Source of the DNA: Escherichia coli 042 | GTDB lineage: Bacteria > Pseudomonadota > Gammaproteobacteria > Enterobacterales > Enterobacteriaceae | Assembly: GCF_000027125.1 (NCBI RefSeq) | Contig: NC_017626.1 | Length of the DNA stretch: 64,000 nucleotides | Strand: one strand, 5' to 3' | Made by a program: the position numbers and the translations under genes | In this document: piece after piece, positions 1-64,000 of the stretch | How the letters are laid out: every line of letters begins with the position of its first letter | How positions within the stretch are numbered: position 1 is the first letter of the stretch | Notes under the pieces: generated by a model | Database searches by the model: none | Seen by the model: the letters and a program-made list of their open reading frames with translations, nothing else | Told to the model about the DNA's origin: nothing

Positions 1-99
1 AACAGACGGCAGAACATAATTTGTCGTGAGTGCCGCCAGAGCGAAGTTATGCAGCGTGTGCTGGCGTTCTATCGGGGAAACTTTCAGGAGGTGATGGAG

Positions 100-395
100 T
101 GAGGGTCAGAGTTTATATTGCCGGTCCAATGACGGGATATGAAAATTTCAACCGTGAGGCGTTTCACAAGGCGGAAGAGGAACTGAAACGGGAAGGGCAT
201 ACCGTCTTAAACCCGGCAGTACTTCCGGACGGGCTGACACAGCCGCACTACATGGATATTTGCATGGCAATGATTCGTTGTGTGGATGCGATTTACATGC
301 TGAATGGCTGGCAGCGGTCAGCGGGCGCTAAGGCAGAGCTGGCACTGGCGGAGAAACTGGGGCATGCAGTGATTTATCAGGAGGTGGCTCAATGA
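100..395 (+). CDS. Phage nin-region protein, possibly DUF4406/nucleoside 2-deoxyribosyltransferase-like
   Basis: ORF 30..395; likely GTG start at 100 after GGAGG at 88-92; motif VYIAGPMTGY recalled from DUF4406-type phage proteins. Confidence 0.45.
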
Positions 396-853
396 GAGAG
401 GTTAACTATGAGGCGCTTCGTGAGGCAGCACAAAACTATCAGTCGACGCTGGCGTGGTATCAGGCTATCCCGGACAGCCCAAATGCTGAACGGGATTGTG
501 ATGCGGCTCTTGCTGCGTTTAAGCGTCACATCCGTCATCGGGAAGCGGATATTATCGCTGATTTGCTGGATGGACTGGAAGAAGCAAAATCACAACTCAA
601 AGAGCAGCGTGAGTATTACGAAGGCGTTATCTCTGATGGGAGCAAGCGTATTGCTGAACTGGAAGCGCGGGAAGTTCAATTACCGACTCGCTACGACCTT
701 CGATATGGACACCCGATAAATGCAGATGAGCGACATGTCATGATACCTAAAGAAAATGGCAGTTGGCTTTACCTGATTGACTTAGAACACGCATTACGCG
801 TCGCTGGCATTCGCATCAAAGGAGAGGAGCATGGAAATAAAACCAGAGGATGA
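392..853 (+). CDS. Hypothetical phage protein
   Basis: 153-aa ORF, start overlaps upstream stop (ATGA), typical nin-region packing. Confidence 0.45.
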   Translation: MREVNYEALREAAQNYQSTLAWYQAIPDSPNAERDCDAALAAFKRHIRHREADIIADLLDGLEEAKSQLKEQREYYEGVISDGSKRIAELEAREVQLPTRYDLRYGHPINADERHVMIPKENGSWLYLIDLEHALRVAGIRIKGEEHGNKTRG

Positions 854-1187
854 GTTAAGCAATATCGTTTTATTTCCGGTAAAAGAGGATGACCCTCGTA
901 ATCAGGTTAATTTTCTTTATGAGCCATCGGAAAGACCATATTGTCATCACGCCTCTGTTCGGGTTGACGAAAAAGAGCGTCAGGTCCGCTGTAAAATCTG
1001 CGGTGCAGTTGTGGAGCCGTTTGACTGGATGCTCTCTGTGGCGAAAAGAGAAACCAGACTGGCAGATGATGTAAGGCTATTGCGCCAGGAGGAACAGGAA
1101 AGGCGGAAAAATATAGAAAAGTTAATTCAGATTGAGCGTAACGCGAAAGCGCGGATATGCAGGGCGACAAAATCCAGAACTGAATAA
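831..1187 (+). CDS. Hypothetical phage protein with CxxC pair
   Basis: 118-aa ORF; CHH...CKIC cysteine cluster suggests a zinc ribbon. Confidence 0.4.
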   Translation: MEIKPEDELSNIVLFPVKEDDPRNQVNFLYEPSERPYCHHASVRVDEKERQVRCKICGAVVEPFDWMLSVAKRETRLADDVRLLRQEEQERRKNIEKLIQIERNAKARICRATKSRTE

Positions 1188-1282
1188 TTAAATTTAGCAC
1201 TGTAAATAAAATCAAATCCTTAACCGGAGGGATTTCTGCACCCTCAGAACATCAGGAGGCCGTCCGAAAGGGCGGTAGTGAA

Positions 1283-1465
1283 ATGCGAAAATTCAAAATA
1301 ATTATTGAAACGGGAATAGCCGGTGGAGATTTCGAGGATGAATTCGAAGTGGATGATGATGCAACACCAGATGAAATACAGGATGAAGCTAAAGATATTT
1401 TCTTTAACTACTGCAATTACTCATACCACGAAATAAAAGACGAAGAGGAAGAACAAAATGGCTGA
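1283..1465 (+). CDS. Hypothetical small acidic protein
   Basis: 60-aa ORF, RBS-like GGAGG upstream. Confidence 0.3.
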   Translation: MRKFKIIIETGIAGGDFEDEFEVDDDATPDEIQDEAKDIFFNYCNYSYHEIKDEEEEQNG

Positions 1466-1634
1466 TTTTGGTTCAACTAAATATAACGCCAGTTTTGAAG
1501 AATGGCATGAACTGTTAATGGATTATGCAGAGTTACGCGGTGGAAGTGCCGCTGATGCTGAAGCATGGCGTGATGATTATGAAGCAGGGAAAACACCGGT
1601 CGAAGCATATTGTGATGAGTGGGGCGATGAATGA
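1458..1634 (+). CDS. Hypothetical small acidic protein
   Basis: 58-aa ORF (below the track's 60-aa cutoff) found by eye; start overlaps upstream stop and its stop overlaps next start (ATGA). Confidence 0.35.
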   Translation: MADFGSTKYNASFEEWHELLMDYAELRGGSAADAEAWRDDYEAGKTPVEAYCDEWGDE

Positions 1635-1990
1635 GCGAGATTAATTATCAGGAAGGGCATGAAAAGGTAGGGCAGGCAAAACCAGTGGCATGGCGATATC
1701 GCTACGTGAAAAAAGGCGTTACAGACTTTCAGGGGAAGCAGTGGGTTGGTGACTGGAAATATGTCCCGACAAAAGAGGATTGTAACGACAGACCAAACTA
1801 TGAAATTCAGGCGTTATTCACGGCCCCGCCAGCTTCGGTGACATCAGAAGGACTGGTTAAAGCTGTGCGCTTTTATGAACAGGTACGGCGTGAGGATCCG
1901 CCAGTTGAAACCGGAGCATGGAAAGACGCTATTGACTGGGTACTCAAGGAGGCCTGCCTGGTTGTAAACACGGGCATCAAAGGAGGCTGA
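1631..1990 (+). CDS. Hypothetical phage protein
   Basis: 119-aa ORF in overlapping gene chain. Confidence 0.45.
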   Translation: MSEINYQEGHEKVGQAKPVAWRYRYVKKGVTDFQGKQWVGDWKYVPTKEDCNDRPNYEIQALFTAPPASVTSEGLVKAVRFYEQVRREDPPVETGAWKDAIDWVLKEACLVVNTGIKGG

Positions 1991-2206
1991 ATGGGTATTG
2001 CCGCAAGTTATACCATGCATCTCTATTGTGATTGCCGCCAGTGTACGGATGGCAAATATCAGTCGCCAGATTTTGGTGAGTATATCGGTACGTCATGGGC
2101 TGGCTGTGCAAAAGAGGCACGTAAAGATGGGTGGCGAATAAGTGCCGACAAAACGCGTGCTTTTGCGCCAGGGCATAAAATTTTGAGGAGCAACAAAGGA
2201 GAGTGA
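1991..2206 (+). CDS. Hypothetical Cys-rich phage protein
   Basis: 71-aa ORF with CDCRQC motif. Confidence 0.4.
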   Translation: MGIAASYTMHLYCDCRQCTDGKYQSPDFGEYIGTSWAGCAKEARKDGWRISADKTRAFAPGHKILRSNKGE

Positions 2207-2207
2207 T

Positions 2208-2426
2208 GTGCCTACATTATTCAGAAAAGAATATCCGCGAAAAAGTAGAGCGACAGAATTTTTGTTTCTCATTCTGTTTATCGTGTTGATGATACCGATA
2301 TCCCCGTTAATTCTGGTATGGGGAATCGGAAAAATAATTGAGCCAGTTATTGAATTGTATAACGACGTGGTATGGGCTCCGTTCAACACACTGCACAATA
2401 AAATTAATCCGTATAAGGAAAACTGA
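2208..2426 (+). CDS. Small membrane protein
   Basis: 72-aa ORF with long hydrophobic segment FLFLILFIVLMIPISPLILVWGIG. Confidence 0.4.
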   Translation: MPTLFRKEYPRKSRATEFLFLILFIVLMIPISPLILVWGIGKIIEPVIELYNDVVWAPFNTLHNKINPYKEN

Positions 2427-2427
2427 T

Positions 2428-2691
2428 ATGGCAACTTTGACAAAAAAAGAACAGGCATGGTTGAACGAATTACAGGACGTTCTTGATCGCTGTCCATCAC
2501 CGAAAAAAATTGGTTTTTACACCATTGGCGATAAAAGCATTTACCTGTATGACCTGCGCCGCATGGATGAAATCATGGAGGCTCTTGATAATCGTTCGTC
2601 AATGGATTGGTGTGTTGCTGTCCATGATATGAATGCAGGGTTTGATGAAAAGATTTTGTTCCCCTCATCAGTTGAAAGCACTGCGGGTTAA
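2428..2691 (+). CDS. Hypothetical phage protein
   Basis: ATG at 2428 inside ORF 2338..2691, immediately after upstream stop. Confidence 0.4.
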   Translation: MATLTKKEQAWLNELQDVLDRCPSPKKIGFYTIGDKSIYLYDLRRMDEIMEALDNRSSMDWCVAVHDMNAGFDEKILFPSSVESTAG

Positions 2692-2701
2692 GGAGTAACA
2701 C

Positions 2702-2869
2702 ATGACCACTATTACCAAAGAACGTATTGAATTGTTCATTAAAAACCCGCTTGAAAACGGGCTTACCCGTGGTGAACAAATGGAACTGGCACGGATTGCG
2801 CTGGCATCGCTGGAAGCAGAGCCGGTTGTGTTCTGGTTTGAAAAATATCAAGAAGGGGCTACGGCATGA
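2702..2869 (+). CDS. Hypothetical phage protein, paralogous N-terminus to next gene
   Basis: 55-aa ORF by eye; shares MTT.T.E and IAL.SL.AEP motifs with ORF 2866..3210. Confidence 0.35.
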
Positions 2870-3210
2870 CGACTTTTACCAGAGAGCAGTTAATAGCTCA
2901 CGCAGAGGAGACTATTGAAGCACAGAGACTGTGCATACCGGGCACAATCGACCATGACATCATCCGCACATATAAGATGGATATTGCTGTTCTGGAAATC
3001 GCACTGGTATCGCTGGCAGCAGAGCCAGCCGGTAAATTGCATGAATACAAACCAGTGGGATATCAGCGTCTGGTCGATGAGTTAACCATGCTGGTAAAGC
3101 AGTTAACCTGGCAACTGAGGAAAGCGAAGCCAGACTGCAAATTACCGGATAAGGCGATGAGTTATCTGGAGCGGAACGGACTGATAAGCGTGGAGGATAT
3201 TTTACGATGA
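2866..3210 (+). CDS. Hypothetical phage protein
   Basis: 114-aa ORF, start overlaps upstream stop. Confidence 0.45.
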
Positions 3211-3501
3211 CCTGGCCTGAAGCATTAACAACGGTAGGAATTGCGATGGCGGTGGCGCTGGTGGTGTATTCGATTTGCCGCTGGGGATAAAAACGGTTTG
3301 CGGGAAAAGGAGAGTTAAGTAGAATTGCAGCGGGTGCTTGAGGCTATCTGTCTCAGGCATGAACACCAAAAGGCAGATAGAGAAAAGCCCCAGTTAACAT
3401 TACGCGTCCGGCAAGACGCTTAACATTAATCTGAGGCCATATCTATGCTCTACACACGTAGGTTAGCCTCTTACGTGCCGAAAGGCAAGGAGAAGCAGGC
3501 T

Positions 3502-3657
3502 ATGAAGCAGCAAAAGGCGATGCTAATCGCCCTGATCGTCATCTGTTTAACCGTCATTGTGACGGCACTGGTAACGAGGAAAGACCTCTGCGAGGTACGA
3601 ATCCGAACCGGCCAGACGGAGGTCGCTGTCTTCACAGCTTACGAACCTGAGGAGTAA
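3502..3657 (+). CDS. hokD: Hok/Gef-family type I toxin (HokD/RelF-like)
   Basis: 51-aa product MKQQKAMLIALIVICLTVIVTALVTRKDLCEVRIRTGQTEVAVFTAYEPEE matches my recollection of the Hok family (TM helix, conserved Cys, C-terminal AYE); in-frame upstream extension from 3445; hairpins downstream. Confidence 0.8.
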   Translation: MKQQKAMLIALIVICLTVIVTALVTRKDLCEVRIRTGQTEVAVFTAYEPEE

Positions 3658-3727
3658 GAGACCCGGCGGGGGAGTAATCTCCCGCCACCTCTGATGTGCC
3701 AGGCATCCTCAACGCACCCGCACTTAA

Positions 3728-3746
3728 CCCGCTTCGGCGGGTTTTT
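3728..3746 (+). terminator. Rho-independent terminator hairpin (copy 1 of a 20-bp repeat)
   Basis: cccgcttcggcggg followed by T-run; identical sequence recurs at 5563-5582. Confidence 0.6.
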
Positions 3747-3822
3747 GCATTAGTCTGGTTGACAAAAATAGAAAAATGCGAAAATATGTGGTTTACGAAT
3801 TCTAAAAAAAGCGAAACTTGAA

Positions 3823-4473
3823 ATGAATGAAAATCAGTTAGCTCCTTGTTGGGAATTTCAACCTTATCTTGCTGAAAACTATGTTCGCCACTTGTTGGCG
3901 GAGATCGCTAACGTACTTGAGCAGCTGTACTATCATAAGCACGCATTAGACAGCAACTGGTCTGAAGGTGTAAGGGCTTATGATTGGGTCAGAAATCATC
4001 TTATTCAAAATGAAGATGCAATTCCTGGCCTTGAGATGATTTCCAAGGGGTTGGACTATGTAGTTGCTTTAAATAAAGTTCCGCTACAATTTACCAAAGA
4101 TTGCATTAATAACCCCAAAAAGAAACATCGTCTGCGTCGAAATAAAGTAGAGTATGAGCAGCTCTCATTGTTTGGTGATGTTGAGGCTGAGCAAGATATT
4201 ACATGGCGAGTCATAGCTGAGCCTTTTTTATCCGAAGAGGGCGATGGTGAATTAGAGTCCACACTGCCTCGTTGGGAGGTAGCTCTTGTTGGATTTAATA
4301 CTTATGGTGCTCAGATTAGTATAGTTTCTCATCAATCTACAGCATCGATGCCGCTTATGCCTCTTGATTATAACACACTCCCTGACGAAGCGGAGATTAA
4401 TAAGGTGCCTCTTCGTCGGCGTACGAAGGATAAAGATTTGGATGTGAGCAGTGATGGAACATCAGGTGAATAA
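3823..4473 (+). CDS. Unknown 216-aa protein, upstream partner of HTH-peptidase (candidate toxin/effector)
   Basis: AT-rich ORF after TTGACA-containing promoter-like region; overlaps downstream gene by 23 nt; no family recognised by eye. Confidence 0.6.
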   Translation: MNENQLAPCWEFQPYLAENYVRHLLAEIANVLEQLYYHKHALDSNWSEGVRAYDWVRNHLIQNEDAIPGLEMISKGLDYVVALNKVPLQFTKDCINNPKKKHRLRRNKVEYEQLSLFGDVEAEQDITWRVIAEPFLSEEGDGELESTLPRWEVALVGFNTYGAQISIVSHQSTASMPLMPLDYNTLPDEAEINKVPLRRRTKDKDLDVSSDGTSGE

Positions 4474-5557
4474 CTTCACTGAGTATCGGGGTGATAAGCT
4501 CAAACTAGCGAGAATGGCTGTTGGGCTTTCTTGTGAAGAGTTAGCCGAAAAAATTGGCAAGACAAAGCAATTCGTTAGCAAACTGGAGAAGGGGTGCAGG
4601 CCATCGGAGCAATGTCTTGAGTTAATATCTTCAGCGCTTATGATTAAGTCCAGTTTTCTTTTTACTGAACGAAAATACGCTCTGGAAAGTGATGTCTGCC
4701 ATTTTCGGAGTAAGAAGTCCAGGACTCAAACGCTGACTAATAGTGTATTGGCCAGGGCTGAGATTCTTAATATTATAATTTCTGCTGTTGAAGGTGAAAT
4801 CGAATTTCCTGACGTTAACATACCGGAGCACCCAGGGGCTGAATTACTTACTCCGAATGATATTGAGCGAGTGGCAGAAGATTGTCGCCGTGCCTGGAAT
4901 TTAGGTCTTGGCCCTATATCATCAATGGTTAAATTGGCGGAGAGTTTAGGGGTAATCGTTGCGCATGTTACGGGAGTCGATGATCGTGTTGATGCTTTTA
5001 CTGTTCACAATAACAGGCCTGTTATCATCAGGAACAATGTTAAAAAAAGCATATGTAGATTTCGCTCTGATTTAGGTCATGAATTAGGGCATTTAGTAAT
5101 GCATGAGGGCATAACGACAGGTGATAAACTTACGGAATCACAAGCCGATCACTTTTCGAGCGCCTTATTAGTTCCCAGGTTATCTTTCATTAAAGAATTT
5201 CCACGAATACGAGGTAAGCAATTCGACTGGAATGCTCTGGTTGAATTTAAACTTAGATGGAAAATCAGCCTTAAAATGTGTATTTATCGAGCCAGCGCAT
5301 TAGGCTTATTGACCCAGGAACAGGCAAGAACTGGCTATATGCATCTTAATTCCAGAGGGTATACGAGAGTTGAACCTGGTGATGAACTTTTGCGCCCTGA
5401 AGAACCCGGCATGCTGGCCGAGGCGATTGAAATGCTGGATGATGCAACCTGGCTAAGAATTCTTATGAAAACTGGCTTGAGCCAAGATTTAATTCGTGAG
5501 TTGTTCTCCATCAACAGACCTATTACAAATCCAAGAAATATTTTCCAGATTGTTTGA
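4451..5557 (+). CDS. XRE-family HTH fused to ImmA/IrrE-type (HEXXH) zinc metallopeptidase
   Basis: N-terminal HTH (LARMAVGLSCEELAEKIGKTKQFVSKLEKG); C-terminal HELGHLVMHE motif typical of ImmA/IrrE (COG2856/M78-like) peptidases. Confidence 0.7.
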   Translation: MMEHQVNNFTEYRGDKLKLARMAVGLSCEELAEKIGKTKQFVSKLEKGCRPSEQCLELISSALMIKSSFLFTERKYALESDVCHFRSKKSRTQTLTNSVLARAEILNIIISAVEGEIEFPDVNIPEHPGAELLTPNDIERVAEDCRRAWNLGLGPISSMVKLAESLGVIVAHVTGVDDRVDAFTVHNNRPVIIRNNVKKSICRFRSDLGHELGHLVMHEGITTGDKLTESQADHFSSALLVPRLSFIKEFPRIRGKQFDWNALVEFKLRWKISLKMCIYRASALGLLTQEQARTGYMHLNSRGYTRVEPGDELLRPEEPGMLAEAIEMLDDATWLRILMKTGLSQDLIRELFSINRPITNPRNIFQIV

Positions 5558-5562
5558 GTATA

Positions 5563-5582
5563 CCCGCTTCGGCGGGTTTTTT
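5563..5582 (+). terminator. Rho-independent terminator hairpin (copy 2)
   Basis: cccgcttcggcggg plus T-run directly after the 4451..5557 stop. Confidence 0.6.
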
Positions 5583-5714
5583 GTTTTTATTTTCAACGTG
5601 TTTGAAGTTTTGGACGGTGCCAGAATAGAATCAAAAATACTTAAGTAGCGCGCAGGGAGAAGAGGGATGGACCCCGAACAGGGGGAGTGCTATTTATCTG
5701 GAAGGATTCTGTTG

Positions 5715-5888
5715 ATGAAAATCGAAGAATTACGTGAAATTTTTAGTGAAGATGGCCTCTATGCTGTGCGCGTTGAGAATGGGGGTATTACCTACACAGC
5801 GTTAATTCCTGATGATCATGTAGTGTTATCTGTTGAGGCATTCATTGAATACTTGGAAAGACTCGGTTTCAAGGTAGTTCGGGAATAA
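5715..5888 (+). CDS. Hypothetical small protein
   Basis: ATG at 5715 within ORF 5667..5888 (MKIEELREIF...); AT-rich upstream region. Confidence 0.35.
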   Translation: MKIEELREIFSEDGLYAVRVENGGITYTALIPDDHVVLSVEAFIEYLERLGFKVVRE

Positions 5889-5935
5889 GTTATAATACGT
5901 GAGCCAGCCTGAACAACTGGCAACCTGCAGCGCCA

Positions 5936-6220
5936 TTGGAGATGACAATGGCGCATAATTTCAAATTTCGCAATTCTGATTCTGCCTTTGCCAGCAGGCA
6001 CGGGTGGCGTTCTCACGCATTCAAATATGACTGGTATCAGCACGATCCCTGTACTGAAGAACAGGCCGAATGGCTGATTCATAACTACCGCAGACGTGGA
6101 TATGAGTTTAGGAAAGCCCTCACCCTCGATTATCGTCACTGGATAATCTACGTCAGACTCCCTTATTCCGAACGCCCACCGCGTCCGTCCCGCACATTCC
6201 AGCAACGCATCTGGAGGTAA
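5936..6220 (+). CDS. Hypothetical phage protein (rem-like position)
   Basis: 94-aa ORF directly upstream of the DUF968 gene, same position as rem in Qin. Confidence 0.4.
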   Translation: MEMTMAHNFKFRNSDSAFASRHGWRSHAFKYDWYQHDPCTEEQAEWLIHNYRRRGYEFRKALTLDYRHWIIYVRLPYSERPPRPSRTFQQRIWR

Positions 6221-6221
6221 C

Positions 6222-7268
6222 GTGCGGGTATTACTTCGACCTGTTCTGGTACCGGAACTCGGGCTGGTGATCGTTAAGCCGGGCCGTGAATCCATGCCGG
6301 TATTCCACAATACCCGGGTACTGGTGGAGCCGGAACCGAAAAGCATGCGTAATCTGCCGTCCGGGGTCGTTCCTGCCGTTCGCCAGCCGCTGGCGGAGGA
6401 TAAATCATTACTGCCATTTTTCAGCGACGAACGAGTGATTCGTGCTGCTGGTGGCGCTGGCGCATTGTCTGATTGGTTACTGCGCCATGTTAAATCCTGC
6501 CAGTGGCCACACGGCGATTATCACCACAGTGAAACCGTCATTCACCGTTATGGTACCGGCGCAATGGTGTTGTGCTGGCACTGCGACAACCAGCTGCGCG
6601 ACCAGACCTCCGAATCACTCGGGCAACTTGCTCACCAAAACCTGTCTGCATGGATGATTGACGTCATACGCCATGCAATGAATGGCTCGCAGGAACGGGA
6701 ATTATCGCTGGCTGAATTATCCTGGTGGGCGGTCCGCAATCAGGTGGCGGACGCGCTACCGGAAGCGGTATTACGTCGTTCGCTGGGGTTGCGTGCGGAA
6801 AAAATCCGCTCAATGTACCGTGAAAGCGACATCGTACCGGGAGAGCAGACCGCCACCAGCATACTGAAGCAGCGCACAAAAAATCTTGCGCCGCTGCCTC
6901 ACGCCCACCAGCAAAACCCGCCACAGGAAGAGACGGTGGTCAGCATTGCCGTTGATCCTGAGTCTCCGGAATCTTTCATGAAACGACCTAAACGTCGCCG
7001 CTGGGTTAACGAGAAATACACACGCTGGGTGAAGACACAGCCGTGTGCGTGTTGTGGTAAGCCAGCCGACGATCCCCATCACCTGATTGGTCATGGTCAG
7101 GGCGGAATGGGGACAAAATCTCACGATATTTTCACGCTACCGCTGTGTCGGGAGCATCACAACGAGCTTCATGCGGATCCGCTGGCGTTCGAAGAAAAGC
7201 ATGGTTCTCAGGTTGATTTAATTTTTCGTTTTCTTGATCACGCCTTTGCAACTGGCGTGCTTGGGTAA
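6222..7268 (+). CDS. DUF968-family phage protein (YdfU-like)
   Basis: 348 aa; C-terminal Cys/His cluster CACCGK...HHLIGHGQGG...CREHHNELH recalled from YdfU-like prophage proteins; sits upstream of rusA/Q. Confidence 0.6.
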   Translation: MRVLLRPVLVPELGLVIVKPGRESMPVFHNTRVLVEPEPKSMRNLPSGVVPAVRQPLAEDKSLLPFFSDERVIRAAGGAGALSDWLLRHVKSCQWPHGDYHHSETVIHRYGTGAMVLCWHCDNQLRDQTSESLGQLAHQNLSAWMIDVIRHAMNGSQERELSLAELSWWAVRNQVADALPEAVLRRSLGLRAEKIRSMYRESDIVPGEQTATSILKQRTKNLAPLPHAHQQNPPQEETVVSIAVDPESPESFMKRPKRRRWVNEKYTRWVKTQPCACCGKPADDPHHLIGHGQGGMGTKSHDIFTLPLCREHHNELHADPLAFEEKHGSQVDLIFRFLDHAFATGVLG

Positions 7269-7280
7269 AAGAGGTGACTG

Positions 7281-7655
7281 ATGCTCATAGATTTGGTTTT
7301 ACCTTACCCGCCGACGGTGAACACTTACTGGCGACGCCGTGGCAGCACATATTTTATCTCGGAGGAGGGAAAGCGTTATCGCCGGGCTGTGGCGCTTATT
7401 GTTCGCCAGCAGCGGCTGAAATTAAGCCTGTCCGGAAGGCTGGCGATAAAGGTGATTGCAGAGCCACCGGATAAGCGTCGTCGCGACCTGGACAATATCC
7501 TGAAAGCACCGCTGGATGCGCTGACGCATGCGGGAGTGTTAATGGACGATGAGCAGTTTGATGAAATCAATATCGTTCGTGGTCAGCCAGTATCTGGTGG
7601 ACGTCTGGGGGTGAAGATTTACCCCATAATGCTTGAAGGGCAGGTCAAAAAATGA
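7281..7655 (+). CDS. rusA: Holliday junction resolvase RusA
   Basis: 124 aa; RRRDLDNILKAPLDAL matches the conserved RusA DxDN catalytic region. Confidence 0.85.
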   Translation: MLIDLVLPYPPTVNTYWRRRGSTYFISEEGKRYRRAVALIVRQQRLKLSLSGRLAIKVIAEPPDKRRRDLDNILKAPLDALTHAGVLMDDEQFDEINIVRGQPVSGGRLGVKIYPIMLEGQVKK

Positions 7656-8473
7656 AACTGGAAGATTTACCGAAATACTACTCCCCAAAATCCCCCGGCC
7701 TGACTGATGCATCGGCCTCAACGTCGAAAGATGCGCTGAGTATCACTGATGTGATGGCCGCGCAGGGCATGACACAGAATCGGGCTGAGATGGGGTTTTC
7801 TGCGTTCCTTGGGAAAATGGGCATTAGTATGAATGACAGAGAGCGGGCAACAGAATTGCTGACAGAATATGCACTCAGGCGGTGTGATCGCGTGGCGGCG
7901 TTAAGAAAACTCCCGGCAGAAATAAAACCGGCAGTGATGCGTATTATGGCTTCGTATGCGTTTGAAGATTATGCCCGTAGCGCGGCGAGCAAAAAACAGT
8001 GCTCCTGCTGTCACGGAAAAAAATTTATTGAAAGCGAGGTTTTTACAAACAAGATCCAGTATCCGGATGGTAAGCCGCCGGTATGGGCAAAGTGTACGAA
8101 AGGTGTGTATCCGTCTTACTGGGAAGAATGGAAAAAAGTCAGGGAGGTGGTAAAAGTTGCCTGTCCGGAGTGTGGCGGAAAGGGTGAGGTTTCCACCGCC
8201 TGTAAGGATTGCCGTGGGCGTGGTGTCGCCATTCATCGTGAAGAGTCGGTAAAACGTGGTATGCCTGTTATCAGAGACTGCCAGCGTTGTGGTGGTCGTG
8301 GCTGTGAAAGACTACCATCAACGGAGGCATTTAATGCCATATGCAAAGTGACGAGTGCTATCACGCTTGATACGTGGAAAAAATCAGTGAAACGCTTTTA
8401 CGATACGTTGGTGGTTCGGTTTGACATTGAAGAGGCATGGGCGGAGCGGCAGTTAAAGAGGGTAACGCGATAG
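7652..8473 (+). CDS. Late-gene antiterminator Q-like protein (QuuQ-type) with zinc fingers
   Basis: 273 aa with repeated CxxCxGxG motifs; follows rusA and precedes a terminator and the late region. Confidence 0.6.
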   Translation: MKLEDLPKYYSPKSPGLTDASASTSKDALSITDVMAAQGMTQNRAEMGFSAFLGKMGISMNDRERATELLTEYALRRCDRVAALRKLPAEIKPAVMRIMASYAFEDYARSAASKKQCSCCHGKKFIESEVFTNKIQYPDGKPPVWAKCTKGVYPSYWEEWKKVREVVKVACPECGGKGEVSTACKDCRGRGVAIHREESVKRGMPVIRDCQRCGGRGCERLPSTEAFNAICKVTSAITLDTWKKSVKRFYDTLVVRFDIEEAWAERQLKRVTR

Positions 8474-8555
8474 TGTTGTTGATTTTTCCCGAATCTGTGG
8501 TAAATTTGCTCTAACGATGGGCGTTTTATGCCTGACGTTAGAAGATTTTTTACAC

Positions 8556-8577
8556 CCCGCCGCCTGGCGGGTTTTTT
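8556..8577 (+). terminator. Rho-independent terminator, probably tR' of the late promoter region
   Basis: cccgcc gcct ggcggg hairpin followed by TTTTTT just downstream of Q. Confidence 0.5.
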
Positions 8578-8699
8578 ATGACTGAAATCGCGTCAGTACA
8601 GTAAACGCGCTGGTGGCGGTGAATACCTGTCTTTCAGCTTGCTGGCTTTTTCGACAAGAGTTATTGGTGTGTCACGTTAACCGGGAAAGGGAAAAAGAC

Positions 8700-8897
8700 A
8701 TGCTAAAACAGCAGGATATGACAGAAACCGCCAGAGTAGTGTTTAATGAATTAAGCGTTACCGAACCGGCGACAGTCGGGGAGATAGCGCAGAATACTTA
8801 CCTTTCACGCGAACGCTGCCAGTTAATACTGACCCAGCTGGTTATGGCGGGTCTGGCAGACTATCAGTTCGGTTGTTACAGACGCCTTCCGCAGTGA
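8700..8897 (+). CDS. Hypothetical small protein, possibly winged-helix
   Basis: ATG at 8700 within ORF 8613..8897. Confidence 0.35.
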   Translation: MLKQQDMTETARVVFNELSVTEPATVGEIAQNTYLSRERCQLILTQLVMAGLADYQFGCYRRLPQ

Positions 8898-9047
8898 AGG
8901 CTTTTTTATTTGTGGTAAATGGGCGGCTGGTGGGTGTTAGGGGCACCCACCAGCCATCTGCTCATGCGTTGGGTTCACAAGCAAACCTCAGGCCCACTGC
9001 TTTGCGCAAAAGCAGAATGAGCCTATCAGAGACAGGCTTAATGATCC

Positions 9048-10097
9048 ATGCTTAATACTGTAAAAATATCCAGTTGTGAGTTAATCAACGCCGACTGCCT
9101 GGAATTTATCCGGTCGTTACCCGAAAATTCTGTTGACCTGATAGTCACGGACCCGCCGTACTTTAAAGTGAAGCCTGAAGGCTGGGATAACCAGTGGAAG
9201 GGCGACGATGATTACCTGAAGTGGCTGGACCAGTGTCTGGCGCAGTTCTGGCGGGTGCTGAAACCTGCCGGAAGTCTTTACCTGTTCTGTGGTCATCGCC
9301 TGGCATCTGATATCGAAATCATGATGCGTGAACGCTTCAGTGTGCTGAACCATATTATCTGGGCGAAGCCGTCCGGACGCTGGAACGGATGCAACAAGGA
9401 AAGCCTGCGGGCGTATTTCCCCGCCACAGAGCGCATTCTGTTCGCGGAACATTATCAGGGGCCGTATCGTCCGAAAGATGCCGGGTATGCGGCGAAGGGC
9501 AGTGCACTGAAACAGCATGTGATGGCCCCGCTGATTTCTTACTTTCGTGATGCGCGCGCGGCCCTGGGGATAACGGCAAAACAGATTGCAGATGCCACAG
9601 GAAAGAAAAACATGGTGTCGCACTGGTTCAGTGCCAGTCAGTGGCAGCTACCGAACGAAAGCGATTATCTGAAATTACAGTCGCTGTTTGCCCGGGTGGC
9701 AGAAGAGAAACATCAGCGCGGTGAACTGGAAAAGCCCCACCACCAGCTGGTGGATACGTATACGTCACTGAACCGGCAGTATGTGGAGCTGCAGAGTGAA
9801 TATAAGCATCTGCGGCGGTATTTTGGTGTGACGGCGCAGGTGCCGTACACGGATGTGTGGACACATAAACCGGTGCAGTTCTATCCCGGGAAACATCCGT
9901 GCGAAAAACCGGCAGAAATGCTGCAGCAGATAATCAGCGCAAGCAGTCGTCCGGGTGACCTGGTTGCAGATTTTTTTATGGGCTCAGGTTCAACGGTAAA
10001 AGCGGCACTGGCGCTCGGGCGTCGTGCGATTGGCGTTGAACTGGAGACCGGACGTTTTGAGCAGACAGTCAGGGAAGTTCAGGATTTAATCGTTTGA
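9048..10097 (+). CDS. DNA N6-adenine/N4-cytosine methyltransferase (beta-class), no partner nuclease seen
   Basis: IVTDPPYF (motif IV) near the N-terminus and FMGSGST (motif I) near the C-terminus. Confidence 0.8.
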   Translation: MLNTVKISSCELINADCLEFIRSLPENSVDLIVTDPPYFKVKPEGWDNQWKGDDDYLKWLDQCLAQFWRVLKPAGSLYLFCGHRLASDIEIMMRERFSVLNHIIWAKPSGRWNGCNKESLRAYFPATERILFAEHYQGPYRPKDAGYAAKGSALKQHVMAPLISYFRDARAALGITAKQIADATGKKNMVSHWFSASQWQLPNESDYLKLQSLFARVAEEKHQRGELEKPHHQLVDTYTSLNRQYVELQSEYKHLRRYFGVTAQVPYTDVWTHKPVQFYPGKHPCEKPAEMLQQIISASSRPGDLVADFFMGSGSTVKAALALGRRAIGVELETGRFEQTVREVQDLIV

Positions 10098-10146
10098 AAC
10101 GGATGAGATTGCAGAATTAATTACGCACCATTATTATTCTGCTCCC

Positions 10147-10222
10147 GGCCCTTTAGCTCAGTGGTGAGAGCGAGCGACTCATAATCGCCAGGTCGCTGGT
10201 TCAAATCCAGCAAGGGCCACCA
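10147..10222 (+). tRNA. ileZ: tRNA with CAT anticodon, Ile2 (lysidine)-type or Met
   Basis: 76-nt cloverleaf: acceptor ggccctt/aagggcc, T-arm gctgg-ttcaaat-ccagc, anticodon loop ctCATaa, 3' CCA; close to recalled E. coli tRNA-Ile2. Confidence 0.85.
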
Positions 10223-10229
10223 TCACATA

Positions 10230-10306
10230 CCGCCATTAGCTCATCAGGAAAGAGCGCCAGCCTTCGAAGCTGGTTGCGCGGAGTTCGGGTCCCCGAAGGC
10301 GGTCCA
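10230..10306 (+). tRNA. tRNA-Arg (anticodon TCG as read)
   Basis: 77-nt cloverleaf: anticodon stem ccagc/gctgg with loop ctTCGaa, 3' CCA; one mismatch each in acceptor and T stems. Confidence 0.6.
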
Positions 10307-10319
10307 TTATCTGTATCCT

Positions 10320-10396
10320 GCGTTGTTAGCTCAGCCGGACAGAGCAATTGCCTTCTAAGCAATCGGTCACTGGTTCGAATCCAGTACAACGCGCCA
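10320..10396 (+). tRNA. tRNA-Arg (anticodon TCT)
   Basis: 77-nt cloverleaf: acceptor gcgttgt/acaacgc, T-arm actgg-ttcgaat-ccagt, anticodon loop ctTCTaa, 3' CCA. Confidence 0.85.
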
Positions 10397-10440
10397 CACT
10401 TATTTTCCCTGGCTCGCTTTTGCGGGCTTTTTTTTAAATG

Positions 10441-10656
10441 TCTCACAATTCAGGCGGTTGACTGTTGTCTGGTTTGCGGGGAGTTTGTTAAAAGAAACTG
10501 GCATGGTGAATCCCCCTGTGCGGAGGGGCAATCAGCGAGTAGGTATATGGGATAATCGCGGATTCAGGTGCTGGTACTGAATTCACCGGGAGGCACCCGG
10601 CACCATGCAATGGCACATAGCGCCACTCTCCAGCCCCTCTCCGGAGGGGCTTTTCT
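10441..10656 (+). repeat. Structured repeat unit 1 (sRNA-like: promoter-like box, hairpins, terminator)
   Basis: Shares with unit 2 the blocks tcacaattcag, ttgac, ttgttaaaa, gcatggtgaatccccctg.gcggagggg, gtataat/ggataat, caccgggaggcacccggcaccatg and terminator gcccctctccggaggggc+T-run. Confidence 0.55.
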
Positions 10657-10908
10657 GTGCCGGATACATCACAGTTTCTGGAACCTTAGGTACTACAGTA
10701 TCAGTCAGGGTGCTATATTTTCAGATGTGATGAAAGCCTGTCAGCAGGCAGGGCGTATCGGAAATGACCCAGTAGAGAAAACGTTGACTCAGATACCGGT
10801 GCTGAGTTACCGGGAAACCGGCATCACATGACCGCTATCCTTCCAGGCCCATCCGCTCCGGTGGGCCTTTTTACTGCAGAAAACAGGTTCCCCGTTAAAT
10901 GCTATGTT

Positions 10909-11141
10909 GCTCACAATTCAGTAAGTTGACAGTTGCCTGTCAGACTGGGCATTTGTTAAAAAAATTTCGCATGGTGAATCCCCCTGAGCGGAGGGGCGAC
11001 TGGTGACGGTATAATCTCTGATTATCAAAACGAGAATGACGCGGGTTTAGTGGCACCGGACTGAACTCACCGGGAGGCACCCGGCACCATGTGCATGATG
11101 ATACAGATACGCGGCTTTAGCCCCTCTCCGGAGGGGCTTTC
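10909..11141 (+). repeat. Structured repeat unit 2 (sRNA-like)
   Basis: Second diverged copy of the same ~220-bp unit, with a perfect TATAAT at 11010-11015. Confidence 0.55.
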
Positions 11142-11371
11142 TTATGGACAAAAAAAGCCCGCGCTGGGAGACGCGGGCGGCAAGGAATAAACAATAAAAC
11201 GTGAAGTAATATTTCAGCTGGCGAATAATACCCCATAGTAATCACTCTGCGCAACTGCGCGGTCTTTTTCGAATTGCGGGCTGTAGTCTCCCTTCTGCCA
11301 TTGTCCTGTAACTTCCGGACTTCAGCCTGCTCCTTATCTGACTCACAACATTATCCCGCCCGGGAGGATTC

Positions 11372-13225
11372 ATGGCATTTAAACACTATGACGTGGTCAG
11401 GGCGGCATCGCCGTCAGACCTTGCGAAACGACTGACACAAAAACTGAAGGAGGGCTGGCAGCCGTTTGGTAGTCCGGTGGCCATAACCCCTTATACCCTG
11501 ATGCAGGCGATTGCAGCAGAAGGTGATGTGGTCGTCAGTGGTGCAACTGAGCCGGAGTGGTACTACGTCATCGTACTGGCCGGGCAATCCAATGCCATGG
11601 CTTACGGTGAAGGGCTTCCGCTTCCGGATTCATACGATGCGCCCCATCCGCGCATTAAGCAACTGGCCCGTCGTAACACAGTGACTCCCGGTGGTGAAGT
11701 ATGCGTATTTAACGACATCATTCCTGCTGACCATTGTCTGCATGATGTTCAGGATATGAGTACGATTAACCATCCCCGGGCTGACCTGAGCAAAGGGCAG
11801 TACGGCTGTGTCGGACAGGGCTTACATATTGCCAAAAAACTGCTTCCGTATATCCCTAATAATGCGGGGATCCTGCTGGTACCATGCTGTCGTGGTGGTT
11901 CGGCATTCACCCAGGGCACGGAGGGGACATTCAGCGAGTCCACGGGAGCCAGTCAGGATTCGGCTCGCTGGGGAGTGGGTAAGCCGTTATATCAGGATCT
12001 GCTTTTCCGCACGAAGGCAGCATTGCAGAAAAACCCGAAAAACGTTTTGCTGGCGATATGCTGGATGCAGGGGGAATTCGATATGACGAATGCCAGTTAC
12101 GCCCAGCAGCCAGCAGCATTTCTTGCAATGGTACAGCAGTTCCGTGCTGACCTTGCCGGGCTGGCAGCGCAGTGTCACGGTGGAAGTCCGGCATCAGTCC
12201 CCTGGATTTGTGGCGACACGACATACGCGTGGAAACAAGAACACGGTACGCAATATGAAGTGGTATATGGTGCATATAAAGGTAAAGAATCCCAGCAGAT
12301 TTATTTTGTTCCCTTTATGACCGATGGTAGCGGAGTTAATACACCGACAAACAACCCGTCAGAAGATCCTGATATTGCCGGGTCTGGTTATTACGGTTCG
12401 GCATCCCGAACGAACAAAAACTGGGTATCATCAAATCGCCCGACGCATTTCAGCTCATGGGCGCGTCGTGGCATTATTCCCGATCGTATGGCAACTGCTA
12501 TTCTGAACGTAGCCGGTCGCACCTTAGCCTTCATTAGTGGTAAGGCACCGGAAATCAAACCCTCGCCCGGCGGCGACACGCCATTGGGGCCGTCTGAAGA
12601 TGCATCCATACGCACAATCTCCCTGTTGCCGACAGCCGGAGACGCTGCTGCGCAGGGCTGGAGCATTAAGAATGGCGGAATTCAGTTGTCAGATGGTGTA
12701 TTTAAGATCACCAAGCAGAGCAATAAAGCCTGGTCCCTGACGCGCCCGGTGGATGACGCAGTCTCCCTGCTGACACGGGGTGGCAGACTGAGCTGTAAGT
12801 TTCGACTGTCAGGCGCACTGACCAACAATCAGTTCGGTCTGGGAATTTATCTGTATACCGATGTAGCGTTACCTGACGTCGTGGCGATGACCGGGACTGG
12901 TAACCCGTTCCTGATGTCGTTCTTCACCCAGACCACAGACGGCAAACTGAATCTGATGCATCACAAGAAAGCAGGAAACACAAAGTTGGGCGAGTTCGGG
13001 AATTACAGTAACGACTGGCAGACGCTGGAGCTGGTGTTCACCGCCGGCAGTGCCACGGTTACTCCGAAACTGAATGGAGTGGCTGGCCCGGCATTCCAGG
13101 TCATAAAAGACAGTCTGACACTGGGGCTGAATGCGCTGACGCTGACGGATATTACCAAAAATGCAGCGTATGGCGTTGAGATAGAAAGTCTGGTGCTGGA
13201 GATAAATGCACCGGCATCATCATAA
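11372..13225 (+). CDS. Phage NanS-p-like sialate O-acetylesterase (DUF1737 + SGNH hydrolase)
   Basis: 617 aa; N-terminal MAFKHYDVV... and GQSNAMAYGEG esterase motif; occupies the post-tRNA position before the lysis genes. Confidence 0.75.
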   Translation: MAFKHYDVVRAASPSDLAKRLTQKLKEGWQPFGSPVAITPYTLMQAIAAEGDVVVSGATEPEWYYVIVLAGQSNAMAYGEGLPLPDSYDAPHPRIKQLARRNTVTPGGEVCVFNDIIPADHCLHDVQDMSTINHPRADLSKGQYGCVGQGLHIAKKLLPYIPNNAGILLVPCCRGGSAFTQGTEGTFSESTGASQDSARWGVGKPLYQDLLFRTKAALQKNPKNVLLAICWMQGEFDMTNASYAQQPAAFLAMVQQFRADLAGLAAQCHGGSPASVPWICGDTTYAWKQEHGTQYEVVYGAYKGKESQQIYFVPFMTDGSGVNTPTNNPSEDPDIAGSGYYGSASRTNKNWVSSNRPTHFSSWARRGIIPDRMATAILNVAGRTLAFISGKAPEIKPSPGGDTPLGPSEDASIRTISLLPTAGDAAAQGWSIKNGGIQLSDGVFKITKQSNKAWSLTRPVDDAVSLLTRGGRLSCKFRLSGALTNNQFGLGIYLYTDVALPDVVAMTGTGNPFLMSFFTQTTDGKLNLMHHKKAGNTKLGEFGNYSNDWQTLELVFTAGSATVTPKLNGVAGPAFQVIKDSLTLGLNALTLTDITKNAAYGVEIESLVLEINAPASS

Positions 13226-13375
13226 AAAGTGAGCCAGCCAAATGGAAGGTATCGTTAAACTCACCGGTAGTGTCAGTGGGTCGTCTGAGATGCCTGCATG
13301 AGTTATCAGAGCCATCAGTACTTAACTGGTGGCTTTTTTTATTGTTGTCAGCTTCCGGATAACGGGAGACGGGGT

Positions 13376-13591
13376 ATGTACCAGATGGAAAAAATCACAA
13401 CAGGTGTGTCATACACCACGTCAGCGGTGGGAACGGGCTACTGGTTCCTGCAGTTGCTGGACAGGGTTTCCCCGTCTCAGTGGGCGGCAATAGGCGTGCT
13501 GGGGAGTCTGCTGTTTGGGCTGCTGACATATCTGACTAACCTGTATTTCAAAATCAGAGAGGACCGTCGTAAGGCTGCACGGGGAGAGTAA
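13376..13591 (+). CDS. Holin, S21-type pinholin with dual start
   Basis: 71 aa [10 protein letters not shown]...[24 protein letters not shown]...[13 protein letters not shown] matches recalled phage 21 S; two in-frame Met (M1, M4) as in antiholin/holin pairs. Confidence 0.85.
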
Positions 13592-13595
13592 TTCA

Positions 13596-13911
13596 ATGAC
13601 TCAAAACTATGAACTGATTGTGAAAGGGATCCGCAATTTTGAGAATAAAGTTACGGTAACTTTAGCGTTACGGGACAAAAAAACGCTTTGACGGTGAAAT
13701 TTTTGACCTGGACATCTCGCTGGACCGTGTTGAAGGTGCCGCGCTGGAGTTTTATGAGGCAGCAGCCAGAAGGAGCATCAGACAGGTCTTCCTGGATGTT
13801 GCTGCCGGGTTATGTGAAGGGGACGAGCTGTTGCCAGAAACGCGCCCCTGTTCAGAGGCGCGGTATACCATAAAAATTAACAGTTCTGATAACTCGATTA
13901 CGGGTTGTTAG
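13596..13911 (+). pseudogene. ydfR-like small gene split by a frameshift at an A7 run
   Basis: ATG 13596 reads 31 codons to TGA at 13689-13691; the +1 frame continues open from 13684 to TAG 13909-13911 with no start codon; junction is the A7 tract 13677-13683. Confidence 0.5.
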
Positions 13912-13966
13912 CTTTTTGCAGTTGGCTTTCCAGTATCTTTCATTGGTAGCATCCTGATAAATATCC

Positions 13967-14500
13967 ATGAGCGCAAAAATCAAATACGGCCTGTCAGCTG
14001 CTGTTCTGGCGCTGATTGCTGCAGGCGCGTCTGCTCCTCAGATACTTGACCAGTTTCTGGACGAAAAAGAGGGTAACCACACAACGGCATACCGCGATGG
14101 TTCCGGCATCTGGACCATCTGTCGGGGGGCCACGATGGTGGATGGAAAACCCGTTTTTCCCGGTATGAAACTGTCGAAGGAAAAATGCGACCAGGTCAAC
14201 GCCATTGAGCGTGATAAGGCGCTGGCATGGGTGGAGAAAAACATCAAAGTGCCATTGAGCGAACCCCAGAAAGCGGGGATCGCGTCATTCTGTCCGTACA
14301 ACATTGGTCCCGGTAAGTGTTTCCCGTCGACGTTTTATAAACGAATTAATGCAGGTGATCGCAGGGGAGCGTGTGAGGCGATTCGCTGGTGGATTAAGGA
14401 CGGTGGCAGAGACTGCCGTATTCGTTCAAACAACTGCTACGGTCAGGTATCCCGTCGTGACCAGGAGAGCGCGCTGGCGTGCTGGGGTATCGACAGATAA
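13967..14500 (+). CDS. SAR endolysin (phage lysozyme, R21-like)
   Basis: 177 aa; N-terminal signal-anchor LSAAVLALIAAGASAP followed by lysozyme fold, T4-lysozyme-like (GH24) family as recalled for R21. Confidence 0.85.
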   Translation: MSAKIKYGLSAAVLALIAAGASAPQILDQFLDEKEGNHTTAYRDGSGIWTICRGATMVDGKPVFPGMKLSKEKCDQVNAIERDKALAWVEKNIKVPLSEPQKAGIASFCPYNIGPGKCFPSTFYKRINAGDRRGACEAIRWWIKDGGRDCRIRSNNCYGQVSRRDQESALACWGIDR

Positions 14501-14659
14501 GCAGAATATTTTGCTGAAAAATAAGGCATGGCCACGCGGGCGGATAACATGAAATCCTGCGAAGTGGCGAAACGTAAGTGAATAAAAGTAAAAACCCCGT
14601 TTGTTGGCACCAAGCGGGGTTTTGTGTTTCCTGACTCCGGAAAAGTCAAAGGAGAAAGT

Positions 14660-14797
14660 GTGTTTGATTTTAGCAAACTGATTCGGGAGATTCGAGTGAT
14701 GGCTGAAAAATTATCCACCTGGAAGTTCATTCTTATCTGGCTGGTGTTTGTGATTATGGCCTCCGGTTATTTCATCGGTCAGATACGCTGGTGGTGA
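14660..14797 (+). CDS. Possible small membrane protein between R and Rz
   Basis: GTG 14660 (or ATG 14699) after GGAG; hydrophobic [20 protein letters not shown]; stop overlaps Rz start. Confidence 0.25.
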
Positions 14798-14798
14798 A

Positions 14799-15263
14799 AT
14801 GAACCGCGTACTGTGCGTGGTCATCATTGCCCTGCTGGTGGCCTGTGGTGCGCTTAGTCTGGGGCTGAATCATTACCGTGATAACGCCATTACCTACAAA
14901 GCCCAGCGCGACAAAAATGTCAGAGAACTGAAGCTGGCGAACGCGGCAATTACTGACATGCAGATGCGTCAGCGTGATGTTGCTGCGCTCGATGCAAAAT
15001 ACACGAAGGAGTTAGCTGATGCGAAAGCTGAAAATGATGCTCTGCGTGATGATGTTGCCGCTGGTCGTCGTCGGTTGCACATCAAAGCAGTCTGTCAGTC
15101 AGTGCGTGAAGCCACCACCGCCTCCGGCGTGGATAATGCAGCCTCCCCCCGACTGGCAGACACCGCTGAACGGGATTATTTCACCCTCAGAGCGCGACTG
15201 ATAATAATGCAAAAACAACTTGAAGGGGCACAGCTATACATTCGAGAGCAATGCCTCAGATAA
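14799..15263 (+). CDS. Rz: Rz i-spanin
   Basis: 154 aa, near-identical over most of its length to recalled lambda Rz ([17 protein letters not shown]...). Confidence 0.9.
15019..15201 (+). CDS. Rz1: Rz1 o-spanin lipoprotein, embedded in Rz in +1 frame
   Basis: 60 aa with lipobox VVGC and proline-rich [20 protein letters not shown] as in lambda Rz1. Confidence 0.85.
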
Positions 15264-15570
15264 AAACCGGCCAAGGATAATCCGCTGAAGATTCGCCGGT
15301 GGCTAAAGTGTGCCAAGAGTTCAATTTACGCAATTACTCCTGTCGATGCTATGCACCGTCTTTGTGAAGTCAATGGATACCTGATTTATTTCTGTGCGCT
15401 GTATCGTCGCTGTACTCTTGCATTAATTATGACTGTAGCCTGACGGGGAACTCCTTCTGCACAAGTGTGGGGGAATAATCAAAAACGATGCACACCGGGG
15501 TTACCGGGTACACATATTTCATCATGCCAGCGAGTCCGGTTCTGGTACGGAAGAAACCGGACGTTATGAT

Positions 15571-15996
15571 TTAGTGCGGAAATATTTGTGTAGTGTTCTG
15601 AATGTTCTCAGTAAAGAGTAATGAATTATCAAAGGTATAGTAATATCTTTTGTTTTCGTGGATATTTGTAATCCATCTGAAAACCCCTGCTGTAGCAAGA
15701 TTTTTCCTGTATTCGTAAAATGATAACTCTCCTGATTTGAATCCTTTTAAGGTGGCTTCTATAAGGCATTTATTTTTTGAAAATCTTACATTTACAACCT
15801 TACCCTGTCCTTTTATTAAAACCGTATTATCGTTTTCAAGAACAAGATGAATATTCTCTGTGGCTAAATAGTAAATGTAATGTGAGACATTGTGACGTTT
15901 TAGTTCAGAATAAAACCAGTGATAGTTTAAATTATTTCGCACTTTATCGAATATTTGTTTAAAAATGGCAACCTGAGCCATTGTAGTACCTTCCAT
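15571..15996 (-). CDS. Hypothetical cargo protein, possibly DUF1398/YbcV-like
   Basis: 141-aa AT-rich ORF on the minus strand between Rz and cos, the position of bor in lambda. Confidence 0.45.
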
Positions 15997-16038
15997 GTGA
16001 TATGAGGGGGCGTAGTCTGCACGATTATCTAAATTGCT

Positions 16039-16272
16039 TCAATCTGGTCTGACCTGTTTTCTGAGCAATTCAGTAATGTCACTCTTTTCTTTGTTTGCTT
16101 CAGGCGAAACTCTTTTTTCTGAGCACAGTCTCCGGCGGCAGGCTTCAATGACCCAGGCTGAGAAATTCCCGGACCCTTTTTGAACAAGAGCGATGTTAAT
16201 TTGTTCAATCATTTGGTTAGGAAAGCGGATGTTGCGGGTTGTTGTTCTGCGGGTTCTGTTCTTCGTTGACAT
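16039..16272 (-). CDS. Ribbon-helix-helix (Arc/MetJ-like) DNA-binding protein
   Basis: 77 aa; basic N-terminus then NIRFPNQMIEQINIALVQKG...FSAWVIEACRRRL resembles the RHH beta-strand plus two helices. Confidence 0.5.
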   Translation of the reverse strand: MSTKNRTRRTTTRNIRFPNQMIEQINIALVQKGSGNFSAWVIEACRRRLCSEKRVSPEANKEKSDITELLRKQVRPD

Positions 16273-16471
16273 GAGGTTGCCCTGTATTCAGTGTCGCTGA
16301 TTTGTATTGTCTGAAGTTGTTTTTACGTTAGGTTGATGCAGATCAATTAATACGATACCTGCGTCATAATTGATTATTTGACGTGGTTTGATGGCCTCCA
16401 CGCACGTTGTGATATGTAGATGATAATCATTATCGCTTTACGGGTCCTTTCCGGTGATCCGACAGGTTACG

Positions 16472-16483
16472 GGGCGGCGACCT
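16472..16483 (+). other. cos: cos site (cosN 12-nt cohesive end) with cosB downstream
   Basis: cgggtcctttccggtgatccgacaggttacg / gggcggcgacct cgcgg...tatttatgaaaatttt matches the lambda genome ends as I recall them. Confidence 0.8.
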
Positions 16484-16659
16484 CGCGGTTTTTCACTATT
16501 TATGAAAATTTTTCAGGGAAAATCGTGTCGGTACTTCTCGAATATAACTTTTTGTTTTTTTTAATATTACATCCGTAAAGGTCCGACATGAAAGTGTCCG
16601 AAAATGACTTTTTCTGGCGTTTTCATGTCGGGCCTTGTATTTGATAATGGGTTGTTTTC

Positions 16660-17208
16660 ATGAAGGTTAATAAAAAGAGGCTTGCCGAAATTTTCAACGT
16701 GGACCCGCGGACGATTGAACGCTGGCAGTCTCAGGGACTCCCTTGCGCCTCCAAAGGTAGTAAGGGCATTGAATCTGTATTTGATACTGCCATGGCAATT
16801 CAGTGGTATGCGCAGAGGGAAACTGATATCGAAAACGAAAAGCTCCGCAAAGAACTGGACGATTTGCGTGCGGCAGCGGAGTCAGATTTACAACCCGGCA
16901 CCATTGACTATGAACGCTACCGGCTCACAAAAGCGCAGGCAGATGCGCAGGAACTGAAAAATGCCCGTGAAGACGGAGTAGTGCTGGAAACTGAACTGTT
17001 TACCTTCATTCTGCAACGTGTGGCACAGGAGATTTCGGGGATACTTGTGCGTGTGCCGTTGACATTACAGCGTAAATATTCGGACATTTCACCATCACAC
17101 CTTGATGTGGTGAAAACTGAAATCGCGAAAGCCTCCAATGTTGCAGCTAAGGCCGGTGAAAACGTGGGCGGGTGGATCGATGATTTCAGACGCGCAGAAG
17201 GCAGCTAA
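16660..17208 (+). CDS. nu1: Terminase small subunit Nu1
   Basis: 182 aa [12 protein letters not shown]...IENEKL, lambda Nu1-like N-terminal HTH. Confidence 0.9.
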
Positions 17209-19108
17209 TGCAGCCGGTGCGATAGCTACAGGGCTTTTATCTCTCATTATTCCTGTTCCACTGACGACAGTTCAGTGGGCCAATAAACATTATTACCTTC
17301 CTAAAGAGTCGTCTTATACCCCCGGGCGGTGGGAAACACTGCCGTTTCAGGTTGGCATCATGAACTGTATGGGCAACGATCTGATTCGCACGGTTAACCT
17401 GATTAAATCTGCCCGTGTTGGTTATACAAAGATGTTGCTGGGAGTGGAGGCTTATTTTATTGAGCATAAATCACGCAACAGCCTTCTTTTTCAGCCCACG
17501 GACTCAGCTGCTGAAGATTTTATGAAATCTCATGTTGAGCCAACGATAAGGGATGTTCCTGCATTGCTGGAGCTGGCTCCATGGTTCGGAAGAAAACACC
17601 GCGATAATACGCTCACCCTGAAGCGTTTTTCCTCCGGTGTGGGGTTCTGGTGTCTGGGTGGTGCGGCAGCAAAAAACTACCGTGAAAAATCCGTGGATGT
17701 GGTCTGTTATGACGAGCTTTCCTCGTTCGAACCGGATGTTGAAAAAGAGGGTTCGCCAACCCTGCTGGGGGATAAACGTATTGAGGGCTCTGTATGGCCA
17801 AAATCCATTCGCGGCTCGACGCCTAAAATCAAAGGCTCCTGCCAGATCGAAAAAGCCGCTAACGAGTCGGCACACTTCATGCGTTTTTATGTGCCCTGTC
17901 CGCACTGTGGGGAGGAGCAGTATCTGAAATTTGGCGATGATGCCTCGCCTTTCGGTCTTAAGTGGGAGAAGAATAAACCAGAAAGTGTTTTCTACCTTTG
18001 TGAGCATCATGGCTGTGTGATCCATCAGTCTGAGCTTGACCAGAGTAACGGGCGGTGGATCTGTGAAAACACGGGCATGTGGACCCGTGACGGCCTGATG
18101 TTTTTCAGCGCCCGGGGTGATGAAATTCCGCCGCCGCGTTCCATCACTTTCCATATCTGGACGGCGTACAGTCCGTTCACCACCTGGGTACAGATTGTCT
18201 ATGACTGGCTGGATGCACTGAAAGATCCCAACGGCCTGAAAACCTTTGTGAACACCACGCTGGGCGAGACCTGGGAAGAGGCCGTGGGCGAAAAACTCGA
18301 TCACCAGGTACTGATGGATAAGGTTGTGCGTTACACGGCGGCGGTGCCTGCCCGGGTGGTTTATCTGACGGCGGGCATTGACTCGCAGCGAAACCGTTTC
18401 GAGATGTATGTCTGGGGATGGGCTCCGGGAGAGGAAGCCTTTCTGGTGGATAAAATCATCATTATGGGGCGTCCCGATGAGGAAGAGACGCTGTTACGTT
18501 TGGATGCGGCGATCAACAAAAAATACCGCCATGCAGACGGAACCGAAATGACTATTTCCCGTGTCTGCTGGGACATCGGGGGGATCGATGGCGAAATCGT
18601 TTATCAGAGGTCAAAAAAACACGGTGTTTTCCGGGTGCTGCCGGTAAAAGGCGCATCTGTCTATGGCAAGCCGGTGATCACCATGCCAAAAACCCGCAAT
18701 CAGCGGGGCGTGTATCTGTGTGAAGTGGGGACGGACACCGCAAAAGAAATTCTCTATGCCCGTATGAAAGCCGATCCCACGCCTGTGGATGAAGCCACGT
18801 CGTATGCCATCCGTTTTCCTGATGATCCGGAGATTTTTTCGCAGACAGAGGCGCAGCAACTGGTCGCGGAAGAGCTTGTGGAGAAGTGGGAAAAAGGAAA
18901 GATGCGTCTGCTGTGGGATAACAAAAAGCGGCGTAACGAAGCGCTGGACTGCCTGGTGTATGCCTACGCGGCATTACGTGTGTCCGTGCAACGCTGGCAG
19001 CTTGATCTGGCTGTACTGGCAAAATCCCGGGAAGAAGAGACGACCCGGCCAACCCTTAAAGAACTGGCAGCGAAGCTGTCCGGAGGAGTGAATGGTTACA
19101 GTCGCTGA
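17180..19108 (+). CDS. A: Terminase large subunit A
   Basis: Long stretches identical to recalled lambda gpA ([11 protein letters not shown]..., [25 protein letters not shown]); ATG 17180 overlaps the Nu1 end. Confidence 0.9.
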
Positions 19109-19298
19109 ACTGCAGGCGCTGCGTCAGGCGCGCCTTGATTTATTAACCGGTAAACGGGTGGTGTCTGTCCAGAAAGATGGTCGCAGAATTGAATATACGG
19201 CGGCTTCTCTGGATGAGCTTAACCGGGCGATCAATGATGCGGAGTCGGTACTGGGGACAACCCGGCGTCGCCGTCGTCCGCTGGGAGTGAGGTTATGA
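19092..19298 (+). CDS. W: Head-tail joining protein W
   Basis: 68 aa, lambda W size and position. Confidence 0.85.
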   Translation: MVTVAELQALRQARLDLLTGKRVVSVQKDGRRIEYTAASLDELNRAINDAESVLGTTRRRRRPLGVRL

Positions 19299-20887
19299 AA
19301 CGAACGCCTGTCCTGATTGATGTGAACGGCGTTCCGCTTCGTGATAGTCTCAGCTACAACGGGGGCGGTGCAGGATTTGGCGGGCAAATGGCTGAGTGGT
19401 TGCCACCGGCGCAGAGTGCCGATGCGGCCCTGCTGCCCGCGTTGCGTCTGGGGAATGCCCGGGCAGATGATCTGGTGCGCAATAACGGAATAGCGGCTAA
19501 TGCGGTGGCTCTGCATAAGGATCACATTGTCGGGCATATGTTTCTGATCAGCTACCGTCCGAACTGGCGCTGGCTGGGGATGCGGGAGACCGCAGCAAAA
19601 AGCTTTGTCGATGAGGTGGAGGCGGCCTGGTCGGAATACGCCGAAGGGATGTTTGGCGAGATCGACGTGGAAGGAAAACGCACCTTCACGGAATTTATCC
19701 GTGAAGGTGTGGGCGTTCATGCGTTTAACGGCGAAATCTTTGTGCAGCCGGTCTGGGATACGGAAACCACGCAGTTATTCCGTACGCGTTTTAAAGCCGT
19801 GAGTCCGAAACGGGTGGACACGCCTGGACACGGTATGGGGAACCGTTTTCTGCGGGCCGGTGTGGAGGTCGATCGATATGGCCGTGCCGTCGCGTACCAT
19901 ATCTGTGAGGATGATTTTCCGTTCTCTGGTAGTGGACGATGGGAACGGATCCCGCGTGAACTTCCCACCGGGCGTCCGGCCATGCTGCATATTTTCGAGC
20001 CGGTGGAGGACGGGCAGACCCGTGGGGCTAATCAGTTTTACAGCGTCATGGAACGGCTGAAGATGCTCGATTCCCTGCAGGCAACACAGCTTCAGTCGGC
20101 CATAGTGAAGGCGATGTATGCAGCGACGATTGAAAGTGAACTTGATACCGAAAAGGCCTTTGAATATATCGCCGGCGCGCCACAGGAGCAGAAGGATAAT
20201 CCGCTTATTAATATTCTGGAGAAGTTCTCCAGCTGGTATGACACGAATAACGTGACACTGGGCGGTGTCAAAATTCCGCACCTTTTCCCTGGTGATGATC
20301 TGAAACTACAGACTGCGCAGGATTCAGACAATGGATTTTCTGCGCTTGAACAGGCGCTGCTGCGGTATATCGCCGCCGGTCTTGGCGTTTCCTACGAACA
20401 GTTGTCCCGTGATTACTCGAAGGTCAGTTACTCAAGTGCCCGCGCCTCCGCCAATGAGTCGTGGCGCTATTTTATGGGGCGGCGAAAATTTATTGCGGCC
20501 CGGCTGGCCACGCAGATGTTTTCCTGCTGGCTGGAAGAGGCACTTCTTCGGGGGATTATTCGTCCGCCACGGGCACGTTTTGATTTTTATCAGGCGCGAT
20601 CAGCCTGGTCACGGGCAGAGTGGATTGGTGCCGGAAGAATGGCCATTGACGGGCTCAAGGAAGTCCAGGAATCAGTGATGCGCATTGAGGCCGGACTGAG
20701 CACGTATGAGAAAGAGCTGGCGCTGATGGGCGAGGATTATCAGGACATTTTCCGCCAGCAGGTCAGGGAATCTGCTGAGCGGCAAAAAGCCGGACTCTCA
20801 CGTCCGGTGTGGATAGCGCAGGCGTATCAGCAGCAGATAGCGGAGAGTCGCAGGCCGGAAGAGGAGACAACACCACGTGAGACGTAA
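19295..20887 (+). CDS. B: Portal protein B
   Basis: 530 aa, lambda gpB size and position. Confidence 0.9.
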   Translation: MKRTPVLIDVNGVPLRDSLSYNGGGAGFGGQMAEWLPPAQSADAALLPALRLGNARADDLVRNNGIAANAVALHKDHIVGHMFLISYRPNWRWLGMRETAAKSFVDEVEAAWSEYAEGMFGEIDVEGKRTFTEFIREGVGVHAFNGEIFVQPVWDTETTQLFRTRFKAVSPKRVDTPGHGMGNRFLRAGVEVDRYGRAVAYHICEDDFPFSGSGRWERIPRELPTGRPAMLHIFEPVEDGQTRGANQFYSVMERLKMLDSLQATQLQSAIVKAMYAATIESELDTEKAFEYIAGAPQEQKDNPLINILEKFSSWYDTNNVTLGGVKIPHLFPGDDLKLQTAQDSDNGFSALEQALLRYIAAGLGVSYEQLSRDYSKVSYSSARASANESWRYFMGRRKFIAARLATQMFSCWLEEALLRGIIRPPRARFDFYQARSAWSRAEWIGAGRMAIDGLKEVQESVMRIEAGLSTYEKELALMGEDYQDIFRQQVRESAERQKAGLSRPVWIAQAYQQQIAESRRPEEETTPRET

Positions 20888-22382
20888 TCTTTCACACATT
20901 ATTGCCGCAGCATTCAATGAACCGCTGCTTCTGGAGCCCGCCTATGCGCGGGTTTTCTTTTGCGCGCTCGGGCGCGAGATGGGGGCAGCAAGTCTTTCGG
21001 TACCACAACAGCAGGTACAGCTTGATGCTCCCGGAATGCTGGCTGAAACGGACGAGTATATGGCCGGAGGTAAACGACCGGCCCGTGTTTACCGGGTGGT
21101 GAACGGTATTGCTGTACTGCCGGTGACCGGCACGCTGGTGCACCGGCTGGGTGGTATGCGGCCATTTTCCGGAATGACAGGCTATGACGGCATTGTCGCC
21201 TGTCTTCAGCAGGCAATGGCGGATAGCCAGGTGCGGGGCGTACTGCTGGACATTGACAGTCCGGGCGGGCAGGCCGCCGGCGCGTTTGACTGCGCTGACA
21301 TGATTTACCGCCTCCGTCAGCAGAAGCCGGTCTGGGCACTGTGCAATGACACGGCCTGTTCTGCAGCCATGCTGCTGGCGTCTGCCTGCTCCCGACGGCT
21401 GGTTACCCAGACATCCCGTATCGGCTCCATTGGCGTGATGATGAGCCATGTCAGCTATGCCGGTCATCTGGCGCAGGCCGGTGTGGATATCACGCTGATT
21501 TACTCAGGGGCGCACAAGGTGGATGGCAATCAGTTTGAAGCGTTGCCGGCAGAGGTTCGCCAGGACATGCAGCAGCGGATTGATGCGGCGCGCCGGATGT
21601 TTGCCGAAAAAGTGGCGATGTTTACCGGTCTGTCTGTTGATGCAGTCACGGGAACAGAGGCCGCCGTTTTTGAAGGTCAGTCCGGCATTGAGGCCGGGCT
21701 GGCGGATGAATTAATCAATGCGTCGGATGCCATCAGTGTGATGGCCACGGCGCTGAACAGTAATGTCAGAGGAGGCACTATGCCGCAATTAACTGCAACG
21801 GAAGCCGCCGTGCAGGAGAACCAGCGAGTGATGGGGATCCTGACATGCCAGGAAGCGAAAGGACGTGAACAGCTTGCCACGATGCTGGCAGGGCAACAGG
21901 GCATGAGCGTTGAACAGGCCCGGGCGATTCTGGCCGCGGCGGCACCGCAGCAGCCGGTGGCATCCGCGCAGAGTGAAGCCGATCGCATTATGGCGTGTGA
22001 AGAAGCGAACGGTCGTGAACAACTGGCGGCAACGCTGGCGGCGATGCCGGAGATGACGGTGGAAAAAGCCCGCCCGATCCTGGCGGCTGCACCACTGGCG
22101 GATGCCGGGCCCTCACTTCGTGATCAGATCATGGCCCTGGATGAGGCAAAAGGGGCAGAAGCGCAGGCTGAAAAACTGGCGGCCTGCCCGGGAATGACCG
22201 TGGAGAACGCCCGGGCTGTGCTGGCTGCGGGATCAGGTAAGGCCGAACCGGTCTCTGCATCCACAACCGCCCTGTTTGAACATTTCATGGCGAATCATTC
22301 ACCGGCAGCGGTGCGGGGTGGCGTGTCACAGACGTCAGCAGACGGTGATGCGGACGTGAAAATGCTCATGGCCATGCCATGA
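20877..22382 (+). CDS. C: Head protease/scaffold C (S49 peptidase; Nu3-like C-terminus with triplicated module)
   Basis: N-terminus FNEPLLLEPAYARVFFCAL as in lambda C; three tandem ~42-aa repeats near the C-terminus. Confidence 0.85.
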   Translation: MRRNLSHIIAAAFNEPLLLEPAYARVFFCALGREMGAASLSVPQQQVQLDAPGMLAETDEYMAGGKRPARVYRVVNGIAVLPVTGTLVHRLGGMRPFSGMTGYDGIVACLQQAMADSQVRGVLLDIDSPGGQAAGAFDCADMIYRLRQQKPVWALCNDTACSAAMLLASACSRRLVTQTSRIGSIGVMMSHVSYAGHLAQAGVDITLIYSGAHKVDGNQFEALPAEVRQDMQQRIDAARRMFAEKVAMFTGLSVDAVTGTEAAVFEGQSGIEAGLADELINASDAISVMATALNSNVRGGTMPQLTATEAAVQENQRVMGILTCQEAKGREQLATMLAGQQGMSVEQARAILAAAAPQQPVASAQSEADRIMACEEANGREQLAATLAAMPEMTVEKARPILAAAPLADAGPSLRDQIMALDEAKGAEAQAEKLAACPGMTVENARAVLAAGSGKAEPVSASTTALFEHFMANHSPAAVRGGVSQTSADGDADVKMLMAMP

Positions 22383-22418
22383 AGTCAGTGCTGACCATCA
22401 ATATGAGGTTTTAACAAA

Positions 22419-22766
22419 ATGGTGACGAAAACCATCACTGAACAGCGTGCGGAAGTACGTATTTTTGCCGGTAATGATCCGGCTCATACCGCCACAGGCA
22501 GCAGCGGGATTTCTTCTGCAACACCGGCTCTGACGCCCCTGATGCTGGATGAAGCCACCGGGAAACTGGTGGTCTGGGATGGACAGAAAGCCGGTAGTGC
22601 GGTTGGCATACTGGTACTGCCGCTTGAAGGCACAGAGACGGTGCTGACCTATTACAAGTCGGGGACCTTTGCGACGGAGGCAATCCGCTGGCCTGACAGT
22701 GTGGATGAACACAAAAAGGCAAATGCCTTTGCCGGCACAGCCCTGAGTCACGCGGCTCTGCCGTAA
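22419..22766 (+). CDS. D: Head decoration protein D
   Basis: 115 aa; DPAHTAT...TPLMLD...WDG...YKSGTF motifs as in lambda gpD. Confidence 0.9.
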   Translation: MVTKTITEQRAEVRIFAGNDPAHTATGSSGISSATPALTPLMLDEATGKLVVWDGQKAGSAVGILVLPLEGTETVLTYYKSGTFATEAIRWPDSVDEHKKANAFAGTALSHAALP

Positions 22767-22823
22767 CACGTTATCAGGCCACCATGGTGGCCTGACTGAT
22801 TTCTGAATGAAAGGAACTGATTT

Positions 22824-23852
22824 ATGGGATTGTTTACGACCCGCCAGTTACTCGGTTATACCGAACAAAAAGTTAAATTCCGTGCGCTATTTCTGGAGCT
22901 GTTTTTCCGCCGTACGGTGAATTTCCACACCGAAGAGGTGATGCTGGACAAAATTACCGGAAAAACGCCGGTGGCGGCCTATGTCTCCCCGATCGTTGAA
23001 GGAAAAGTGCTGCGCCATCGTGGTGGTGAAACCCGCGTGTTGCGTCCGGGCTACGTCAAGCCGAAACACGAATTTAATTACCAGCAGGCGGTTGAGCGCC
23101 TTCCCGGTGAAGATCCGGCTCAGCTGAACGACCCGGCCTACCGTCGTCTGCGTATCATTACCGATAACCTCAAACAGGAAGAGCACGCTATTGTCCAGGT
23201 GGAAGAAATGCAGGCGGTGAATGCCGTGCTGTATGGCAAATACACCATGGAAGGGGAACAGTTTGACACGGTCGAGGTGGATTTCGGACGCTCTGAAGGA
23301 AATAACATTGAGCAGGCCGACGGTAAAAAATGGTCTGAGCAGGACCGTGATACGTTTGATCCGACGCATGATATTGACCTTTACTGCGATCAGGCCAGCG
23401 GTCTTGTGAATATTGCCATTATGGACGGTACGGTCTGGCGTCTGCTGAATGGCTTTAAGCTGTTCCGCGAAAAACTGGATACCCGTCGCGGCTCAAATTC
23501 ACAACTCGAAACGGCAGTGAAAGACCTGGGGGCGGTGGTGTCTTTCAAAGGGTATTACGGTGATCTGGCCATTGTGGTGGCGAAAACGTCTTATGTGGCA
23601 GACGACGGTACCGAAAAACGTTATCTGCCGGAGGGCACACTGGTCCTGGGGAATACGGCAGCAGAGGGCATTCGTTGCTATGGTGCCATTCAGGATGCGC
23701 AGGCGTTGTCCGAAGGTGTGGTGGCCTCTTCCCGTTATCCGAAACACTGGCTGACTGTGGGCGATCCGGCCCGTGAATTCACCATGACGCAGTCCGCACC
23801 GCTGATGGTGCTGCCGGATCCGGATGAGTTTGTGGTGGTGCAGGTGAAATAA
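22824..23852 (+). CDS. E: Major capsid protein E
   Basis: 342 aa, lambda gpE size and position. Confidence 0.9.
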   Translation: MGLFTTRQLLGYTEQKVKFRALFLELFFRRTVNFHTEEVMLDKITGKTPVAAYVSPIVEGKVLRHRGGETRVLRPGYVKPKHEFNYQQAVERLPGEDPAQLNDPAYRRLRIITDNLKQEEHAIVQVEEMQAVNAVLYGKYTMEGEQFDTVEVDFGRSEGNNIEQADGKKWSEQDRDTFDPTHDIDLYCDQASGLVNIAIMDGTVWRLLNGFKLFREKLDTRRGSNSQLETAVKDLGAVVSFKGYYGDLAIVVAKTSYVADDGTEKRYLPEGTLVLGNTAAEGIRCYGAIQDAQALSEGVVASSRYPKHWLTVGDPAREFTMTQSAPLMVLPDPDEFVVVQVK

Positions 23853-23894
23853 TCCGTGAGCGGGGGCGAAATGCCCCCGTGTCTTTTTTCACAG

Positions 23895-24287
23895 GAGGCT
23901 GAGATGGCAACAAAAGAAGAAAATCTGAATCGTCTTCGTCAACTGGCTGGCCTGCTGGGGCGCGAGGCGGATATGTCGGGGAGTGCTGCGGATATTGCTC
24001 AACGTGTGTCTGAGTGGGAAGAGGAGCTTGCTGTTTCCCCGGAGGGCATTATGCACTCTGATGAGAGCGGGGCTGATCAAAATCACACAGACGATGGTGA
24101 GCAGTTGAACAACACGGATGCTCCGGATGATGTTAAAGCCGTCCGGGTACGGAAGTGCCTGCAAGTAATGGGGTATTGCCCGGAGACAGGTCGTCCCGTT
24201 GAGCTGGCGTTACGGGGTATGCGTGTTCTGGTGCCATCATCACTGGCAACGGCCATGATACAGCACGGAACGGCTGAATATGCGTGA
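23895..24287 (+). CDS. FI: DNA packaging protein FI
   Basis: ATG 23895 within ORF 23856..24287; ~130 aa as lambda FI. Confidence 0.7.
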   Translation, partial: EAEMATKEENLNRLRQLAGLLGREADMSGSAADIAQRVSEWEEELAVSPEGIMHSDESGADQNHTDDGEQLNNTDAPDDVKAVRVRKCLQVMGYCPETGRPVELALRGMRVLVPSSLATAMIQHGTAEYA

Positions 24288-24633
24288 TTTTCAGAATGCC
24301 TTTGATGCTGCCCTTGCCGGGGTGGACAGTACGATCGTTGAAGTGATGGGGATCCGTGCGCAGTTCACCTCCGGAGCACAACGTGGCGGCGAAGTTCAGG
24401 GGGTTTTTGACGATCCGGAGTCGCTGGGTTTTGCCGGTGGCGGGGTCCGTATTGAAGGAAGCAGCCCGTCATTATTTGTGCGGACGGATACGGTGCGTGC
24501 CGTGCGGCGTGGTGACACGCTGACCATTAACGGCGAGATGTTCTGGGTGGATCGTGTTTCTCCGGATGACGGGGGAAGCTGTTATCTCTGGCTCAACCGT
24601 GGGCAACCACCCGCTGTTAACCGGCGACGATAA
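24280..24633 (+). CDS. FII: Head-tail connector FII
   Basis: 117 aa, lambda FII size and position. Confidence 0.85.
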   Translation: MRDFQNAFDAALAGVDSTIVEVMGIRAQFTSGAQRGGEVQGVFDDPESLGFAGGGVRIEGSSPSLFVRTDTVRAVRRGDTLTINGEMFWVDRVSPDDGGSCYLWLNRGQPPAVNRRR

Positions 24634-24648
24634 ACGCAGGGTGAAATT

Positions 24649-25224
24649 ATGGCGATAAAAGGGCTTGATCAGGCGATTGATAATCTGAGCCGGGTTCGTA
24701 AAAACGCCATTCCGGCTGCTTCTGCAATGACCATTAACCGCGTGGCCACAACGGCGATTAATCAGTCTTCGTCACAGGTTGCCCGGGAAACCAGGGTGAG
24801 ACGGAAACTGGTAAAGGAACGGTCCAGACTGAAACGGGCGACGGTCAGAAATCCGAATGCCAGAATTATCGTTAACCGCGGTGATCTCCCTGTGATTAAG
24901 CTGGGGATCAGAATGCTGGGGCGTCGTCCGAACAGCATACTCAAAGCCGGTCAGCATCGTTATCAGCGGGCATTTATCCAGCGATTAAATAATGGGCGCT
25001 GGCATGTTATGCAACGTCTTCCCCAGGCCAGATATGAGGAGGGCAATGACGACAAGGGAAGGAAAAAGCGTAATCGCCTTCCCATTCAGGTGGTGAAAAT
25101 CCCGATGGCGGCCCCACTGAAACAGGCATTTGATGAGAATGTTGACCGTATCCGGCGTGAACGCCTGCCCGGAGAACTGGCATCCGCGCTGAAACAACAA
25201 CTGAGGATTGCGATAAAACGATGA
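24649..25224 (+). CDS. Z: Tail completion protein Z
   Basis: 191 aa, lambda Z size and position. Confidence 0.85.
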   Translation: MAIKGLDQAIDNLSRVRKNAIPAASAMTINRVATTAINQSSSQVARETRVRRKLVKERSRLKRATVRNPNARIIVNRGDLPVIKLGIRMLGRRPNSILKAGQHRYQRAFIQRLNNGRWHVMQRLPQARYEEGNDDKGRKKRNRLPIQVVKIPMAAPLKQAFDENVDRIRRERLPGELASALKQQLRIAIKR

Positions 25225-25616
25225 AACACACTGATATCCGTGCTGCAGTGCTGGATGTACTCGAGCAGCATGAACACGGGGCGACGCTGTTTGATGGTCG
25301 CCCCGTTGTTTTTGACGAAGAGGATTTTCCTGCGATCGCGGTTTATCTGACGGATGCAGAGTATACCGGTGAAGAGCTGGATGCAGATACCTGGCGGGCC
25401 ACACTGCATATTGAGGTGTTTTTACCGGCACAGGTACCGGATTCAGAGCTTGATCAGTGGATGGAAAGCCGGATTTATCCGGCGATGACTGCGATCCCGG
25501 CACTGGCAGGACTGATTACCACGATGGTTACGCAGGGCTATGAGTATCGTCGTGATGACGATATGGCGTTATGGAGCTCTGCGGATCTGACTTATTCCAT
25601 TACATACGAGATGTGA
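25221..25616 (+). CDS. U: Tail terminator U
   Basis: 131 aa, lambda U size and position. Confidence 0.85.
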
Positions 25617-25623
25617 GGACGAT

Positions 25624-26376
25624 ATGGCAACACCAAATCCCCTGGAGCCAGTAAAAGGTGCCGGTACCACTCTGTGGGTTTACAACGGCAAGGGTGATGC
25701 TTATGCAAACCCGTTGTCAGACGCTGACTGGCAGCGACTGGCTAAGGTGAAGGATCTGACGCCGGGCGAGATGACGGCAGAATCCTACGATGATAACTAC
25801 CTGGATGATGAAGACGCAGACTGGACCGCGACCGGGCAGGGGCAGAAATCTGCAGGTGATACCAGTTTTACGCTGGCCTGGAAACCGGGAGAGGAAGGTC
25901 AGAAAGGGCTTATAGGCTGGTTTGAAAGCGGCGATGTCCGGGCCTATAAAATCCGTTTTCCGAATGGCACGGTGGATGTGTTTCGTGGCTGGGTCAGCAG
26001 TATCGGTAAGGCCGTGACGGCGAAAGAAGTGATCACCCGCACGGTGAAAGTCACTAACGTGGGTAAACCTTCTGTAGCGGAAGAACGCAGCAAAATTACG
26101 CCGGTCAGTGCGATTAAGGTGACGCCGACATCCGGTACGGTGGCAAAAGGGAAAACAACCACCCTGACGGTTTCTTTTGAGCCGGAAAGTGCAACCGACA
26201 AGACGTTCAGAGCGGTTTCCGCCGATCCGTCGAAAGCCACCATTAGTGTGAAAGATATGACAATTACGGTAAACGGCATGGCGACAGGTAAGGTGCAGAT
26301 CCCTGTGGTGAGCGGAAATGGTCAGTTCGCCGCAGTGGCTGAAGTCACCGTTACTGAAGCGGGCGCTGCAGGGTAA
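25624..26376 (+). CDS. V: Major tail tube protein V (with C-terminal Ig-like domain)
   Basis: 250 aa, lambda V size and position. Confidence 0.9.
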
Positions 26377-26389
26377 ACGGAGGTAATAC

Positions 26390-26821
26390 ATGTTTCTGAA
26401 AACAGAACAATTTGAATATAACGGTGTGTCTGTCACGCTTTCCGAATTGTCTGCGCTGCAGCGTATCGAGCATCTTGCCCTCCTGAAACGGCGTGCAGAA
26501 CAGGCAGAATCCAGCGGCAACCTGCAGGTAAGCGTGGAAGATCTCGTCAGAACCGGCGCGTTTCTGGTGGCGATGTCCCTGTGGCATAACCATCCGCAGA
26601 AAACGGGGTCACCGTCAATGAATGAGGCCGTGATGAAGATAGAGCAGGAAGTGCTCACCACCTGGCCTGCCGATGCCATTGCCCGGGCGGAAGACGTGGT
26701 GTTGTGCCTGTCCGGGATGATCGAAGCTGTTCGTCCGGATACTGATATTACTGAAGTGGCGAAAAATAACACGCTGACTGATGATGATTTTTCTGCGGGA
26801 AAGTCTTCGACGGCGAGCTGA
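26390..26821 (+). CDS. G: Tail assembly chaperone G
   Basis: 143 aa; ends ...DDFSAGKSSTAS just after the slippery heptamer. Confidence 0.9.
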   Translation: MFLKTEQFEYNGVSVTLSELSALQRIEHLALLKRRAEQAESSGNLQVSVEDLVRTGAFLVAMSLWHNHPQKTGSPSMNEAVMKIEQEVLTTWPADAIARAEDVVLCLSGMIEAVRPDTDITEVAKNNTLTDDDFSAGKSSTAS

Positions 26822-27261
26822 ACTTTGCCCTCAGACTGGCGCGTGAGATGGGGAGACCCGACTGGCGCGCCATGCTTGCCGGGATGACATCCACCGAATA
26901 TGCCGACTGGCACCGTTTTTACCGCACGCATTATTTTCAGGATACCCAGCTGGATATGCATTTTTCCGGGCTGACGTACGCTGTACTCAGCCTGTTTTTT
27001 TGCGATCCGGATATGCATCCCTCTGATTTCAGTCTGCTTGTCCCCCGGCATGAGGAAGAGCAGGTGGAGAGGCCGGATGAGGACAAAATGCTGATGCAGA
27101 AAGCGGCAGGACTTGCCGGAGGCGTCCGGTTCGGTGGGGACGGAGGGCGCGATATTTTATCGTCTGCGGATGTGGCGGATGTCATGGTGGATGATGCCGC
27201 ATTAATGATGGCTTCAGCGGGGATTCCGGGAGGTGTGAGATATGTCCCAGCCGGTTGGTGA
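26390..27261 (+). CDS. T: G-T fusion made by -1 programmed ribosomal frameshift
   Basis: G GGA AAG slippery heptamer at 26797-26803; the -1 frame is open from the slip site to 27261. Confidence 0.8.
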
Positions 27262-29812
27262 TCTTGTTATTGACCTTAGTCTGGATGCTGTCCGTTTCGA
27301 TGAGCAGATGAGCCGGGTAAGGCGTCATTTTTCAGGTCTGGATACCGACGCCAGAAAAACCGCCAGTGCTGTTGAACAGGGCCTGAGCCGCCAGGCGCTG
27401 GTTGCACAAAAAGCCGGGATTTCCGTCGGGCAGTATAAAGCGGCCATGCGAACCCTGCCCGCACAGTTTACGGATATCGCCACGCAGCTTGCCGGTGGTC
27501 AGAATCCCTGGTTGATCCTGCTGCAACAGGGCGGTCAGGTGAAGGACTCCTTCGGCGGGATGATCCCCATGTTCAGGGGGCTTGCCGGTGCGATCACCCT
27601 GCCGATGGTCGGGGTCACCTCGCTGGCGGTGGCGACAGGTGCGCTGGCGTACGCCTGGTACCAGGGCGACGCCACGCTTTCAGAATTTAATAAAACGCTG
27701 GTCCTTTCCGGCAATCAGGCCGGACTGACTGCCGATCGTATGCTGACGCTCTCAAGAGCCGGGCAGGCAGCAGGGCTGACGTTTAACCAGGCGAGAGAGT
27801 CACTGGCAGCCCTGGTGAATGCCGGTGTGCGTGGTGGTGAACAGTTTGATGCCATCAACCAGAGTGTCGCGCGTTTTGCGTCTGCATCCGGAGTGGAGGT
27901 AGATAAAGTCGCTGAAGCCTTCGGGAAGCTGACCACTGACCCGACGTCGGGACTGATGGCGATGGCGCGCCAGTTCCGTAACGTGACGGCAGAGCAGATT
28001 GCGTATGTTGCACAACTGCAGCGTTCCGGAGACGAGGCCGGGGCCTTACAGGCGGCGAACGATATCGCCACGAAAGGCTTTGATGAGCAGACCCGTCGCC
28101 TGAAAGAAAACATGGGAACACTGGAGACCTGGGCGGATAAAACAGGGAAGGCATTCAAATCGATGTGGGATGCCATTCTGGATATCGGTCGTCCGGAATT
28201 CTCAGCGGATATGCTCGCCAGTGCACAGAAGGCATTTGATGAGGCGGATAAAAAATGGCAGTGGTACCAGAGTCGGAGCCAGCGCCGCGGTAAAACCTCC
28301 TCTTTCCGGGCCAACCTTCAGGGCGCATGGGATGACCGGGAAAATGCCCGTCTGGGTCTGGCAGCGGCAACGCTGCAGTCGGATATGGAAAAAGCCGGTG
28401 AACTGGCGGCAAGGGACAGGGCTGAGCGTGAGTCGTCACAGCTGAAGTATACCGGAGAGGCGCAGAAGGCGTATGAGCGCCTGCTGACGCCACTGGAGAA
28501 ATATACCGCCCGGCAGGAAGAGCTGAATAAGGCCCTGAAAGACGGGAAAATCCTGCAGGCGGATTACAACACGCTGATGGCGTCGGCAAAAAAGGATTAT
28601 GAGTCGACGCAGAAAAAGCCGTCCGGTGTGAAGGTGTCTGCCGGTGAGCGCCAGGAAGACCAGGCGCATGCAGCCCTGCTGGCGCTTGAAACTGAGCTCA
28701 GGACGCTGGAGAAGCACAGCGGTGCGAATGAAAAAATCAGCCAGCAGCGCCGTGATTTATGGAAAGCGGAAAATCAGTATGTGGTCCTGAAAGAGGCCGC
28801 CACGAAACGGCAGTTATCTGAGCAGGAAAAATCCCTGCTGGCTCATGAGAAAGAGACGCTGGAGTACAAACGCCAGCTGGCTGAGCTGGGCGACAAGATT
28901 GAACACCAGAAGCGGCTGAATGAGCTGGCACAGCAGGCGGCGCGGTTTGAACAGCAGCAAAGCGCGAAGCAGGCGGCAATCAGCGCAAAAGCCCGCGGCC
29001 TCACCGACCGTCAGGCGCAGCGGGAGTCGGAAGAGCAGCGCCTTCGTGAGGTGTACGGTGATAATCCGGCTGCGCTGGCGAAGGCCACATCGGCACTGAA
29101 GAACACCTGGTCTGCGGAGGAGCAGCTTCGTGGAAGCTGGATGGCCGGGATGAAGTCCGGCTGGGGCGAGTGGGCGGAAAGTGCGACGGACAGTTTTTCG
29201 CAGGTTAAAAACGCGGCCACGCAGACCTTTGATGGTATTGCACAGAATATGGCGGCGATGCTGACCGGCAGTGAACAGAACTGGCGCAGCTTCACCCGTT
29301 CCGTGCTGTCCATGATGACAGAAATTCTGCTTAAGCAGGCAATGGTGGGGATTGTCGGGAGTATCGGCAGCGCTATTGGCGGGGCTGTTGGTGGCGGCGC
29401 ATCCGCGTCAGGCGGTACAGCCATTCAGGCCGCTGCGGCGAAATTCCATTTTGCAACCGGAGGATTTACGGGAACCGGCGGCAAATATGAGCCAGCGGGG
29501 ATTGTTCATCGTGGTGAATTTGTCTTCACGAAGGAGGCAACCAGCCGGATTGGTGTCGGCAACCTGTACCGCCTGATGCGGGGCTATGCGGAAGGTGGTT
29601 ATGTGGGCGGTGCCGGAAGTCCGGCGCAGATGCGGCGGGCTGAAGGCATTAATTTTAATCAGAACAATCACGTGGTGATTCAGAACGACGGTACGAATGG
29701 TCTGCCAGGTCCACAGATGATGAAGGCAGTGTATGACATGGCCCGCAAGGGTGCCCGTGATGAAATTCAGGCACAGATGCGCGATGGTGGTCTGTTCTCC
29801 GGAGGTGGATGA
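27242..29812 (+). CDS. H: Tail tape measure protein H
   Basis: 856 aa, lambda gpH size and position; coiled-coil-rich with Gly-rich C-terminal region. Confidence 0.9.
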   Translation: MSQPVGDLVIDLSLDAVRFDEQMSRVRRHFSGLDTDARKTASAVEQGLSRQALVAQKAGISVGQYKAAMRTLPAQFTDIATQLAGGQNPWLILLQQGGQVKDSFGGMIPMFRGLAGAITLPMVGVTSLAVATGALAYAWYQGDATLSEFNKTLVLSGNQAGLTADRMLTLSRAGQAAGLTFNQARESLAALVNAGVRGGEQFDAINQSVARFASASGVEVDKVAEAFGKLTTDPTSGLMAMARQFRNVTAEQIAYVAQLQRSGDEAGALQAANDIATKGFDEQTRRLKENMGTLETWADKTGKAFKSMWDAILDIGRPEFSADMLASAQKAFDEADKKWQWYQSRSQRRGKTSSFRANLQGAWDDRENARLGLAAATLQSDMEKAGELAARDRAERESSQLKYTGEAQKAYERLLTPLEKYTARQEELNKALKDGKILQADYNTLMASAKKDYESTQKKPSGVKVSAGERQEDQAHAALLALETELRTLEKHSGANEKISQQRRDLWKAENQYVVLKEAATKRQLSEQEKSLLAHEKETLEYKRQLAELGDKIEHQKRLNELAQQAARFEQQQSAKQAAISAKARGLTDRQAQRESEEQRLREVYGDNPAALAKATSALKNTWSAEEQLRGSWMAGMKSGWGEWAESATDSFSQVKNAATQTFDGIAQNMAAMLTGSEQNWRSFTRSVLSMMTEILLKQAMVGIVGSIGSAIGGAVGGGASASGGTAIQAAAAKFHFATGGFTGTGGKYEPAGIVHRGEFVFTKEATSRIGVGNLYRLMRGYAEGGYVGGAGSPAQMRRAEGINFNQNNHVVIQNDGTNGLPGPQMMKAVYDMARKGARDEIQAQMRDGGLFSGGG

Positions 29813-30141
29813 TGAAGACCTTCCGCTGGAAAGTGAAACCCGGTATGGATGTGGCTTCGGCCCCTTCTGTAAGAAAGGTGCGCTTTGGTGATGGCTATTC
29901 TCAGCGAGCGCCTGCCGGGCTGAATGCCAACCTGAAAACGTACAGCGTGACGCTTTCTGTCCCCCGTGAGGAGGCCACGGTACTGGAGTCGTTTCTGGAA
30001 GAGCACGGGGGCTGGAAAGCCTTTCTGTGGACGCCGCCTTATGAGTGGCGGCAGATAAAGGTGACCTGCGCAAAATGGTCGTCGCGGGTCAGTATGCTGC
30101 GTGTTGAGTTCAGCGCAGAGTTTGAACAGGTGGTGAACTGA
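29809..30141 (+). CDS. M: Tail tip protein M
   Basis: 110 aa, lambda M size and position. Confidence 0.9.
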   Translation: MMKTFRWKVKPGMDVASAPSVRKVRFGDGYSQRAPAGLNANLKTYSVTLSVPREEATVLESFLEEHGGWKAFLWTPPYEWRQIKVTCAKWSSRVSMLRVEFSAEFEQVVN

Positions 30142-30839
30142 TGCAGGATATCCGGCAGGAAACACTGAATGAATGCACCCGTGCGGAGCAGTCGGCCAGC
30201 GTGGTGCTCTGGGAAATCGACCTGACAGAGGTCGGTGGAGAACGTTATTTTTTCTGTAATGAGCAGAACGAAAAAGGTGAGCCGGTCACCTGGCAGGGGC
30301 GACAGTATCAGCCGTATCCCATTCAGGGGAGTGGTTTTGAACTGAATGGCAAAGGCACCAGTACGCGCCCCACGCTGACGGTTTCTAACCTGTACGGTAT
30401 GGTCACCGGGATGGCGGAAGATCTGCAGAGTCTGGTCGGCGGAACGGTGGTCCGGCGTAAGATTTACGCCCGTTTTCTGGATGCGGTGAACTTCGTCAAC
30501 GGAAACAGTGACGCCGATCCGGAGCAGGAGGTGATCAGCCGCTGGCGCATCGAGCAGTGCAGCGAACTGAGCGCGGTGAGTGCCTCCTTTGTACTGTCCA
30601 CGCCGACGGAAACGGATGGCGCTGTTTTTCCGGGGCGTATCATGCTGGCCAACACCTGCACCTGGACCTATCGCGGTGATGAGTGCGGTTATCACGGTCC
30701 GGCAGTCGCGGATGAATATGACCAGCCGACGTCCGATATCACGAAGGATAAATGCAGCAAATGCCTGAGCGGCTGTAAGTTTCGCAATAACGTCGGCAAC
30801 TTTGGCGGCTTCCTTTCCATTAACAAACTTTCGCAGTAA
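30141..30839 (+). CDS. L: Tail tip protein L
   Basis: 232 aa, same length as lambda L. Confidence 0.9.
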   Translation: MQDIRQETLNECTRAEQSASVVLWEIDLTEVGGERYFFCNEQNEKGEPVTWQGRQYQPYPIQGSGFELNGKGTSTRPTLTVSNLYGMVTGMAEDLQSLVGGTVVRRKIYARFLDAVNFVNGNSDADPEQEVISRWRIEQCSELSAVSASFVLSTPTETDGAVFPGRIMLANTCTWTYRGDECGYHGPAVADEYDQPTSDITKDKCSKCLSGCKFRNNVGNFGGFLSINKLSQ

Positions 30840-30843
30840 TCCC

Positions 30844-31587
30844 ATGACAGAGACAGAATCAGCGATTCTGGCGCACGCCCGGCGATGTGCGCCAGCGGAG
30901 TCGTGCGGCTTCGTGGTGAGAGCGCCGGAGGGGGAAAGATATTTTCCCGGCGTGAATATTTCCGGTGAGCCGGAGGATTATTTCCGGATGGCTCCGGAGG
31001 ACTGGCTGCAGGCAGAAATGCAGGGTGAGATTGTGGCGCTGGTCCACAGCCACCCCGGTGGTCTGCCCTGGCTGAGTGAGGCTGACCGGCGGCTGCAGGT
31101 GCAGAGTGATTTGCCGTGGTGGCTGGTCTGCCGGGGGGCGATTCATAAGTTCCGCTGTGTGCCGCATCTCACCGGGCGGCGCTTTGAGCACGGGGTGACG
31201 GACTGTTACACGCTGTTCCGGGATGCTTATCATCTGGCGGGGATTGAGATGCCGAATTTTCATCGCGGGGATGACTGGTGGCGTCACGGTCAGAATCTCT
31301 ATCTTGACAATATGGAGGCTACTGGTTTTTACCGTGTCGCACTGACAGAGGCGCAGCCGGGCGATGTGCTGCTGTGCTGTTTTGGTTCATCGGTGCCGAA
31401 TCATGCCGCCATTTACTGTGGTGACGGCGAGCTGCTGCACCATATTCCTGAACAACTGAGCAAACGAGAGAGGTACACCGACAAATGGCAGCGACGCACA
31501 CACTCCCTCTGGCGTCACCGGGCATGGCACGCATCTGCCTTTACGGGGATTTGCAACGATTTGGCCGCCGCATCGACCTTCGTGTGA
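30844..31587 (+). CDS. K: Tail tip assembly protein K (JAB/MPN plus NlpC/P60-like)
   Basis: ATG 30844 just after the L stop; HSHP motif. Confidence 0.8.
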   Translation: MTETESAILAHARRCAPAESCGFVVRAPEGERYFPGVNISGEPEDYFRMAPEDWLQAEMQGEIVALVHSHPGGLPWLSEADRRLQVQSDLPWWLVCRGAIHKFRCVPHLTGRRFEHGVTDCYTLFRDAYHLAGIEMPNFHRGDDWWRHGQNLYLDNMEATGFYRVALTEAQPGDVLLCCFGSSVPNHAAIYCGDGELLHHIPEQLSKRERYTDKWQRRTHSLWRHRAWHASAFTGICNDLAAASTFV

Positions 31588-32126
31588 AAACGGGGGCTGA
31601 AGCCATCCGGGCACTGGCCACACAGCTCCCGGCGTTTCGTCAGAAACTGAGCGATGGCTGGTATCAGGTACGGATTGCCGGGCGGGATGCAGGAGAAACC
31701 GAATTATCATCCCGTCTTAATGAGCCGCTGGCAAATGGTGCCGTGATCCACATCGTACCGCGTCTGGCGGGTGCCAAAAGTGGTGGTGTTTTTCAGGCAG
31801 TGCTGGGTGCGGCGCTGATTGCTACGGCAATCTGGATGCCAGGAATCAGTATCGCTTTCAGTAACATTCTCTTTTCTATGGGGGCAGCGATGACGCTTGG
31901 TGGTGTCGCACAGATGCTGGCCCCTAAACCCAAAACTCCACGTACACAGACAACGGATAACGGCAAACAGAACACCTATTTCTCCTCACTGGATAACATG
32001 GTTGCCCAGGGCAATGTCCTGCCTGTTCTGTACGGTGAAATGCGCGTGGGGTCACGTGTGGCATCTCAGGAGATCAGCACGGCAGATGAAGGGGATGGTG
32101 GTCAGGTTGTGGTAATTGGGCGGTAA
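31485..32126 (+). CDS. I: Tail assembly protein I
   Basis: 213 aa; lambda I-like by position and size; exact start uncertain because it overlaps the K ORF. Confidence 0.75.
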   Translation: MAATHTLPLASPGMARICLYGDLQRFGRRIDLRVKTGAEAIRALATQLPAFRQKLSDGWYQVRIAGRDAGETELSSRLNEPLANGAVIHIVPRLAGAKSGGVFQAVLGAALIATAIWMPGISIAFSNILFSMGAAMTLGGVAQMLAPKPKTPRTQTTDNGKQNTYFSSLDNMVAQGNVLPVLYGEMRVGSRVASQEISTADEGDGGQVVVIGR

Positions 32127-32198
32127 TATTATTTACTCATGTTCTAACTGATTTAATATTTATATCGAACACTGATAATTATTCTATTGGTTAGCTAT

Positions 32199-32537
32199 AT
32201 GAACAAAACGATTTTATTCTGCACGATTATTGCCTTAACAGGATGTAAATCTTTGGATTACGTAAAATCCGGAAAACCTGTAATGGAAGGTAATTCATTA
32301 AAAAATATTGATGAATTGTCAGGCTGCATATCCAGACAATGGGCTGGTAATGGAACACCTATAACATCCCTTCCTATTGAGAATGGGGTAAGCCTTTTAG
32401 TTCCACAGGCTATGGGGGGATATGATGTTGTGCTTGATATCAAAAAAGCAGGAAATGGCAGTAGTTTTACTCTTTATGAACGTGTACCAGCATTAACGCC
32501 AAAAATTTTTGCTGATAGTGTTAATGCATGTAAATAA
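32199..32537 (+). CDS. Lipoprotein cargo gene between I and J
   Basis: MNKTILFCTIIALTGC signal peptide with lipobox; AT-rich; inserted in the I-J gap that is empty in lambda. Confidence 0.6.
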   Translation: MNKTILFCTIIALTGCKSLDYVKSGKPVMEGNSLKNIDELSGCISRQWAGNGTPITSLPIENGVSLLVPQAMGGYDVVLDIKKAGNGSSFTLYERVPALTPKIFADSVNACK

Positions 32538-32603
32538 TAGTTAATCCTGCTGTAACTCATGAGCCGCCTTTTGGGCGGCTTTGTTGTTTATGGAGTGTGA
32601 GGA

Positions 32604-35600
32604 ATGGGTAAAGGAAGCAGTAAGGGGCATACCCCGCGCGAAGCGAAGGACAACCTGAAATCCACGCAATTACTGAGTGTGATCGATGCCATCAGCGAAG
32701 GGCCGATTGAAGGTCCGGTGGATGGATTAAAAAGCGTGCTGCTGAACAGTACACCGGTGCTGGACAGTGAGGGGAATACCAACATCTCCGGTGTCACGGT
32801 GGTGTTCCGGGCAGGTGAGCAGGAGCAGACACCGCCGGAGGGATTTGAATCCTCCGGTTCCGAGACGGTGCTGGGTACGGAAGTGAAATACGACACGCCG
32901 ATCACCCGGACCATCACGTCTGCAAACATCGACCGTCTGCGCTTTACCTTCGGTGTGCAGGCTCTGGTGGAAACCACCTCAAAGGGGGACCGGAATCCGT
33001 CGGAAGTCCGCCTGCTGGTTCAGATACAACGTAACGGTGGCTGGGTGACGGAAAAAGACATCACCATTAAGGGCAAAACCACCTCGCAGTATCTGGCCTC
33101 GGTGGTGGTGGGTAACCTGCCGCCGCGCCCGTTTAATATCCGGATGCGCAGAATGACGCCGGACAGCACCACAGACCAGCTGCAGAACAAAACGCTCTGG
33201 TCGTCATACACCGAAATCATCGATGTGAAACAGTGCTACCCGAACACGGCACTGGTCGGCGTGCAGGTGGATTCGGAGCAGTTCGGCAGCCAGCAGGTGA
33301 GCCGTAATTATCATCTGCGCGGGCGTATTCTGCAGGTGCCGTCGAATTATAACCCGCAGACGCGGCAATACAGCGGTATCTGGGACGGAACGTTTAAACC
33401 GGCATACAGCAACAACATGGCCTGGTGTCTGTGGGATATGCTGACCCATCCGCGCTACGGCATGGGGAAACGTCTTGGTGCGGCGGATGTGGATAAATGG
33501 GCGCTGTATGTCATCGGCCAGAATTGCGACCAGTCGGTGCCGGATGGCTTTGGTGGCACGGAGCCGCGTATTACCTGTAATGCGTACCTGACCACGCAGC
33601 GCAAGGCGTGGGATGTGCTCAGTGATTTCTGCTCGGCGATGCGCTGTATGCCGGTATGGAACGGGCAGACGCTGACGTTTGTGCAGGACCGGCCATCGGA
33701 TAAGGTGTGGACCTATAACCGCAGTAATGTGGTGATGCCGGATGATGGCGCGCCGTTCCGCTACAGCTTCAGCGCCCTGAAAGACCGCCATAATGCCGTT
33801 GAGGTGAACTGGATTGACCCGAACAACGGCTGGGAGACGGCGACAGAGCTTGTGGAGGATACGCAGGCCATTGCCCGTTACGGTCGTAACGTCACGAAGA
33901 TGGATGCTTTTGGCTGTACCAGCCGGGGGCAGGCACACCGCGCCGGGCTGTGGCTGATTAAAACAGAACTGCTGGAAACGCAGACCGTGGACTTCAGCGT
34001 GGGCGCAGAAGGGCTTCGCCATGTGCCGGGCGATGTCATTGAAATCTGTGATGATGACTATGCCGGTATCAGCACCGGCGGGCGCGTGCTGGCGGTAAAC
34101 AGCCAGACCCGGACGCTGACGCTCGACCGTGAAATCACGCTGCCATCCTCCGGCACCACGCTGATAAGCCTGGTTGACGGACAGGGGAATCCGGTCAGCG
34201 TGGAGGTCCAGTCCGTCACCGACGGCGTGAAGGTGAAAGTGAGCCGTGTTCCTGACGGCGTTGCCGAATACAGCGTGTGGGGGCTGAAGCTGCCGACGCT
34301 GCGCCAGCGCCTGTTCCGCTGCGTGAGTATCCGTGAAAACGATGACGGCACGTATGCCATCACCGCCGTGCAGCATGTACCGGAAAAAGAAGCCATCGTG
34401 GATAACGGGGCGCACTTTGACGGCGACCAGAGCGGCACGGTGAATGGTGTCACGCCGCCAGCGGTGCAGCACCTGACTGCCGAAGTCACCGCAGACAGCG
34501 GGGAGTATCAGGTACTGGCCCGCTGGGACACGCCGAAGGTGGTGAAGGGGGTGAGCTTTATGCTTCGCCTGACCGTGGCAGCGGATGACGGCAGTGAGCG
34601 GCTGGTCAGCACGGCCAGGACGACGGAAACCACATACCGCTTCACGCAACTGGCGCTGGGAAACTACAGGCTGACAGTCCGGGCGGCAAATGCCTGGGGG
34701 CAGCAGGGCGATCCGGCATCGGTATCGTTCCGGATTGCCGCACCGGCAGCGCCGTCGCGGATTGAGCTGACGCCGGGCTATTTTCAGATAACCGCCACGC
34801 CGTATCTTGCCGTTTATGATCCGACGGTACAGTTTGAGTTCTGGTTCTCAGAAAAGCGGATTGCGGATATCAGGCAGGTTGAAACCGCAGCCCGCTATCT
34901 TGGCTCGGCGCTGTACTGGATAGCTGCCAGTATCAATATCAAGCCGGGCCATGATTATTATTTTTATATCCGCAGTGTGAATACTGTTGGCAAATCGGCA
35001 TTCGTGGAGGCTGTCGGTCGGGCGAGCGATGATGCGGAAGGTTACCTGGATTTTTTCAAAGGAGAAATCGGGAAAACACATCTGGCCCAGGAGCTGTGGA
35101 CGCAGATTGATAACGGTCAGCTTGCGCCGGACCTGGCTGAAATCAGGACGTCCATTACGAATGTCAGCAATGAAATCACGCAGACCGTCAATAAAAAACT
35201 GGAAAATCAGAGTGCGGCAATCCAGCAGATACAGAAAGTTCAGGTTGATACAAATAATAACCTGAACAGCATGTGGGCCGTGAAACTGCAGCAGATGCAG
35301 GACGGACGCCTTTATATTGCGGGTATCGGTGCCGGTATTGAGAATACGCCAGCAGGAATGCAGAGTCAGGTGCTGCTGGCGGCAGACAGGATTGCGATGA
35401 TTAATCCTGCGAATGGCAACACAAAGCCGATGTTTGTTGGTCAGGGCGATCAGATATTTATGAATGAAGTGTTCCTGAAATATCTGACGGCTCCCACCAT
35501 TACCAGCGGCGGTAATCCTCCGGCATTTTCCCTGACACCGGACGGGCGGCTGACGGCGAAAAATGCCGATATCAGCGGTAACGTGAATGCGAACTCCGGG

Positions 35601-36083
35601 ACGCTCAACAACGTCACGATTAACGAGAACTGTCGGGTTCTGGGAAAATTGTCCGCGAACCAGATTGAAGGCGATCTCGTTAAAACAGTGGGCAAAGCTT
35701 TCCCCCGGGACTCCCGTGCACCGGAGCGGTGGCCATCAGGAACCATTACCGTCAGGGTTTATGACGATCAGCCGTTTGACCGGCAGATTGTTATTCCGGC
35801 GGTGGCATTCAGCGGCGCTAAACATGAGAAAGAGCATACTGATATTTACTCCTCATGCCGTCTGATAGTGCGGAAAAACGGTGCTGAAATTTATAACCGT
35901 ACCGCGCTGGATAATACGCTGATTTACAGTGGTGTTATTGATATGCCTGCCGGTCACGGTCACATGACACTGGAGTTTTCGGTGTCAGCATGGCTGGTAA
36001 ATAACTGGTATCCCACAGCAAGTATCAGCGATTTGCTGGTTGTGGTGATGAAGAAAGCCACTGCAGGCATCACGATTAGCTGA
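32604..36083 (+). CDS. J: Tail tip / host specificity protein J
   Basis: 1159 aa, lambda gpJ size and position. Confidence 0.9.
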
Positions 36084-36150
36084 ATTTTATAACCCAGATA
36101 CGGGCGCCAGAAATGGCGCCTTTTTTATTGCAGAAAAGCGAGAGGTAATT

Positions 36151-36750
36151 ATGCGTAAATTATGTGCTGTTATTTTGTCCGCAGTAGTCTGGCAGGTCGC
36201 CGCTGCTACGCCAGCGAGTGCAGCAGAACATCAGTCCACGCTGAGCGCGGGGTATCTCCATGCCTCGACGAACGTTCCCGGTAGTGATGATCTGAACGGG
36301 ATTAACGTGAAATACCGTTATGAGTTTACGGACGCGCTGGGGCTGATTACGTCCTTCAGTTATGCCAATGCTGAGGATGAGCAAAAAACGCGCTACAGCG
36401 ATACCCGCTGGCATGAAGATTCCGTGCGTAACCGCTGGTTCAGCGTGATGGCGGGGCCGTCTGTACGCGTGAATGAATGGTTCAGCGCGTATGCGATGGT
36501 GGGTGTGGCTTACAGCCGTGTGTCGACTTTCTCCGGGGATTATCTCCGCGTAACTGACAACAAGGGGAAAACGCACGATGTGCTGACCGGAAGTGATGAC
36601 GGTCGCCACAGCAACACGTCTCTGGCGTGGGGGGCTGGCGTGCAGTTTAATCCGACCGAATCCGTGACCATTGACCTTGCTTATGAAGGTTCCGGTAGTG
36701 GCGACTGGCGAACGGATGCATTTATTGTTGGTATCGGATACCGTTTCTGA
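36151..36750 (+). CDS. lom: Lom-like outer membrane protein (Ail/Lom family)
   Basis: 199 aa; signal peptide, beta-barrel with C-terminal ...GIGYRF, directly after J. Confidence 0.85.
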   Translation: MRKLCAVILSAVVWQVAAATPASAAEHQSTLSAGYLHASTNVPGSDDLNGINVKYRYEFTDALGLITSFSYANAEDEQKTRYSDTRWHEDSVRNRWFSVMAGPSVRVNEWFSAYAMVGVAYSRVSTFSGDYLRVTDNKGKTHDVLTGSDDGRHSNTSLAWGAGVQFNPTESVTIDLAYEGSGSGDWRTDAFIVGIGYRF

Positions 36751-36901
36751 CAACAGACGCCGATTTATCTTCTGTAAATATTGTTATGATACGCAGGTTC
36801 ATCCACCTTATGGGGTGAACTGCGTTTGAGGAAACGTAAAGTTACACTGTCCTGAAGCCCGTGGCGTCACTGCTGCGGGCTTTTTTTATTGGTGGAAAAG
36901 T

Positions 36902-39900
36902 ATGACAGTAAAAATTTCTGGCGTGCTTAAAGATGGCACAGGAAAACCAGTACAGAACTGCACCATTGTGCTGAAGGCCAGACGAACCAGCAGCACGGTG
37001 GTGGTGAACACGGTGGCCTCTGAAAATCCGGATGAAGCCGGACGTTACAGCATGGATGTTGAGCATGGTCAGTACAGCGTCACCCTGCTGGTTGAAGGTT
37101 TTCCGCCTTCACATGCCGGGACCATTACCGTCTATGAAGGTTCCAGATCAGGTACGCTGAATGATTTTCTCGGTGCCATGACGGAGGATGATGTCCGACC
37201 GGAGGCACTGCGCCGCTTTGAGCAGATGGTGGAAGAGGTGTCACGTAACGCCTCCGCGGTTGCACAGAATACGGCAGCCGCGAAAAAATCAGCCAGCGAT
37301 GCCAGTGCATCAGCCAGCGAGGCGGCAACTCATGCAACCGATGCTGCAGCCTCAGCACGTGCCGCCAGCACGTCAGCCGGACAGGCCGCGTCGTCGGCTC
37401 AGTCAGCGTCTTCCAGCGCAGGAACGGCATCGACAAAGACCCGTGAAGCAGCAAAAAGTGCTGCTGCTGCAGAGTCATCAAAAAGCGCGGCAGCTACCAG
37501 CGCCAGTGCCGCGAAAACGTCAGAAACGAATGCCGCAGCATCACAAAAATCGGCAGCCACTTCTGCATCCACAGCGACCACGAAGGCGTCAGAAGCTGCC
37601 ACCTCGGCACGGGGTGCGGCGGCCTCAAAAGAGGCAGCGAAATCTTCAGAAACGAATGCATCATCAAGTGCCAGTAGTGCAGCTTCCTCGGCAACGGCGG
37701 CAGGAAATTCCGCGAAGGCGGCAAAAACGTCCGAGACGAACGCTAAGTCTTCTGAAACAGCAGCGGGACAGAGCGCCTCAGCTGCGGCAGGTTCAAAAAC
37801 AGCGGCTGCATTATCTGCCAGTGCCGCGTCAACAAGTGCCGGGCAGGCCTCAGCCAGTGCCACCGCCGCCGGAAAATCGGCAGAAAGCGCCGCATCATCC
37901 GCTTCAACAGCCACAACGAAGGCTGGCAAAGCCACTGAGCAAGCCACTGCAGCAGCGAGGTCTGCTTCTGCAGCAAAAACCTCTGAAACAAATGCAAAGA
38001 CTTCAGCAGACAATGCTGCTTCCTCTAAGGCGGCAGCCGCATCGTCAGCCAGTTCAGCGGCGTCATCGGCATCATCTGCGTCTGCTTCAAAAGATGAGGC
38101 GACCAGACAAGCGTCAGCAGCGAAAGGTAGTGCCACGACAGCAACAACGAAAGCATCAGAGGCGGCAGGCAGTGCGACGGCTGCATCTCAGAGCAAAGTT
38201 GCTGCTGAATCCGCGGCAACGCGCGCCGAGACAGCAGCAAAACGGGCAGAGGATATTGCATCCGCCGTGGCGCTGGAGGATGCGAGCACGACGAAAAAGG
38301 GGATAGTACAGCTCAGCAGTGCAACAAACAGCACCAGTGAAAAGCTGGCGGCAACGCCAAAGGCAGTTAAAACTGTTAAAGATAGTTCAGTTCAAAAAAC
38401 TGGCGACACAATGGGAGGGCAGTTAAAAATCAGCACGATAAATGCTCTTCGAATATTCAACCAAGCCTTTGGCCTTATTTTTAGGCGTTCCGAAGATCAT
38501 CTTCATCTTATTCCGACTAATGAAGGGGAGGGGGAAAATGGAGACATCGGTTCATTAAGACCATTCTCTATAAACTTAAGATCAGGGTTGGTGTCCATCG
38601 GTAATGGACTAAAAGTTGGTGGTAGTGTTACTGGTAATTTGACCGGAAACGCAGATACTGCGACCAAGATCAAGACAGCACGTAAGATTGGGGGCGTGGC
38701 ATTTGATGGATCGGCAGATATCAACTTGCCTGGAGTCAACGCTACCGGTAATCAAAACACTACAGGTAATGCTGCGACCGCCACGAAACTTCAGGCAGCC
38801 AGAACGATTAACGGTGTGTCATTTGATGGTAGTGCAAATATCACATTGACCCCTTCAAATATTGGGGCATTGGCATTAACTGGAGGGACTCTTTCAGGTG
38901 GTTTAACTGCTGCTGGTGAGGTTATTTCAAGGTCAGCAAATGGTCTGCGTATTGCCTATGGCAACTATGGATTCTTTATCCGAAATGATGGATCAAACAC
39001 ATATTTTATGTTGACAGATTCGGGTAACAGTCTTGGTACGCACAATAGCTTAAGGCCGTTTATAATTAGTAACCATACTGGCAATGTTACAATTGCAACT
39101 AAATTAAACGCGAGTGGTGGTATCACTGGATCTTTATCGGGTAATGCAAGCACAGCAACCAAATTGCAAACTGCAAGGACAATTAACGGCGTAAAATTTG
39201 ACGGCTCGGCAAATATTGAAGCGTTTCCGCCAGGTGTTCCGCTGCCGTGGCCATCAGATACACCACCTGCAGGTTATGCAATCATGCAGGGGCAGACGTT
39301 TGATAAGGCAGCATATCCGAAACTGGCTATTGCCTATCCTTCAGGTGTTATTCCAGATATGCGCGGCTGGACAATCAAGGGCAAACCCGCCAGTGGCCGG
39401 GCCGTATTGTCTCAGGAACAGGACGGCATTAAATCGCACACCCACAGCGCCAGCGCATCCAGTACGGATTTGGGGACGAAAAACACATCGTCGTTTGATT
39501 ACGGAACCAAATCCACGAATAACACCGGGGCGCATACCCATAGTATTAGCGGGACTGCAAATAGTGCCGGTGCGCACCAACACAAGAGTTCCGGTGCATT
39601 TGGTGGCACGAACACGAGCATTTTCCCTAATGGTTATACCGCGATTTCAAATCTAAGCGCGGGGATTATGAGCACAACAAGCGGTAGTGGCCTGACTCGT
39701 AATGCAGGGAAGACATCATCAGATGGTGCTCATACCCACTCGCTGTCCGGCACTGCTGCAAGCGCAGGCGCACATGCACATACTGTCGGTATTGGTGCTC
39801 ATACGCACTCCGTTGCGATTGGCTCACATGGACACACCATCACCGTTAACGCTGCTGGTAACGCGGAAAACACCGTCAAAAACATCGCATTTAACTATAT

Positions 39901-39916
39901 TGTGAGGCTTGCATAA
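36902..39916 (+). CDS. stf: Side tail fibre protein with long Ala/Ser/Thr-rich repetitive region
   Basis: 1004 aa; repeated KTSETNA-containing modules at roughly aa 100-470; repeats of '[G/N]GV(S/K)FDGSA' in the C-terminal half. Confidence 0.85.
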
Positions 39917-40500
39917 TGGTATTCAGAATGAGTGAACAACCACGGACCATAACAATTTATAATCTGCTGGCCGGAACTAATGAATTTATTGGTGAAGGTG
40001 ATGCATATATTCCGCCTCATACAGGTCTGCCAGCAAACAGTACCGATATTGCACCGCCAGATATTCCGGCAGGCTTCGTGGCTGTTTTCAACAGTGATGA
40101 GGCATCGTGGCATCTCGTTGAAGATCATCGGGGTAAAACGGTTTATGACGTGGCTTCCGGCGACGCGTTATTTATTTCTGAACTCGGTCCGTTACCGGAA
40201 AATGTTACCTGGTTATCGCCGGAAGGGGAGTTTCAGAAGTGGAACGGCACAGCCTGGGTGAAGGATACGGAAGCAGAAAAACTGTTCCGGATCCGGGAGG
40301 CGGAAGAAACAAAAAACAACCTGATGCAGGTAGCCAGTGAGCATATTGCGCCGCTTCAGGATGCTGCAGATCTGGAAATTGCAACGGAGGAAGAAACCTC
40401 ATTGCTGGAAGCCTGGAAAAAGTATCGGGTGTTGCTGAACCGTGTTGATACATCAACTGCACCTGATATTGAGTGGCCTACGAACCCTGTCAGGGAGTAA
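39916..40500 (+). CDS. tfa: Tail fibre assembly protein
   Basis: 194 aa directly after stf with ATGA overlap. Confidence 0.8.
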
Positions 40501-40554
40501 TCATTGGGATTATGCCGCAGCACGTCTTAAGCAAGAACGTGCTGCGGTTGGATG

Positions 40555-41223
40555 CTATTTTTTCCCTGAAGCGGAAAACATTACTACAGTACCTTGAACC
40601 TTGGTTTTAACATTCTCGAAATGCTCTGAGAGTATATGTGTTAAGCCTTCTTCGGAATCTTTTGTGTTTGAAAAGATGCCTTTCTGATTGTAAATGCGCA
40701 TCAGTTTTTGACCGAAGCTATTGTGCACAACTCCATCGCCAAGAATTGTGGCTCCGTATAGAGTTCCATCGTCAGTTAAGGCCTGCGCCGCATTGCGTAT
40801 TACACAGCTTTTTGTAGATATATTTCCAGGCAGGCAGTGAAGAAGGTAAAACATGGAAATGGAATCAAATTGACCATGTAACGCCGCGGGATAAGGTTCA
40901 AAAACATCATGGCTAATTTTATGTTTAATTTTTGATTCCCCAGCCCTTGTAGATGCCGCGTTCAGGCTAGCTTCGTTCAAATCCATTAAAGATATCAGAC
41001 TACTCTCAGGTACGTGAGTAAGGTAAAACCCAGTTCCAACACCAATATCCAGATGGTTGTTACCTAAATGTTCCAGAAAGTGTGGAAGAAGGTGTTCCTT
41101 TGTAGGACATCCCCATGCAAGCCGATTTGATACTCCCAAAACCCACCAGTCATAAAGCTTTAGGGTAAGTGGTGTGTAAATTTTAGCCCCATCATCTGTG
41201 TTTTTTTTCATTAATTTCACCAT
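40555..41223 (-). CDS. Class I SAM-dependent methyltransferase (cargo gene)
   Basis: 222 aa, AT-rich, opposite strand; HLDIGVGTGF resembles the Rossmann motif I of SAM methyltransferases. Confidence 0.6.
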   Translation of the reverse strand: MVKLMKKNTDDGAKIYTPLTLKLYDWWVLGVSNRLAWGCPTKEHLLPHFLEHLGNNHLDIGVGTGFYLTHVPESSLISLMDLNEASLNAASTRAGESKIKHKISHDVFEPYPAALHGQFDSISMFYLLHCLPGNISTKSCVIRNAAQALTDDGTLYGATILGDGVVHNSFGQKLMRIYNQKGIFSNTKDSEEGLTHILSEHFENVKTKVQGTVVMFSASGKK

Positions 41224-41279
41224 GTTATAGTTTTATTTGTGAATTAAATCAATTATGGCGATGAATTACAAGGGGTTAA

Positions 41280-41549
41280 ATGCTGCCGCAGCATAGCGAT
41301 ATTGAAATAGCCTGGTATGCTTCGATACAGCAGGAGCCGAATGGCTGGAAGACCGTCACCACACAGTTCTACATCCAGGAATTCAGTGAGTATATTGCGC
41401 CACTGCAGGATGCTGTAGATCTGGAAATCGCAACGGAGGAAGAAAGATCGTTGCTGGAGGCATGGAATAAATATCGGGTATTGTTGAATCGTGTTGATAC
41501 ATCAACTGCACCTGATATTGAGTGGCCTGCAAATCCTGTCAGGGAGTAA
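41280..41549 (+). pseudogene. Truncated second copy of tail fibre assembly gene
   Basis: 89-aa ORF whose last ~55 aa nearly duplicate the C-terminus of Tfa 39916..40500. Confidence 0.5.
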
Positions 41550-42322
41550 TCATTGGGATTATGCCGCAGACACGTCGTATGCAGGAACGTGCTGCGGTTA
41601 GTTTGTGAGCTTTCGATAGTGGTTGTTATTTTTGCCCTTATTTGTTCCGGAGGCCATGGTTCAATGGTCCGTCTGCCCCCTGTGGTGATGTCAGCAAAAT
41701 CAGCCACTGCGCGAACCACAATAGCCCGGGAAGATGCTGAAGATCACCAGGTAAAGCTGTCAGCGCAGAAACTGGAAGAACTGCTCGCATCAATGGTTAA
41801 GGATGAGGTTGATCGCAATGATGGGATTTATTGACGTCAGCGAGAGCAGAAGGAAGAACTGAATAACCTGAATGATTTACGCTCAATCAGAGCGATGATG
41901 ATTGGCAGTAATTAGCGGTCAATTTCGGTTTTTTTGGCTGTGCGCTCCCCGCCCAGCATTGCGCGTCAATTAGCCCCAAAAAAACGAAAAAGTTACAATC
42001 AAGTAAAAAATTCCTTCTGCAAAACTAAAAAAGATTTCAATAAAATCAGACAGTTAAAAGCATAAAAAAAGGTACAAAAAAAACATCTCAAAGTCTTGTT
42101 TTTTGCTTCAAATACAATTGGTTATTGTGTTTTTTGAAACCTACCAGTCTGGTACATGGATATCGATACCACCGCCAATTATAAGCTGGGCGGTGCACAG
42201 CAACACGATAGCGTACGCCTCGATCCGTGGGTGTTTATGTTCTCAGCAGGATATCGTTTTTAATTCCGCACAAAAACGACCCCGTAATATACGGGGTCAA
42301 TAAGGACATGGTATAAAGGGTA

Positions 42323-42829
42323 TTATTTCTTCGCTTCTACGCCATCAGTTTCAGAGCGAATTAAAAATTTCTCAGTTGTTTGCGGAATATGCTGAATCAG
42401 CCAGTCGGCCATTTCTTTTTCCTCATTTAAAATCGCTTCGATGGTTGGAATTGAAGCTGTATCACCGGCATTTTTTGCTGCTGCTAATAGTGAGGTGTAA
42501 CAGGCGATTTCAAATTGCTCGAAGACATATCCGCTAATAGAGCCTTTGACTATTTCATCAGAAGGGAATATACCACCGATTGACTGCCCAAGCGCAGCCA
42601 TTTTACTCATGGAATCTTTAATGACTGAACGTGAAATGTCATTACGATCAAGAATAGTTTCCAGTTGAACAATCTGGTTTTTGGTTTCACTAAGATGTTG
42701 TTCAATACGAGCGCGTAGTTCAGGATAATTATCTATACGACTAGCCATGGATTCAAGCATAGATTCGGCTTGCTTTTCCATTGCGTGGGCGTCACGTAAC
42801 CAGTCATGATAATGTTCAATACGATTCAT
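42323..42829 (-). CDS. yciE: YciE (ferritin-like, DUF892)
   Basis: 168 aa; recalled as E. coli YciE by sequence and position next to yciF. Confidence 0.85.
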   Translation of the reverse strand: MNRIEHYHDWLRDAHAMEKQAESMLESMASRIDNYPELRARIEQHLSETKNQIVQLETILDRNDISRSVIKDSMSKMAALGQSIGGIFPSDEIVKGSISGYVFEQFEIACYTSLLAAAKNAGDTASIPTIEAILNEEKEMADWLIQHIPQTTEKFLIRSETDGVEAKK

Positions 42830-42874
42830 GAAAATGTCCTCTTTATAAAATGACTAAAAGTTAAAGTTCATATT

Positions 42875-43375
42875 TCAGGCTTTATTTTCGGCTTTCTTAT
42901 TTACGTTATTAAGTGCCAGATCAGTCAGTTTGATGTCGGTGGCCTTTTCTTCTTCCAGGGTTTCTTTCAGAAGCTTCGCTGCTTTACGATAACCTAATTG
43001 TTCAGCCAGCGTTGCTAAGGTCCCGTAACTGGCGATCTCATAGTGCTCGACCTTCTGTGCAGCGGCAATCAGTGCGGCATCACGCACTTCGTTTTTCTCG
43101 GTGCTTTCGATGACCTCATTAGCTTCATCAATTAGACCTTCCATTGCCACACATTTCATGCGCTTAATTTTCAGGTTCGATTCGGACTCCACAACTTGAT
43201 CAATACGTTCAATCTGTCCATGAGTTTCCTCGAGGTGCGCATGAAAAGCCTGACTTAATTTTTCGTTTGATGTTGCTCTTGCGAGTTTTGCCAGTGCCCG
43301 GGTTAATTGTTTTTCTGCGCTGTAGGTATCTGAAAGCAGGTGAATAAATACATCTTCAATGGTCTTCATATTCAT
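42875..43375 (-). CDS. yciF: YciF (DUF892 stress protein)
   Basis: Start taken at MNMKTIEDVF... inside ORF 42875..43423. Confidence 0.85.
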   Translation of the reverse strand: MNMKTIEDVFIHLLSDTYSAEKQLTRALAKLARATSNEKLSQAFHAHLEETHGQIERIDQVVESESNLKIKRMKCVAMEGLIDEANEVIESTEKNEVRDAALIAAAQKVEHYEIASYGTLATLAEQLGYRKAAKLLKETLEEEKATDIKLTDLALNNVNKKAENKA

Positions 43376-43460
43376 ATTTTTCTCCAGTGAAATCACTGCG
43401 AGCCATACGGCCCGCAGATGCAATTATCTTTATCAGCTGATATTAATAATTAACGGTGAA

Positions 43461-43640
43461 TCAGGATTTGCCTGATTTATTACCACCGCTTTGTTGACCG
43501 CCTTTTTTACCCGCTTCAGATGCGCGTTGCGGATCATTTTTAAAATTACCGCCGCTATGCTGACCGCCTTTACGGCCAGCGTCGGATGCCTTTTCACGGT
43601 CTTCGGCGAAATTTCCTGAACCACCACGATGTTCGGCCAT
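43461..43640 (-). CDS. yciG: YciG (KGG-repeat stress protein)
   Basis: Start taken at MAEHRGGSGNF...; KGG repeats. Confidence 0.8.
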   Translation of the reverse strand: MAEHRGGSGNFAEDREKASDAGRKGGQHSGGNFKNDPQRASEAGKKGGQQSGGNKSGKS

Positions 43641-44020
43641 GTTATTTCTCCCGTTGCGTTGCATTGTTTCATTAATATGAGTGTTGTGTGTCGACACTCA
43701 TTAAAATTAGTCGCTAATGAAAATTAGTCAAATTAAGCGCAACGAGAAGAAAGAGGGAAAATATATTATGAGGAACATTCTGGATATATTAACAATTGCC
43801 TGAGGAATAAGTGACTTAGAGAAAATTATTTATTTTACTGGTGTTATGTTGCGGGATTAATTTGTTTGATTATATTACTGTTGGGCGGAAAAAAGACGTA
43901 AGTTGACGTTCGACAGGGGTAAGCGAAACGGTAAAAAGATAAATAATAAATGAATTTAGGATTTTTCCAGCTTCGTTAAAGAAAGTTAAAATGCCGCCAG
44001 CGGAACTGGCGGCTGTGGGA

Positions 44021-44827
44021 TTAACTGCGCGTCGCCGCTTTCATCGGTTGTACAAAAGCTTTCAGTGCCGCCAGCATTTTCTCTGGCTCATTAATATGTT
44101 GCTCGATGATTTTAACGATGGCCGAACCAGAAATCGCGCCCGCAGCTCCTGCATCAATCGCTGCTTTTACCTGATCCGGGGCGGAAATACCAAAGCCCTG
44201 CAATGGAGGCGCAGCATTGTATTCTTTCAGCTTCGTGACCAGATGATTGAGGGGTAACGCGGCGCGGTTTTCTGCGCCGGTCACGCCCGCACGTGACAAT
44301 AAATAGGTGTATCCACGACCGTAGGAGGCTATCTGGCGCAGCAAATCATCGTCGGCATTCGGCGGGCAAATAAAGATAGGTGCGACATTATGACGCAACG
44401 CGGCCTGGCGGAAGGGAGCGGACTCTTCCACTGGCACATCGGCAACCAGCACCGAATCGACGCCGACTTTCTCGCACTGGGCATAAAACTCATCAATGCC
44501 TTTGTTAAACACCAGGTTGGCATACATCAAAAGGCCGATGGGAATGGTCGGGTGCTTCTGGCGAATCAGTGCCAGCATCTCAAAGCACTGTGCCGGGGTC
44601 ACACCTGCCGCAAAGGCACGCAGTGTGGCGTTTTGAATCGTCGGGCCATCCGCCAGTGGGTCGGAGAAGGGGATACCTAACTCCAGCGCGTCAGCACCGG
44701 CTTCAATTAGCGTGTCGATAATTTTCAGCGACTGCTCAATGCCCGGATCACCGAGCGTGACGAAAGGAACGAATGCGCCTTCTTTGCGCTCCTTCAACTG
44801 GGCAAACAGAGATTCGTAGCGTTCCAT
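44021..44827 (-). CDS. trpA: Tryptophan synthase alpha subunit
   Basis: 268 aa [28 protein letters not shown]..., matches recalled E. coli TrpA. Confidence 0.97.
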
Positions 44828-46020
44828 CAGATTTCCCCTCGAGCTTTCAAAATATCGTGAACGGTGAAGATGTCTTTATCGCCGCGACCGGAAAGGTTAA
44901 CCACCAGTAGCTGCTCTTTTTCCGGGTTTTCGCGCATCATTTTCAGCGCATGGGCCAGGGCGTGGGAGGACTCCAGCGCCGGGATAATCCCTTCGTGCAG
45001 GCAGAGTGTTTTGAAGGCTTCCAGTGCTTCATCATCGGTAATTGACACATAATCAGCGCGCCCAGTGCTGTTGAGATACGCGTGTTGTGGGCCGACAGAC
45101 GGGAAATCCAGTCCGGCAGAAATGGAGTAAGATTCTTCAATCTGCCCGTCTTCGGTTTGCATCATCGGCGCTTTCATACCGAAATAGATGCCCACGCGAC
45201 CATGTTTTAACGGTGCGCCGTGCTCGCCGGTTTCGATACCGTGACCGCCAGGCTCCACACCAATCAGGCCGACGTCGGTTTCGTTGATGAAATCAGCAAA
45301 CATGCCGATGGCATTTGAACCGCCGCCAACACAAGCGATAACCGCATCCGGCAGGCGACCTTCTCTTTCCAGAATCTGTGCTTTGGTTTCTTCGCCAATC
45401 ATCCGCTGGAACTCACGGACAATGGTCGGATAAGGATGTGGGCCAGCTGCGGTGCCCAGCATATAGTGCGCGGTTTCATAACTGCCGGACCAGTCGCGCA
45501 GCGCCTCATTACAGGCATCTTTCAGCGTCGCGGAACCGCTATGCACCGGGATCACTTCCGCGCCCATTAAATGCATACGAAAAACGTTAGGCGACTGGCG
45601 TTCAACGTCTTTGGCACCCATATAAATACGGCATTTCAGGCCGAGCAGGGCGCTGGCAAGGGCCGACGCCACGCCATGCTGACCGGCACCGGTTTCGGCG
45701 ATGATTTCGGTTTTACCCATCCGCTTCGCCAGTAAAGCCTGACCGAGCACCTGGTTAGTTTTATGCGCGCCGCCGTGCAGCAAATCTTCGCGCTTGAGAT
45801 ACAGCGTGGTGTTAGTGCCAGCCGTGATGTTCTGGCATTTGGTGAGTGCGGTTGGACGCCCGGCATAGTTTTTCAGCAGGTCGTTGAACTGGGCCTGAAA
45901 TTCAGGATCTTTTTGCGCGCTGACAAAAGCTTCTTCCAGCTGGCGCAGAGCAGGCATCAGGATTTGTGGCACGTACATGCCGCCAAACTCACCAAAATAG
46001 GGGTTAAGTAATGTTGTCAT
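44827..46020 (-). CDS. trpB: Tryptophan synthase beta subunit
   Basis: 397 aa [21 protein letters not shown]..., overlaps the trpA start. Confidence 0.97.
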
Positions 46021-46031
46021 TGTTCCTTTCC

Positions 46032-47393
46032 TTAATATGCGCGCAGCGTCTGGAAAACCGAGGCCAAAAGACGTGCGTCTTTGATGCCCGGTTGCGACTC
46101 TACAGCAGAATTAAAATCAAGTCCGGCGCAGCCGGTTTGTGCCGCTTCCACGCAGTTATCTGCGCCTAAGCCCCCCGCCAGCAGAACGTTGCCAAGCGAT
46201 TGACCGTTTAACAGTGACCAGTCGAAACGTTGCCCGCTTCCACCCTGGCCGTTGTCTAAAACATATTTATCAACGTGCTGAAGCTCGCGGGCGGGCAGGG
46301 TTTCACCGACGCTTAATGCTTTCCAGATGGCAATGTTTGCGGGCAGCGCGCCACGCAATGTGTCGATATATTGTTGATCTTCATTACCATGCAGTTGCAC
46401 TGCCGCAAGTGATAACACCTTAGCTTTGTCCACCACATCGGCAATATCGTGATTGCGGAACACGCCAACATACTGCAACGGTGCCGCAGCCATCACTTCC
46501 TGCGCCTGTTCAACGTTGACGCAACGCGGTGATGTCGCAACAAAAATCAACCCACCGTAAATCGCGCCCGCGTCATAAGCTGCTTTAGCATCTTGCCCAC
46601 GCGTCAGGCCACATACTTTATTCTCACCCAGCAACACCCGGCGCACGGCGGCGTTCAAATCGTCATGGGCCATCAACGCCGAACCAATCAGAAAACCGTT
46701 AGCGAAGTGGCTTAACTCGCGCACCTGAGCGTAAGTATTGATGCCGGATTCGCTGATTACCGTCACGTTGTGCCCCAGTTTCGGCGCAAGCTCGCGGGTA
46801 CGGTTGAGATCAATCGACAAATCACGCAGATCGCGGTTGTTGATGCCAACGACCTTTGCCCCCAATGCAATGGCACGCTCCAGTTCCTCTTCATTACTGA
46901 CTTCGGTCAGCACACCCATCTCCAGACTGTGGGCGACGGCAGCAAGCTGGCGATATTGTTCGTCATCCAGTACTGAAAGCATTAATAAGCAGGCATCGGC
47001 CTGGTAATAGCGCGCCAGATAGATCTGGTAAGGATCGATAATGAAGTCTTTACATAAAATCGGCTGCGGGGCGATTTGGCTGACGATGGGGAGGAAATCA
47101 AAGCTCCCCTGAAAATATTTCTCATCAGTCAGCACCGAAATTGCCGAAGCGTAATGTTTATAAATGGCGGCAATGCGTGCCGGATCGAAATCATCACGGA
47201 TCACGCCTTTTGACGGCGACGCTTTTTTGCACTCCAGAATAAACGACGTGCGTGCACCCTGAAGTGCATCATAAAAATGTCGCGTGCTCGGCTGAACCTC
47301 ATTCTGAAAACTGGCCAGCGGTTGCTGCTCTTTGCGGGTTTCTACCCAAATCGCCTTGTCTGCGACGATTTTCGCTAAAACGGTTTGCATCAT
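46032..47393 (-). CDS. trpC: Bifunctional indole-3-glycerol-phosphate synthase / phosphoribosylanthranilate isomerase
   Basis: 453 aa [18 protein letters not shown]... Confidence 0.97.
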
Positions 47394-48989
47394 TTACCCT
47401 CGTGCCGCCAGTGCGGTGACTCTGTCGTAAGCGGAACCACTGCGCAGTACCTCAAGAACGGTTTGCGCATTGGCTTGCAGATCTTCATGGCCATGCAGGC
47501 GCATTAACATGGCGACATTCGCCGCGACGGCTGCTTCATGGGCGGCGTCGCCTTTACCTTGTAACAAGCGTGTTAAAATGTCACGGTTTTCTTCCGGTGT
47601 TCCGCCTGCCAGTTGCTCCTGGTGGTAGGGTGTCAGGCCAAAATCTTCTGCAGTTAGCTGATAGCTCTTAATTTCACCGTCATGCAGTTCGGCAACGATT
47701 GTCGGCGCGTGTAATGAAACTTCATCCATCCCGCCGCTGTGCACTACCGCAGCGCGTTGATACCCCAGCACGCGCAAGGTTTCGGCAATCGGCAGCACCA
47801 GTTCCGGACTATAAACACCAATTAGCGCCAGCGGCGGATGCGCCGGGTTAATCAATGGCCCCAGCACATTGAACAGGGTGCGGGTTTTCAGTTGCTGGCG
47901 AACCGGCATCGCGTGGCGGAATCCGGTGTGATATTTCGGCGCAAAGAGGAAACAGACGCCTAACTCATCCAGCGCCTGGCGCGATTTATCGGCGTTCATA
48001 TCAAGATTAATACCGAACGCCGCCAGCAGATCCGACGAGCCGGATTTACTGGAGACGCTACGGTTGCCGTGTTTCGCCACTTTCAGCCCACAGGCCGCGG
48101 CGACAAAAGCACTGGCGGTAGAAATATTGATACTGTTGCTGCCGTCACCACCGGTACCGACGATATCGGCAAACAGATAATCCGGGCGCGGGAACGGCGC
48201 GGCGTTTTCCAGTAGCGCGGTTGCTGCTCCGGCGATTTCGTTTGGGTGCTCGCCGCGAATTTTCATGCTTACCAGAGCCGCCGCGAGCTGTTCTGGCTTC
48301 AGCTCGCCATGCACCACTGCTGAAAACAGCTGGTGGCTTTCTTGCTGGCTAAGCGTCTGCGCCTGATACAGTTTTTCCAGAATCGGTTGCAGCGTGTTAG
48401 TCGGTTCCAGTTTCTGCTGCGCCCAGGCCAATGTTTGTTCCAGCAGGCGAGCGCCCTGGGTAGTAAGAATGGATTCCGGATGGAACTGGAATCCACAAAC
48501 GCGATCTGCATCGTGACGCACTGCCATCACCATGCCATTAAAATGGGCGTTGATGGTTAAACCGGCCGGAATGTTACTGCCAACCAGCGAGTGATAACGC
48601 GCCACTGGCAGCGGGTTTGTTAATCCGGCAAACATCGCCTGACCGTCGTGTTCAATGCTGGAGGCTTTACCGTGAAGAATTTCGCCCGCCTGACCGACAT
48701 ACCCCCCATAAGCTTCGACAATCGCCTGATGACCGAGGCAAATGCCAATAATAGCCAGCTTGCCGCGCAGGCGGGTGAGGAGTTCCGGCATACAACCGGC
48801 TTCGCTTGGCACTCCGGGGCCAGGAGAAAGCATCAGCACCGGATTGCTCATCGTCGCCAGGCGTTCAATTAAAGTCTGCGCCGGAATATGGTTGCGGTAA
48901 ATCACCACGTTATGACCATTGCTGCGCAACTGATCTGCCAGGTTGTAAGTAAAAGAGTCGATATTATCGAGCAGCAGAATGTCAGCCAT
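47394..48989 (-). CDS. trpD: Anthranilate synthase component II / anthranilate phosphoribosyltransferase
   Basis: 531 aa [17 protein letters not shown]... Confidence 0.97.
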
Positions 48990-50551
48990 CAGAAAGTCTC
49001 CTGTGCATGATGCGCGGTGGCAATAGCGCGCAGTACAGCGCGGGCTTTATTACGGGTTTCGTCGGCTTCCGACTGCGGAACAGAATCAAGTACCACGCCA
49101 GCACCGGCTTGCACGGTGGCGATACCGTTTTCCACCAGCGCCGAGCGGATCACAATGCAGGTGTCGAGATCGCCATGCGCGGTGAAATAACCTACCGCGC
49201 CGCCGTAGCTGCCGCGGCGACGACCTTCCGCCTCGGCAATTAACTGCATGGCGCGCACTTTCGGCGCACCGCTTAACGTGCCCATATTCATACAGGCGCG
49301 GTAAGCGTGCAGGGCGTCGAGATCGTGGCGCAGCTCACCGACCACGCGGGAGACCAGGTGCATCACATAAGAATAACGGTCAACTTTGGTGAGATCGGCG
49401 ACGTAGCGACTACCGGGAGTGCAAATACGCGCCAGGTCATTACGGGCGAGATCCACCAGCATCAGATGTTCAGAAAGCTCTTTATGATCGGTACGCATTT
49501 CCAGTTCGATGCGGCTGTCGAGGTCTCTGTCCAGCGAACCATCGGCACGACGACCGCGTGGACGTGTTCCGGCAATCGGGTAGATCTCAATCTGGCGGCT
49601 GGTGGCGTCATACTTGAGCGAGCTCTCCGGCGACGCGCCAAACAGGGTGAAATCATTATCCTGCATAAAAAACATATACGGGCTGGGATTACTCTTTTTC
49701 AGCACGTAATAGGCCGCCAGCGGTGACGGGCAGGGCAGAGAGAAACGGCGAGATGGCACCACCTGGAAAATTTCTCCGGCGCGAATCGCTTTTTGCAACA
49801 AACGCACTACGCCACCGAACTCTTCATCGCTCTGGTTACATTCACAATGCATATGCGGCACGGAAACCACCGGCAGCGGTGGCGCGGTTTCGGTCAGCTG
49901 CTGGCGAAGATCGTTCAGGCGAGCAGTGAGACGTTGTTTTTCTTCTTCATTCGGAGCAAAAAGACTGGCCTGAATGCGGGTGCTTTTTTTCTGATGGTCA
50001 ATCACCATCAGCGTTTCAGCGAGATAAAAACAGAAATCAGGACAGTTATTTTCCGCTGCCAGTTGTGGTAAATCTTCAAATCCCGCCACAAGGTCATAAG
50101 AGAACAGGCCGCCGAAGAACATGGCTTCTCGTTCTTCCTTCGGTACATTCAACAGATTCTGCAATAAGCGGAAAGCGTCAAAAACCGAAAGGGAGCATAA
50201 GCGGGCGTCTTCATCCAGCAGTGGACTGACAGGGGGGAAGCGCAGCACACGGCAGTTTGGTGATTGTTCACTTTCCACACCCGCAGGCAGGGCGTTATCC
50301 AGTAGTGCCAGCAGGGCTTCGCCATTGCCGGAAAGTGCCTGAATTGTGACAGTGTCACCTAATGCTGTAATGCGCAGCGCACTGTCTATCAGCAGCAGAC
50401 TTTTTAAATCATCTTTGCTGTCGATATCTGCGGATTCCAGCAGCAGCGTTGCTGGACGATGCCCACACAACTGGTGAAAAAGCGCAGTCGGGTTGTCGCG
50501 ATAAGCGCCTTCGCAGGTTAGCAGTTCGAGAGTCGGTTTTTGTGTTTGCAT
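48989..50551 (-). CDS. trpE: Anthranilate synthase component I
   Basis: 520 aa [28 protein letters not shown]... Confidence 0.97.
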
Positions 50552-50562
50552 TGTTATTCTCT

Positions 50563-50589
50563 AATTTTGTTCAAAAAAAGCCCGCTCAT
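50563..50589 (-). terminator. trp attenuator terminator
   Basis: agcccgcctaatgagcgggc plus U-run on the minus strand, between trpL and trpE. Confidence 0.85.
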
Positions 50590-50641
50590 TAGGCGGGCTG
50601 GGTATCTGATTGCTTTACGCATGGTGAATACACTGCCCGTT

Positions 50642-50686
50642 TCAGGAAGTGCGCCACCAACCTTTCAGTACGAAAATTGCTTTCAT
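50642..50686 (-). CDS. trpL: trp operon leader peptide
   Basis: Reverse complement reads atgaaagcaattttcgtactgaaaggttggtggcgcacttcctga = [14 protein letters not shown] with tandem Trp codons. Confidence 0.95.
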
Positions 50687-50823
50687 TGTCGATACCCTTT
50701 TTACGTGAACTTGCGTACTAGTTAACTAGTTCGATGATTAATTGTCAACAGCTCATTTCAGAATATTTGCCAGAACCGTTATGATGTCGGCGCAAAAAAC
50801 ATTATCCAGAACGGGAGTGCGCC

Positions 50824-51705
50824 TTGAGCGACACGAATTACGCAGTGATTTACGACCTGCACAGCCATACCACAGCTTCCGATGGCTGCCTGACGCCAGA
50901 AGCATTGGTGCACCGTGCAGTCGAGATGCGCGTCGGCACCCTGGCGATCACCGACCATGACACCACAGCTGCAATCGCGCCAGCAAGAGAGGAAATTTCA
51001 CGTTCGGGACTGGCGCTGAATCTTATACCCGGCGTGGAAATTTCCACGGTCTGGGAAAATCATGAAATTCATATTGTCGGGCTGAATATTGATATTACTC
51101 ATCCGCTAATGTGTGAGTTCCTCGCGCAGCAGACAGAACGGCGCAATCAGCGGGCGCAGCTGATTGCCGAAAGACTTGAAAAAGCGCAGATACCAGGTGC
51201 GCTGGAAGGCGCGCAACGACTGGCGCAGGGCGGTGCGGTGACGCGCGGTCATTTTGCTCGTTTCCTTGTGGAGTGCGGCAAAGCCAGTTCAATGGCGGAT
51301 GTCTTTAAAAAATATCTGGCGCGCGGGAAAACCGGATACGTTCCGCCACAGTGGTGTACAATAGAACAAGCTATTGATGTCATTCATCATTCTGGCGGTA
51401 AGGCGGTGCTAGCTCATCCTGGGCGGTACAATCTTAGTGCTAAATGGCTGAAAAGATTGGTTGCGCATTTTGCTGAACACCACGGCGACGCGATGGAAGT
51501 CGCGCAGTGCCAGCAATCGCCCAATGAACGCACCCAGCTGGCGACACTTGCGCGTCAGCATCATTTATGGGCATCACAAGGATCTGATTTTCATCAGCCG
51601 TGCCCGTGGATTGAACTGGGTCGTAAACTCTGGCTGCCTGCAGGCGTTGAAGGCGTCTGGCAGCTATGGGAACAGCCGCAGAACACCACAGAGAGGGAAT
51701 TATGA
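50824..51705 (+). CDS. trpH: PHP-domain phosphoesterase TrpH/YciV
   Basis: 293 aa; YDLHSHTTASDG PHP motif; non-ATG start. Confidence 0.9.
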   Translation: MSDTNYAVIYDLHSHTTASDGCLTPEALVHRAVEMRVGTLAITDHDTTAAIAPAREEISRSGLALNLIPGVEISTVWENHEIHIVGLNIDITHPLMCEFLAQQTERRNQRAQLIAERLEKAQIPGALEGAQRLAQGGAVTRGHFARFLVECGKASSMADVFKKYLARGKTGYVPPQWCTIEQAIDVIHHSGGKAVLAHPGRYNLSAKWLKRLVAHFAEHHGDAMEVAQCQQSPNERTQLATLARQHHLWASQGSDFHQPCPWIELGRKLWLPAGVEGVWQLWEQPQNTTEREL

Positions 51706-52322
51706 GCCAGTTTTTTTATATTCATCCTGATAACCCGCAGCAACGACTGATCAACCAGGCGGTGGAGATCGTGCGTAAAGGCGGGGTGATTGTTTATCCA
51801 ACTGATTCCGGCTATGCGCTCGGCTGTAAAATTGAAGATAAAAACGCCATGGAGCGTATTTGTCGAATTCGCCAGCTGCCGGACGGTCACAACTTTACCC
51901 TGATGTGTCGCGATCTTTCTGAGCTCTCGACCTATTCATTCGTGGATAACGTTGCGTTTCGTTTGATGAAAAACAACACGCCGGGCAACTATACCTTCAT
52001 CCTGAAGGGGACGAAGGAAGTGCCACGCCGTCTGTTGCAGGAAAAACGCAAAACAATCGGTATGCGTGTGCCTTCTAACCCGATTGCGCAGGCGTTGCTT
52101 GAAGCATTGGGCGAACCGATGCTTTCCACTTCGCTAATGCTGCCAGGCAGCGAATTTACCGAATCCGACCCGGAAGAAATTAAAGACCGTCTGGAAAAAC
52201 AGGTGGATTTGATTATTCACGGCGGCTATCTCGGGCAGAAACCAACAACGGTTATCGATCTTACTGATGATACGCCGGTCGTATTGCGTGAAGGCGTAGG
52301 TGATGTGAAGCCTTTCTTATAA
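51702..52322 (+). CDS. yciO: YciO (Sua5/YrdC-family RNA-binding protein)
   Basis: Start at MSQFFYIHPDNPQQ... inside ORF 51666..52322. Confidence 0.9.
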   Translation: MSQFFYIHPDNPQQRLINQAVEIVRKGGVIVYPTDSGYALGCKIEDKNAMERICRIRQLPDGHNFTLMCRDLSELSTYSFVDNVAFRLMKNNTPGNYTFILKGTKEVPRRLLQEKRKTIGMRVPSNPIAQALLEALGEPMLSTSLMLPGSEFTESDPEEIKDRLEKQVDLIIHGGYLGQKPTTVIDLTDDTPVVLREGVGDVKPFL

Positions 52323-52349
52323 CAAATTGCGTGCCACGGATGGAAGACT

Positions 52350-54251
52350 ATGGCAGGGAAGTTTCGCTGCATTTTGCTGTTGATAGCAGGGCTGTTTGTA
52401 TCATCTCTAAGTTATGCAGAAAACACGGAGATCCCTTCTTATGAAGAAGGGATCTCGCTCTTTGATGTTGAAGCCACTCTGCAACCGGACGGGGTGCTCG
52501 ACATCAAAGAGAACATTCATTTTCAGGCGCGAAATCAGCAGATTAAGCACGGATTTTATCGTGATTTACCACGACTATGGATGCAGCCTAATGGTGACGC
52601 TGCACTGCTGAACTATCATATTGTTGGCGTCACCCGTGATGGTGTTCCTGAACCCTGGCATCTTGACTGGCATATCGGTTTAATGAGTATTGTCGTGGGC
52701 GATAAACAACGTTTCTTGCCTCAAGGTGACTATCATTATCAAATTCATTATCAGGTTAAAAATGCTTTCCTGCGTGAGGGAGATTCTGATCTGTTAATCT
52801 GGAACGTGACCGGTAACAAGTGGCCGTTTGAAATCTATAAGACCCGATTTTCTCTCCAGTTCTCTAATATTGCGGGTAATCCATTTAGCGAAATCGATCT
52901 CTTTACCGGAGAAGAGGGCGACACATATCGAAATGGCCGCATCCTTGAGGACGGAAGAATTGAATCCCGCGATCCGTTTTATCGTGAAGACTTCACGGTC
53001 CTCTACCGCTGGCCTCACGCTTTACTTAGCAATGCCCCGGCTCTACAAACGACGAATATTTTCAGCCATCTTCTTTTACCCTCCACGTCATCGTTGTTAA
53101 TTTGGTTTCCGTGTCTGTTCCTGGTTTGTGGATGGTTATATCTCTGGAAGCGCAGGCCGCAATTTACGCCGGTAGATGTGATTGAAACCGATGTCATTCC
53201 GCCAGATTACACACCCGGCATGTTACGTCTCGATGCGAAGCTGGTTTACGACGATAAAGGTTTTTGTGCCGATATCGTAAATCTGATTGTGAAAGGCAAA
53301 ATTCATCTGGAAGATCAGTATGACAAGAACCAGCAAATCCTGATTCGTGTTAATGAAGGCGCGACCAGAAATAATGCGGTATTACTGCCCGCAGAGCAGT
53401 TATTACTGGAAGCGTTATTTCGTAAAGGCGATAAGGTCGTTCTTACGGGGAGACGCAACAGAGTCTTACGCAGGGCATTTTTACGGATGCAGAAATTTTA
53501 TCTGCCGCGTAAAAAGTCTTCGTTTTACCGATCTGATGCGTTTTTGCAATGGGGCGGAATGGCAATATTGGCGGTCATTCTCTACGGTAACCTGAGTCCC
53601 GTAGGCTGGGCAGGAATGAGTCTGGTAGGCGATATGTGTATTATGATCTGCTGGCTTCTTCCTTTTTTATTTTGTTCCCTTGAGCTTTTATTTGCCCGCG
53701 ATGATGACAAGCCTTGCGTTAATCGTGTAATCATCACTTTGTTTTTACCACTGATTTGTTCAGGCATGGCTATTTACTCTCTCTACATCAATGTCGGAGA
53801 TGTATTCTTTTACTGGTATATGCCAGCGGGTTATTTTAGCGCTGTTGTCCTGACCGGTTATCTCACTGGCATGGGGTATATTTTTCTGCCAAAGTTTACC
53901 CAAACTGGGCAGCAACGTTATGCCCACGGTGAAGCTATCGTTAACTATCTTGCGCGTAAAGAGGCAGCAACACACAGTGGGCGGCGGCGGAAAGGGGAAA
54001 CACGGAAACTGGATTACGCGTTGTTAGGTTGGGCGGTCTCGGCAAACCTTGGCAGAGAATGGGCAGCACGTATCACCCCATCACTCACAGCGGCTGTTCG
54101 CGCCCCGGAAATTGCCCGTAGTGGCGTTTTATTCTCATTACAGACGCACCTGAGTTGCGGGGCCTATACCAGTTTGTTGGGGCGGAGCTATTCCGGTGGT
54201 GGTTCTGGCGCTGGTGGCGGTGCGGGTGGCGGAGGCGGTGGTGGCTGGTAA
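52350..54251 (+). CDS. yciQ: YciQ membrane protein (DUF2207) with poly-Gly C-terminus
   Basis: 633 aa; signal peptide, several TM helices, ends GGGAGGGGGGGW. Confidence 0.9.
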   Translation: MAGKFRCILLLIAGLFVSSLSYAENTEIPSYEEGISLFDVEATLQPDGVLDIKENIHFQARNQQIKHGFYRDLPRLWMQPNGDAALLNYHIVGVTRDGVPEPWHLDWHIGLMSIVVGDKQRFLPQGDYHYQIHYQVKNAFLREGDSDLLIWNVTGNKWPFEIYKTRFSLQFSNIAGNPFSEIDLFTGEEGDTYRNGRILEDGRIESRDPFYREDFTVLYRWPHALLSNAPALQTTNIFSHLLLPSTSSLLIWFPCLFLVCGWLYLWKRRPQFTPVDVIETDVIPPDYTPGMLRLDAKLVYDDKGFCADIVNLIVKGKIHLEDQYDKNQQILIRVNEGATRNNAVLLPAEQLLLEALFRKGDKVVLTGRRNRVLRRAFLRMQKFYLPRKKSSFYRSDAFLQWGGMAILAVILYGNLSPVGWAGMSLVGDMCIMICWLLPFLFCSLELLFARDDDKPCVNRVIITLFLPLICSGMAIYSLYINVGDVFFYWYMPAGYFSAVVLTGYLTGMGYIFLPKFTQTGQQRYAHGEAIVNYLARKEAATHSGRRRKGETRKLDYALLGWAVSANLGREWAARITPSLTAAVRAPEIARSGVLFSLQTHLSCGAYTSLLGRSYSGGGSGAGGGAGGGGGGGW

Positions 54252-54463
54252 TCAAGCTGATGTTAATCGAAACAAGCTTTAACCATAAAGATAGTGTAGT
54301 ATGTTGCGCCTCAAAGCCAGGCCAGTTAAAACGTCGAGTCGTTTACTTAAGGCCTGAAGAGTTCAAACAGACTTTACTATCAGTGAGTCAGATGTAAGTT
54401 CTGACTCACTGTTGCACAAAAGCATATCAGACGCCTGGGAAGGCGACACCAAAAGGAAGCTCT

Positions 54464-55339
54464 ATGAGCGAAAAGCTACAGAAAGTGCTGGCGCGTGCCG
54501 GCCACGGTTCTCGCCGTGAAATCGAATCTATTATTGAAGCCGGTCGTGTGAGTGTTGATGGCAAAATTGCTAAACTCGGCGATCGTGTTGAAATTACCCC
54601 TGGATTGAAAATCCGTATCGATGGTCACCTGATTTCGGTACGTGAGTCCGCTGAACAAATTTGTCGCGTTCTGGCCTATTACAAACCGGAAGGTGAGTTG
54701 TGTACCCGTAACGATCCGGAAGGGCGTCCAACGGTATTTGACCGTCTGCCAAAGCTGCGTGGCGCACGCTGGATTGCCGTAGGTCGCCTGGACGTTAACA
54801 CCTGTGGTCTGCTGCTGTTCACCACCGACGGTGAACTGGCAAACCGTTTAATGCATCCAAGCCGTGAAGTTGAACGTGAATATGCCGTGCGTGTATTTGG
54901 TCAGGTTGACGACGCGAAACTGCGTGATTTGAGTCGTGGCGTGCAGCTGGAAGATGGTCCGGCAGCTTTTAAAACCATCAAGTTCAGCGGCGGCGAAGGG
55001 ATCAACCAGTGGTACAACGTTACTCTGACCGAAGGCCGTAACCGTGAAGTTCGTCGTCTTTGGGAAGCGGTTGGTGTGCAGGTAAGCCGCTTGATCCGTG
55101 TTCGTTACGGTGATATCCCACTGCCAAAAGGTCTGCCACGCGGTGGCTGGACGGAGCTGGACCTCGCCCAGACTAACTATCTGCGCGAACTGGTGGAGCT
55201 ACCGCCAGAAACCAGCTCTAAAGTCGCTGTAGAAAAAGACCGTCGTCGTATGAAGGCGAATCAGATTCGTCGTGCGGTTAAGCGTCACAGTCAGGTGAGC
55301 GGCGGTCGTCGCTCTGGTGGACGTAATAATAACGGTTAA
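54464..55339 (+). CDS. rluB: 23S rRNA pseudouridine synthase B
   Basis: 291 aa; S4 domain then [11 protein letters not shown] catalytic motif and basic tail. Confidence 0.95.
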
Positions 55340-55378
55340 TCAAAGTATGCCGGACGTCATATCCGGCATTTTTACAGA

Positions 55379-55969
55379 TTAGTAATCAATCCCTATCTGC
55401 GCTTTTACACCGGCATCAAACGCATGTTTGACGGGGCGTAATTCACTTACCGTATCCGCCAGTTCAAGAATATCCCGATGACAGCCCCGACCCGTAATAA
55501 TGACAGTTTGCTGATGTGGACGTTCATTTAACGCCTGCACCACTTCTTCCAGTGGCAAATAGTCATACGCCACCATATACGTCAGCTCATCGAGCAAAAC
55601 CATATCCAGTGAAGGATCGGCAAGCATCCGCTTTGCATGTTGCCAGACTTCGCGGCAGGCGGCGGTATCAGACTCGCGGTTTTGTGTATCCCAGGTAAAG
55701 CCCGTTGCCATTACCTGAAATTCAACGCCGTGTGGCTCCAGCAGATTGCGTTCGCCATTAGGCCAGGTGCCTTTAATAAACTGCACGACGCCCACTTTTT
55801 TTCCGTGACCAACTGCGCGTGTTGCCGTACCAAATGCCGCGGTGGTTTTGCCTTTTCCATTGCCGGTAAAGACGATGATAATACCGCGTTCATCCTGGGA
55901 CTGGGCCACACGGGCATCTACTTTTTCTTTCACTCGCTGCTGACGCTGTTGGTAGCGTTCATCACTCAT
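55379..55969 (-). CDS. btuR: Cob(I)alamin adenosyltransferase
   Basis: 196 aa; P-loop GNGKGKTTAA. Confidence 0.95.
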   Translation of the reverse strand: MSDERYQQRQQRVKEKVDARVAQSQDERGIIIVFTGNGKGKTTAAFGTATRAVGHGKKVGVVQFIKGTWPNGERNLLEPHGVEFQVMATGFTWDTQNRESDTAACREVWQHAKRMLADPSLDMVLLDELTYMVAYDYLPLEEVVQALNERPHQQTVIITGRGCHRDILELADTVSELRPVKHAFDAGVKAQIGIDY

Positions 55970-56724
55970 TGGGAAATTCCTGGTTTACGGCCCGGTTGGG
56001 CGTCAAAGGTCATGCCGGTTTTACGGCGGCTGTCATCACCCATCAGCCAGAGGTAGAGCGGCATGATATCAGCGGGTGTTTTAAGTTTCTGTGGATCTTC
56101 GGTCGGGAAGGCGCTGGCACGCATTGCGGTGCGCGTACCGCCTGGGTTAATACAGTTGACGCGCAGGCGCTGCTGATATTCATCGGCCAGTACCTGCATC
56201 ATCCCTTCGGTGGCAAATTTCGACGCTGCATATGCGCCCCAGTTTGCACGCCCCTGACGTCCAACGCTTGATGAAGTAAAGACCAGTGAACCCGCGTCCG
56301 ATTTGAGTAATAAAGGAAGCAGTGCCTGGGTGAGCATAAAGGTGGCATTAACGTTGACCTGCATAACGTCCTGCCAGACCTGCGGATTTTGTTCGCTCAT
56401 TGGGCAAACATCGCCGAGCAATCCGGCATTATGCAAAACACCATCCAGACGCGGATAATTAACGGCAATGCGCTGTGCCAGTTGTTGGCAATCTTCGGAC
56501 GTGCAGGTCAGCAAATCGAGAATAAACCACTGTGGCTGACGCCCTGTTTCTTCGTTGATGTGGCTGGCTACCTGACGTAATTTTTCTTCATTACGGCCCA
56601 ACAGAATCACTGTCGCACCATAGCGTGCATACGTTATCGCGGCTTCACGACCAATACCATCGCTGGCTCCTGTTACCAGGATAATGCGATCATTGAGTAA
56701 ATCTTGTTTTGGCTGGTAATGCAT
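55966..56724 (-). CDS. yciK: Short-chain dehydrogenase/reductase YciK
   Basis: 252 aa; TGASDGIG cofactor motif and YAASK active-site motif. Confidence 0.95.
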   Translation of the reverse strand: MHYQPKQDLLNDRIILVTGASDGIGREAAITYARYGATVILLGRNEEKLRQVASHINEETGRQPQWFILDLLTCTSEDCQQLAQRIAVNYPRLDGVLHNAGLLGDVCPMSEQNPQVWQDVMQVNVNATFMLTQALLPLLLKSDAGSLVFTSSSVGRQGRANWGAYAASKFATEGMMQVLADEYQQRLRVNCINPGGTRTAMRASAFPTEDPQKLKTPADIMPLYLWLMGDDSRRKTGMTFDAQPGRKPGISQ

Positions 56725-56943
56725 GGCTACTCCTCAACGACGTTGTCTGTCGCGCTGCCAGTGTACTTTAAGACTTTGGGGCTTTATGCCTGAAACAGAA
56801 GGGCATTTCAATCAGCCTGGGGCGATAACACCGCAAAATGGATACTTTGTCATACTTTCGCTGCAATAACATCTCTGCGAGACGGCTTAACATGCCTGTT
56901 GTAAACTGTGAGCCAAAGCGTTGTTTAACCAAGGTGGGGACTC

Positions 56944-57993
56944 GTGGAATTGTTGTCTGAATATGGTTTGTTTTTGGCGAAAATCGTTACCGTTGTGCTA
57001 GCGATTGCGGCGATTGCCGCCATTATTGTCAATGTTGCTCAACGTAATAAACGCCAGCGTGGCGAGTTACGGGTCAACAATCTCAGCGAACAGTATAAGG
57101 AGATGAAAGAAGAACTGGCCGCGGCGCTGATGGACACTCATCAGCAAAAACAGTGGCATAAAGCGCAGAAGAAAAAGCACAAGCAAGAAGCGAAAGCAGC
57201 GAAAGCGAAAGCCAAACTGGGCGAGGTGGCAACTGACAGTAAACCTCGCGTCTGGGTGCTGGATTTTAAAGGCAGCATGGACGCCCATGAAGTGAACTCG
57301 CTACGTGAAGAGATAACGGCGATACTCGCAGCATTTAAACCGCAGGATCAGGTTGTGCTACGTCTGGAAAGCCCTGGTGGCATGGTGCATGGTTACGGGC
57401 TGGCGGCTTCGCAGCTGCAGCGTCTGCGTGATAAAAACATTCCTTTAACTGTTACGGTAGACAAAGTTGCTGCCAGTGGCGGTTACATGATGGCCTGTGT
57501 GGCAGACAAAATTGTTTCCGCACCGTTTGCTATTGTGGGTTCCATTGGCGTGGTGGCACAAATGCCCAACTTTAACCGCTTCCTGAAAAGCAAAGATATT
57601 GATATCGAACTGCACACCGCCGGGCAGTATAAGCGCACGCTGACCTTGCTGGGTGAAAACACCGAAGAAGGGCGGGAGAAATTCCGCGAAGAGCTGAACG
57701 AAACGCATCAGTTATTTAAAGATTTTGTGAAGCGTATGCGTCCGTCTCTGGATATTGAACAGGTGGCAACGGGTGAACACTGGTACGGACAACAGGCGGT
57801 AGAGAAAGGCCTGGTTGATGAAATCAACACCAGTGATGAAGTTATTCTTAGCCTGATGGAAGGCCGTGAAGTGGTCAATGTACGCTATATGCAGCGTAAA
57901 CGACTCATTGACCGATTCACCGGCAGCGCGGCAGAGAGCGCCGATCGATTGTTGCTACGCTGGTGGCAGCGGGGGCAAAAGCCATTGATGTAA
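56944..57993 (+). CDS. sohB: S49-family inner-membrane peptidase SohB
   Basis: 349 aa; N-terminal TM helix; S49 fold. Confidence 0.95.
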   Translation: MELLSEYGLFLAKIVTVVLAIAAIAAIIVNVAQRNKRQRGELRVNNLSEQYKEMKEELAAALMDTHQQKQWHKAQKKKHKQEAKAAKAKAKLGEVATDSKPRVWVLDFKGSMDAHEVNSLREEITAILAAFKPQDQVVLRLESPGGMVHGYGLAASQLQRLRDKNIPLTVTVDKVAASGGYMMACVADKIVSAPFAIVGSIGVVAQMPNFNRFLKSKDIDIELHTAGQYKRTLTLLGENTEEGREKFREELNETHQLFKDFVKRMRPSLDIEQVATGEHWYGQQAVEKGLVDEINTSDEVILSLMEGREVVNVRYMQRKRLIDRFTGSAAESADRLLLRWWQRGQKPLM

Positions 57994-58028
57994 AAGACAA
58001 ACGCGAGGGTAAGACCTCGCGTTTTGCT

Positions 58029-58280
58029 TTAATCAACCAGGTGATATTTTTCTGAAAGCACATGGGCCAGGTGTTTGAACATATTAAACACCGCAGTGCT
58101 TTTGGCTGTTGGCAATCCTTGTTCATCTAAAAAGTAGTCGCCGGTAAATACCAGCACGCCATTACGCTGCGTGACGCCGGTGGCTTCAATCCCTGCGAGC
58201 GTATCCTCATGCTCACGAATGATTTTATTGGCCTCTTTCAACAGCGTTTCGCGGTCGATGGGTTGTGTCTCTTTGTTCAT
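58029..58280 (-). CDS. yciN: YciN (DUF2498)
   Basis: 83 aa between sohB and topA. Confidence 0.9.
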
Positions 58281-58659
58281 TATTTACTCCTTAAACAAGG
58301 ACATTAGTCTACGCCAGGCATGGCTTGCAGACAAATATACCACGCTGGTGGCAAGAGCGCCTTACTGGCAACTTTGGATTTTGCATGCTAATAAAGTTGC
58401 GTATCGGATTTTATCAGGTACAGTGTGACGCTTTCGTCAATCTGGCAATAGATTTGCTTGACATTCGACCAAAATTCCGTCGTGCTATAGCGCCTGTAGG
58501 CCAAGACCTGTTAACTCAGTCACCTGAATTTTCGTGAACAGAGTCACGACAAGGGGTTGATATCCGCAGAGAACGAGTCCATATCGGTAACTCGTTGCCA
58601 GTGGAAGGTTTATCAACGTGCGACGCATTCCTGGAAGAATCAAATTAGGTAAGGTGAAT

Positions 58660-61257
58660 ATGGGTAAAGCTCTTGTCATCGTTGAGTCCCCGGCAAAAGC
58701 CAAAACGATCAACAAGTATCTGGGTAGTGACTACGTGGTGAAATCCAGCGTCGGTCACATCCGCGATTTGCCGACCAGTGGCTCAGCTGCCAAAAAGAGT
58801 GCCGACTCTACCTCCACCAAGACGGCTAAAAAGCCTAAAAAGGATGAACGTGGCGCTCTCGTCAACCGTATGGGGGTTGACCCGTGGCACAATTGGGAGG
58901 CGCACTATGAAGTGTTGCCTGGTAAAGAGAAGGTCGTCTCTGAACTGAAACAACTGGCTGAAAAAGCAGACCACATCTATCTCGCAACCGACCTTGACCG
59001 CGAAGGGGAAGCCATTGCATGGCACCTGCGGGAAGTGATTGGTGGTGATGATGCGCGCTATAGCCGAGTGGTGTTTAACGAAATTACTAAAAACGCGATC
59101 CGCCAGGCATTTAACAAACCAGGTGAGCTGAATATTGATCGTGTTAATGCCCAGCAGGCGCGTCGTTTTATGGACCGCGTGGTGGGATATATGGTCTCTC
59201 CACTGCTGTGGAAAAAGATCGCCCGCGGTCTCTCTGCGGGAAGGGTACAGTCCGTTGCTGTTCGTCTGGTGGTGGAGCGTGAGCGTGAAATTAAAGCCTT
59301 CGTCCCGGAAGAATTCTGGGAAGTAGACGCTAATACCACGACGCCTTCTGGCGATGCACTGGCGTTGCAGGTGACTCATCAAAACGACAAACCTTTCCGC
59401 CCGGTTAATAAAGAACAGACTCAGGCGGCACTGAGTTTGCTGGAAAAAGCGCGTTACAGCGTTCTGGAACGCGAAGATAAACCTACCAGCAGCAAGCCTG
59501 GTGCGCCGTTTATCACTTCTACTTTGCAACAGGCAGCCAGCACACGTCTTGGTTTTGGCGTTAAAAAAACCATGATGATGGCGCAGCGTTTGTATGAAGC
59601 AGGCTATATCACTTACATGCGTACCGACTCCACCAACCTGAGTCAGGACGCGGTAAATATGGTTCGCGGTTATATCAGCGATAATTTTGGTAAGAAATAT
59701 CTGCCGGAAAGTCCGAATCAGTACGCCAGCAAAGAAAACTCACAGGAAGCGCACGAAGCGATTCGTCCTTCTGACGTCAATGTAATGGCGGAATCGCTGA
59801 AGGATATGGAAGCAGATGCGCAGAAACTGTACCAGTTAATCTGGCGTCAGTTCGTTGCCTGCCAGATGACCTCAGCGAAATATGACTCCACGACGCTGAC
59901 CGTTGGTGCGGGCGATTTCCGCCTGAAAGCACGCGGTCGTATTTTGCGCTTTGATGGCTGGACGAAAGTGATGCCTGCACTGCGTAAAGGCGATGAAGAT
60001 CGTATCTTACCGGCAGTCGATAAAGGCGATGCTTTGACACTCGTTGAACTGACACCAGCCCAGCACTTTACCAAGCCGCCAGCCCGTTTCAGTGAAGCAT
60101 CGCTGGTTAAAGAGCTGGAAAAACGCGGTATCGGTCGTCCGTCTACCTATGCGTCGATCATTTCGACCATTCAGGATCGTGGCTATGTGCGTGTAGAAAA
60201 CCGTCGTTTCTATGCGGAAAAAATGGGCGAAATCGTCACCGATCGCCTTGAAGAAAATTTCCGTGAGTTAATGAACTACGACTTCACCGCACAGATGGAA
60301 AACAGCCTCGACCAGGTGGCAAATCACGAAGCAGAGTGGAAAGCTGTACTGGATCACTTCTTCTCGGATTTCACCCAGCAGTTAGATAAAGCTGAAAAAG
60401 ATCCGGAAGAGGGTGGTATGCGCCCGAACCAGATGGTTCTGACCAGCATCGACTGCCCGACCTGTGGTCGCAAAATGGGTATTCGCACAGCGAGCACCGG
60501 GGTATTCCTTGGCTGTTCCGGCTACGCTCTGCCACCGAAAGAGCGTTGCAAAACCACCATCAACCTGGTGCCGGAAAACGAAGTGCTGAACGTGCTGGAA
60601 GGTGAAGACGCTGAAACCAACGCGCTGCGCGCAAAACGTCGTTGCCCGAAATGCGGCACGGCGATGGACAGCTATCTCATCGATCCGAAACGTAAGTTGC
60701 ATGTCTGTGGTAATAACCCAACCTGCGACGGTTACGAGATCGAAGAGGGCGAATTCCGCATTAAAGGTTATGACGGCCCGATCGTTGAGTGTGAAAAATG
60801 TGGATCTGAAATGCACCTGAAAATGGGGCGTTTCGGTAAATACATGGCCTGCACTAACGAAGAGTGTAAAAACACGCGTAAGATTTTACGTAACGGCGAA
60901 GTGGCACCACCGAAAGAAGATCCGGTGCCATTACCGGAGCTGCCGTGCGAAAAATCAGATGCTTATTTCGTGCTGCGTGACGGTGCTGCCGGTGTGTTCC
61001 TGGCGGCCAATACCTTCCCGAAATCGCGTGAAACACGTGCGCCACTGGTGGAAGAGCTTTATCGCTTCCGCGACCGTCTGCCGGAAAAACTGCGTTATCT
61101 GGCCGATGCGCCACAGCAGGATCCGGAAGGTAATAAGACCATGGTTCGCTTTAGCCGTAAAACCAAACAGCAATATGTCTCTTCGGAAAAAGACGGAAAG
61201 GCGACTGGCTGGTCAGCATTTTATGTTGATGGCAAATGGGTTGAAGGGAAAAAATAA
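58660..61257 (+). CDS. topA: DNA topoisomerase I
   Basis: Start [21 protein letters not shown] inside ORF 58618..61257; TOPRIM N-terminus, C-terminal zinc ribbons. Confidence 0.97.
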
Positions 61258-61442
61258 CCTTTAATTCTGTCAGGTTTTTATAAACAAAGGGTCGCGAAAG
61301 CGGCCCTTTTTTATTGCATATTATTTTTTCTTCACACCTATACACTAAGGCTATAAATGATATAGTGGTTATAGTTAGCACCTTTTTTATTATTAAATCG
61401 TATTAGTCACCCGCCAGGTGTGACGAAAAAACGATGTTCTGA

Positions 61443-62441
<999 letters not shown>

Positions 62442-62771
62442 TTTCTTGCGTTATTTCCGGCACCTTTTATGTAGAGAAGGTGCCGGAATATATTCTCTTT
62501 TGTTGCTTATTTGTATCCGCTGCACAATATTTTTATCCCTCATATTTATAGGGTAAATTACTTGTAAAGTAGTGTCTAATTACCCGCCTCGCAAACTCCA
62601 GTTTTCAAATATCTATTTCAGGTCAAAAGATTGAATTATTCACTGGAGACGATTCGTAAATTCGCTGGATTTTTGACTAAAGTTTCTTTAGGATTTGTCT
62701 CATCGTATGATTAATTACACCAATCGTTCAACGTCTTGCTGATAAGTGATGGCGATTATATGAGGTTAGCA

Positions 62772-62900
62772 ATGCCTTCTGGAAATCAGGAACCCCGCCG
62801 GGACCCTGAATTAAAACGCAAAGCCTGGCTGGCGGTATTTCTTGGTTCTGCACTTTTCTGGGTGGTTGTCGCACTGCTGATTTGGAAAGTGTGGGGATAA
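62772..62900 (+). CDS. ymiA: Small membrane protein (YmiA-like)
   Basis: 42-aa ORF by eye with one TM helix; position between cysB and acnA. Confidence 0.4.
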   Translation: MPSGNQEPRRDPELKRKAWLAVFLGSALFWVVVALLIWKVWG

Positions 62901-62902
62901 CT

Positions 62903-63070
62903 ATGGTCGGTCAGGAGCAACTGGAGTCGTCACCATTATGTCAGCATAGTGACAATGAACCAGAAACGAAACGGGAATGTTCCGTCGTTATTCCAGACGA
63001 CTGGCAACTAACAACGCAGCAGCAAGCCTTTATAGAACTGTTTGGTGAAGATGATCAGCCGAAACAATAA
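62903..63070 (+). CDS. yciX: Small protein YciX-like
   Basis: ATG 62903 inside ORF 62882..63070. Confidence 0.5.
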   Translation: MVGQEQLESSPLCQHSDNEPETKRECSVVIPDDWQLTTQQQAFIELFGEDDQPKQ

Positions 63071-63442
63071 TTATCATCATTCTTATTACCCATTTTTAAT
63101 CAATTAAAGGGCTTTTAATACACCGCAGCAATAACAGGTTGAGTTATCTCAACACAAAGTAATAACCGTTAAGGGTGTAGCCTATGATCAACACAAATAT
63201 GAAATATTGGTCCTGGATGGGCGCATTTTCTCTGTCGATGCTCTTCTGGGCCGAACTCCTCTGGATCATTACTCACTGATCCCTGACCCCGCTGCGGCGG
63301 GGTTTTCATTTGCTTTGCCACAAGGTTTCTCCTCTTTTATCAATTTGGGTTGTTATCAAATCGTTACGCGATGTTTGTGTTATCTTTAATATTCACCCTG
63401 AAGAGAATCAGGGCTTCGCAACCCTGTCATTAAGGAGGAGCT

Positions 63443-64000
63443 ATGTCGTCAACCCTACGAGAAGCCAGTAAGGACACGTTGCAGGCCAAAGATAAAACTT
63501 ACCACTACTACAGCCTGCCGCTTGCTGCCAAATCACTGGGCGATATCACCCGTCTGCCTAAGTCACTCAAAGTTTTGCTCGAAAACCTGCTGCGCTGGCA
63601 GGATGGTAACTCGGTTACCGAAGAGGATATCCACGCGCTGGTGGGATGGCTGAAAAATGCTCATGCTGTCCGTGAAATTGCCTACCGCCCGGCAAGGGTG
63701 TTGATGCAGGACTTTACCGGCGTACCTGCCGTTGTTGATCTGGCGGCAATGCGCGAAGCGGTTAAACGCCTCGGCGGCGATACTGCAAAGGTTAACCCGC
63801 TCTCACCGGTCGACCTGGTCATTGACCACTCGGTGACCGTCGATCGTTTTGGTGATGATGAGGCATTTGAAGAAAACGTGCGCCTGGAAATGGAGCGCAA
63901 CCACGAACGTTATGTGTTCCTGAAATGGGGAAAGCAGGCGTTCAGTCGTTTTAGCGTCGTGCCGCCAGGCACAGGCATTTGCCATCAGGTTAACCTCGAA
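63443..64000 (+). CDS. acnA: Aconitate hydratase A, N-terminal part (runs off window)
   Basis: MSSTLREASKDTLQAKDKTYHYYSLPLAAKSLGD...; ORF continues past position 64000. Confidence 0.95.
   Translation, partial: MSSTLREASKDTLQAKDKTYHYYSLPLAAKSLGDITRLPKSLKVLLENLLRWQDGNSVTEEDIHALVGWLKNAHAVREIAYRPARVLMQDFTGVPAVVDLAAMREAVKRLGGDTAKVNPLSPVDLVIDHSVTVDRFGDDEAFEENVRLEMERNHERYVFLKWGKQAFSRFSVVPPGTGICHQVNLE

Follow-up and report, generated by a model that had tools for sequence, protein, structure and literature searches.

Two kinds of small accessory protein in lambdoid phages provide the closest described parallels to the genes considered here. Ea22 proteins of lambda and Stx phages consist of a common N-terminal, coiled-coil part followed by unrelated, swapped C-terminal domains, DUF551 among them, and their genes are mosaic (PMC10834534). 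EaA of phage P22, the 317-aa product of gene eaA in the early-left "ea" region, is the second. Recombination mechanisms that rely on Red and Rad52-like recombinases are proposed for mosaics of this sort in PMC2327257 and PMC3945230; the same papers report that lambda Red promotes recombination between diverged sequences and that temperate phages gain DNA from defective prophages by relaxed homologous recombination, and to that extent exchange at short homology patches is plausible. Here, we analyze two adjacent open reading frames (ORFs) of an Escherichia coli prophage that share an N-terminal module, and we compare the locus with these systems.

Locus organization

The window (the whole 64,000-nucleotide stretch of DNA analyzed) is E. 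coli prophage DNA; over positions 2400-3400 it matches E. coli ABU 83972, NCTC86, and many further human isolates with 100% identity. Two ORFs were found where the original prediction had placed them, both starting with MTT(I/F)T(K/R)E as it had noted. RefSeq lists them, in ABU 83972, as the hypothetical proteins WP_000207997.1 (ORF A) and WP_000206826.1 (ORF B). With their immediate neighbors they are:

2428..2691, + strand: upstream 87-aa gene (phrog_1714, E=6e-51), starting MATLTKKEQ, which travels with the A head (phage VSe13)
2702..2869, + strand: ORF A, 55 aa, from the ORF listing of the window
2866..3210, + strand: ORF B, 114 aa, composed of a B-type head, a linker, and a helical C-domain of phrog_660 type
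3207..3290, + strand: 27-aa hydrophobic ORF, from translation, with an ATGA overlap with the ORF B stop

The ORF A stop and the ORF B start overlap as ATGA. A strong ribosome-binding site, AGGAG, lies 6 nt upstream of ORF A; ORF B has a weak one, GGGG only. DnaT-like and P replication genes precede both ORFs, and hokD, DUF968, RusA, and Q follow, so that the pair occupies a position equivalent to the nin region and the nin-region label attached to it earlier is a fair one. Other phages, P22-like and Stx phages among them, carry this cluster of small genes next to xis/int, at the end of the early-left operon (the "ea" region). Neither ORF has a match in Pfam at E<=1 or in NCBIfam, and PADLOC at E<=1 has none for them or for ORFs 1631-1990 and 2428-2691; DUF551 (PF04448) and the dATP/dGTP pyrophosphohydrolase DUF550 (PF04447) are among the Pfam domains absent from both ORFs.

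Several neighboring features deserve mention in their own right. The 27-aa ORF belongs to a block, 2811-3291, inherited as a unit (homology to Stx phage ArgO145 ends at 3291); it is not annotated in RefSeq; the annotation of phage vB_EcoS-689R5 includes a CDS that overlaps it. A hok/sok type I toxin-antitoxin locus spans 3332-3657 (+), with the Hok/Gef peptide at 3445-3657 (Pfam, E=2.9e-23; hokD in RefSeq) and an Rfam sok match at 3332-3507 (117 bits). Farther downstream lie a 216-aa protein at 3823-4473 (+; PADLOC RmrT, E=4.6e-25) and a 368-aa protein with an HTH and an ImmA/IrrE-like peptidase part at 4451-5557 (+; PADLOC RmrA, E=6.2e-105); this RmrT and RmrA pair in a prophage nin-like region we take to be two components of a RosmerTA-type anti-phage defence. 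Chi octamers (GCTGGTGG) number 20 in the 64 kb against 2.5 expected from shuffles, and 12 of the 20 fall within 3257-14841, the prophage early region (e.g. at 3257, 6447, 8609-9753, and 14385-14841). Chi-rich lambdoid phages are reportedly the subject of a published paper (PMC12315714). Finally, in IMG/VR contig 2859827302_000005 (L016:535-2038), ORF B appears interrupted after ...IIRTYK by ~1.3 kb of inserted DNA, which may be an insertion sequence, and then resumes.

A shared N-terminal head

The claimed resemblance between the two N-termini holds on formal alignment and is better than chance. BLASTP aligns A and B with 18/54 identities (33% overall, 13 gap positions, E=1e-5), and their Smith-Waterman score is 56 against 23.1 ± 4.1 for shuffles (z-score ~8), with 0/5000 shuffles of either sequence reaching 56. 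The motif (R/E)IAL(A/V)SL(E/A)AEP is present in both ORFs as predicted; its spacing, also said to be similar, is so but is not equal, the motif starting 13 residues later in B (residue 44) than in A (residue 31), and the alignment gives ORF B insertions of 11 residues and 2 residues relative to ORF A. At the DNA level, a single 29-nt patch can be aligned, the IAL.SL.AEP codons, with 25/29 positions identical. Both N-termini match the phrog_3323, phrog_60, phrog_660, and phrog_5117 profiles, and a search for the shared domain, with a profile built from 23 representative heads, against the six-frame translation of the 64 kb returned exactly two copies, those of A (E=7e-25) and B (E=3e-20), the next best match being at E=0.6. 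The A and B modules are homologous, and the two heads hence paralogous. Beyond the head, ORF A and ORF B share no homology. The parts of the two ORFs are:

2702..2824, + strand: head A, EaA-type N-terminal module, residues 1-41 (profile E=7e-25)
2792..2824, + strand: motif copy A, a mosaic joint where VSe13 homology ends, ArgO145 homology starts, and the fused gene crosses over
2825..2869, + strand: ORF A tail (14 residues) and stop codon, from the 3' end of an HNH endonuclease gene, carrying the ATGA coupling region
2866..3027, + strand: head B, residues 1-54, a predicted helical hairpin (profile E=3e-20; AlphaFold2)
2995..3027, + strand: motif copy B, a direct repeat of 2792-2824 (offset 203 bp, 25/29 nt) and its recombination partner in the fused gene
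3028..3207, + strand: linker (residues 55-62, low confidence) and C-domain (about residues 63-114, motif KPDCKLPD), from AlphaFold2 and orthologues

The module is the N-terminal head of P22 EaA: residues 1-40 of ORF A are near-identical to residues 1-40 of EaA, the head profile matches EaA residues 1-42 at E=6e-23, and the N-terminus of each of our two ORFs matches it as well, placing both among EaA-type heads. An alignment of heads reveals a common plan, with a start of the form MTT[IF]TKE, a variable center of differing length, and a nearly invariant end, in which IAL.SL is invariant and EAEPV common. The head measures 43-60 residues and is N-terminal; a flexible linker connects it to a C-terminal part that is interchangeable. 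In an exhaustive profile search over 1.84 billion representatives, with clusters at the 50% identity level, 2111 clusters matched at E<=1e-3 and 452 at E<=1e-10; among the best 150 of the 2111 matches, the head occupies residues 1-43/49 in almost all, in proteins of 55-457 aa. DUF551 is present in 33 of 104 representatives of at least 120 aa and the dATP/dGTP pyrophosphohydrolase in 3, the other 68 being without a Pfam domain. In fact, closely similar heads recur on diverse proteins: the A head (first ~42 residues) at 90-98% identity on DUF551, DUF550, Eaa, and 97-aa Salmonella family proteins, and the B head at 96-100% identity on the DUF551 proteins P0184 and P0186. Conversely, the C-terminal 50 residues of ORF B recur on 160-199-aa proteins with other heads (P0191, P0201, and P0210). 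The head is absent from Pfam, NCBIfam, PADLOC, and the PDB, where a sequence search with the head profile gave nothing below E=0.37; our literature search returned no paper describing it, only the Ea22 mosaic analogy and general papers on recombination. A widespread N-terminal module, found in 2111 clusters at the 50% identity level, is thus missing from Pfam and NCBIfam.

The AlphaFold2 model of ORF B shows a two-helix hairpin followed by a flexible linker. In the head, helices span residues 6-26 and 30-51, with a pLDDT of 88-94 over residues 11-50; the linker, residues 52-62, is of low confidence (pLDDT <50 at residues 56-62), and the C-domain forms three helices over ~60 aa. Foldseek comparison of this model with BFVD and the PDB yielded no match at E<=0.001, generic alpha-hairpins only. 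An AlphaFold2 model of an A-B fusion of natural type, built to stand in for the packing of heads against one another, was of low confidence, with a mean pLDDT of 50.7. In the MAFFT alignment, ORF A homologues were also placed on the B head. None of the Pfam, NCBIfam, PADLOC, PDB, and Foldseek searches returned a match hinting at a function of head-bearing proteins.

ORF A as a chimera

The DNA relatives of the locus change partner within ORF A. Salmonella phage VSe13 is 95.7% identical to window 2424-2815, which covers the upstream 87-aa gene and the A head; past 2815, where this homology ends, VSe13 has a DUF550 gene. Stx phage ArgO145, in turn, is 98.5% identical to window 2811-3291, covering the ORF A tail, ORF B, and the 27-aa ORF, with homology beginning at 2811-2822. 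The gene ahead of the ORF B block in ArgO145 is an HNH endonuclease (gp11), and the ORF A tail is identical to the end of this protein. The tail is kept in the HNH homologues of HK225 (62% identity) and an Acinetobacter phage (48% identity), both of which end in ...GL[VI].....PV[VK]F[WF]FE.Y, and dozens of distant HNH homologues align through residues 114-120 of 121; it is accordingly native to the HNH family. Against the HNH endonuclease profile phrog_2118, ORF A aligns with residues 31-54 only, and these fall at the very C-terminal end of the profile (E=0.002); the HNH catalytic core (Cys/His zinc-finger, H-N-H motif) is absent from ORF A. Given the switch from VSe13 to ArgO145 and the HNH character of the tail, ORF A is a recombination chimera: its front part is an EaA-type head, its back part the last ~14 codons of an HNH endonuclease gene, and the two meet at the LEAEP codons (about 2811-2824). 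Phage PhiR49_2 displays a third arrangement, a different head variant with the same tail.

Whether such a chimera still works as a protein is a separate matter. ORF A may conceivably be a non-functional scar, kept open for the ribosome-binding and termination-reinitiation context of ORF B, with only ORF B at work; we regard this as a serious possibility, though one to be held tentatively. It would suit a reading frame made of a head and 14 residues of an unrelated gene, in a slot that related phages fill with an HNH gene, with another head variant, or with nothing (the fused 101-aa form described below), as well as the frameshifted A-B fusions (P0121 and P0122) and truncated versions (P0144) that occur in assemblies and the weak GGGG site and ATGA overlap of ORF B. 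Against it stand the strong AGGAG site of ORF A itself, the persistence of its junction, intact in 330/5426 complete E. coli genomes, with the 55-aa form in 20/80 viral contigs, and the selection acting on the head. A-head DNA diversity is 0.185 at third codon positions versus 0.035 at first and 0.022 at second positions; variation being so concentrated, purifying selection acts on the head as a peptide, and the stretch is more than a linker at the DNA level; the measure was taken family-wide rather than on the 55-aa form alone.

The start of the head seems to behave in the same manner as its end. In the phage database, match endpoints cluster where ORF B ends and at window ~2721-2724, just past the MTTITKE codons; together with the breaks at the motif, the cluster at the head start implies that both conserved ends of the head behave as joints. 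The genes at 2428, 2702, and 2866 (all +) begin nearly alike, with MATLTKK(E), MTTITKE, and MTTFTRE, respectively, and two local recombinants, P0137 and P0140, were found in assemblies. P0137 begins MATLTKEERFTKEQLIAH..., its first residues resembling the start of the 2428 gene and the rest being ORF B; with the three similar starts, it suggests that gene starts are also exchange points. In P0140, seen in one assembly, a DUF4014-family gene runs on in frame into ORF B, entering it at residue ~24. In the window, the DUF4014-family gene lies at 2208-2426 (+), and in ArgO145 and HK225 it is annotated as "released from the phage upon host infection."

A fused gene across the repeated motif

The two motif copies lie 203 bp apart as direct repeats, and a protein that corresponds to recombination between them exists. 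P0151 (101 aa; 13 contigs of E. coli and Shigella) consists of the A head followed directly by the ORF B linker and C-domain, and its gene stands at the same place in the gene order (DUF1627 - DUF977 - ... - 87-aa gene - [101 aa] - hok - ... - RusA - Q). Its DNA corresponds to window 2424-2823 joined to 2998-3747, with the crossover inside the shared ATCGCTGG, at about 2805-2812. By these coordinates, P0151 is exactly the product expected of recombination between the motif copies, 203 bp being removed and a single frame restored. When complete E. coli genomes were queried with the fused junction, the best matches listed were genomes with the two-piece tandem, a query of this kind not separating fused from tandem forms. 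We infer that the fused form is the derived, rarer state, even though present-day sequences give no proof of the direction, from tandem to fused or the reverse. Sequenced genomes retain the parental-type arrangements as well as a chimeric stub and a precise, repeat-mediated fusion, and the locus illustrates in-frame domain shuffling at a short conserved patch; it could also help, as a naturally occurring substrate, to measure recombination through short homologies in prophages.

Head shuffling or duplication in place

How the two heads came to be neighbors was the subject of the original prediction, which proposed a local duplication followed by divergence: an ancestral gene would have doubled in place, and the copies would have drifted apart except in the N-terminal module. 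The genes are indeed adjacent, on the same strand, and overlapping at ATGA, and their N-termini are truly homologous; yet the proposal fails each test applied, and we consider it very unlikely. In the family alignment, the A and B heads are 25% identical, close to the most distant pair among the 23 representative heads (25-33% across our comparisons, near the most distant class pair), and each stands near the bottom of the other's similarity list. Heads 77-100% identical to A or to B are found on other genes, including 90-100% identical copies of each on unrelated genes in other phages. The two heads are thus not mutual closest relatives, nor does DNA similarity extend over a whole unit, as a recent tandem duplication would have it; homology is confined to the head, and the ORF A tail is of HNH endonuclease origin.

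Combinations of heads and downstream parts argue in the same direction. In 305 head-bearing proteins, we distinguished 15 head classes and 96 downstream classes, defined on the first 40 residues after the head, in 133 combinations; the proteins were gathered with A and B as queries, and the class counts are therefore biased towards A/B relatives. A single-linkage clustering of the downstream parts was dropped, since it collapsed into one component, the tails themselves being mosaic. Within this sample, the A class is joined to 75 downstream classes and the ORF B C-domain to 10 head classes, and all four combinations are shown by 14 pairs of head classes; for instance, the A head and the B head each exist with the ORF B C-domain and with DUF551. 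Among ORF B orthologues, C-domains at least 90% identical follow heads only 25-45% identical, and the linker and C-domain region is at least 90% conserved behind 10 different head classes.

The DNA around the heads tells the same story. In a comparison of 77 IMG/VR viral contigs with the window included, median identity is 95% over the A-head DNA and 27-32% over the 150 nt flanking it on each side. Considering the 2636 pairs with heads at least 90% identical, the downstream part is unrelated in 2296 and the upstream part in 1533. Two or three head-bearing genes per operon occur in 26/80 loci, and heads co-resident in one operon are usually of different classes. Homology of the window with other phages breaks, and changes partner, exactly at the shared motif. 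Distant heads, copies elsewhere, multiple combinations, breaks at the motif, and the HNH tail lead us to conclude that A and B are neighbors because recombination brought members of the family together. A duplication may lie far back, at the origin of the head family as a whole; it would be neither local nor recent.

The conservation of A-head DNA, ~95% identical in unrelated contexts, could also be taken to mean that the conserved stretch is mainly a nucleic-acid element (a regulatory RNA, a terminator or attenuator, or a recombination site) and the peptide similarity a by-product. A weak terminator-like hairpin at 2809-2826 overlaps the motif, and a Chi site lies at 3257, 47 bp downstream of ORF B. 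Nonetheless, head variation falls mostly on third codon positions, as noted above, and head classes that differ greatly in DNA keep the peptide motif. Terminator-like sites number 2 against 3.3 expected from shuffles, no Rfam family matches the region, and the Rfam, promoter, and terminator scans showed nothing specific to the head module, their sole RNA match being sok at 3332-3507; such an origin of the similarity is highly improbable. Chance resemblance between low-complexity Ala/Leu/Glu-rich helices, which a motif rich in A, L, and E and a gapped identity of only 33% might evoke, is hardly conceivable and was rejected, being refuted by the shuffle test and the 23-head profile search, with intermediate head classes connecting A and B.

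Proposed origin and possible roles

We therefore hold it very probable that A and B are members of the EaA-type head family, small accessory proteins carried by temperate phages of enterobacteria (lambdoid and P22-like), and that recombination juxtaposed them. The conserved head start, and especially the ~30-nt head end, would serve as short homology patches at which upstream and downstream parts are exchanged, and such exchanges would have set two different heads side by side in this prophage. ORF A, a head-only stub putatively coupled to ORF B in translation, would have arisen when an A-type head met, at the LEAEP codons, the last codons of the HNH gene that formerly preceded ORF B; ORF B itself carries a B-type head on a 60-aa helical C-domain. 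The motif copies may still be recombinogenic, sister prophages having presumably lost 203 bp to yield one in-frame 101-aa gene. Phage Red/Erf-type or host recombination would mediate these exchanges.

By analogy, the head might be an adaptor, or a self-association or oligomerization domain, that presents interchangeable effector domains through a flexible linker. A bolder version is improbable: the head as an uncatalogued interaction domain, the two or three head-bearing genes of an operon as a combinatorial code, and stubs of the ORF A kind as "microproteins" pairing with effectors. Were this so, ORF A-like stubs would regulate or cap co-expressed head-bearing effectors such as ORF B, the hypervariable center of the head would set pairing specificity, and recombination at the conserved ends would rewire which effector answers to which head.

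Comparison with known systems

Neither ORF A (55 aa) nor ORF B (114 aa) is a full-length orthologue of P22 EaA (~317 aa). ORF A shares with EaA the head only; it is without the other ~275 EaA residues and has instead a foreign 14-aa HNH tail, whereas ORF B differs from EaA in both its head class and its unrelated C-domain. Homologues of ORF A are labeled "EaA" or "Eaa protein" in RAST-style annotations because P22 EaA starts with an A-type head; this label, carried by many small ORFs, should not be taken as orthology, since it reflects only a 40-residue head.

Ea22 proteins share the genomic neighborhood and, in outline, the design. An Ead/Ea22-like gene lies at window 392-853, matching PF13935 at 9e-12; neither ORF A nor ORF B matches PF13935 at E<=1 or the Ead/Ea22 family phrog_250, and between Ea22 and the EaA-type head no sequence relationship is detectable. 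Both groups nevertheless follow the same logic, a shared N-terminal helical part with swapped C-terminal domains. In Ea22, this part is a long coiled coil, as opposed to the short predicted hairpin of the EaA-type head, and Ea22 has been characterized experimentally (tetramer, pro-lysogenic effect), whereas EaA-head proteins are known from sequences and models.

The heads of both ORFs match phrog_660, phrog_3323, phrog_60, and phrog_5117, PHROG families that lump mosaic proteins together. ORF B belongs to phrog_660 (E=8.2e-43), which it matches in two stretches, the head and the C-terminal end; ORF A matches with its head only (E=3.9e-10), and ORF 1631-1990 (+, 119 aa) matches the middle (profile 34-143, E=1.8e-42). 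With heads at its start, ORF 1631-1990 in its middle, and the ORF B C-domain at its end, one PHROG thus extends across three genes of this locus, and families such as phrog_660 mix unrelated modules.

Overall, the locus is ordinary lambdoid phage mosaicism, with an uncatalogued but very common N-terminal module, and not a new kind of system. As in lambdoid modular mosaicism in general, short conserved stretches, in this case the two ends of the head, are where homology switches. In contrast to lambdoid whole-gene swaps, the joint here lies within coding sequence, at a domain boundary, and the exchanges therefore create new protein chimeras rather than swapping whole genes.

What the first reader, a model, noticed from the sequence alone, without database searches (positions are those of the whole stretch)
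3290..3700. hok-type type I toxin locus immediately upstream of the cassette
The 51-aa product of 3502..3657 matches the Hok/Gef family (HokD/RelF-like) as I recall it. The reading frame extends upstream in-frame to 3445, and there are inverted repeats in the leader (ctatctg...cagatag at about 3346-3390) and hairpins after the stop, consistent with hok mRNA fold-back elements or an antisense RNA. No relBE-like genes are upstream, unlike the Qin relB-relE-hokD arrangement.
Basis: partly seen in the sequence, partly recalled or inferred. Interest (0 to 1): 0.45.

Follow-up and report, generated by a model that had tools for sequence, protein, structure and literature searches.

The report
Complete hok/mok/sok toxin-antitoxin locus (hokD-type)
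This is an ordinary, already well-known hok/sok "host-killing" toxin–antisense-RNA module carried by an E. coli lambdoid prophage; it is intact here, whereas the K-12 copy (hokD/relF) has lost its upstream half.

Summary
Window 3297-3748 holds a complete hok/mok/sok type I toxin-antitoxin locus.

- **Toxin:** the 51-aa Hok (3502-3657) matches Pfam HOK_GEF at E=3.5e-23 and is amino-acid identical to K-12 HokD/RelF.
- **mok:** the in-frame upstream extension from 3445 is the mok reading frame.
- **Leader:** it matches Rfam RF01794 at 117 bits.
- **Long-range pairing:** the 5' end (tac, 3332-3343) pairs with a 3' element (fbi, 3707-3719) just before an intrinsic terminator.
- **Antisense RNA:** a 71-nt Sok is placed at 3453->3383 on the minus strand by homology. 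Its promoter (TTGCCT-17-TAACCT) is base-identical to the sokW promoter of phage 933W/Sp5, which was validated experimentally.

The locus is 93% identical to hokW-mokW-sokW, a demonstrated toxin-antitoxin system. K-12 hokD shares only the part from the hok Shine-Dalgarno sequence onwards, where relBE has replaced the regulatory half. That explains why relBE is absent here.

The unit occurs in about 4,020 of 5,426 complete E. coli genomes. The downstream "cassette" is a RosmerTA defence system and is an independent module.

Verdict: already known, low interest.

The parts
3297..3325 (+). Putative hok mRNA promoter: -35 TTTGCG (3297-3302), 17-nt spacer, -10 TAGAAT (3320-3325).
   Evidence: Read from the sequence. 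The -10 lies 6 nt upstream of the conserved GGGTGC/GGCGC 5' end, as TATAAT (hokC), TATGAT (R1-type) and TATAAT (Atlantibacter plasmid) do in the leaders printed. It was not picked up by the consensus scan, so the assignment rests on positional homology.
3332..3748 (+). Full-length hok mRNA unit (about 415 nt), from the predicted start to the terminator.
   Evidence: Rfam RF01794 model position 1 aligns at 3332. The MFE is -169.3 kcal/mol, z=-6.45. This interval is the block shared with most other E. coli genomes (query 1-414/416).
3332..3343 (+). tac (translational activator) element at the 5' end, GGGTGCTTGAGG.
   Evidence: Pairs with 3708-3719 in both the MFE and centroid structures. Duplex energy is -21.5 kcal/mol, reached by 0 of 500 shuffles of the 3' UTR.
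3334..3360 (+). Local 5' hairpin (GTGCTTGAGGC/GTCTCAGGCAT) that is mutually exclusive with tac-fbi pairing.
   Evidence: -16.9 kcal/mol, z=-5.26. It forms in the MFE structure once the last 42 nt are removed. Both window-versus-933W substitutions in it (3351, 3355) keep pairing (alignment).
3344..3380 (+).
   Evidence: Paired in the full-length MFE and in the Rfam consensus structure.
3383..3453 (-). Sok-type antisense RNA gene (71 nt). Its 5' tail overlaps the mok start codon by 9 nt. A long hairpin is followed by CUUUU.
   Evidence: The coordinates of the annotated sokW of phage 933W were transferred through alignment A1. The offset to the mok ATG (+8) is the same as for RefSeq sokC/mokC in K-12. 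The fold is -30.7 kcal/mol, z=-4.28. sokW RNA was detected by Northern blot in PMC8621323.
3460..3488 (-). Sok promoter: -35 TTGCCT (3488->3483), 17-nt spacer, -10 TAACCT (3465->3460).
   Evidence: The sequence over 3458-3522 is identical to 933W. Takada et al. abolished sokW function by changing this TAGGTTA to CCGGCTC (primers YO-421/YO-422). It is parallel to R1-type TTGCGC-17-TATCCT (leader). It falls below the threshold of the consensus scan.
3445..3657 (+). mok (modulator of killing) ORF, 70 aa, in frame with hok. Shine-Dalgarno GAGG at 3433-3436.
   Evidence: Same layout as the annotated mokW and mokC. PHROG 251 'MokW-like host killing', E=7.8e-33.
3502..3657 (+). hok toxin gene, 51 aa. 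Shine-Dalgarno GGAG at 3489-3492.
   Evidence: Pfam PF01848, E=3.5e-23. Identical to K-12 HokD. PGAP names it hokD in identical genomes. Against hokW, the four differences in codons 1-44 are all synonymous.
3640..3643 (+). TACG motif at Tyr47, the TadA A-to-I editing site (Tyr->Cys) reported for K-12 hokD.
   Evidence: The sequence is identical to K-12 hokD here. Editing of hokD at this Tyr is reported in PMC5630033 and PMC12214031. A local hairpin was not supported by folding.
3665..3686 (+). GC-rich hairpin just after the stop codon (GGCGGGGGA/TCTCCCGCC).
   Evidence: An equivalent hairpin follows the stop in the R1-type, hokB and plasmid loci (3' UTRs printed).
3707..3719 (+). fbi (fold-back inhibition) element, CCTCAACGCACCC.
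   Evidence: Complement of tac with one bulged C. Retained in K-12 hokD although its partner is deleted there. R1-type and Atlantibacter loci have a different tac (GGCGCTT...) matched by a different fbi (...AAGCGCC), a change on both sides.
3726..3748 (+). Intrinsic terminator (AACCCGC ttcg GCGGGTT, then a T-run), the right-hand boundary of the module.
   Evidence: Similarity to K-12, 689R5 and pPE4 ends within a few bases of the T-run. Similarity to 933W ends just before the hairpin.

Best explanation
Window 3297-3748 is an intact hok/mok/sok type I toxin-antitoxin locus of the hokD/hokW lineage. It sits in the early-right region of a Qin-like lambdoid prophage of E. coli.

Proposed mechanism. 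The sequence anatomy is shown here; the dynamics are inferred from the R1 hok/sok and hokW-sokW paradigms.

1. A weak promoter makes a stable mRNA of about 415 nt (3332->~3746).
2. Its 5' tac element is clamped to the 3' fbi element, so the full-length RNA is neither translated nor bound by Sok.
3. Slow 3' trimming removes the terminator and fbi (about 40 nt). The 5' end then snaps into its local hairpin and the leader refolds.
4. After refolding, mok can be translated, and hok translation is coupled to mok.
5. A short-lived 71-nt Sok RNA is made convergently from TTGCCT-17-TAACCT (3453->3383). It pairs across the mok start region, blocks mok and hence hok translation, and marks the duplex for RNase III.
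6. When Sok synthesis stops, Sok decays. Hok is then made, inserts into the inner membrane and collapses membrane potential.

Most likely role here, by analogy with hokW in Sp5: Hok is produced on prophage induction and helps lysis and phage release. Prophage stabilisation and abortive infection are the alternatives.
For: - **Toxin:** Pfam HOK_GEF, E=3.5e-23. Identical to K-12 HokD, which is used as a toxic control in bioRxiv 10.1101/2025.08.07.668861.
- **Leader:** Rfam RF01794, 117 bits against a gathering score of 59.
- **mok layout:** the same as mokW and mokC.
- **tac-fbi:** -21.5 kcal/mol, 0/500 shuffles. Present in the MFE and centroid structures. The pair differs on both sides in R1-type loci.
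- **Alternative 5' hairpin:** z=-5.3, and it forms in the truncated RNA.
- **Sok:** the position, fold and promoter are identical to sokW. The sokW -10 was validated by mutation, the RNA was seen on Northern blots, and antitoxin activity was shown (PMC8621323).
- **Similarity:** 93% nucleotide identity to hokW-mokW-sokW across 3207-3729.
- **Selection:** only synonymous changes in Hok codons 1-44 against hokW.
- **Distribution:** 100% identical copies in at least 25 complete genomes. The unit is in 4,020 of 5,426 genomes.
Against: - No expression data exist for this particular copy.
- Neither promoter reaches the threshold of the consensus scan. Both are assigned by homology.
- Thermodynamic folding reproduces the tac-fbi and 5'-hairpin switch. 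It does not show a clear rise in accessibility of the mok Shine-Dalgarno or start after truncation.
- Native chromosomal hokA, hokB and hokC loci were reported unable to mediate post-segregational killing or rifampicin activation (Pedersen & Gerdes 1999, as summarised). A complete structure therefore does not guarantee a killing phenotype.
- hokW lies near attR in 933W and this copy lies between the replication genes and Q. The induction-linked trigger may not transfer.
Confidence: 0.88

Rival explanations
1. It is a silent Hok remnant, as K-12 hokD is thought to be: a toxin ORF without working regulation or expression.
For: K-12 hokD, hokA, hokC and hokE are regarded as inactivated (PMC12214031 and PMC5630033). 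Both promoters are weak matches to consensus.
Against: The K-12 defect is a specific loss of everything upstream of the hok Shine-Dalgarno. All of that is present here: promoter position, tac, mok start, Sok gene and promoter. No IS element or frameshift is present. The synonymous-only substitutions in the toxin core and the preserved tac-fbi complementarity argue for ongoing selection.
Confidence: 0.05
2. The mechanism is the same, but the main role is prophage addiction (post-segregational killing) or abortive-infection defence against lytic phages, rather than help with lysis at induction.
For: R1 hok/sok stabilises plasmids and reduces T4 plating (cited in PMC8621323). hok genes are enriched about four-fold in prophages (bioRxiv 10.1101/2025.08.07.668861). 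The locus sits next to a RosmerTA defence system.
Against: The native chromosomal loci that were tested did not give post-segregational killing. The same preprint found no enrichment of hok near defence systems. The only direct data for this lineage (hokW) show a pro-phage role at induction.
Confidence: 0.35
3. hok/sok is a functional part of the downstream cassette (rmrT-rmrA), for example as a leader or regulator of a three-component system.
For: Only 75 nt separate the hok terminator from the rmrT ATG. 231 of the 236 genomes with this cassette have it joined to hok.
Against: An intrinsic terminator lies between them. The hok unit occurs in 4,020 genomes and only 231 have the cassette. DNA after the terminator is unrelated in K-12, 933W, 689R5 and pPE4. 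An 80%-identical Rosmer cassette in strain KL53 occupies the same prophage slot with no hok. 223 of the 237 records holding the cassette are >=99% identical to the window, consistent with one prophage lineage.
Confidence: 0.04

Closest known systems
hokW-mokW-sokW of Stx2 phages 933W / Sakai prophage 5 (Sp5)
   Same: 93% nucleotide identity over window 3207-3729, including the upstream 27-aa ORF, the promoter region, tac, the leader, the Sok gene and its promoter (identical), mok/hok and fbi. The 71-nt Sok and the in-frame 70-aa Mok are the same. It is an experimentally shown type I toxin-antitoxin system (PMC8621323).
   Different: - The Hok C-terminus differs at 4 residues (FTAYEPEE here, FVDYESEK in hokW).
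- The Mok N-terminus differs at 2 residues.
- Six bases differ in the Sok 5' tail / mok start region.
- 933W lacks the window's terminator hairpin.
- hokW lies near attR. This copy lies between the replication genes and Q.
E. coli K-12 hokD (relF) in cryptic prophage Qin
   Same: The Hok protein is identical. Nucleotide sequence is nearly identical from the hok Shine-Dalgarno (about 3488) through fbi and the terminator. The prophage slot is the same, upstream of the DUF968 (YdfU-type) and Q genes. The TACG editing site is the same.
   Different: K-12 has relB-relE abutting the hok Shine-Dalgarno. It lacks the hok promoter, tac, the leader hairpins, the mok start and the whole Sok gene. The window copy has them all and has no relBE.
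hok/sok of plasmid R1 (paradigm)
   Same: The order of elements is the same: -10, then the 5' G-run tac, the leader hairpin, Sok antisense over the mok start, mok, hok, a post-stop hairpin, fbi and the terminator. The Sok promoter position is the same (TTGCGC-17-TATCCT against TTGCCT-17-TAACCT).
   Different: The Hok proteins are distant; hokW versus R1 Hok is 44% identical according to PMC8621323. The tac and fbi sequences differ. The Sok hairpin is longer here because of a 16-nt insertion relative to the Rfam consensus. The carrier is a prophage, not a plasmid.
hokC (gef)/mokC/sokC of E. coli K-12
   Same: The tac (GGGTGCTTGAGGC) is identical and the leader is very similar. mok is in frame with hok. 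The Sok 5' end is 8 nt past the A of the mok ATG.
   Different: The K-12 hokC 3' UTR does not resemble the window's. An IS186 copy is annotated about 20 nt beyond the hokC stop. The best tac-3' UTR duplex there is no better than many shuffles, 42/500. SokC is 59 nt against 71 nt here.

Membership tests
Hok/Gef toxin family (Pfam PF01848) | A peptide of about 50 aa matching the HOK_GEF profile end to end, with an N-terminal hydrophobic helix and a conserved Cys. | tested here: met
   E=3.5e-23, model positions 1-42 of 42. The sequence MKQQKAMLIALIVICLTVIVTALVTRKDLCEV... is identical to K-12 HokD.
Hok/Gef toxin family (Pfam PF01848) | Membrane-depolarising toxicity when expressed. | not testable with these tools
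   The identical HokD protein and the near-identical HokW are reported toxic. That is literature evidence and was not tested here.
[quoted passage not shown] | Conserved hok mRNA leader (Rfam RF01794) above the gathering score. | tested here: met
   117.1 bits against a gathering score of 59, full model 1-157. The model aligns in the hok-sense orientation: its consensus ends in the hok Shine-Dalgarno and AUG. It therefore identifies the leader that encodes Sok on the opposite strand, not the antisense RNA itself.
[quoted passage not shown] | A mok ORF starting upstream of hok and overlapping it, with its own Shine-Dalgarno. | tested here: met
   ORF 3445-3657. GAGG lies 8 nt upstream of the ATG. 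The layout matches annotated mokW and mokC.
[quoted passage not shown] | A cis-encoded antisense Sok RNA with its own promoter and terminator hairpin, complementary to the mok translation-initiation region. | tested here: met
   Met at the sequence level. The promoter is identical to the mutationally validated sokW promoter. The hairpin plus U-run folds with z=-4.28. The offset to the mok ATG matches sokC. Transcription of this copy could not be tested.
[quoted passage not shown] | Long-range 5'-3' pairing (tac-fbi) that closes the full-length mRNA. | tested here: met
   3332-3343 pairs with 3707-3719 at -21.5 kcal/mol, reached by 0/500 shuffles. The pairing is in the MFE and centroid structures. 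A different but matching pair occurs in R1-type loci.
[quoted passage not shown] | 3' processing that triggers refolding to a translatable, Sok-binding form. | tested here: inconclusive
   Removing 3707-3748 switches the 5' end to the local hairpin 3334-3360 in silico. Predicted accessibility of the mok Shine-Dalgarno and AUG hardly changes. The processing itself is not testable here.
K-12 relB-relE-hokD (Qin) arrangement | relBE operon immediately upstream, with hok lacking its own leader and Sok. | tested here: not met
   Homology to K-12 starts only at about 3488. The upstream genes here are phage early genes. The window carries the unrearranged form of the same gene.
hokW-sokW of Stx phages | High nucleotide identity over the entire locus, including Sok and its promoter. 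| tested here: met
   93% mean column identity in alignment A1. The Sok promoter region is identical. 92.7% over query 8-530.

The most novel reading that the evidence does not exclude
In this prophage, hok is co-oriented with the early-right operon (replication genes -> hok -> Q). hokW in 933W is co-oriented with leftward early transcription once the genome has circularised. On induction, antiterminated early transcription reading through the locus could occlude the convergent Sok promoter. It could also make hok RNAs that lack a free tac 5' end. That would explain the RecA-dependent loss of Sok and the timed Hok production seen for Sp5. On this reading, prophage hok/sok loci would be induction-wired lysis timers rather than addiction modules. 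The conserved 27-aa membrane peptide ORF (3207-3290) that travels with the locus might be a further component.
Probability: 0.15. Interest if true: 0.4.

Novelty: already known. Interest (0 to 1): 0.1.

Why it matters
It matters little beyond correct annotation. PGAP labels only the 51-aa hokD CDS in the identical genomes. The mok ORF, the Sok RNA gene, tac, fbi and the promoters are not annotated there, so the record shows a lone toxin where a complete toxin-antitoxin system exists.

The comparison also shows that K-12 hokD is a 5'-truncated derivative of a widespread intact prophage locus. Strains such as ABU 83972, NCTC86 or BL21(DE3) are therefore better models than K-12 for hokD biology.

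The hok terminator marks the left edge of a variable cargo slot. That slot holds RosmerTA here, which is useful for mapping prophage defence hotspots.

Tried and rejected
- **Consensus promoter scan.** It found neither the hok nor the Sok promoter. Its only hit (3420-3449, + strand) is at chance level, 1 found against 0.8 expected. Promoters were therefore assigned by positional homology and by the published sokW mutagenesis.
- **Minus-strand terminator scan.** It did not report the Sok terminator, probably because the hairpin is long and bulged. Direct folding shows it.
- **Rfam 'sok' hit as evidence for the antisense gene.** Rejected as direct evidence, because the model aligns in the sense orientation.
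- **Other Rfam hits in the region.** ceN48, rsmX and isrK are far below their gathering scores and were dismissed.
- **Literature search for 'sokD'/'mokD'.** It returned only unrelated papers.
- **TadA-type hairpin around the TACG site.** Short-window folding does not support one.
- **Klebsiella plasmid hok (L009).** It has no recognisable hok-type leader in the 200 nt upstream, so it was not used for the tac-fbi comparison.
- **K-12 hokC, hokE and hokB.** They gave no clean fbi partner, so they were not used as evidence. For hokC and hokE an IS186 copy is annotated about 20 nt beyond the stop codon. For hokB my motif search found no tac.
- **Functional coupling of hok to the Rosmer cassette.** Considered and rejected.

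Full report
**What is in the sequence.** Window 3200-3800 is 100% identical to many complete E. coli chromosomes, including ABU 83972 and NCTC86. In those genomes NCBI's pipeline annotates 3502-3657 as hokD. The ABU 83972 annotation shows the surroundings as a lambdoid, Qin-like prophage. The order is a repressor/YdaS-YdaT region, replication genes, a run of small early genes, hokD, a two-gene cassette, a DUF968 gene, rusA and an antiterminator Q gene, all on the + strand.

**Checking the observation.**
- The 51-aa ORF at 3502-3657 matches Pfam HOK_GEF over the full model at E=3.5e-23.
- The frame is open back to the ATG at 3445.
- The leader repeat ctatctg/cagatag lies at 3344-3350 and 3374-3380, within a longer imperfect inverted repeat.
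- Two hairpins follow the stop: 3665-3686, and an intrinsic terminator at 3726-3743 plus a T-run.
- No relBE genes are upstream.

**Anatomy of the locus.** Rfam family RF01794 ('sok') matches 3332-3507 at 117 bits against a gathering score of 59. The match is on the + strand, and the model consensus ends in the hok Shine-Dalgarno and AUG. It therefore describes the hok mRNA leader in sense orientation, not the antisense RNA.

I compared the leader with K-12 hokC, an R1-type plasmid hok (my recalled R1 Hok sequence matched plasmid copies at 100%) and an Atlantibacter plasmid hok. All have the same order of parts. A -10 hexamer (TAGAAT at 3320-3325 here) lies six bases upstream of a G-rich 5' end (GGGTGCTTGAGG, 3332-3343).

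**The fold-back lock.** This 5' element (tac) is complementary, with one bulged C, to CCTCAACGCACCC at 3707-3719 (fbi), directly upstream of the terminator.
- The pairing appears in both the MFE and centroid folds of the 417-nt RNA (z=-6.45; partner list).
- The duplex energy is -21.5 kcal/mol, and none of 500 shuffles of the 3' UTR reached it.
- R1-type loci carry a different tac (GGCGCTT...) matched by a different fbi (...AAGCGCC), so the two sides change together.
- When the last 42 nt are removed in silico, the 5' end switches to a strong local hairpin at 3334-3360 (-16.9 kcal/mol, z=-5.3). This is the kind of alternative structure the Gerdes model of hok activation requires.
- The two substitutions that distinguish the window from phage 933W in this segment keep pairing in both alternative structures.

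**The antisense partner.** Phage 933W carries annotated hokW, mokW and sokW. The window is 93% identical to that locus from 3207 to 3729.
- Transferring the sokW coordinates through the alignment places Sok at 3453->3383 on the minus strand.
- Its 5' end lies 8 nt past the A of the mok ATG, the same offset as RefSeq sokC relative to mokC in K-12.
- The RNA folds into a long hairpin followed by CUUUU (z=-4.28).
- The promoter reads TTGCCT (3488->3483), a 17-nt spacer, then TAACCT (3465->3460). The whole stretch 3458-3522 is identical in 933W.
- Takada et al. (PMC8621323) detected sokW RNA by Northern blot and showed it counteracts HokW. They abolished that effect by changing this -10 region (TAGGTTA to CCGGCTC on the + strand; primers YO-421/YO-422).
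- The simple consensus scan finds neither this promoter nor the hok promoter. Both are assigned by homology and not by score.

**Relation to K-12 hokD.** The Hok protein is identical to K-12 HokD/RelF. Nucleotide homology to K-12 begins only at the hok Shine-Dalgarno (about 3488) and runs through fbi and the terminator. Upstream of that point K-12 has relE and relB. K-12 hokD thus lacks the promoter, tac, the leader, the mok start and Sok. This agrees with published statements that it was inactivated by rearrangement (PMC12214031). Both copies occupy the same prophage slot, upstream of the DUF968 (YdfU-type) and Q genes.

**Signs of selection, and distribution.** Against hokW, the four differences in Hok codons 1-44 are all synonymous. 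The amino-acid changes are confined to the last seven residues and to the Mok-specific N-terminus. The 417-nt unit is present at 80% coverage or more in 4,020 of 5,426 complete E. coli genomes, so this is a very common element. A recent survey reports hok enrichment in prophages (bioRxiv 10.1101/2025.08.07.668861).

**Surroundings.** The DNA after the terminator is unrelated in the window, K-12, 933W, phage 689R5 and pPE4. The terminator is therefore the right-hand edge of the module and the left edge of a variable cargo slot.
- Here the slot holds genes matching PADLOC RmrT (E=4.6e-25) and RmrA (E=6e-105), which together make a RosmerTA defence system.
- That cassette occurs in 236 genomes, and in 231 of them it is joined to hok. 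Nearly all copies are 99% identical or more, which points to one prophage lineage.
- An 80%-identical cassette sits in the same slot of another prophage without hok.
- The two modules are therefore independent.

**How it most likely works.** The sequence anatomy is shown here, and the dynamics are inferred from R1 hok/sok and hokW-sokW. A stable full-length hok mRNA is kept inert by tac-fbi pairing. 3' trimming releases it. An unstable Sok RNA then blocks mok translation, and with it the coupled hok translation, and directs RNase III cleavage. When Sok synthesis stops, Hok is made and depolarises the inner membrane.

The biological role is less certain. The only direct data for this lineage show Hok production on prophage induction and a two-fold gain in phage release. 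Addiction and abortive infection remain possible. Native chromosomal hokA, hokB and hokC loci that were tested did not give post-segregational killing.

**Verdict.** The feature is a known and very common kind of element, with a 93%-identical and experimentally characterised relative. Novelty is 'already known' and interest is low.

Noticed in passing
window 3823-5557: The 'cassette' just downstream of hok is a two-gene RosmerTA anti-phage system. The 216-aa product matches PADLOC RmrT (E=4.6e-25). The overlapping 368-aa HTH + ImmA/IrrE-type peptidase product matches RmrA (E=6e-105). It is present in 236 of 5,426 complete E. coli genomes. A perfect TTGACA lies at 3759-3764, between the hok terminator and rmrT.
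   Followed up: partly
window 3207-3290: A 27-aa hydrophobic ORF ([27 protein letters not shown]). Its ATG overlaps the stop of the upstream gene (ATGA). It is kept as a 27-codon ORF in 933W (6 substitutions) and in pPE4. It marks the left end of the block shared with Stx phages. It has no PHROG or PADLOC match and is not annotated in ABU 83972.
   Followed up: partly
window 3640-3643: Tyr47 of Hok is encoded by TAC followed by G. This is the TadA A-to-I editing motif, and the sequence here is identical to K-12 hokD, where low-level Tyr->Cys editing was reported (PMC5630033, PMC12214031). An intact, expressed copy such as this one would be a better place to ask whether editing tunes HokD toxicity.
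   Followed up: partly
window 3332-3507 (Rfam RF01794): The Rfam family named 'sok antitoxin' aligns on the hok-sense strand, and its consensus ends in the hok Shine-Dalgarno and AUG. A hit therefore marks the hok leader and gives the wrong strand for the Sok RNA.
   Followed up: yes
L012 (PP818812.1, 'Actinobacillus phage vB_Apl-pPE4'): The best phage-database match to this E. coli prophage segment (96.9% over 547 nt) is a record labelled as an Actinobacillus pleuropneumoniae phage. Its neighbouring genes are typical E. coli lambdoid early genes. The host assignment looks doubtful.
   Followed up: no
window 10147-11149, 40259-40457, 50572-50665, 63111-63313: Other Rfam hits in the window: three tRNAs (10147-10393), two STnc100 copies (10472-11149), IS009 (40259-40457), the trp operon leader on the minus strand (50572-50665) and STnc180 (63111-63313). 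The prophage therefore lies near the trp region of the chromosome.
   Followed up: no

Follow-up and report, generated by a model that had tools for sequence, protein, structure and literature searches.

Among the closest known systems to the locus described here is OLC-716 RosmerTA of Escherichia coli, which has been verified as anti-phage (Millman et al. 2022). OLC-716 gives phage defence, and its rmrA deletion is not transformable (bioRxiv 10.1101/2022.05.11.491447). The toxin of this two-gene operon, RmrT, comprises ~200-240 aa with no known domain, and its antitoxin, RmrA, joins an XRE-type helix-turn-helix (HTH) to an M78 peptidase. The toxin gene comes first in two further pairs, each encoding a toxin of ~200 aa followed by an HTH-Zn-peptidase of ~362 aa. 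One is Vmi480/Vmi470 of Vibrio mimicus MGIVmi1, whose toxin kills E. coli and is rescued by co-expression from PBAD (PMC4671572), and the other is the E. coli E101 prophage pair, which makes clpP essential (bioRxiv 10.1101/2020.05.25.114553). Judging from the gene numbers and strand listed in Millman's table, the OLC-716 operon may be toxin-first as well. In Streptococcus pneumoniae, RipA/RipB (Spr1630/Spr1629) is placed in the Rosmer family by its authors, and mutations in the dnaN pocket both suppress RipA and abolish the RipA-DnaN interaction (2025; PMC12795458). Toxicity of RipA, of SocB, and of the E101 pair is held in check through ClpX/ClpXP (PMC12795458, PMC9690074, PMC5422525, bioRxiv 10.1101/2020.05.25.114553). 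Because the Rosmer toxin of phage Kita depolarizes membranes and does not target replication (PMC10440598), Rosmer toxins have no single shared mechanism.

The window, a 64,000-nt stretch of E. coli 042 DNA, contains a self-contained two-gene cassette of 1.8 kb in a lambdoid prophage, with hokD/sok on one side and the rem/DUF968/rusA/Q block on the other. The RosmerTA family is already described, and this cassette is a further member of it and an optional prophage insert. We interpret the cassette as an autonomous RosmerTA-type toxin-antitoxin and anti-phage "moron" that has been inserted between hokD and rem/DUF968/rusA/Q, a reading to which we assign a probability of roughly 0.75. Its features are as follows.

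3727..3746, + strand: left terminator hairpin ACCCGCTTCGGCGGGTTTTT, terminator-like; the hokD terminator and left edge of the cassette.
3757..3796, + strand: promoter and probable operator, from footprinting of upstream regions.
3757-3764, + strand: box 1, GGTTGACA, containing the -35 element TTGACA (3759-3764).
3782-3787, + strand: -10-like AAATAT, with a 17-nt spacer from the -35 element.
3791-3796, + strand: box 2, GTTTAC, the second GTT[GT]AC box.
3823..4473, + strand: rmrT (gene 1, toxin gene), an ORF of 216 aa with an ATG start; WP_001004956.1.
4150..4179, + strand: E110-YEQLSLFGD-119, containing a beta-clamp-binding motif of the QL[SD]LF type; the loop that carries it is acidic and flexible.
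4405..4422, + strand: V195-PLRRR-200, a basic patch in the disordered C-terminal tail of RmrT, conserved in family tails.
4454..5557 or 4451..5557, + strand: rmrA (gene 2, antitoxin/regulator); WP_000401168.1.
4490..4675, + strand: XRE-type HTH of RmrA (approximately residues 14-75), by Pfam HTH_3 and HTH_31.
4979..5296, + strand: ImmA/IrrE-type Zn-metallopeptidase (Peptidase_M78, PF06114, residues 177-282, E 1.2e-10).
5562..5581, + strand: right copy of the terminator hairpin; the cassette terminator and right edge of the insert.

Both overlapping ORFs reported by an earlier, sequence-only reading of this DNA are present (3823..4473 and 4451..5557). They are adjacent on the same strand, share one promoter and one terminator, and are the only two genes between the terminators. 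The 23-nt overlap claimed in that reading holds if rmrA begins at GTG 4451, as in the ORF call (368 aa), and becomes 20 nt with the RefSeq start at ATG 4454 (367 aa); in homologous cassettes, the overlap ranges from 14 to 23 nt. The description of the cassette as AT-rich against its flanks is upheld, as the GC content of 0.39-0.45 over 3801-5600 compares with 0.50-0.52 immediately upstream and 0.55-0.57 at 6000-7000. This AT-richness is real and is not unique in the window, where the region 2200-2800 is equally AT-rich.

The suggestion that the cassette resembles RosmerTA, as a toxin-antitoxin or defence module, is borne out by profile searches. PADLOC calls gene 1 as RmrT (PDLC03929, E 4.6e-25, with residues 7-209 aligned to positions 5-195 of the 198 in the profile) and gene 2 as RmrA (PDLC03943, E 6.2e-105, full length, with 13 further RmrA profiles matched), and we therefore assign the cassette to the RosmerTA systems. 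All 11 of the other family members tested also match PDLC03929, with E values as low as 3e-72. In PHROG, gene 1 falls in PHROG 5786 (E 8e-85) and gene 2 in PHROG 2439 (E 8e-123). The cassette is less new than the sequence-only reading supposed, which could place gene 1 in no family. The RmrT sequence has no match in Pfam, NCBIfam, or the PDB, and no replication or regulatory protein family was found for it. Taken as a RosmerTA toxin-antitoxin pair, rmrT and rmrA are very probably assigned correctly. The assignment replaces the labels "hypothetical protein," under which WP_001004956.1 stands in RefSeq, and "helix-turn-helix domain-containing protein" with a RosmerTA cassette in 236 complete E. 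coli genomes.

Within this family, the relationship to OLC-716 is one of architecture, including the two-gene operon, the host species, and the XRE-HTH plus M78 antitoxin. The two toxins differ in PADLOC subfamily (PDLC03935 there and PDLC03929 here), and no similarity between OLC-716 RmrT and the present RmrT family was detectable by BLASTP (E 7) or hhalign (probability 0.6%). A Vibrio fluvialis relative in a resolvase-bearing island (P0034; 199 and 361 aa, separated by a 5-nt gap) matches the same RmrT profile, PDLC03929, and looks like an orthologue of Vmi480. From size, spacing, and context only, we infer that the Vmi480 and E101 toxins belong to the same toxin family as RmrT. The E. coli defence system PD-lambda-2 (Vassallo et al. 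2022, PMC9519451) also has an Xre-peptidase fusion adjoining a toxin-like gene. It differs in having three genes, a HigB-like gene first and a P4-antitoxin-like gene third, and in that the Xre-peptidase is itself toxic; neither the HigB-like nor the third gene has a match within our cassette.

Gene 2 had been described as an N-terminal XRE HTH joined to a HELGH peptidase of the M78 type, and domain searches agree. Pfam HTH_3 matches residues 17-63 (E 2e-6), HTH_31 also matches in this part of the protein, and the HTH has sequence matches in the PDB to SinR and the 434 repressor. By Foldseek, it matches SinR, C-proteins, CapH, ImmR, and DdrO. The HELGH motif is encoded at nucleotides 5078-5092, with the ESQADHFSSALLVP motif (E-x-x-A-D-x-F) downstream, and each of the 17 RmrA partners examined retains an intact HExxH. 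For the peptidase part, the best PDB match and closest solved fold is CapP (7T5T). The whole of RmrA also aligns with the NCBIfam model of the spr1629-family antitoxin, that is, of the RipB type (E 1.5e-45), at 155.9 bits, which is under the curated cutoff of 335 bits. RipAB differs from the present pair in being chromosomal, competence-linked, and resident in a Gram-positive host.

Upstream of rmrT, the promoter-like region that had been noted for its TTGACA at 3759-3764 is supported by phylogenetic footprinting. We compared 13 non-redundant upstream regions, comprising 10 distant relatives, the window cassette, and closer relatives, which together sample Enterobacterales, Aeromonas, Vibrio, Photobacterium, and Pseudomonas. 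A pair of GTT[GT]AC boxes spaced by 31-34 nt was found in 11 of the 13, against a shuffle mean of 0.0025, and the first box coincides with the -35 element. The ~75 nt upstream of the operon are near-invariant between cassettes whose proteins diverge by 15-37%. A consensus promoter scan of the cassette upstream region called no promoter because the -10 element, AAATAT, is weak. Computation shows a predicted bicistronic rmrT-rmrA operon that runs from its own sigma-70 promoter to its own terminator.

The duplicated hairpin said to flank the cassette is an exact 20-nt direct repeat. The ACCCGCTTCGGCGGGTTTTT sequence occurs exactly twice (3727-3746 and 5562-5581), 1835 nt apart, and both copies score as intrinsic terminators. 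Comparison with prophages lacking the insert reveals empty sites in phages PPompW and mEp460, which have only one hairpin and lack the insert at the same position. The cassette is accessory and not part of a conserved prophage core; it is at least 80% covered in 236 of 5,426 complete E. coli genomes, ABU 83972 among them. Partial matches to the 3700-5600 query occur in 3,972 complete E. coli genomes, and in the phage records listed, the partial match consists of the first 48 nt of the query, i.e. the hok terminator. Among four 80%-identical cassettes (L042, L043, L047, and L048), homology begins at 3725-3730 and ends at 5555-5582, with unrelated flanks. Cassettes in other contexts terminate in their own AACCCGC-loop-GCGGGTTTTT hairpins.

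The positions occupied by relatives are diverse. In prophages, the cassettes lie after replication loaders, in the gap between tape-measure and minor tail genes, in the Q/holin gap, and in the gap between lysis genes and terminase. Further relatives are found in a Mu-like prophage, in a resolvase-bearing island, on plasmids, and, in Pseudomonas, beside Thoeris and an Mrr nuclease in a defence island. In none of the family loci examined does the pair adjoin a lysogeny module. An HTH-M78 gene lies directly downstream of rmrT in all 10 distant toxin relatives and directly 3' of it in every IMG/VR locus with enough downstream sequence; in one relative (L066), the HTH and peptidase are split into separate ORFs. 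A scan for related loci with a single protein returned close relatives only. Computation over these loci shows strict co-inheritance of rmrT and rmrA, which travel together among prophage positions, genomic islands, and defence islands. When RmrT and a relative (P0051) were searched by tblastn against 50,697 phage records, no match was obtained. The cassette is known only from prophages, yet it is represented in PHROG 5786.

Structure prediction with AF2 gives RmrT a soluble alpha/beta fold (pLDDT 80, pTM 0.71). Fold relatives in AFDB50 number 90 at E<=0.001, and the 50 listed are nearly all unnamed proteins of ~200 aa. One element of the toxin had been raised as a speculative beta-clamp motif, EQLSLFGD, and this remark has gained substance. 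The motif (residues 112-119, with the QLSLF codons at nucleotides 4159-4173) is the best-conserved stretch of the RmrT family in an alignment of 35 sequences, and it is internal in the protein, starting where a short helix (108-114) ends and passing into a low-confidence loop in which residues 116-121 have pLDDT <50 with or without RmrA. Conservation is highest at E110 (33/35), Q113 (30/35), and L116 (29/35, hydrophobic in 35/35), followed by F117 (25/35) and L114 (19/35, with Y, M, or I in 8 more). The beta-clamp-binding consensus is QL(S/D)LF (PMC9690074), and the DnaN hydrophobic pocket on which RipA acts (PMC12795458) is what a QLSLF motif would bind. E110, three residues upstream of the motif, appears in no clamp-binding consensus and hints at another role. 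As a guess, the E101 suppressor T46S might fall on the conserved D-x-x-[WY]-[ST] motif.

The second conserved element is the basic VPLRRR patch in the C-terminal tail. In an AF2 model of an RmrT-linker-RmrA fusion, RmrT residues 191-200 rise from pLDDT 70 to 90, the only RmrT block to gain confidence, and acquire beta-bridges, in a model whose pTM of 0.63 is ambiguous. The tail may be a handle for the RmrA peptidase or a cleavage site. Both elements recur at equivalent places in the relatives of OLC-716 RmrT, where the QLxLF/QLxLxL-type motif takes the forms QLKLDL, QIDLF, QLDLF, QLSLF, and QMYLF (PDLC03935) and the similar tail reads [VI]x[VI](R/K)R(R/K)A. The Rosmer toxins of Enterococcus and Lacticaseibacillus phages carry QYNLF and EISLF motifs.

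These elements suggest how the cassette might operate. RmrA would bind the GTT(G/T)AC box on either side of the promoter and autoregulate the operon, and it would also neutralize RmrT at the protein level, probably via the VPLRRR segment of the disordered tail. By analogy with pneumococcal RipAB and E. coli E101, ClpX/ClpXP probably helps RmrA to control RmrT. Upon phage infection or loss of RmrA, this control would fail and release free RmrT, whose exposed QLSLF loop would enter the hydrophobic pocket through which the beta sliding clamp, DnaN, binds proteins. Occupation of the pocket would block both host and phage replication and abort the infection. We give even odds to clamp poisoning, with the toxin acting through the clamp pocket, as the mechanism predicted from the conserved loop. 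[quoted passage not shown] Unlike RmrA, SocA is a ClpXP adaptor and not an HTH-peptidase, and the absence of any sequence or fold relationship makes this convergence at most.

Other explanations of the locus differ in what they take the pair to be for. The cassette might serve addiction or stabilization only, keeping the prophage or itself by post-segregational killing and conferring no phage protection. It directly adjoins hokD/sok, which is of the addiction type, systems of the same architecture were originally described as toxin-antitoxin pairs only (PMC4671572), and RipAB has its role in competence, a defence role not having been demonstrated (PMC12795458). Nevertheless, the RosmerTA systems OLC-716 (bioRxiv 10.1101/2022.05.11.491447) and Kita (PMC10440598) do protect against phages, the Pseudomonas family member keeps company with Thoeris and Mrr, and the classical moron sites used in many prophages are typical of superinfection-defence cargo. 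We consider a purely addictive function unlikely, and addiction and defence are in any case compatible with each other. The cassette is somewhat more likely than not to protect against some phages. A less likely proposal still is that RmrT is an enzyme, for example nuclease-like, that would use the clamp as a landing platform only or would act on a target unrelated to the clamp, with QLSLF playing a structural part.

The CapH/CapP, ImmR/ImmA, and DdrO/IrrE systems share the M78 peptidase fold and XRE HTH of RmrA, and we also considered whether rmrT-rmrA works like ImmR/ImmA or CapH/CapP as a regulatory switch of the prophage, governing its induction or the expression of adjacent prophage genes, with gene 1 as regulated cargo or an antirepressor in place of a toxin. 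The likeness of the RmrA peptidase to CapP and of its HTH to CapH, ImmR, and DdrO speaks for such a switch, and the operator-like boxes suggest transcriptional control. In those systems, however, the protease is separate from the repressor and cleaves it to induce other genes, whereas here the HTH and peptidase form one ORF partnered with a gene that matches toxin profiles. The cassette moreover retains its own promoter and terminator; it sits at unrelated positions (tail and lysis modules, defence islands, and plasmids), never adjoining a lysogeny module, and the host prophage possesses a separate repressor region. On these grounds, we rejected an ImmR/ImmA-type switch, and the probability left to any such reading is very small. 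We accordingly favor the RosmerTA-type toxin-antitoxin and anti-phage moron.

More tentatively, and with somewhat less confidence than for clamp poisoning by RmrT itself, a QLxLF-type loop motif together with a short basic tail may be a hallmark common to several RmrT subfamilies, among them PDLC03929, PDLC03935 (the OLC-716 type), and PDLC03933/03940 (from phages of Gram-positive hosts), which otherwise have no detectable sequence similarity. If this hallmark holds, many RosmerTA systems would poison the clamp and so abort infection, the RmrA peptidase, aided by ClpX, keeping hold of the toxin's tail until a phage infects. The RipA-DnaN result would then extend to E. coli defence systems and the interaction motif would have been named; in the literature that we searched, we found no report that does either. 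Should the motif, tail, and operator leads be confirmed, they would account for the control of many toxins by a single type of antitoxin and would tie RosmerTA defence to replication arrest, so far demonstrated only for pneumococcal RipA.

Two further observations concern variation at this locus. In strain FDAARGOS_1249, an IS5 element interrupts rmrT and rmrA is intact, which fits the logic of a toxin-antitoxin pair. Phage Tritos carries a different Rosmer allele at the hok|DUF968 junction, which marks this junction of lambdoid prophages as a site of exchange between different Rosmer alleles.

The two overlapping reading frames and the bracketing hairpins that the sequence-only reading described are both present, the hairpins as an exact 20-mer repeat.

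rmrT (gene 1), 3823..4473, + strand: ORF, 216 aa
rmrA (gene 2), 4454(4451)..5557, + strand: ORF, 367/368 aa; the RefSeq start is the ATG at 4454
Left hairpin, 3727-3746: 20-mer ACCCGCTTCGGCGGGTTTTT, scores as an intrinsic terminator
Right hairpin, 5562-5581: 20-mer ACCCGCTTCGGCGGGTTTTT, scores as an intrinsic terminator; 1835 nt from the left copy

The genes overlap by 20-23 nt. The cassette had also been described as AT-rich; this holds against its flanks (GC 0.39-0.45 in the interior versus 0.50-0.52 just upstream and 0.55-0.57 downstream) but is not peculiar to it, as other early-region stretches match. Judged by the surrounding genes, the host is a lambdoid E. coli prophage, with replication genes, small nin-type ORFs, and hokD/sok upstream and a small ORF, DUF968, rusA, Q, a DNA methyltransferase, and three tRNAs downstream. 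The hokD/sok type I toxin-antitoxin locus (3332-3657; Rfam sok, 117 bits; hok/mok ORF 3445-3657) lies directly upstream, and the hairpin duplicated around the cassette is its terminator. Beyond the cassette, a 73-aa ORF (5667-5888) occupies the position of rem in other phages; RefSeq has only a 75-nt partial pseudogene there (~5715-5789). The tRNA genes (10147-10393) lie downstream of the phage DNA methyltransferase gene (9048-10097) and precede a tandem pair of STnc100-family sRNAs (10472-10662 and 10940-11149). Other Rfam matches are IS009 (40259-40457), STnc180 (63111-63313), and a Trp operon leader (50572-50665, minus strand), the last of which marks its part of the window as chromosomal, not prophage, DNA.

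Gene 1 had not been placed in any family. A Pfam search gave no match for it, but it is recognized as RmrT over nearly its full length by PADLOC profile PDLC03929 (E 4.6e-25) and falls in PHROG family 5786, of unknown function. Gene 2 matches the RmrA profile PDLC03943 (E 6.2e-105) together with 13 other RmrA profiles, belongs to PHROG family 2439, and carries the two domains anticipated for it, HTH_3 and Peptidase_M78, in Pfam. It also aligns end to end with the NCBIfam spr1629-family antitoxin model, at a score below the model cutoff. The HELGH motif and the downstream E-x-x-A-D-x-F are intact in gene 2, as they are in each of the 17 partners examined, and CapP is the closest solved fold to the peptidase. 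On the strength of these matches and the intact peptidase motifs, we assign the cassette, by sequence, to RosmerTA as defined by Millman et al. (bioRxiv 10.1101/2022.05.11.491447), in keeping with the earlier RosmerTA-like reading. The verified RmrT of E. coli strain OLC-716 has a separate PADLOC profile (PDLC03935), and no sequence similarity was found between it and the toxin in the window. The cassette is thus a predicted member, within a subfamily, of a known system. Standard defence finders already recognize this type. The main value of the locus lies in its correct annotation and in three leads: a clamp motif, a basic tail, and a two-box operator.

The cassette is optional and mobile, with discrete limits. 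In phages PPompW and mEp460 the same flanks meet at a single hairpin, so the insert is bounded by a duplicated terminator. A query of 3700-5600 finds partial matches in 3,972 of 5,426 complete E. coli genomes, whereas the cassette is at least 80% covered in only 236, at essentially 100% identity; with the empty sites, these counts argue against a conserved part of the prophage core. In DNA copies 80% identical, homology starts at 3725-3730 and stops at 5555-5582, with unrelated flanks. Close relatives occur at 49 IMG/VR loci. The cassette or its relatives lie after DnaD/DnaC-like loaders, between tape-measure and minor tail genes, between Q and holin (Serratia), ahead of DUF1367 (Xenorhabdus), between lysis genes and terminase, between Mor and endolysin in a Mu-like Aeromonas prophage, next to IS66, and on a resolvase-bearing Vibrio island. 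On a Pseudomonas contig (Logan SRR31646616), a family member adjoins Thoeris (ThsA SIR2/STALD, ThsB TIR) and an Mrr-type nuclease, a defence-island context; a further Peptidase_M78 gene stands alone downstream. The cassette therefore behaves as moron or defence cargo, not as a core prophage gene. The corresponding hokD|DUF968 junction in Escherichia phage Tritos (OV696610.1, 36012-39526) is occupied by another two-gene cassette, whose 204-aa toxin matches other RmrT profiles (PDLC03933/03934) and whose 381-aa ImmA/IrrE-XRE protein shares just 32% identity with RmrA of the window. This junction looks like a hotspot of Rosmer allele exchange.

For RmrT itself, a scan of 1.84 billion representative proteins gave only 37 relatives, those identifiable by organism being Gammaproteobacteria. 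A fold search of AFDB50 returned 90 relatives at E≤0.001; among the 50 matches listed, almost all are unnamed proteins of ~200 aa, some from Alphaproteobacteria. One AFDB entry, A0AAW5MWQ8 (Escherichia marmotae), is a 123-aa fragment 99% identical to RmrT that UniProt names "Replication protein (Fragment)"; since no other listed relative shares this name, it is probably a mis-annotation. The AF2 model (pLDDT 80, pTM 0.71) is a soluble alpha/beta domain with a disordered tail from about residue 172. No long hydrophobic segment is seen, and RmrT does not share the fold of the phage Kita toxin, which depolarises membranes (PMC10440598).

EQLSLFGD, which had been put forward speculatively as resembling a clamp-binding motif, lies where conservation in the family peaks, P98-K-K...N107..E110..Q113-L-x-L116-F117. 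Conservation reaches 33 of 35 sequences at E110, 30 at Q113, 29 at L116 (a position that is always hydrophobic), and 25 at F117, and motif variants include QLSLL, QLSLP, QMTLF, and QYELF. Natural clamp-binding motifs vary in similar fashion. The bacterial consensus is QL(S/D)LF (PMC9690074). At the equivalent place, seven of nine OLC-716 toxin relatives have QLKLDL, QIDLF, QLDLF, QLELDL, QLFLPG, QLSLF, or QMYLF, and Enterococcus and Lacticaseibacillus phage toxins (PDLC03933/03940) have QYNLF and EISLF; the forms in the Tritos toxin and a Staphylococcus toxin are more degenerate. Residues 116-121 have pLDDT <50 in AF2 models of RmrT, alone and fused to RmrA, which is more in keeping with an exposed, flexible loop than with a buried core or a site of contact with the antitoxin. 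In the pneumococcus, DnaN mutations that alter the hydrophobic pocket suppress the Rosmer toxin RipA and abolish the RipA-DnaN interaction, and RipB, the partner of RipA, requires ClpX (PMC12795458, December 2025); that paper mentions no motif, and no other paper linking Rosmer to the clamp was found in the literature searched. Rosmer-type toxins have also been linked to clpP or clpX essentiality (bioRxiv 10.1101/2020.05.25.114553; 10.64898/2025.12.09.693261), which recalls Caulobacter SocB (PMC5422525). Given the motif conservation and the analogies with RipA-DnaN and SocB, clamp poisoning would be the most likely toxic mechanism of RmrT.

In an AF2 model of RmrT-(G4S)6-RmrA (pLDDT 79, pTM 0.63), the only toxin segment to gain confidence is 191-200, which rises from 70 to 90, acquires beta-bridges, and contains the conserved VPLRRR patch. 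The model weakly suggests that this basic tail, similar to that of OLC-716-type toxins, may serve as a handle or cleavage site for RmrA. Among cassettes with protein differences of up to 37%, the 75 nt preceding rmrT hardly vary. Family-wide, the -35 falls in a GGTTGACA box, an xAxAAT -10 follows at 16-18 nt, and a second box, GGTT(T/G)AC, comes directly after it; GTT[GT]AC pairs 31-34 nt apart occur in 11 of 13 non-redundant loci (0.0025 expected). We infer that the promoter is autoregulated, with these candidate boxes bound by the RmrA HTH. Repression alone is not the whole story, because Vmi470 neutralises Vmi480 when expressed from a heterologous promoter (PMC4671572).

An HTH-M78 gene lies directly 3' of the toxin gene in all 10 distant relatives examined (split in one), and toxins diverge more than antitoxins (52-85% versus 64-92% identity). 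In Vibrio fluvialis (GCA_028988305.1), a 199-aa toxin and a 361-aa antitoxin are separated by a 5-nt gap; a divergent resolvase precedes the pair and an SMC/AAA_15 gene follows it. This layout agrees with the published description of the experimentally validated Vmi480/Vmi470 on MGIVmi1 (PMC4671572), of which the V. fluvialis pair is a likely orthologue. In E. coli FDAARGOS_1249 (NZ_CP069459.1, 1256502-1259868), IS5 interrupts rmrT in its 5' part and a 140-aa ORF remains of the gene, while rmrA is intact; this single case fits toxin-antitoxin logic. On one contig (ENA ERZ28496113 ctg16195), the RmrA function follows the toxin as two genes, HTH (152 aa) and peptidase (223 aa), perhaps through a natural split, perhaps through a frameshift, with two N6/N4 methyltransferase genes in the vicinity. 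In IMGVR_UViG_2740892442_000002, rmrT is intact and rmrA lacks one base close to its 3' end, which alters the last ~25 residues; a sequencing error is one possible explanation, and a C-terminal truncation that is tolerated is another.

Follow-up and report, generated by a model that had tools for sequence, protein, structure and literature searches.

Convergent pairs of Hfq-bound sRNAs have been described at a 'moron' site 3' of the late promoter PR' in both Stx and non-Stx prophages, i.e., in Sp5 (Stx2) and in seven further lambdoid prophages, the majority of which are non-Stx (Tree et al. 2014, PMC4104026). The Hfq-bound sRNA EcOnc27 (PMC4104026, PMC12711010) overlaps STnc100 (PMC12711010), and the STnc100-related PasD, located upstream of an esterase gene, has been validated by Northern blot. 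In phage lambda (Q, PR', 6S RNA, tR', S-R-Rz), a constitutive late promoter and an immediate terminator are combined with Q antitermination and downstream lysis genes, the same logic as proposed below (PMC7547250). The locus analyzed here lies in a stretch of 64,000 nucleotides from Escherichia coli 042 (contig NC_017626.1; hereafter the window), within a prophage that carries a full lambda-like structural module and is inserted in ompW of its E. coli host. With a probability of roughly nine in ten, we read it as the Q-controlled late regulatory region of this lambda-like prophage, a member of the Stx-phage modular family in which the stx cassette was either never present or is gone. The left end of the prophage lies outside the window.

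The identities of the features rest on Rfam, ARAGORN, PHROG, Pfam/NCBIfam and PDB matches (Table 1). The plus-strand order is Q, terminator, 66-aa ORF, orphan methyltransferase, tRNAs CAT/TCG/TCT, 617-aa NanS-p esterase and lysis cassette. Every element listed in a first-pass annotation was found, in the order given and on this strand; its span of 8500-13225 holds most of them, but Q lies just to the left and the lysis genes to the right. The 66-aa ORF between the terminator and the methyltransferase was absent from that list.

Table 1 Features of the late region in window coordinates
Feature	Coordinates	Strand	Evidence
Q-type late antiterminator gene, 273 aa	7652..8473	+	phrog_127, E = 6e-112; phrog_25523, E = 9e-114
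Candidate late promoter PR' (TTGATT, 16 nt, TAAATT, TG upstream)	8479..8506	+	read from sequence; inferred only
tR'-like intrinsic terminator (CCCGCCGCCTGGCGGG + T-run; 8556-8571 without the T-run)	8556..8578	+	terminator scan: 6 GC pairs, then TTTTTT
Conserved 66-aa ORF, own terminator 8884-8901	8700..8897	+	phrog_331, E = 1e-37; terminator scan
Orphan beta-class N6-adenine DNA methyltransferase, 349 aa, M.EcoGI/GII-like	9048..10097	+	phrog_67, E = 3e-104
tRNA, anticodon CAT (RefSeq: tRNA-Ile)	10147..10222	+	ARAGORN; Rfam tRNA 72.5 bits
tRNA-Arg (TCG)	10230..10306	+	ARAGORN; Rfam 43.4 bits
tRNA-Arg (TCT)	10320..10396	+	ARAGORN; Rfam 70.1 bits
Terminator after tRNA cluster, left edge of toxin slot	10411..10436	+	terminator scan; Stx2a homology ends 10434
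sRNA unit 1, STnc100/EcOnc27/PasD family	10472..10662	+	Rfam RF02076 136.3 bits, E = 1e-30, full-length model
Diverged third (middle) unit, like architecture	10701..10874	+	sub-threshold STnc100: Rfam 30.1 bits, E = 5e-5, slot searched alone
sRNA unit 2, STnc100/EcOnc27 family	10940..11149	+	Rfam RF02076 165.4 bits, E = 4e-38
Convergent sRNA gene, 3' core 11150-11222	11147..11328	-	terminator scan, fold, homology to EPEC candidate
NanS-p-type sialate O-acetylesterase, 617 aa	11372..13225	+	Pfam DUF1737 (3-50), SASA (66-262), DUF6645 (467-577)
Holin	13376-13591	+	lysis-cassette matches phrog_20, phrog_7, phrog_13; RefSeq of near-identical genomes
Lysozyme	13967-14500	+	as for holin
Rz, embedded Rz1	14799-15263, 15019-15201	+	as for holin

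Both PHROG families matched by Q carry the label 'anti-termination protein Q-like', a near-identical gene is annotated as 'antitermination protein' in RefSeq, and nucleotide identity to quuQ of the Stx2a phage Stx2_EH1910 is 94%. Compared with phage lambda, Q in the window is of another, longer type (273 aa), and ~5 kb of accessory genes lie between tR' and the holin gene. The candidate PR', which scored below threshold in the consensus promoter scan, sits directly after Q and ahead of the terminator, the position it has in lambdoid phages (PMC7547250), and the terminator is kept in Stx2_EH1910. Terminator-like sites are enriched between 8300 and 13700, where the terminator scan found 17 against 5.1 +/- 2.5 expected. 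RefSeq and the Stx2 phages both have the 66-aa ORF annotated as a hypothetical protein. By lambdoid and Stx-phage biology, the late promoter would fire in the lysogen and transcription would halt at the terminator at 8556-8578, so that the methylase, esterase and lysis genes would be off; after induction, Q would render RNA polymerase terminator-resistant, and one long transcript would cover the small ORF, methylase, three tRNAs, the slot (10397-11371, from the last tRNA up to the esterase gene) and, beyond it, NanS-p and the lysis genes.

In the methyltransferase, DPPY precedes FxGxG; NCBIfam adenine methyltransferase domains and beta-class methyltransferases in the PDB (E = 1e-25) were matched, and none of the neighboring genes encodes a restriction enzyme. 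The protein is 95% identical in amino acids to the methyltransferase of phage 1720a-02, which is of M.EcoGII type, stays silent in lysogens and has been called very similar to M.EcoGII (PMC5778455). Non-specific adenine methylation is extrapolated from this identity, and the M.EcoGII-like enzyme would likely methylate progeny DNA against restriction. The three tRNAs would read codons rare in E. coli, and AUA, AGG and CGG are used 2-6 times more in prophage genes than in flanking host genes. ARAGORN, from the anticodon alone, assigns the CAT tRNA to Met, and RefSeq/PGAP calls the identical gene tRNA-Ile, i.e., a reader of AUA after lysidine modification. The same CAT/TCG/TCT set is present in Stx2 phages: the CAT and TCT genes are identical to the Stx2a phage copies, and the TCG tRNA scores 43.4 bits in Rfam here versus 54.8 bits in the Stx2a phage.

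The layout had been likened to that of Stx-phage late regions, and the alignments, named beforehand as the check that might show the region to be unrelated, demonstrate kinship. Megablast of 7600-13600 matched 394 phage records, the bulk of them from Stx1- and Stx2-converting phages. Positions 7600-10434, with Q, the small ORF, the methylase and the three tRNAs, align unbroken with Stx2_EH1910 at 94.2% identity; the alignment ends 37 nt past the last tRNA and resumes at 10911, directly after stx2B of the phage. In Stx2 phages, the tRNA terminator and the sRNA unit are separated by ~1.34 kb of stx2 promoter and stx2AB; at exactly this place the window has 476 bp (10435-10910) with two further sRNA units. 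In Stx2 phage 86, stx2A and stx2B are followed by 46 nt and then by unit 2 of the window, the esterase and the holin; from unit 2 through the holin, megablast gives 95.3% identity, and plain blastn gives 78% across unit 2 and 93% beyond. Stx2_EH1910 (LC567834), phage 86 (AB255436) and 1720a-02 (KF030445) share with the window the left-hand order of Q, terminator, small ORF, methylase and tRNAs CAT/TCG/TCT, and the right-hand order of slot, STnc100-type sRNA, convergent sRNA, NanS-p, holin and lysis genes, with Stx2-converting phages 94% identical on the left side and about 93-95% from esterase to holin.

A tblastn search of the whole window with Stx2A and Stx2B found neither stxA nor stxB (best E = 0.7), which agrees with the claim that stxA/stxB-like ORFs are missing, and neither protein nor DNA comparison gave a stx remnant in the slot. 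Had the prophage once been a Stx phage whose stxAB was deleted, with the slot as the scar, the 94-95% identity of its two flanks to genuine Stx2 phages would be explained, and a preprint on Pas sRNAs suggests that repeated loss of stx after acquisition is possible; however, besides the missing remnant, the slot has no truncated junction but two more sRNA units, both complete and each with a terminator. The three-unit array also occurs in phage PhiR5_2 at only ~77% identity, so that it is old and no recent scar, and of 5,426 complete E. coli genomes, 352 have the slot, including many from avian or extraintestinal isolates. Furthermore, stx-free single-unit versions exist in which the unit directly follows the tRNAs, as fits stx being a moron that was inserted past the tRNA terminator and ahead of the unit (PMC4104026). 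We consider a deletion scar very improbable.

Within the Q-controlled late region that we favor, the toxin slot had been said to hold only repeat units. Direct repeats are present, in families of 88, 32 and 22 nt, but the units are predicted sRNA genes that match RF02076 and also occur in Stx phages. Covariance-model scores and homology show the identity of the slot genes, and on these grounds the slot is a set of four self-contained predicted small-RNA genes, all of which have terminators of their own: three of the STnc100/EcOnc27/PasD family lie in tandem on the plus strand, and one is convergent on the minus strand. Unit 1 (fold -69.1 kcal/mol, z = -2.4) matches the unit of EPEC prophage PP6 at 100% identity across 138 nt. 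Unit 2, the terminator of which has a weak U-tract (UUUCUUAU), is 87.7% identical to Stx2_EH1910 5677-5915 and is the orthologue of the unit directly 3' of stx2B in Stx2 phages; RF02076 matches lie directly after stx2B in two phages (L001 and L008) and also occur in L002, which is stx-negative. The middle unit has a terminator of its own at 10845-10868, a fold with z = -2.2 and, read by eye, an extended -10-like element (TGcTATATT) at 10710-10718. It is found in 672 of the 5,426 genomes, in two alleles, and in PhiR5_2; the hairpin differences retain base pairs and one substitution weakens the closing helix, but the covariation evidence is thin because only two alleles exist. The three plus-strand units have an invariant scaffold in common; what distinguishes them is the central region and the ~25 nt that precede the terminator.

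Scores of units 1 and 2 far above the curated RF02076 (STnc100) threshold (gathering score 47), a scaffold without variation among 74%-identical copies next to two freely varying segments, and stem substitutions in the middle unit that keep pairing are difficult to reconcile with non-functional repeats, or with mere terminators or insulators, in place of expressed sRNA genes. The same is true of the homologues in EHEC and EPEC, which are Hfq-bound or Hfq-stabilized by CLIP, RIL-seq and Northern blot. That reading draws on the consensus scan, which gave no plus-strand promoter in the slot (the promoters named there are extended -10-like elements read by eye), on RefSeq, which annotates no RNA gene in the slot, and on the literature, in which no function was found for the STnc100 family; we nevertheless judge it very improbable. 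A coding role, e.g., for a 33-codon ORF at 10730-10831 or for MVNPP... ORFs starting inside units 1 and 2, is extremely improbable: the 33-codon ORF is open in both middle-unit alleles and an annotated CDS overlaps this unit in PhiR5_2, but the ATG has no Shine-Dalgarno sequence upstream, nonsynonymous codons, clustered in the RNA hairpin, account for six of the eight nucleotide differences, and ORFs in the strong units range from 0 to 25 codons among homologues. As sRNA genes, the slot units would share by analogy the expression in lysogens and the Hfq binding that have been shown only for the EHEC and EPEC homologues, and their probable role is to regulate host mRNAs by Hfq-dependent base pairing, as 'moron' cargo that benefits the lysogen.

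The core of the minus-strand sRNA comprises a U-rich stretch, a CCUUGCC seed and a terminator (11178-11157) with a U7 tail, and the promoter scan placed a promoter-like site at 11378 to 11350 on the minus strand. It is homologous to the EPEC RIL-seq candidate E2348C_1409.E2348C_1408.IGR (NC_011601, minus strand, 1444797-1444978), which is Hfq-associated with many chimeras and is a homologue of EcOnc08/21/42. AgvB and AsxR were rejected as identities by Rfam search. The convergent sRNA of phage 86 is, in contrast, of AsxR/AgvB type, i.e., of another family.

Non-Stx lambdoid prophages of EHEC strain Sakai similarly have Hfq-bound sRNAs, one per strand, past the moron position 3' of PR' and ahead of the conserved large ORF (the esterase), but a single sense-strand unit where the window has three in tandem (PMC4104026). 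Prophage PP6 of EPEC E2348/69 shares Q, tRNAs, an STnc100 unit, the same minus-strand sRNA and an esterase 88% identical in amino acids; it differs in lacking the methylase and in having a single unit, split by ISEc13. PasD2 of PP2 in the same strain has the scaffold of the window's units and their position upstream of the esterase, whereas PasA/PasC (between esterase and holin) and PasB are not in the window. The stx-negative phage PPyecE_EH1910 (LC567835) has Q, small ORF, methylase, slot, STnc100 unit, convergent sRNA, NanS-p and lysis genes and is free of stx; however, its slot contains genes for plasmid-stabilization-like, regulator and TerB-like proteins, it has no tRNAs, and its convergent sRNA is AgvB (96.5 bits).

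The esterase, proposed earlier to be NanS-p-like, has the domains listed in Table 1 and matches NanS (PDB 3PT5, E = 4.5e-122) and the NanS-p C-terminal domain (PDB 6YP6, E = 4e-30); it is 90% identical in amino acids to the orthologue of Stx2 phage 86. The lysis cassette downstream spans 13376..15263.

At least 80% of the 6-kb stretch is covered in 600 of the 5,426 complete genomes. The arrangement is real, widespread and already described, and is nothing new; since the toxin-free layout is very common and documented, the surprise implied by the first-pass annotation is unwarranted. Near-identical genomes have a frameshift in a YdfR-family gene.

The late genes of this ompW prophage stand on the plus strand in the order that the first-pass annotation had listed, i.e., Q, terminator, methylase, three tRNAs, esterase and lysis genes (see table). 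The elements are present in the interval assigned to them there, 8500-13225, except that Q and the lysis genes lie just beyond it. The Q-family gene, recognized by its phrog_127 match and RefSeq label, lies directly upstream of the late region as in lambdoid Q-antiterminated late operons, and holin, endolysin and spanin genes are co-oriented with terminase and structural genes downstream, which is the late-operon arrangement of lambdoid phages. PHROGs, Pfam and the PDB gave matches, and a search of NCBIfam returned no family for the esterase, holin or Q. Between the holin and lysozyme genes, at about 13596-13911, is a YdfR-family ORF for which a frameshift is flagged in near-identical RefSeq genomes.

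Features of the late region and of the slot between the last tRNA and the esterase gene
Feature	Position	Strand	Evidence
Q-type antiterminator, 273 aa	7652-8473	+	phrog_127, E = 6e-112; RefSeq label 'antitermination protein'
GC-rich terminator	8556-8571 and T-run (8556-8578)	+	terminator scan
Conserved 66-aa ORF with own terminator	8700-8897	+	phrog_331
DNA methyltransferase, 349 aa	9048-10097	+	
tRNA, anticodon CAT	10147-10222	+	
tRNA, anticodon TCG	10230-10306	+	
tRNA, anticodon TCT	10320-10396	+	
Slot, 975 bp, without credible ORF	10397-11371		
Unit 1, predicted sRNA gene	10472-10662	+	RF02076 (STnc100), full model, 136.3 bits, E = 1e-30 (Rfam scan)
Middle unit, predicted sRNA gene	10701-10874	+	RF02076, 30.1 bits (Rfam)
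Unit 2, predicted sRNA gene	10940-11149	+	RF02076 (STnc100), full model, 165.4 bits, E = 4e-38 (Rfam scan)
Terminator of minus-strand element, followed by U7	11178-11157	-	terminator scan
Equivalent of EPEC RIL-seq candidate	~11147-11328	-	by offset
Promoter-like site	11378 to 11350	-	promoter scan
Esterase, 617 aa	11372-13225	+	Pfam, PDB
Holin, lysozyme, Rz/Rz1	13376-15263	+	PHROGs

A candidate PR' (TTGATT, 16 nt, TAAATT), read by eye and below the threshold of the promoter scan, follows Q and has the first terminator downstream; the terminator scan found 17 terminator-like sites in 8300-13700, where 5.1 +/- 2.5 are expected. By analogy with lambda and Stx phages (PMC7547250), the late promoter would be constitutively active in the lysogen and transcription would stop at 8556-8578, and upon induction Q would let the polymerase read through this and many later terminators. 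The sRNA genes of the slot, having their own terminators, would be the part expected to be on in the lysogen.

The toxin genes themselves are absent, as had been claimed from the sequence: searching the whole 64-kb window with Stx2A and Stx2B (tblastn) gave a best E of 0.7, neither subunit being encoded, and the stx2AB cassette aligned only through its flanks (blastn). The prophage is hence not an Stx-converting phage, which carries both stxA and stxB. The surrounding DNA is nevertheless that of Stx phages. With 7600-13600 as query, megablast matched 394 of 50,697 phage records, mostly named Stx1- or Stx2-converting phages, and none of the 394 covers at least 80% of the query because the local homology to the Stx2a phage breaks at the slot. 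Positions 7600-10434 form an unbroken local alignment with the Stx2a phage Stx2_EH1910 (94.2% identity) that spans Q, the small ORF, the methylase, the three tRNAs and the terminator after the tRNAs; homology ends at 10434 and restarts at 10911-11145, which corresponds to the 240 bp directly after stx2B of that phage. Stx2 phage 86 has stx2A, stx2B, 46 nt and then the equivalent of window 10911-13848, including an esterase 90% identical in amino-acid sequence to that of the window. The ~1.34 kb comprising the stx2 promoter and stx2AB in Stx2 phages is thus matched by 476 bp in the window (10435-10910), bounded on the left by the terminator after the tRNAs and on the right by the start of a repeat unit (CTCACAATTCAG...TTGAC). 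The first repeat unit of the window starts 4 nt past the left edge.

The Stx-phage-type layout proposed in the first-pass annotation is therefore supported by alignment, which shows the region to be related to Stx2 phages, and the region is an stx-free member of the Stx-type lambdoid late-region family. At these breakpoints, the toxin cassette has the tRNA terminator on its left and the first sRNA unit on its right, which helps to judge whether stx was lost or never present. As to direction (stx gained elsewhere or lost here), we favor a prophage that never had stx over one that lost it, because there is no stx remnant and the extra units are intact, and because an old three-unit array and simple single-unit stx-free versions both exist.

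The slot had been described as holding only repeat units. The repeats are there, but units 1 and 2 are more than repeats: both score well above the 47-bit gathering threshold of RF02076 and are assigned by Rfam to the STnc100 sRNA family. In Stx2_EH1910 and phage 1720a-02, stx2B is immediately followed by a unit of this family; in the stx-negative phage PPyecE_EH1910, such a unit precedes the esterase. Hfq-bound convergent sRNA pairs have been described "3' of PR' in the moron insertion site" (Tree et al. 2014, PMC4104026), the pair downstream of stx2B in the Stx2 phage Sp5 being EcOnc27 (sense) and AsxR (antisense), with a similar organization in Sp3, Sp4, Sp9, Sp10, Sp11, Sp15 and Sp17 (PMC4104026). 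EcOnc27 overlaps the STnc100 prediction (PMC12711010), and other STEC strains have STnc100 at a distance of 75 nt downstream of stx2 (PMC12370729). PasD, a Northern-validated EPEC sRNA, shares a common origin with STnc100 (2026 preprint 10.64898/2026.05.13.724894; PMC8550237); it is encoded just upstream of the prophage esterase gene, and according to the preprint these RNAs still lack a known function (10.64898/2026.05.13.724894). Hfq-associated expression has been shown for STnc100 homologues (PMC4104026, PMC8550237), and in EHEC and EPEC relatives of the slot RNAs are Hfq-bound and base-pair with mRNAs of the host.

Alignment of seven strong STnc100 members reveals an invariant scaffold, consisting of a 5' hairpin (GAAUCCCCC...GGGGC), a closing helix (CAUGGUG...CACCAUG) and a terminator (AGCCCCUCUCCGGAGGGGCUUU), and two variable segments, i.e., the central region and ~25 nt between closing helix and terminator. 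The differences between units 1 and 2 fall precisely in these two segments, and the units would accordingly represent two paralogues with different pairing segments. The consensus promoter scan returned nothing on the plus strand of the slot, and we infer that the plus-strand sRNA genes have promoters there. The only RefSeq feature in the slot is a partial pseudo 'hypothetical protein' of 126 nt, which runs across unit 1 on the minus strand (10491-10616, by offset from 5892-6017 of the near-identical record L003) and is probably an annotation artefact. Standard annotation thus presents as blank, or as a spurious pseudogene, a segment with four probable regulatory RNA genes. In EPEC prophage PP6 (L006, 5112-6485), an STnc100-type unit is split by an ISEc13 insertion, and its 3' part is 100% identical to window 10516-10653. 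PasA/PasC do not occur between the esterase and holin genes, nor does PasB between tail genes I and J. Rfam IS009 (RF02111, 225 bits), a frequent PasB neighbor (10.64898/2026.05.13.724894), is matched over its full length at 40259-40457, where the tail-fibre assembly gene region has its 3' end.

The middle unit scores below the Rfam threshold and is for this reason not filed in STnc100, but its architecture is STnc100-like and it is predicted to work like a family member. A low score does not imply a dead gene, since PasD2 is validated and scores 41.4 bits with RF02076. The unit has the same multi-branch fold built from different sequence, with closing helix AUGUGAUG...CAUCACAU, 5' hairpin CCUGUC...GGCAGG and its own terminator (scan). 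Of 5,426 complete E. coli genomes, 672 have this unit, that of E. coli ATCC 11775 / DSM 30083 being 100% identical to the copy in the window; only two alleles exist among them. Between these, four substitutions occur at paired positions of the 5' hairpin and all keep pairing, one of them being a double change from C-G to U-A; a 4-nt deletion is accommodated by a rebuilt terminator, and the closing helix is weakened at its end by a single substitution. A 33-codon ORF is open in both alleles, and the units might on that account be read as encoding small proteins. We rejected this reading in favor of RNA: the ORF has no ribosome-binding site, six of the eight allele differences lie in nonsynonymous codons within the hairpin, and ORF length is unstable, ranging from 0 to 25 codons in the strong units. 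The same three-unit array occurs in phage PhiR5_2 at ~77% identity.

On the opposite strand, a strong terminator abuts unit 2 and is preceded by a U-rich stretch, single-stranded in the predicted fold, containing CCUUGCC; the sole minus-strand promoter-like site of the scan lies just upstream of this element. The EPEC RIL-seq candidate E2348C_1409.E2348C_1408.IGR, which maps to prophage PP6 (NC_011601, minus strand, 1444797-1444978), is nearly identical to it. The authors of that study list homology to EHEC EcOnc08/21/42 and report many chimeras, e.g., 767 with the cfa 5'UTR, and the target motif GGCAGGG/GGCAAGG. The element shares position and orientation with AgvB and AsxR but differs in the sequence of the 3' region. 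Assignment to either family calls for a model match with the conserved ~42-nt 3' region, and neither RF02702 nor RF02703 matched at E <= 1 in 7000-17000, the same Rfam scan approach detecting AgvB at 96.5 bits in PPyecE_EH1910. We therefore rejected identity with AgvB or AsxR; the element also differs from the AgvB of PPyecE_EH1910 and the AsxR-type RNA of phage 86. A plus-strand hairpin at 11247-11268 (CTGCGCAACTGCGCGG), has a U-run behind it and lies ~100 nt upstream of the esterase start. PPyecE_EH1910, EPEC PP6 and Stx2 phage 86 conserve this hairpin, which takes the position of the PasD terminator in EPEC prophage PP2.

An stx-free arrangement whose moron slot carries known sRNA genes has been described before and is ordinary, and the sole mildly new item is the middle unit, which is unannotated, sub-threshold and kept in structure by pair-preserving substitutions. 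Tentatively, with a probability of roughly 0.4, the three tandem sRNAs, sharing a scaffold and differing in their seeds, may form together with the convergent sRNA a lysogen-expressed regulatory cassette of extraintestinal and commensal E. coli, the middle gene representing an uncatalogued subfamily.

The cargo between Q and the lysis genes also conforms to the Stx-phage type. The methylase has the features of M.EcoGI/M.EcoGII, being a prophage-borne 349-aa beta-class enzyme with an N-terminal VTDPPYF (DPPY) and a C-terminal FFMGSGS (FxGxG), and is rightly termed orphan, as no nuclease gene adjoins it. With the enzyme of phage 1720a-02 it shares 95% identity, and that enzyme is very similar to M.EcoGII (Murray et al., PMC5778455). 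M.EcoGII, of 349 aa, methylates adenine non-specifically; it is silent in lysogens, and its expression is toxic (PMC5778455). Through the 1720a-02 enzyme, an M.EcoGII-like activity is predicted for the window enzyme. Made late, it would methylate progeny DNA, a role which its place in the late transcript fits. In strain CB7453 (L007, 12634-13002), whose prophage is otherwise near-identical, a partial duplicate of the methylase 5' end precedes the gene and adds ~450 bp; the window lacks it.

The tRNA set (tRNA-Ile CAU, tRNA-Arg UCG, tRNA-Arg UCU), located between methylase and moron slot, is the same as in Stx2 phages; the first and third are identical to the Stx2_EH1910 copies, and the CAT tRNA is tRNA-Ile in RefSeq. 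They read codons that are commoner in prophage than in flanking host genes (per 1000: AUA, 5.4 and 2.5; AGG, 4.1 and 0.7; CGG, 13.1 and 3.7), and AUA is still higher in stx2AB, at 36.6 per 1000. The tRNA-Arg(TCG) scores 43.4 bits compared with 54.8 bits for the Stx2a phage copy, with TTCGGGT for TTCGAGT in the T-arm and an A.C stem mismatch, and judged from these changes may be weakened.

The 617-aa protein combines DUF1737, SASA and DUF6645 domains (Pfam), i.e., the NanS-p arrangement with a lectin-like C-terminal domain, and matches NanS (3PT5, E = 4.5e-122) and the NanS-p C-terminal domain (6YP6, E = 4e-30) in the PDB, with the GQSN motif kept in the alignment. This agrees with its earlier description as NanS-p-like and predicts a NanS-p-type esterase. 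The EDL933 and O104:H4 NanS-p alleles are active on Neu5,9Ac2 (PMC8065619), and alleles of Stx and non-Stx prophages act on O-acetylated sialic acids (PMC8065619, PMC10462455).

E. coli prophages with a layout resembling that of a disarmed Shiga-toxin phage are normal and very frequent. Among 5,426 complete E. coli genomes, the 6-kb region is covered to at least 80% in 600 (best identity 99.6%; avian, human and porcine isolates), the exact slot to at least 80% in 352, and some part of the slot is found in 2,869. The host is E. coli, with yciEFG, the trp operon and topA in the right part of the window; ompW is interrupted by the prophage, whose head and tail genes are lambda-like. Of ompW, just a 3' remnant is left beside yciE and yciF (about 42138-42263, by offset from L007, and 42323-43423); some Stx2a phages likewise occupy this 'PPompW' site. 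The early region carries a hok/sok type I toxin-antitoxin locus at 3332-3507 (Rfam sok, 117 bits); near-identical genomes have hokD annotated in the corresponding position. A class I SAM-dependent methyltransferase gene on the minus strand (40555-41223) follows the tail-fibre genes at the right prophage end and is likely a cargo (moron) gene, and host DNA to the right of topA contains a match to Rfam STnc180 (RF02079, 203 bits) at 63111-63313.

Follow-up and report, generated by a model that had tools for sequence, protein, structure and literature searches.

The closest described relatives of the methyltransferase gene considered here are two enzymes of E. coli O104:H4 C227-11, M.EcoGI and M.EcoGII. 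M.EcoGII is a 349-aa β-class prophage enzyme (GenBank EGT69837.1) with the order DPPY, target-recognition domain, FxGxG; it is identical to M.EcoGI of the same strain at 333 of 349 positions, i.e. with 16 differences, and the phage 1720a-02 methylase has been called 'very similar' to M.EcoGII (Murray et al., PMC5778455). [quoted passage not shown] Its rate on RNA is ~100-fold below that on DNA (V0 0.12 vs 11.12), the RNA activity is readily increased by ancestor-based engineering, and reconstructed ancestors that are far more diverged from M.EcoGII than the present allele stay non-specific (PMC11551740). M.EcoGI is reported as non-specific in PMC4659465 and in Table 3 of PMC6602927.

DNA treated with M.EcoGII resists many restriction enzymes. 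Forced expression of the enzyme is deleterious, and its authors propose that it is expressed at the time of induction against host restriction (PMC5778455). Transformation of E. coli with DNA heavily methylated by M.EcoGII is reduced by 4–5 orders of magnitude (PMC5778455); thus, heavy methylation may carry a cost. Further prophage-borne members are known from other host lineages and other prophages. M.EcoMV of the ST131 strain EC958 (prophage Phi4), with 99% identity/similarity to M.EcoGI/M.EcoGII, is transcriptionally inactive in culture by RT-PCR (PMC4659465), and M.Eco95JB1I/II and M.Eco95NR1I/II share ~92–94% identity/similarity with M.EcoGI/M.EcoGII and come from O111:H- STEC, whose methylomes included no motif attributable to methylase homologs (PMC6602927). 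Non-induced cultures of C227-11 and of 95JB1/95NR1 gave no homolog-attributable methylation (PMC4659465, PMC6602927).

More distant systems share parts of this pattern. Mom of phage Mu is an adenine-modifying enzyme of a temperate phage that is silent in the lysogen, toxic if made early, and made late against restriction (PMC12707154), but its fold and chemistry are unrelated and its modification is context-dependent. M.EcoGIX and M.BceJIII are very relaxed adenine methyltransferases on mobile elements, seen as anti-restriction devices (PMC12707154); they differ in being plasmid-borne and ssDNA-specific with the motif SAY (PMC6602927 Table 3), and belong to a separate family. Promiscuous adenine methylation is also attributed, in the comments of PMC5778455 on Drozdz et al., to α-class phage enzymes, which have the order FxGxG, target-recognition domain, DPPY and are described there as less completely non-specific. 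The linear plasmid-prophages N15 and phiKO2 each encode a methylase, gp52, that is 57–61% identical to the present one and follows a putative late promoter and terminator and precedes a holin gene, with a 75-aa winged-helix gene, gp51, just upstream of the methylase gene. In N15 and phiKO2, the putative late promoter comes after the winged-helix gene, whereas in the prophage described below it comes before that gene.

The window, i.e. the whole stretch of 64,000 nucleotides of E. coli 042 that was analysed, contains a lambdoid prophage without stx, inserted in ompW beside yciEFG-trpA. The genes and motifs at the locus are as follows.

6222 to 7268: DUF968 protein, HNH-like region below threshold, from profile search
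7281 to 7655: RusA, from profile search
7652 to 8473, + strand: Q antiterminator (PF03589, E 1.5e-49; the homolog is named 'antitermination protein' in RefSeq)
9048 to 10097, + strand: predicted β-class N6-adenine DNA methyltransferase, M.EcoGI/M.EcoGII allele by sequence (ORF, 349 aa, PF01555)
9150 to 9161, + strand: catalytic motif IV DPPY of the methylase, aa 35–38, from protein motif
9975 to 9989, + strand: AdoMet-binding motif I FMGSG (FxGxG) of the methylase, aa 310–314, from protein motif
10147 to 10396: tRNA-Ile(CAT), tRNA-Arg and tRNA-Arg, downstream of the methylase gene
11372 to 13225: SASA-family esterase, followed by holin and lysozyme genes

Among the protein-coding genes of the prophage late operon, the methylase gene comes second, downstream of Q and of a pR'-like promoter (see below), which agrees with the late-region expression put forward in the original prediction. 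The prophage retains complete lysis, head and tail modules, with terminase, holin and lysozyme annotated, and its layout is that of a Stx-phage late region minus the toxin genes; in phiP27, stx2e comes after the tRNAs. The methylase homolog has the same position in the nine other phages and prophages examined, 1720a-02, phiP27, SfV, mEp460, Hafnia yong2, Eeyore, LLS, N15 and phiKO2, namely between Q and the lysis genes (or the tRNAs/stx), except that the slot of Q holds a GIY-YIG nuclease gene in phiP27 and an annotated putative late promoter and terminator in N15 and phiKO2.

The methylase ORF is uninterrupted over 349 codons, from an ATG that is the earliest possible start in frame to a TGA stop. 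Pfam revealed a single family in the product, PF01555 (N6_N4_Mtase, E 2.3e-44), with profile positions 1–219 of 221 stretched across residues 29–340. The two halves of the profile would thus be separated by a central insertion of ~90 residues that corresponds to the target-recognition domain. Since DPPY precedes FMGSG and PF01555 is the matching family, the methylase is assigned to the β-class amino-methyltransferases, confirming the class originally read from the DPPY...FxGxG order. PADLOC matched it to MTase_II (PDLC03265, 4e-167). All NCBIfam scores were far under the curated cut-offs (e.g. 72 vs 830 for CcrM), and hence the methylase is an equivalog neither of CcrM nor of PRK11524, the chromosomal methylase. 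A sequence search of the PDB returned distant β-class enzymes (best E 9e-26, and M.PvuII as the weakest match among solved structures at E 2.6e-07) and no solved structure from the M.EcoGI/M.EcoGII family.

In the β-class N4-cytosine methyltransferases, such as M.PvuII, motif IV reads SPP[YF]. As motif IV of the methylase is DPPY, an N4-cytosine methyltransferase was ruled out, and DPPY and homology point to N6-adenine rather than N4-cytosine as the target. A Dam-type α-class adenine methyltransferase was also ruled out, as the motif order is the opposite and the protein matches only PF01555, with no PF02086. The 16S rRNA methyltransferase M.EcoPA8orf6770P was rejected as the identity of the gene product as well. 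This enzyme has an MT-A70 fold and DPPW, is encoded as gp5 near 3.3 kb of its phage, and needs a small partner, PNB-2 (PMC10810198), whereas the methylase has DPPY and PF01555, gave no MT-A70 match, and is encoded in the late region after Q.

A DNA search of phage records found the gene at 84–96% identity in Stx2-converting phages, phiP27 and 1720a-02, where the homologs are annotated 'DNA methylase'. The protein shares 348 of its 349 residues with a copy encoded by E. coli O104:H4 C227-11, with A74 in the window and V74 in C227-11. This copy is located at NZ_CP011331.1 2233730–2235530, with the genes arranged as here (DUF968, RusA, Q, small ORF, methylase, tRNAs), and a 9-kb O104:H4 locus around the methylase is 100% identical in C227-11 (NZ_CP011331.1 2230080–2239129).

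For comparison with M.EcoGII, the sequence was taken from the machine-read supplement of PMC11551740. The two proteins align end to end and are identical at 331 of 348 aligned residues, a count that includes errors in the M.EcoGII copy as read from the PDF; at least four of the mismatches are such reading errors, at positions invariant among the homologs examined. After the evident errors were discounted, the identity is about 335/349 (~95–96%), leaving ~14 real substitutions at aa 148, 152, 164, 191, 236, 239, 240, 244, 246, 249, 254, 263, 278 and 321. Most of them sit in the linker helix past the target-recognition domain, and three (aa 164, 191 and 236) are inside this domain. M.EcoGII and the methylase further share their length, both termini, the order of motifs and a prophage location. 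Two hand-corrected versions of M.EcoGII had no exact match in the protein collection, and among the loci examined none encodes M.EcoGII exactly, the best being 96.9% identical.

Between the C227-11 copy and published M.EcoGII there are ~15 differences, close to the 16 stated for M.EcoGI, and two family members are ascribed to the strain. For these reasons, the copy was inferred by elimination, and not from a database label, to be M.EcoGI, and the gene in the window would then be M.EcoGI with one substitution. The primary source for the non-specificity of M.EcoGI is Fang et al. 2012. By its sequence, the methylase is an allele of M.EcoGI/M.EcoGII, a family that is already characterised, and not a new orphan: the original description as an orphan methyltransferase stands as regards the lack of a partner restriction gene but not as regards an uncharacterised enzyme. 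The exact protein is encoded on at least 1000 public contigs, and a homolog is present in 1977 of 5426 complete E. coli genomes, in one to six copies each. This wide occurrence, a dN/dS of 0.15 against the gene of phage 1720a-02, which points to selection, and the lack of a family match in any overlapping or neighbouring ORF set the methylase ORF well apart from a chance reading frame.

The region between Q and the methylase gene includes the following predicted elements.

8479 to 8518, + strand: pR'-like late promoter, from gap-free alignment with the start of the lambda pR'/6S RNA
8556 to 8577, + strand: tR'-like intrinsic terminator, hairpin CCCGCC-GCCT-GGCGGG followed by T6, from hairpin scan
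8700 to 8897, + strand: 65-aa winged-helix protein, phrog_331 (PHROGs E 1.4e-37)
8884 to 8907, + strand: second terminator-like hairpin, over the stop codon of the small ORF, from hairpin scan

By homology to lambda, the segment at 8479–8518 is probably the late promoter. Its -35 hexamer is TTGATT (8479–8484; TTGACT in lambda), its -10 hexamer is TAAATT (8501–8506; identical in lambda), and AACGAT at 8513–8518 corresponds to the sigma-dependent pause element that lambda pR' has where the 6S RNA begins. The site agrees with the sigma-70 consensus at 8 of 12 positions and falls under the threshold of the generic promoter scan. Both phage 1720a-02 and the O104:H4 copy have kept the tR'-like terminator. 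The second hairpin forms helix 1 of the leader alignment considered below and has compensatory changes in three of its four pairs. On the + strand, the generic scan of 8300–11500 found no sigma-70-like promoter, and within the leader, where the scan likewise found none, the hexamers are poor by eye.

This architecture, with two terminators, no promoter of the gene's own and a weak ribosome-binding site, is consistent with silence in the lysogen. The methylase gene is likely to be transcribed solely by Q-modified polymerase at induction, and this would explain why its homologs were reported as silent in lysogens. Given that silence, a comparison of the methylomes of the lysogen and a cured strain is expected to be negative: the methylome of an uninduced lysogen would not show the enzyme, and induced cultures or virion DNA are needed.

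The account favoured here, with a probability of roughly 0.85, is that the gene is an M.EcoGI/M.EcoGII allele that is off in the lysogen, is induced late through Q, and places non-specific m6A on phage DNA against restriction. The enzyme would methylate adenine at N6 in practically every sequence context, with S-adenosylmethionine as the methyl donor. In the lysogen, transcription from the pR'-like promoter should halt at the tR'-like terminator ~65 nt downstream, and the second hairpin, the structured leader and the weak ribosome-binding site may present further barriers; it is proposed that terminators, leader and ribosome-binding site together keep a toxic enzyme off. Upon induction, Q would modify RNA polymerase at pR', the terminators would be read through, and the methylase would be made alongside the proteins for lysis and morphogenesis. 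As it replicates, phage DNA would be methylated at many adenines prior to packaging, and in the next host m6A-sensitive restriction enzymes of Types I, II and III would be blunted.

What this account takes from the present data is the sequence identity, the motifs, the gene order, and the homology or conservation of promoter, terminators and leader; the non-specific activity, the silence in lysogens and the toxicity come from the literature on the type enzymes. Its inferred parts are that expression depends on Q, when it takes place, and that anti-restriction is the function under selection. Of the two roles offered originally, anti-restriction or epigenetic, the former matches that proposed for M.EcoGII-type enzymes (PMC5778455, PMC12707154), whereas the latter is unlikely in a lysogen, as the homologs are silent there.

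It is improbable that the target under selection is RNA or ssDNA, or that the enzyme has a developmental role such as shutdown of host replication/transcription or a packaging mark, and does not act on duplex DNA to protect it from restriction. The activity of M.EcoGII on ssDNA and RNA, the ease with which ancestor-based engineering raised the latter, and the toxicity of heavy methylation, which blocks plasmid establishment, would all fit such a role. Furthermore, another Stx-phage methyltransferase has 16S rRNA as its target and works with a small winged-helix protein (PMC10810198), and a small winged-helix gene is directly upstream of the methylase gene here as well. Against it, the rate of M.EcoGII on RNA is ~100-fold lower than on DNA, the rRNA enzyme belongs to a different family and is encoded at the opposite end of its prophage, and M.EcoGII requires no partner for full activity; a link between small ORF and enzyme is putative.

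Even less probable is a sequence-specific orphan methyltransferase of the Dam/CcrM kind that would work in the lysogen, regulating host or prophage genes epigenetically. Orphan methyltransferases are often regulatory, and CcrM and adenine methylases of the PRK11524 type match the methylase below threshold in NCBIfam, but its scores are those far under the cut-offs given above, and it is 99.7% identical to a C227-11 enzyme from a pair reported to be non-specific. RefSeq calls some homologs 'site-specific DNA-methyltransferase', a label that misleads, the type member being non-specific. The SMRT methylomes of strains with homologs contain no extra motif, RT-PCR in EC958 indicates no expression, and the gene is placed behind two terminators without a promoter of its own.

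There is very little likelihood that the methylase belongs, as the modification enzyme, to a restriction-modification system with an overlooked endonuclease nearby. Genes with nuclease domains, rusA and the DUF968 gene, are indeed found 1.4–2.8 kb upstream, and both were tried as a hidden restriction partner. They were rejected as standard lambdoid nin-region genes without a restriction-enzyme match in PADLOC: RusA is of the Holliday-junction resolvase family, and DUF968 adjoins Q in K-12 Qin, where the methylase is absent, and hence is not its partner. No restriction-enzyme match was obtained for the neighbours of the methylase gene with Pfam, PHROGs or PADLOC, the ORFs overlapping or flanking it on both strands have no family match, and the annotation of the remaining prophage consists of lysis, head and tail genes with no restriction endonuclease. 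In other phages, the homologs are directly flanked by holin genes, and a non-specific methylase would make no sense as a cognate partner. The original statement that no endonuclease-like ORF is adjacent was thus borne out; an adjacent endonuclease, named there as the finding that would overturn it, was not found.

A decayed, non-functional remnant is scarcely credible, since, although the element that hosts M.EcoGII was called a cryptic prophage (Murray et al., PMC5778455) and some genomes have truncated or IS-interrupted copies of the methylase gene, the reading frame and both motifs are intact here, comparison with the homolog of phage 1720a-02 gives a dN/dS of 0.15, many contigs carry the exact sequence, M.EcoGII, which is nearly identical, has high activity, and the prophage keeps its complete lysis, head and tail modules.

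The original reading of the methylase is therefore supported as essentially right. The gene call itself adds little, as M.EcoGII has been characterised and serves as a chromatin-footprinting reagent in recent papers, and its homologs have been catalogued in E. coli methylome papers; with the family known, the methylase is not novel. Since a homolog is present in roughly one third of complete E. coli genomes, lambdoid phages leaving such hosts, Stx phages included, may have broadly restriction-resistant DNA; if so, this would matter for how toxin genes spread. The only part of the locus that might merit bench work is the small ORF with the leader between it and the methylase gene, as a lead on how a dangerous enzyme is kept off until lysis. 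The leader has the following predicted parts.

8911 to 9047, + strand: structured leader, from conservation, RNA fold and hairpin-seeded scan
8911 to 8979, + strand: long stem-loop of the leader, with the hairpin GGCTGGTGGGTG/CACCCACCAGCC at 8925 to 8955
8991 to 9023, + strand: second domain of the leader, followed by the start region with a weak Shine-Dalgarno sequence

The 150-nt spacer between the small ORF and the methylase gene is conserved above the flanking genes, with 77–81% mean column identity and long invariant blocks across phages in which the methylases are 62–88% identical. Its RNA fold has z = -4.4 against shuffled sequence, and in the consensus structure 97% of the cells are paired, compared with 30–41% when the partners were slid. 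Double changes were found in only 6 of 32 pairs and most pairs never vary; their scarcity is due to the strong conservation of the leader. The predicted structure is thus compatible with the alignment, short of proof. Several pairs switch between A-U and G-U, which fits a sense RNA and not the opposite strand. Rfam has no family covering the leader, and no predicted helix of the leader clearly lies over the ATG of the methylase gene.

The diversity in the leader alignment came from a scan of viral contigs seeded with the hairpin alone; a protein-seeded scan of viral contigs gave only relatives with at least 95% identity, unusable for covariation. At all 80 hairpin-seeded loci, a methylase homolog is just downstream of the hairpin, with the ATG 90–94 nt past it in 79 of them, the remaining one appearing disrupted, and the small ORF is upstream at 77 of the 80. 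The co-occurrence of small ORF, leader and methylase is solid, and the constant pairing of hairpin and methylase suggests a dedicated control. It is possible, although doubtful, that the methylase is the last part of a three-part cassette (65-aa protein, ~150-nt leader, methylase) in which the small protein, the leader or both would control timing, translation or targeting of the toxic enzyme beyond Q, in the manner of Com and Mom; of the conceivable functions, such control is the most attractive. The papers searched describe no such cassette, which may be new.

In the com-mom operon of Mu, a small regulatory gene, encoding the translational activator Com, directly precedes mom, and the start region is structured, with a hairpin sequestering the mom start site. 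At the present locus, a small gene and a conserved, structured leader come before the methylase gene, but Com is a zinc-finger RNA-binding protein, and the small protein is a winged helix. Its AlphaFold2 model (pLDDT 93) is a canonical winged helix-turn-helix without a zinc finger and, as noted above, no leader helix is clearly over the ATG. In Foldseek searches against the PDB, the model matched only generic winged helices of MarR/IclR proteins and of methyltransferase N-termini (best E 1.2e-3); as these matches are generic, a role as an m6A reader like the winged-helix domain of DpnI found no support and was rejected. PADLOC did not match the protein as a controller protein.

The 65-aa ORF is protein-coding, with the MTETA and RCQLILTQLVMAGL motifs kept and the middle variable. 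It is present in 55 phage records as phrog_331 and ends 150–195 bp before the methylase start in every record that was cross-checked. The gp51 proteins of N15 and phiKO2 are probably distant relatives. Eeyore and LLS have the methylase without the 65-aa ORF; thus, the link between the two is frequent and not obligatory. In one relative, L166, the small ORF is replaced by one for a 79-aa protein with three CxxC pairs.

The late region of the E. coli 042 prophage (7652–14500) is laid out as in Stx phages but lacks the toxin genes. It includes, in order, the gene for the Q antiterminator, the methylase gene, three tRNA genes (Ile, Arg and Arg), and genes for a SASA/NanS-p-type esterase, a holin and a lysozyme. 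The prophage is inserted in ompW, and a truncated ompW remnant adjoins yciE at 42100–44900.

The methylase gene is preceded by a small ORF and a leader, and the following features were found in this segment and in the methylase gene:

8700–9047, 5' of the methylase gene: 65-aa winged-helix ORF (phrog_331) and structured 150-nt leader
8926–8933, + strand: Chi octamer GCTGGTGG, within the leader hairpin's 5' arm, which is invariant
8947–8954, − strand: Chi on the opposite strand, given by the 3' arm of the same hairpin
9740–9753: palindromic double Chi CCACCAGCTGGTGG, within the methylase gene

The 150-nt leader is structured and nearly invariant, and both it and the winged-helix ORF keep company with the methylase gene in enterobacterial phages. 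When contigs were retrieved by the hairpin alone, the methylase gene was directly downstream of the hairpin in 80/80, at a distance of 90–94 nt from hairpin to ATG in 79 of them, and the phrog_331 ORF was found in 77 of the 80. A search of Rfam revealed no family for the leader. The window includes 20 Chi sites, as compared with 2.5 expected from shuffled sequence; E. coli DNA is generally Chi-rich, with ~14 sites per 64 kb.

A variant of the upstream region was seen in one relative. In this viral contig (IMGVR_UViG_2873371114_000007), the place of the winged-helix ORF 5' of the hairpin is taken by an ORF for a protein of 79 aa that has three CxxC pairs, and the same leader and methylase gene follow. 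In the phiARM81ld record, an annotated 'Com-like translational regulator' overlaps the stretch that matches the methylase homolog.

Downstream of the methylase gene, the space from the tRNA genes to the esterase gene is occupied by three copies of the Rfam sRNA family STnc100, each followed at its 3' end by a terminator-like hairpin:

10472–10662: STnc100, strong copy (165 bits)
10701–10874: STnc100, strong copy (136 bits)
10940–11149: STnc100, weak copy (30 bits)

In Stx phages, stx lies at the position held by these copies in the 042 prophage. The tRNA gene at 10147–10222 was called tRNA-Met (anticodon CAT) by ARAGORN and is annotated as tRNA-Ile in RefSeq for an identical gene. It is presumably the ileZ-type tRNA of Stx phages, whose modification with lysidine would make it read as Ile.

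In the nin region, two genes that overlap each other (3823–4473 and 4451–5557) were matched by PADLOC to the RosmerTA defence toxin-antitoxin pair (RmrT, E 4.6e-25; RmrA, E 6e-105). RmrA includes helix-turn-helix and peptidase M78/IrrE domains.

Past the tail-fibre assembly gene, at the right prophage end, a second gene annotated as encoding a methyltransferase is found on the other strand:

40555–41223, − strand: 'class I SAM-dependent methyltransferase', 222 aa (as annotated by RefSeq in a genome that is 99.8% identical)

This annotation has no bearing on the finding at 9048–10097.

The methylase gene itself is split by an insertion in some E. coli genomes (NZ_CM144245.1, coordinates 3955985 to 3959439; NZ_CP103972.1; NZ_AP043639.1). 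Two of these have an IS421 element (IS4-like) as the insert, and the gene split by IS421 is annotated in RefSeq as two partial methylase CDSs.
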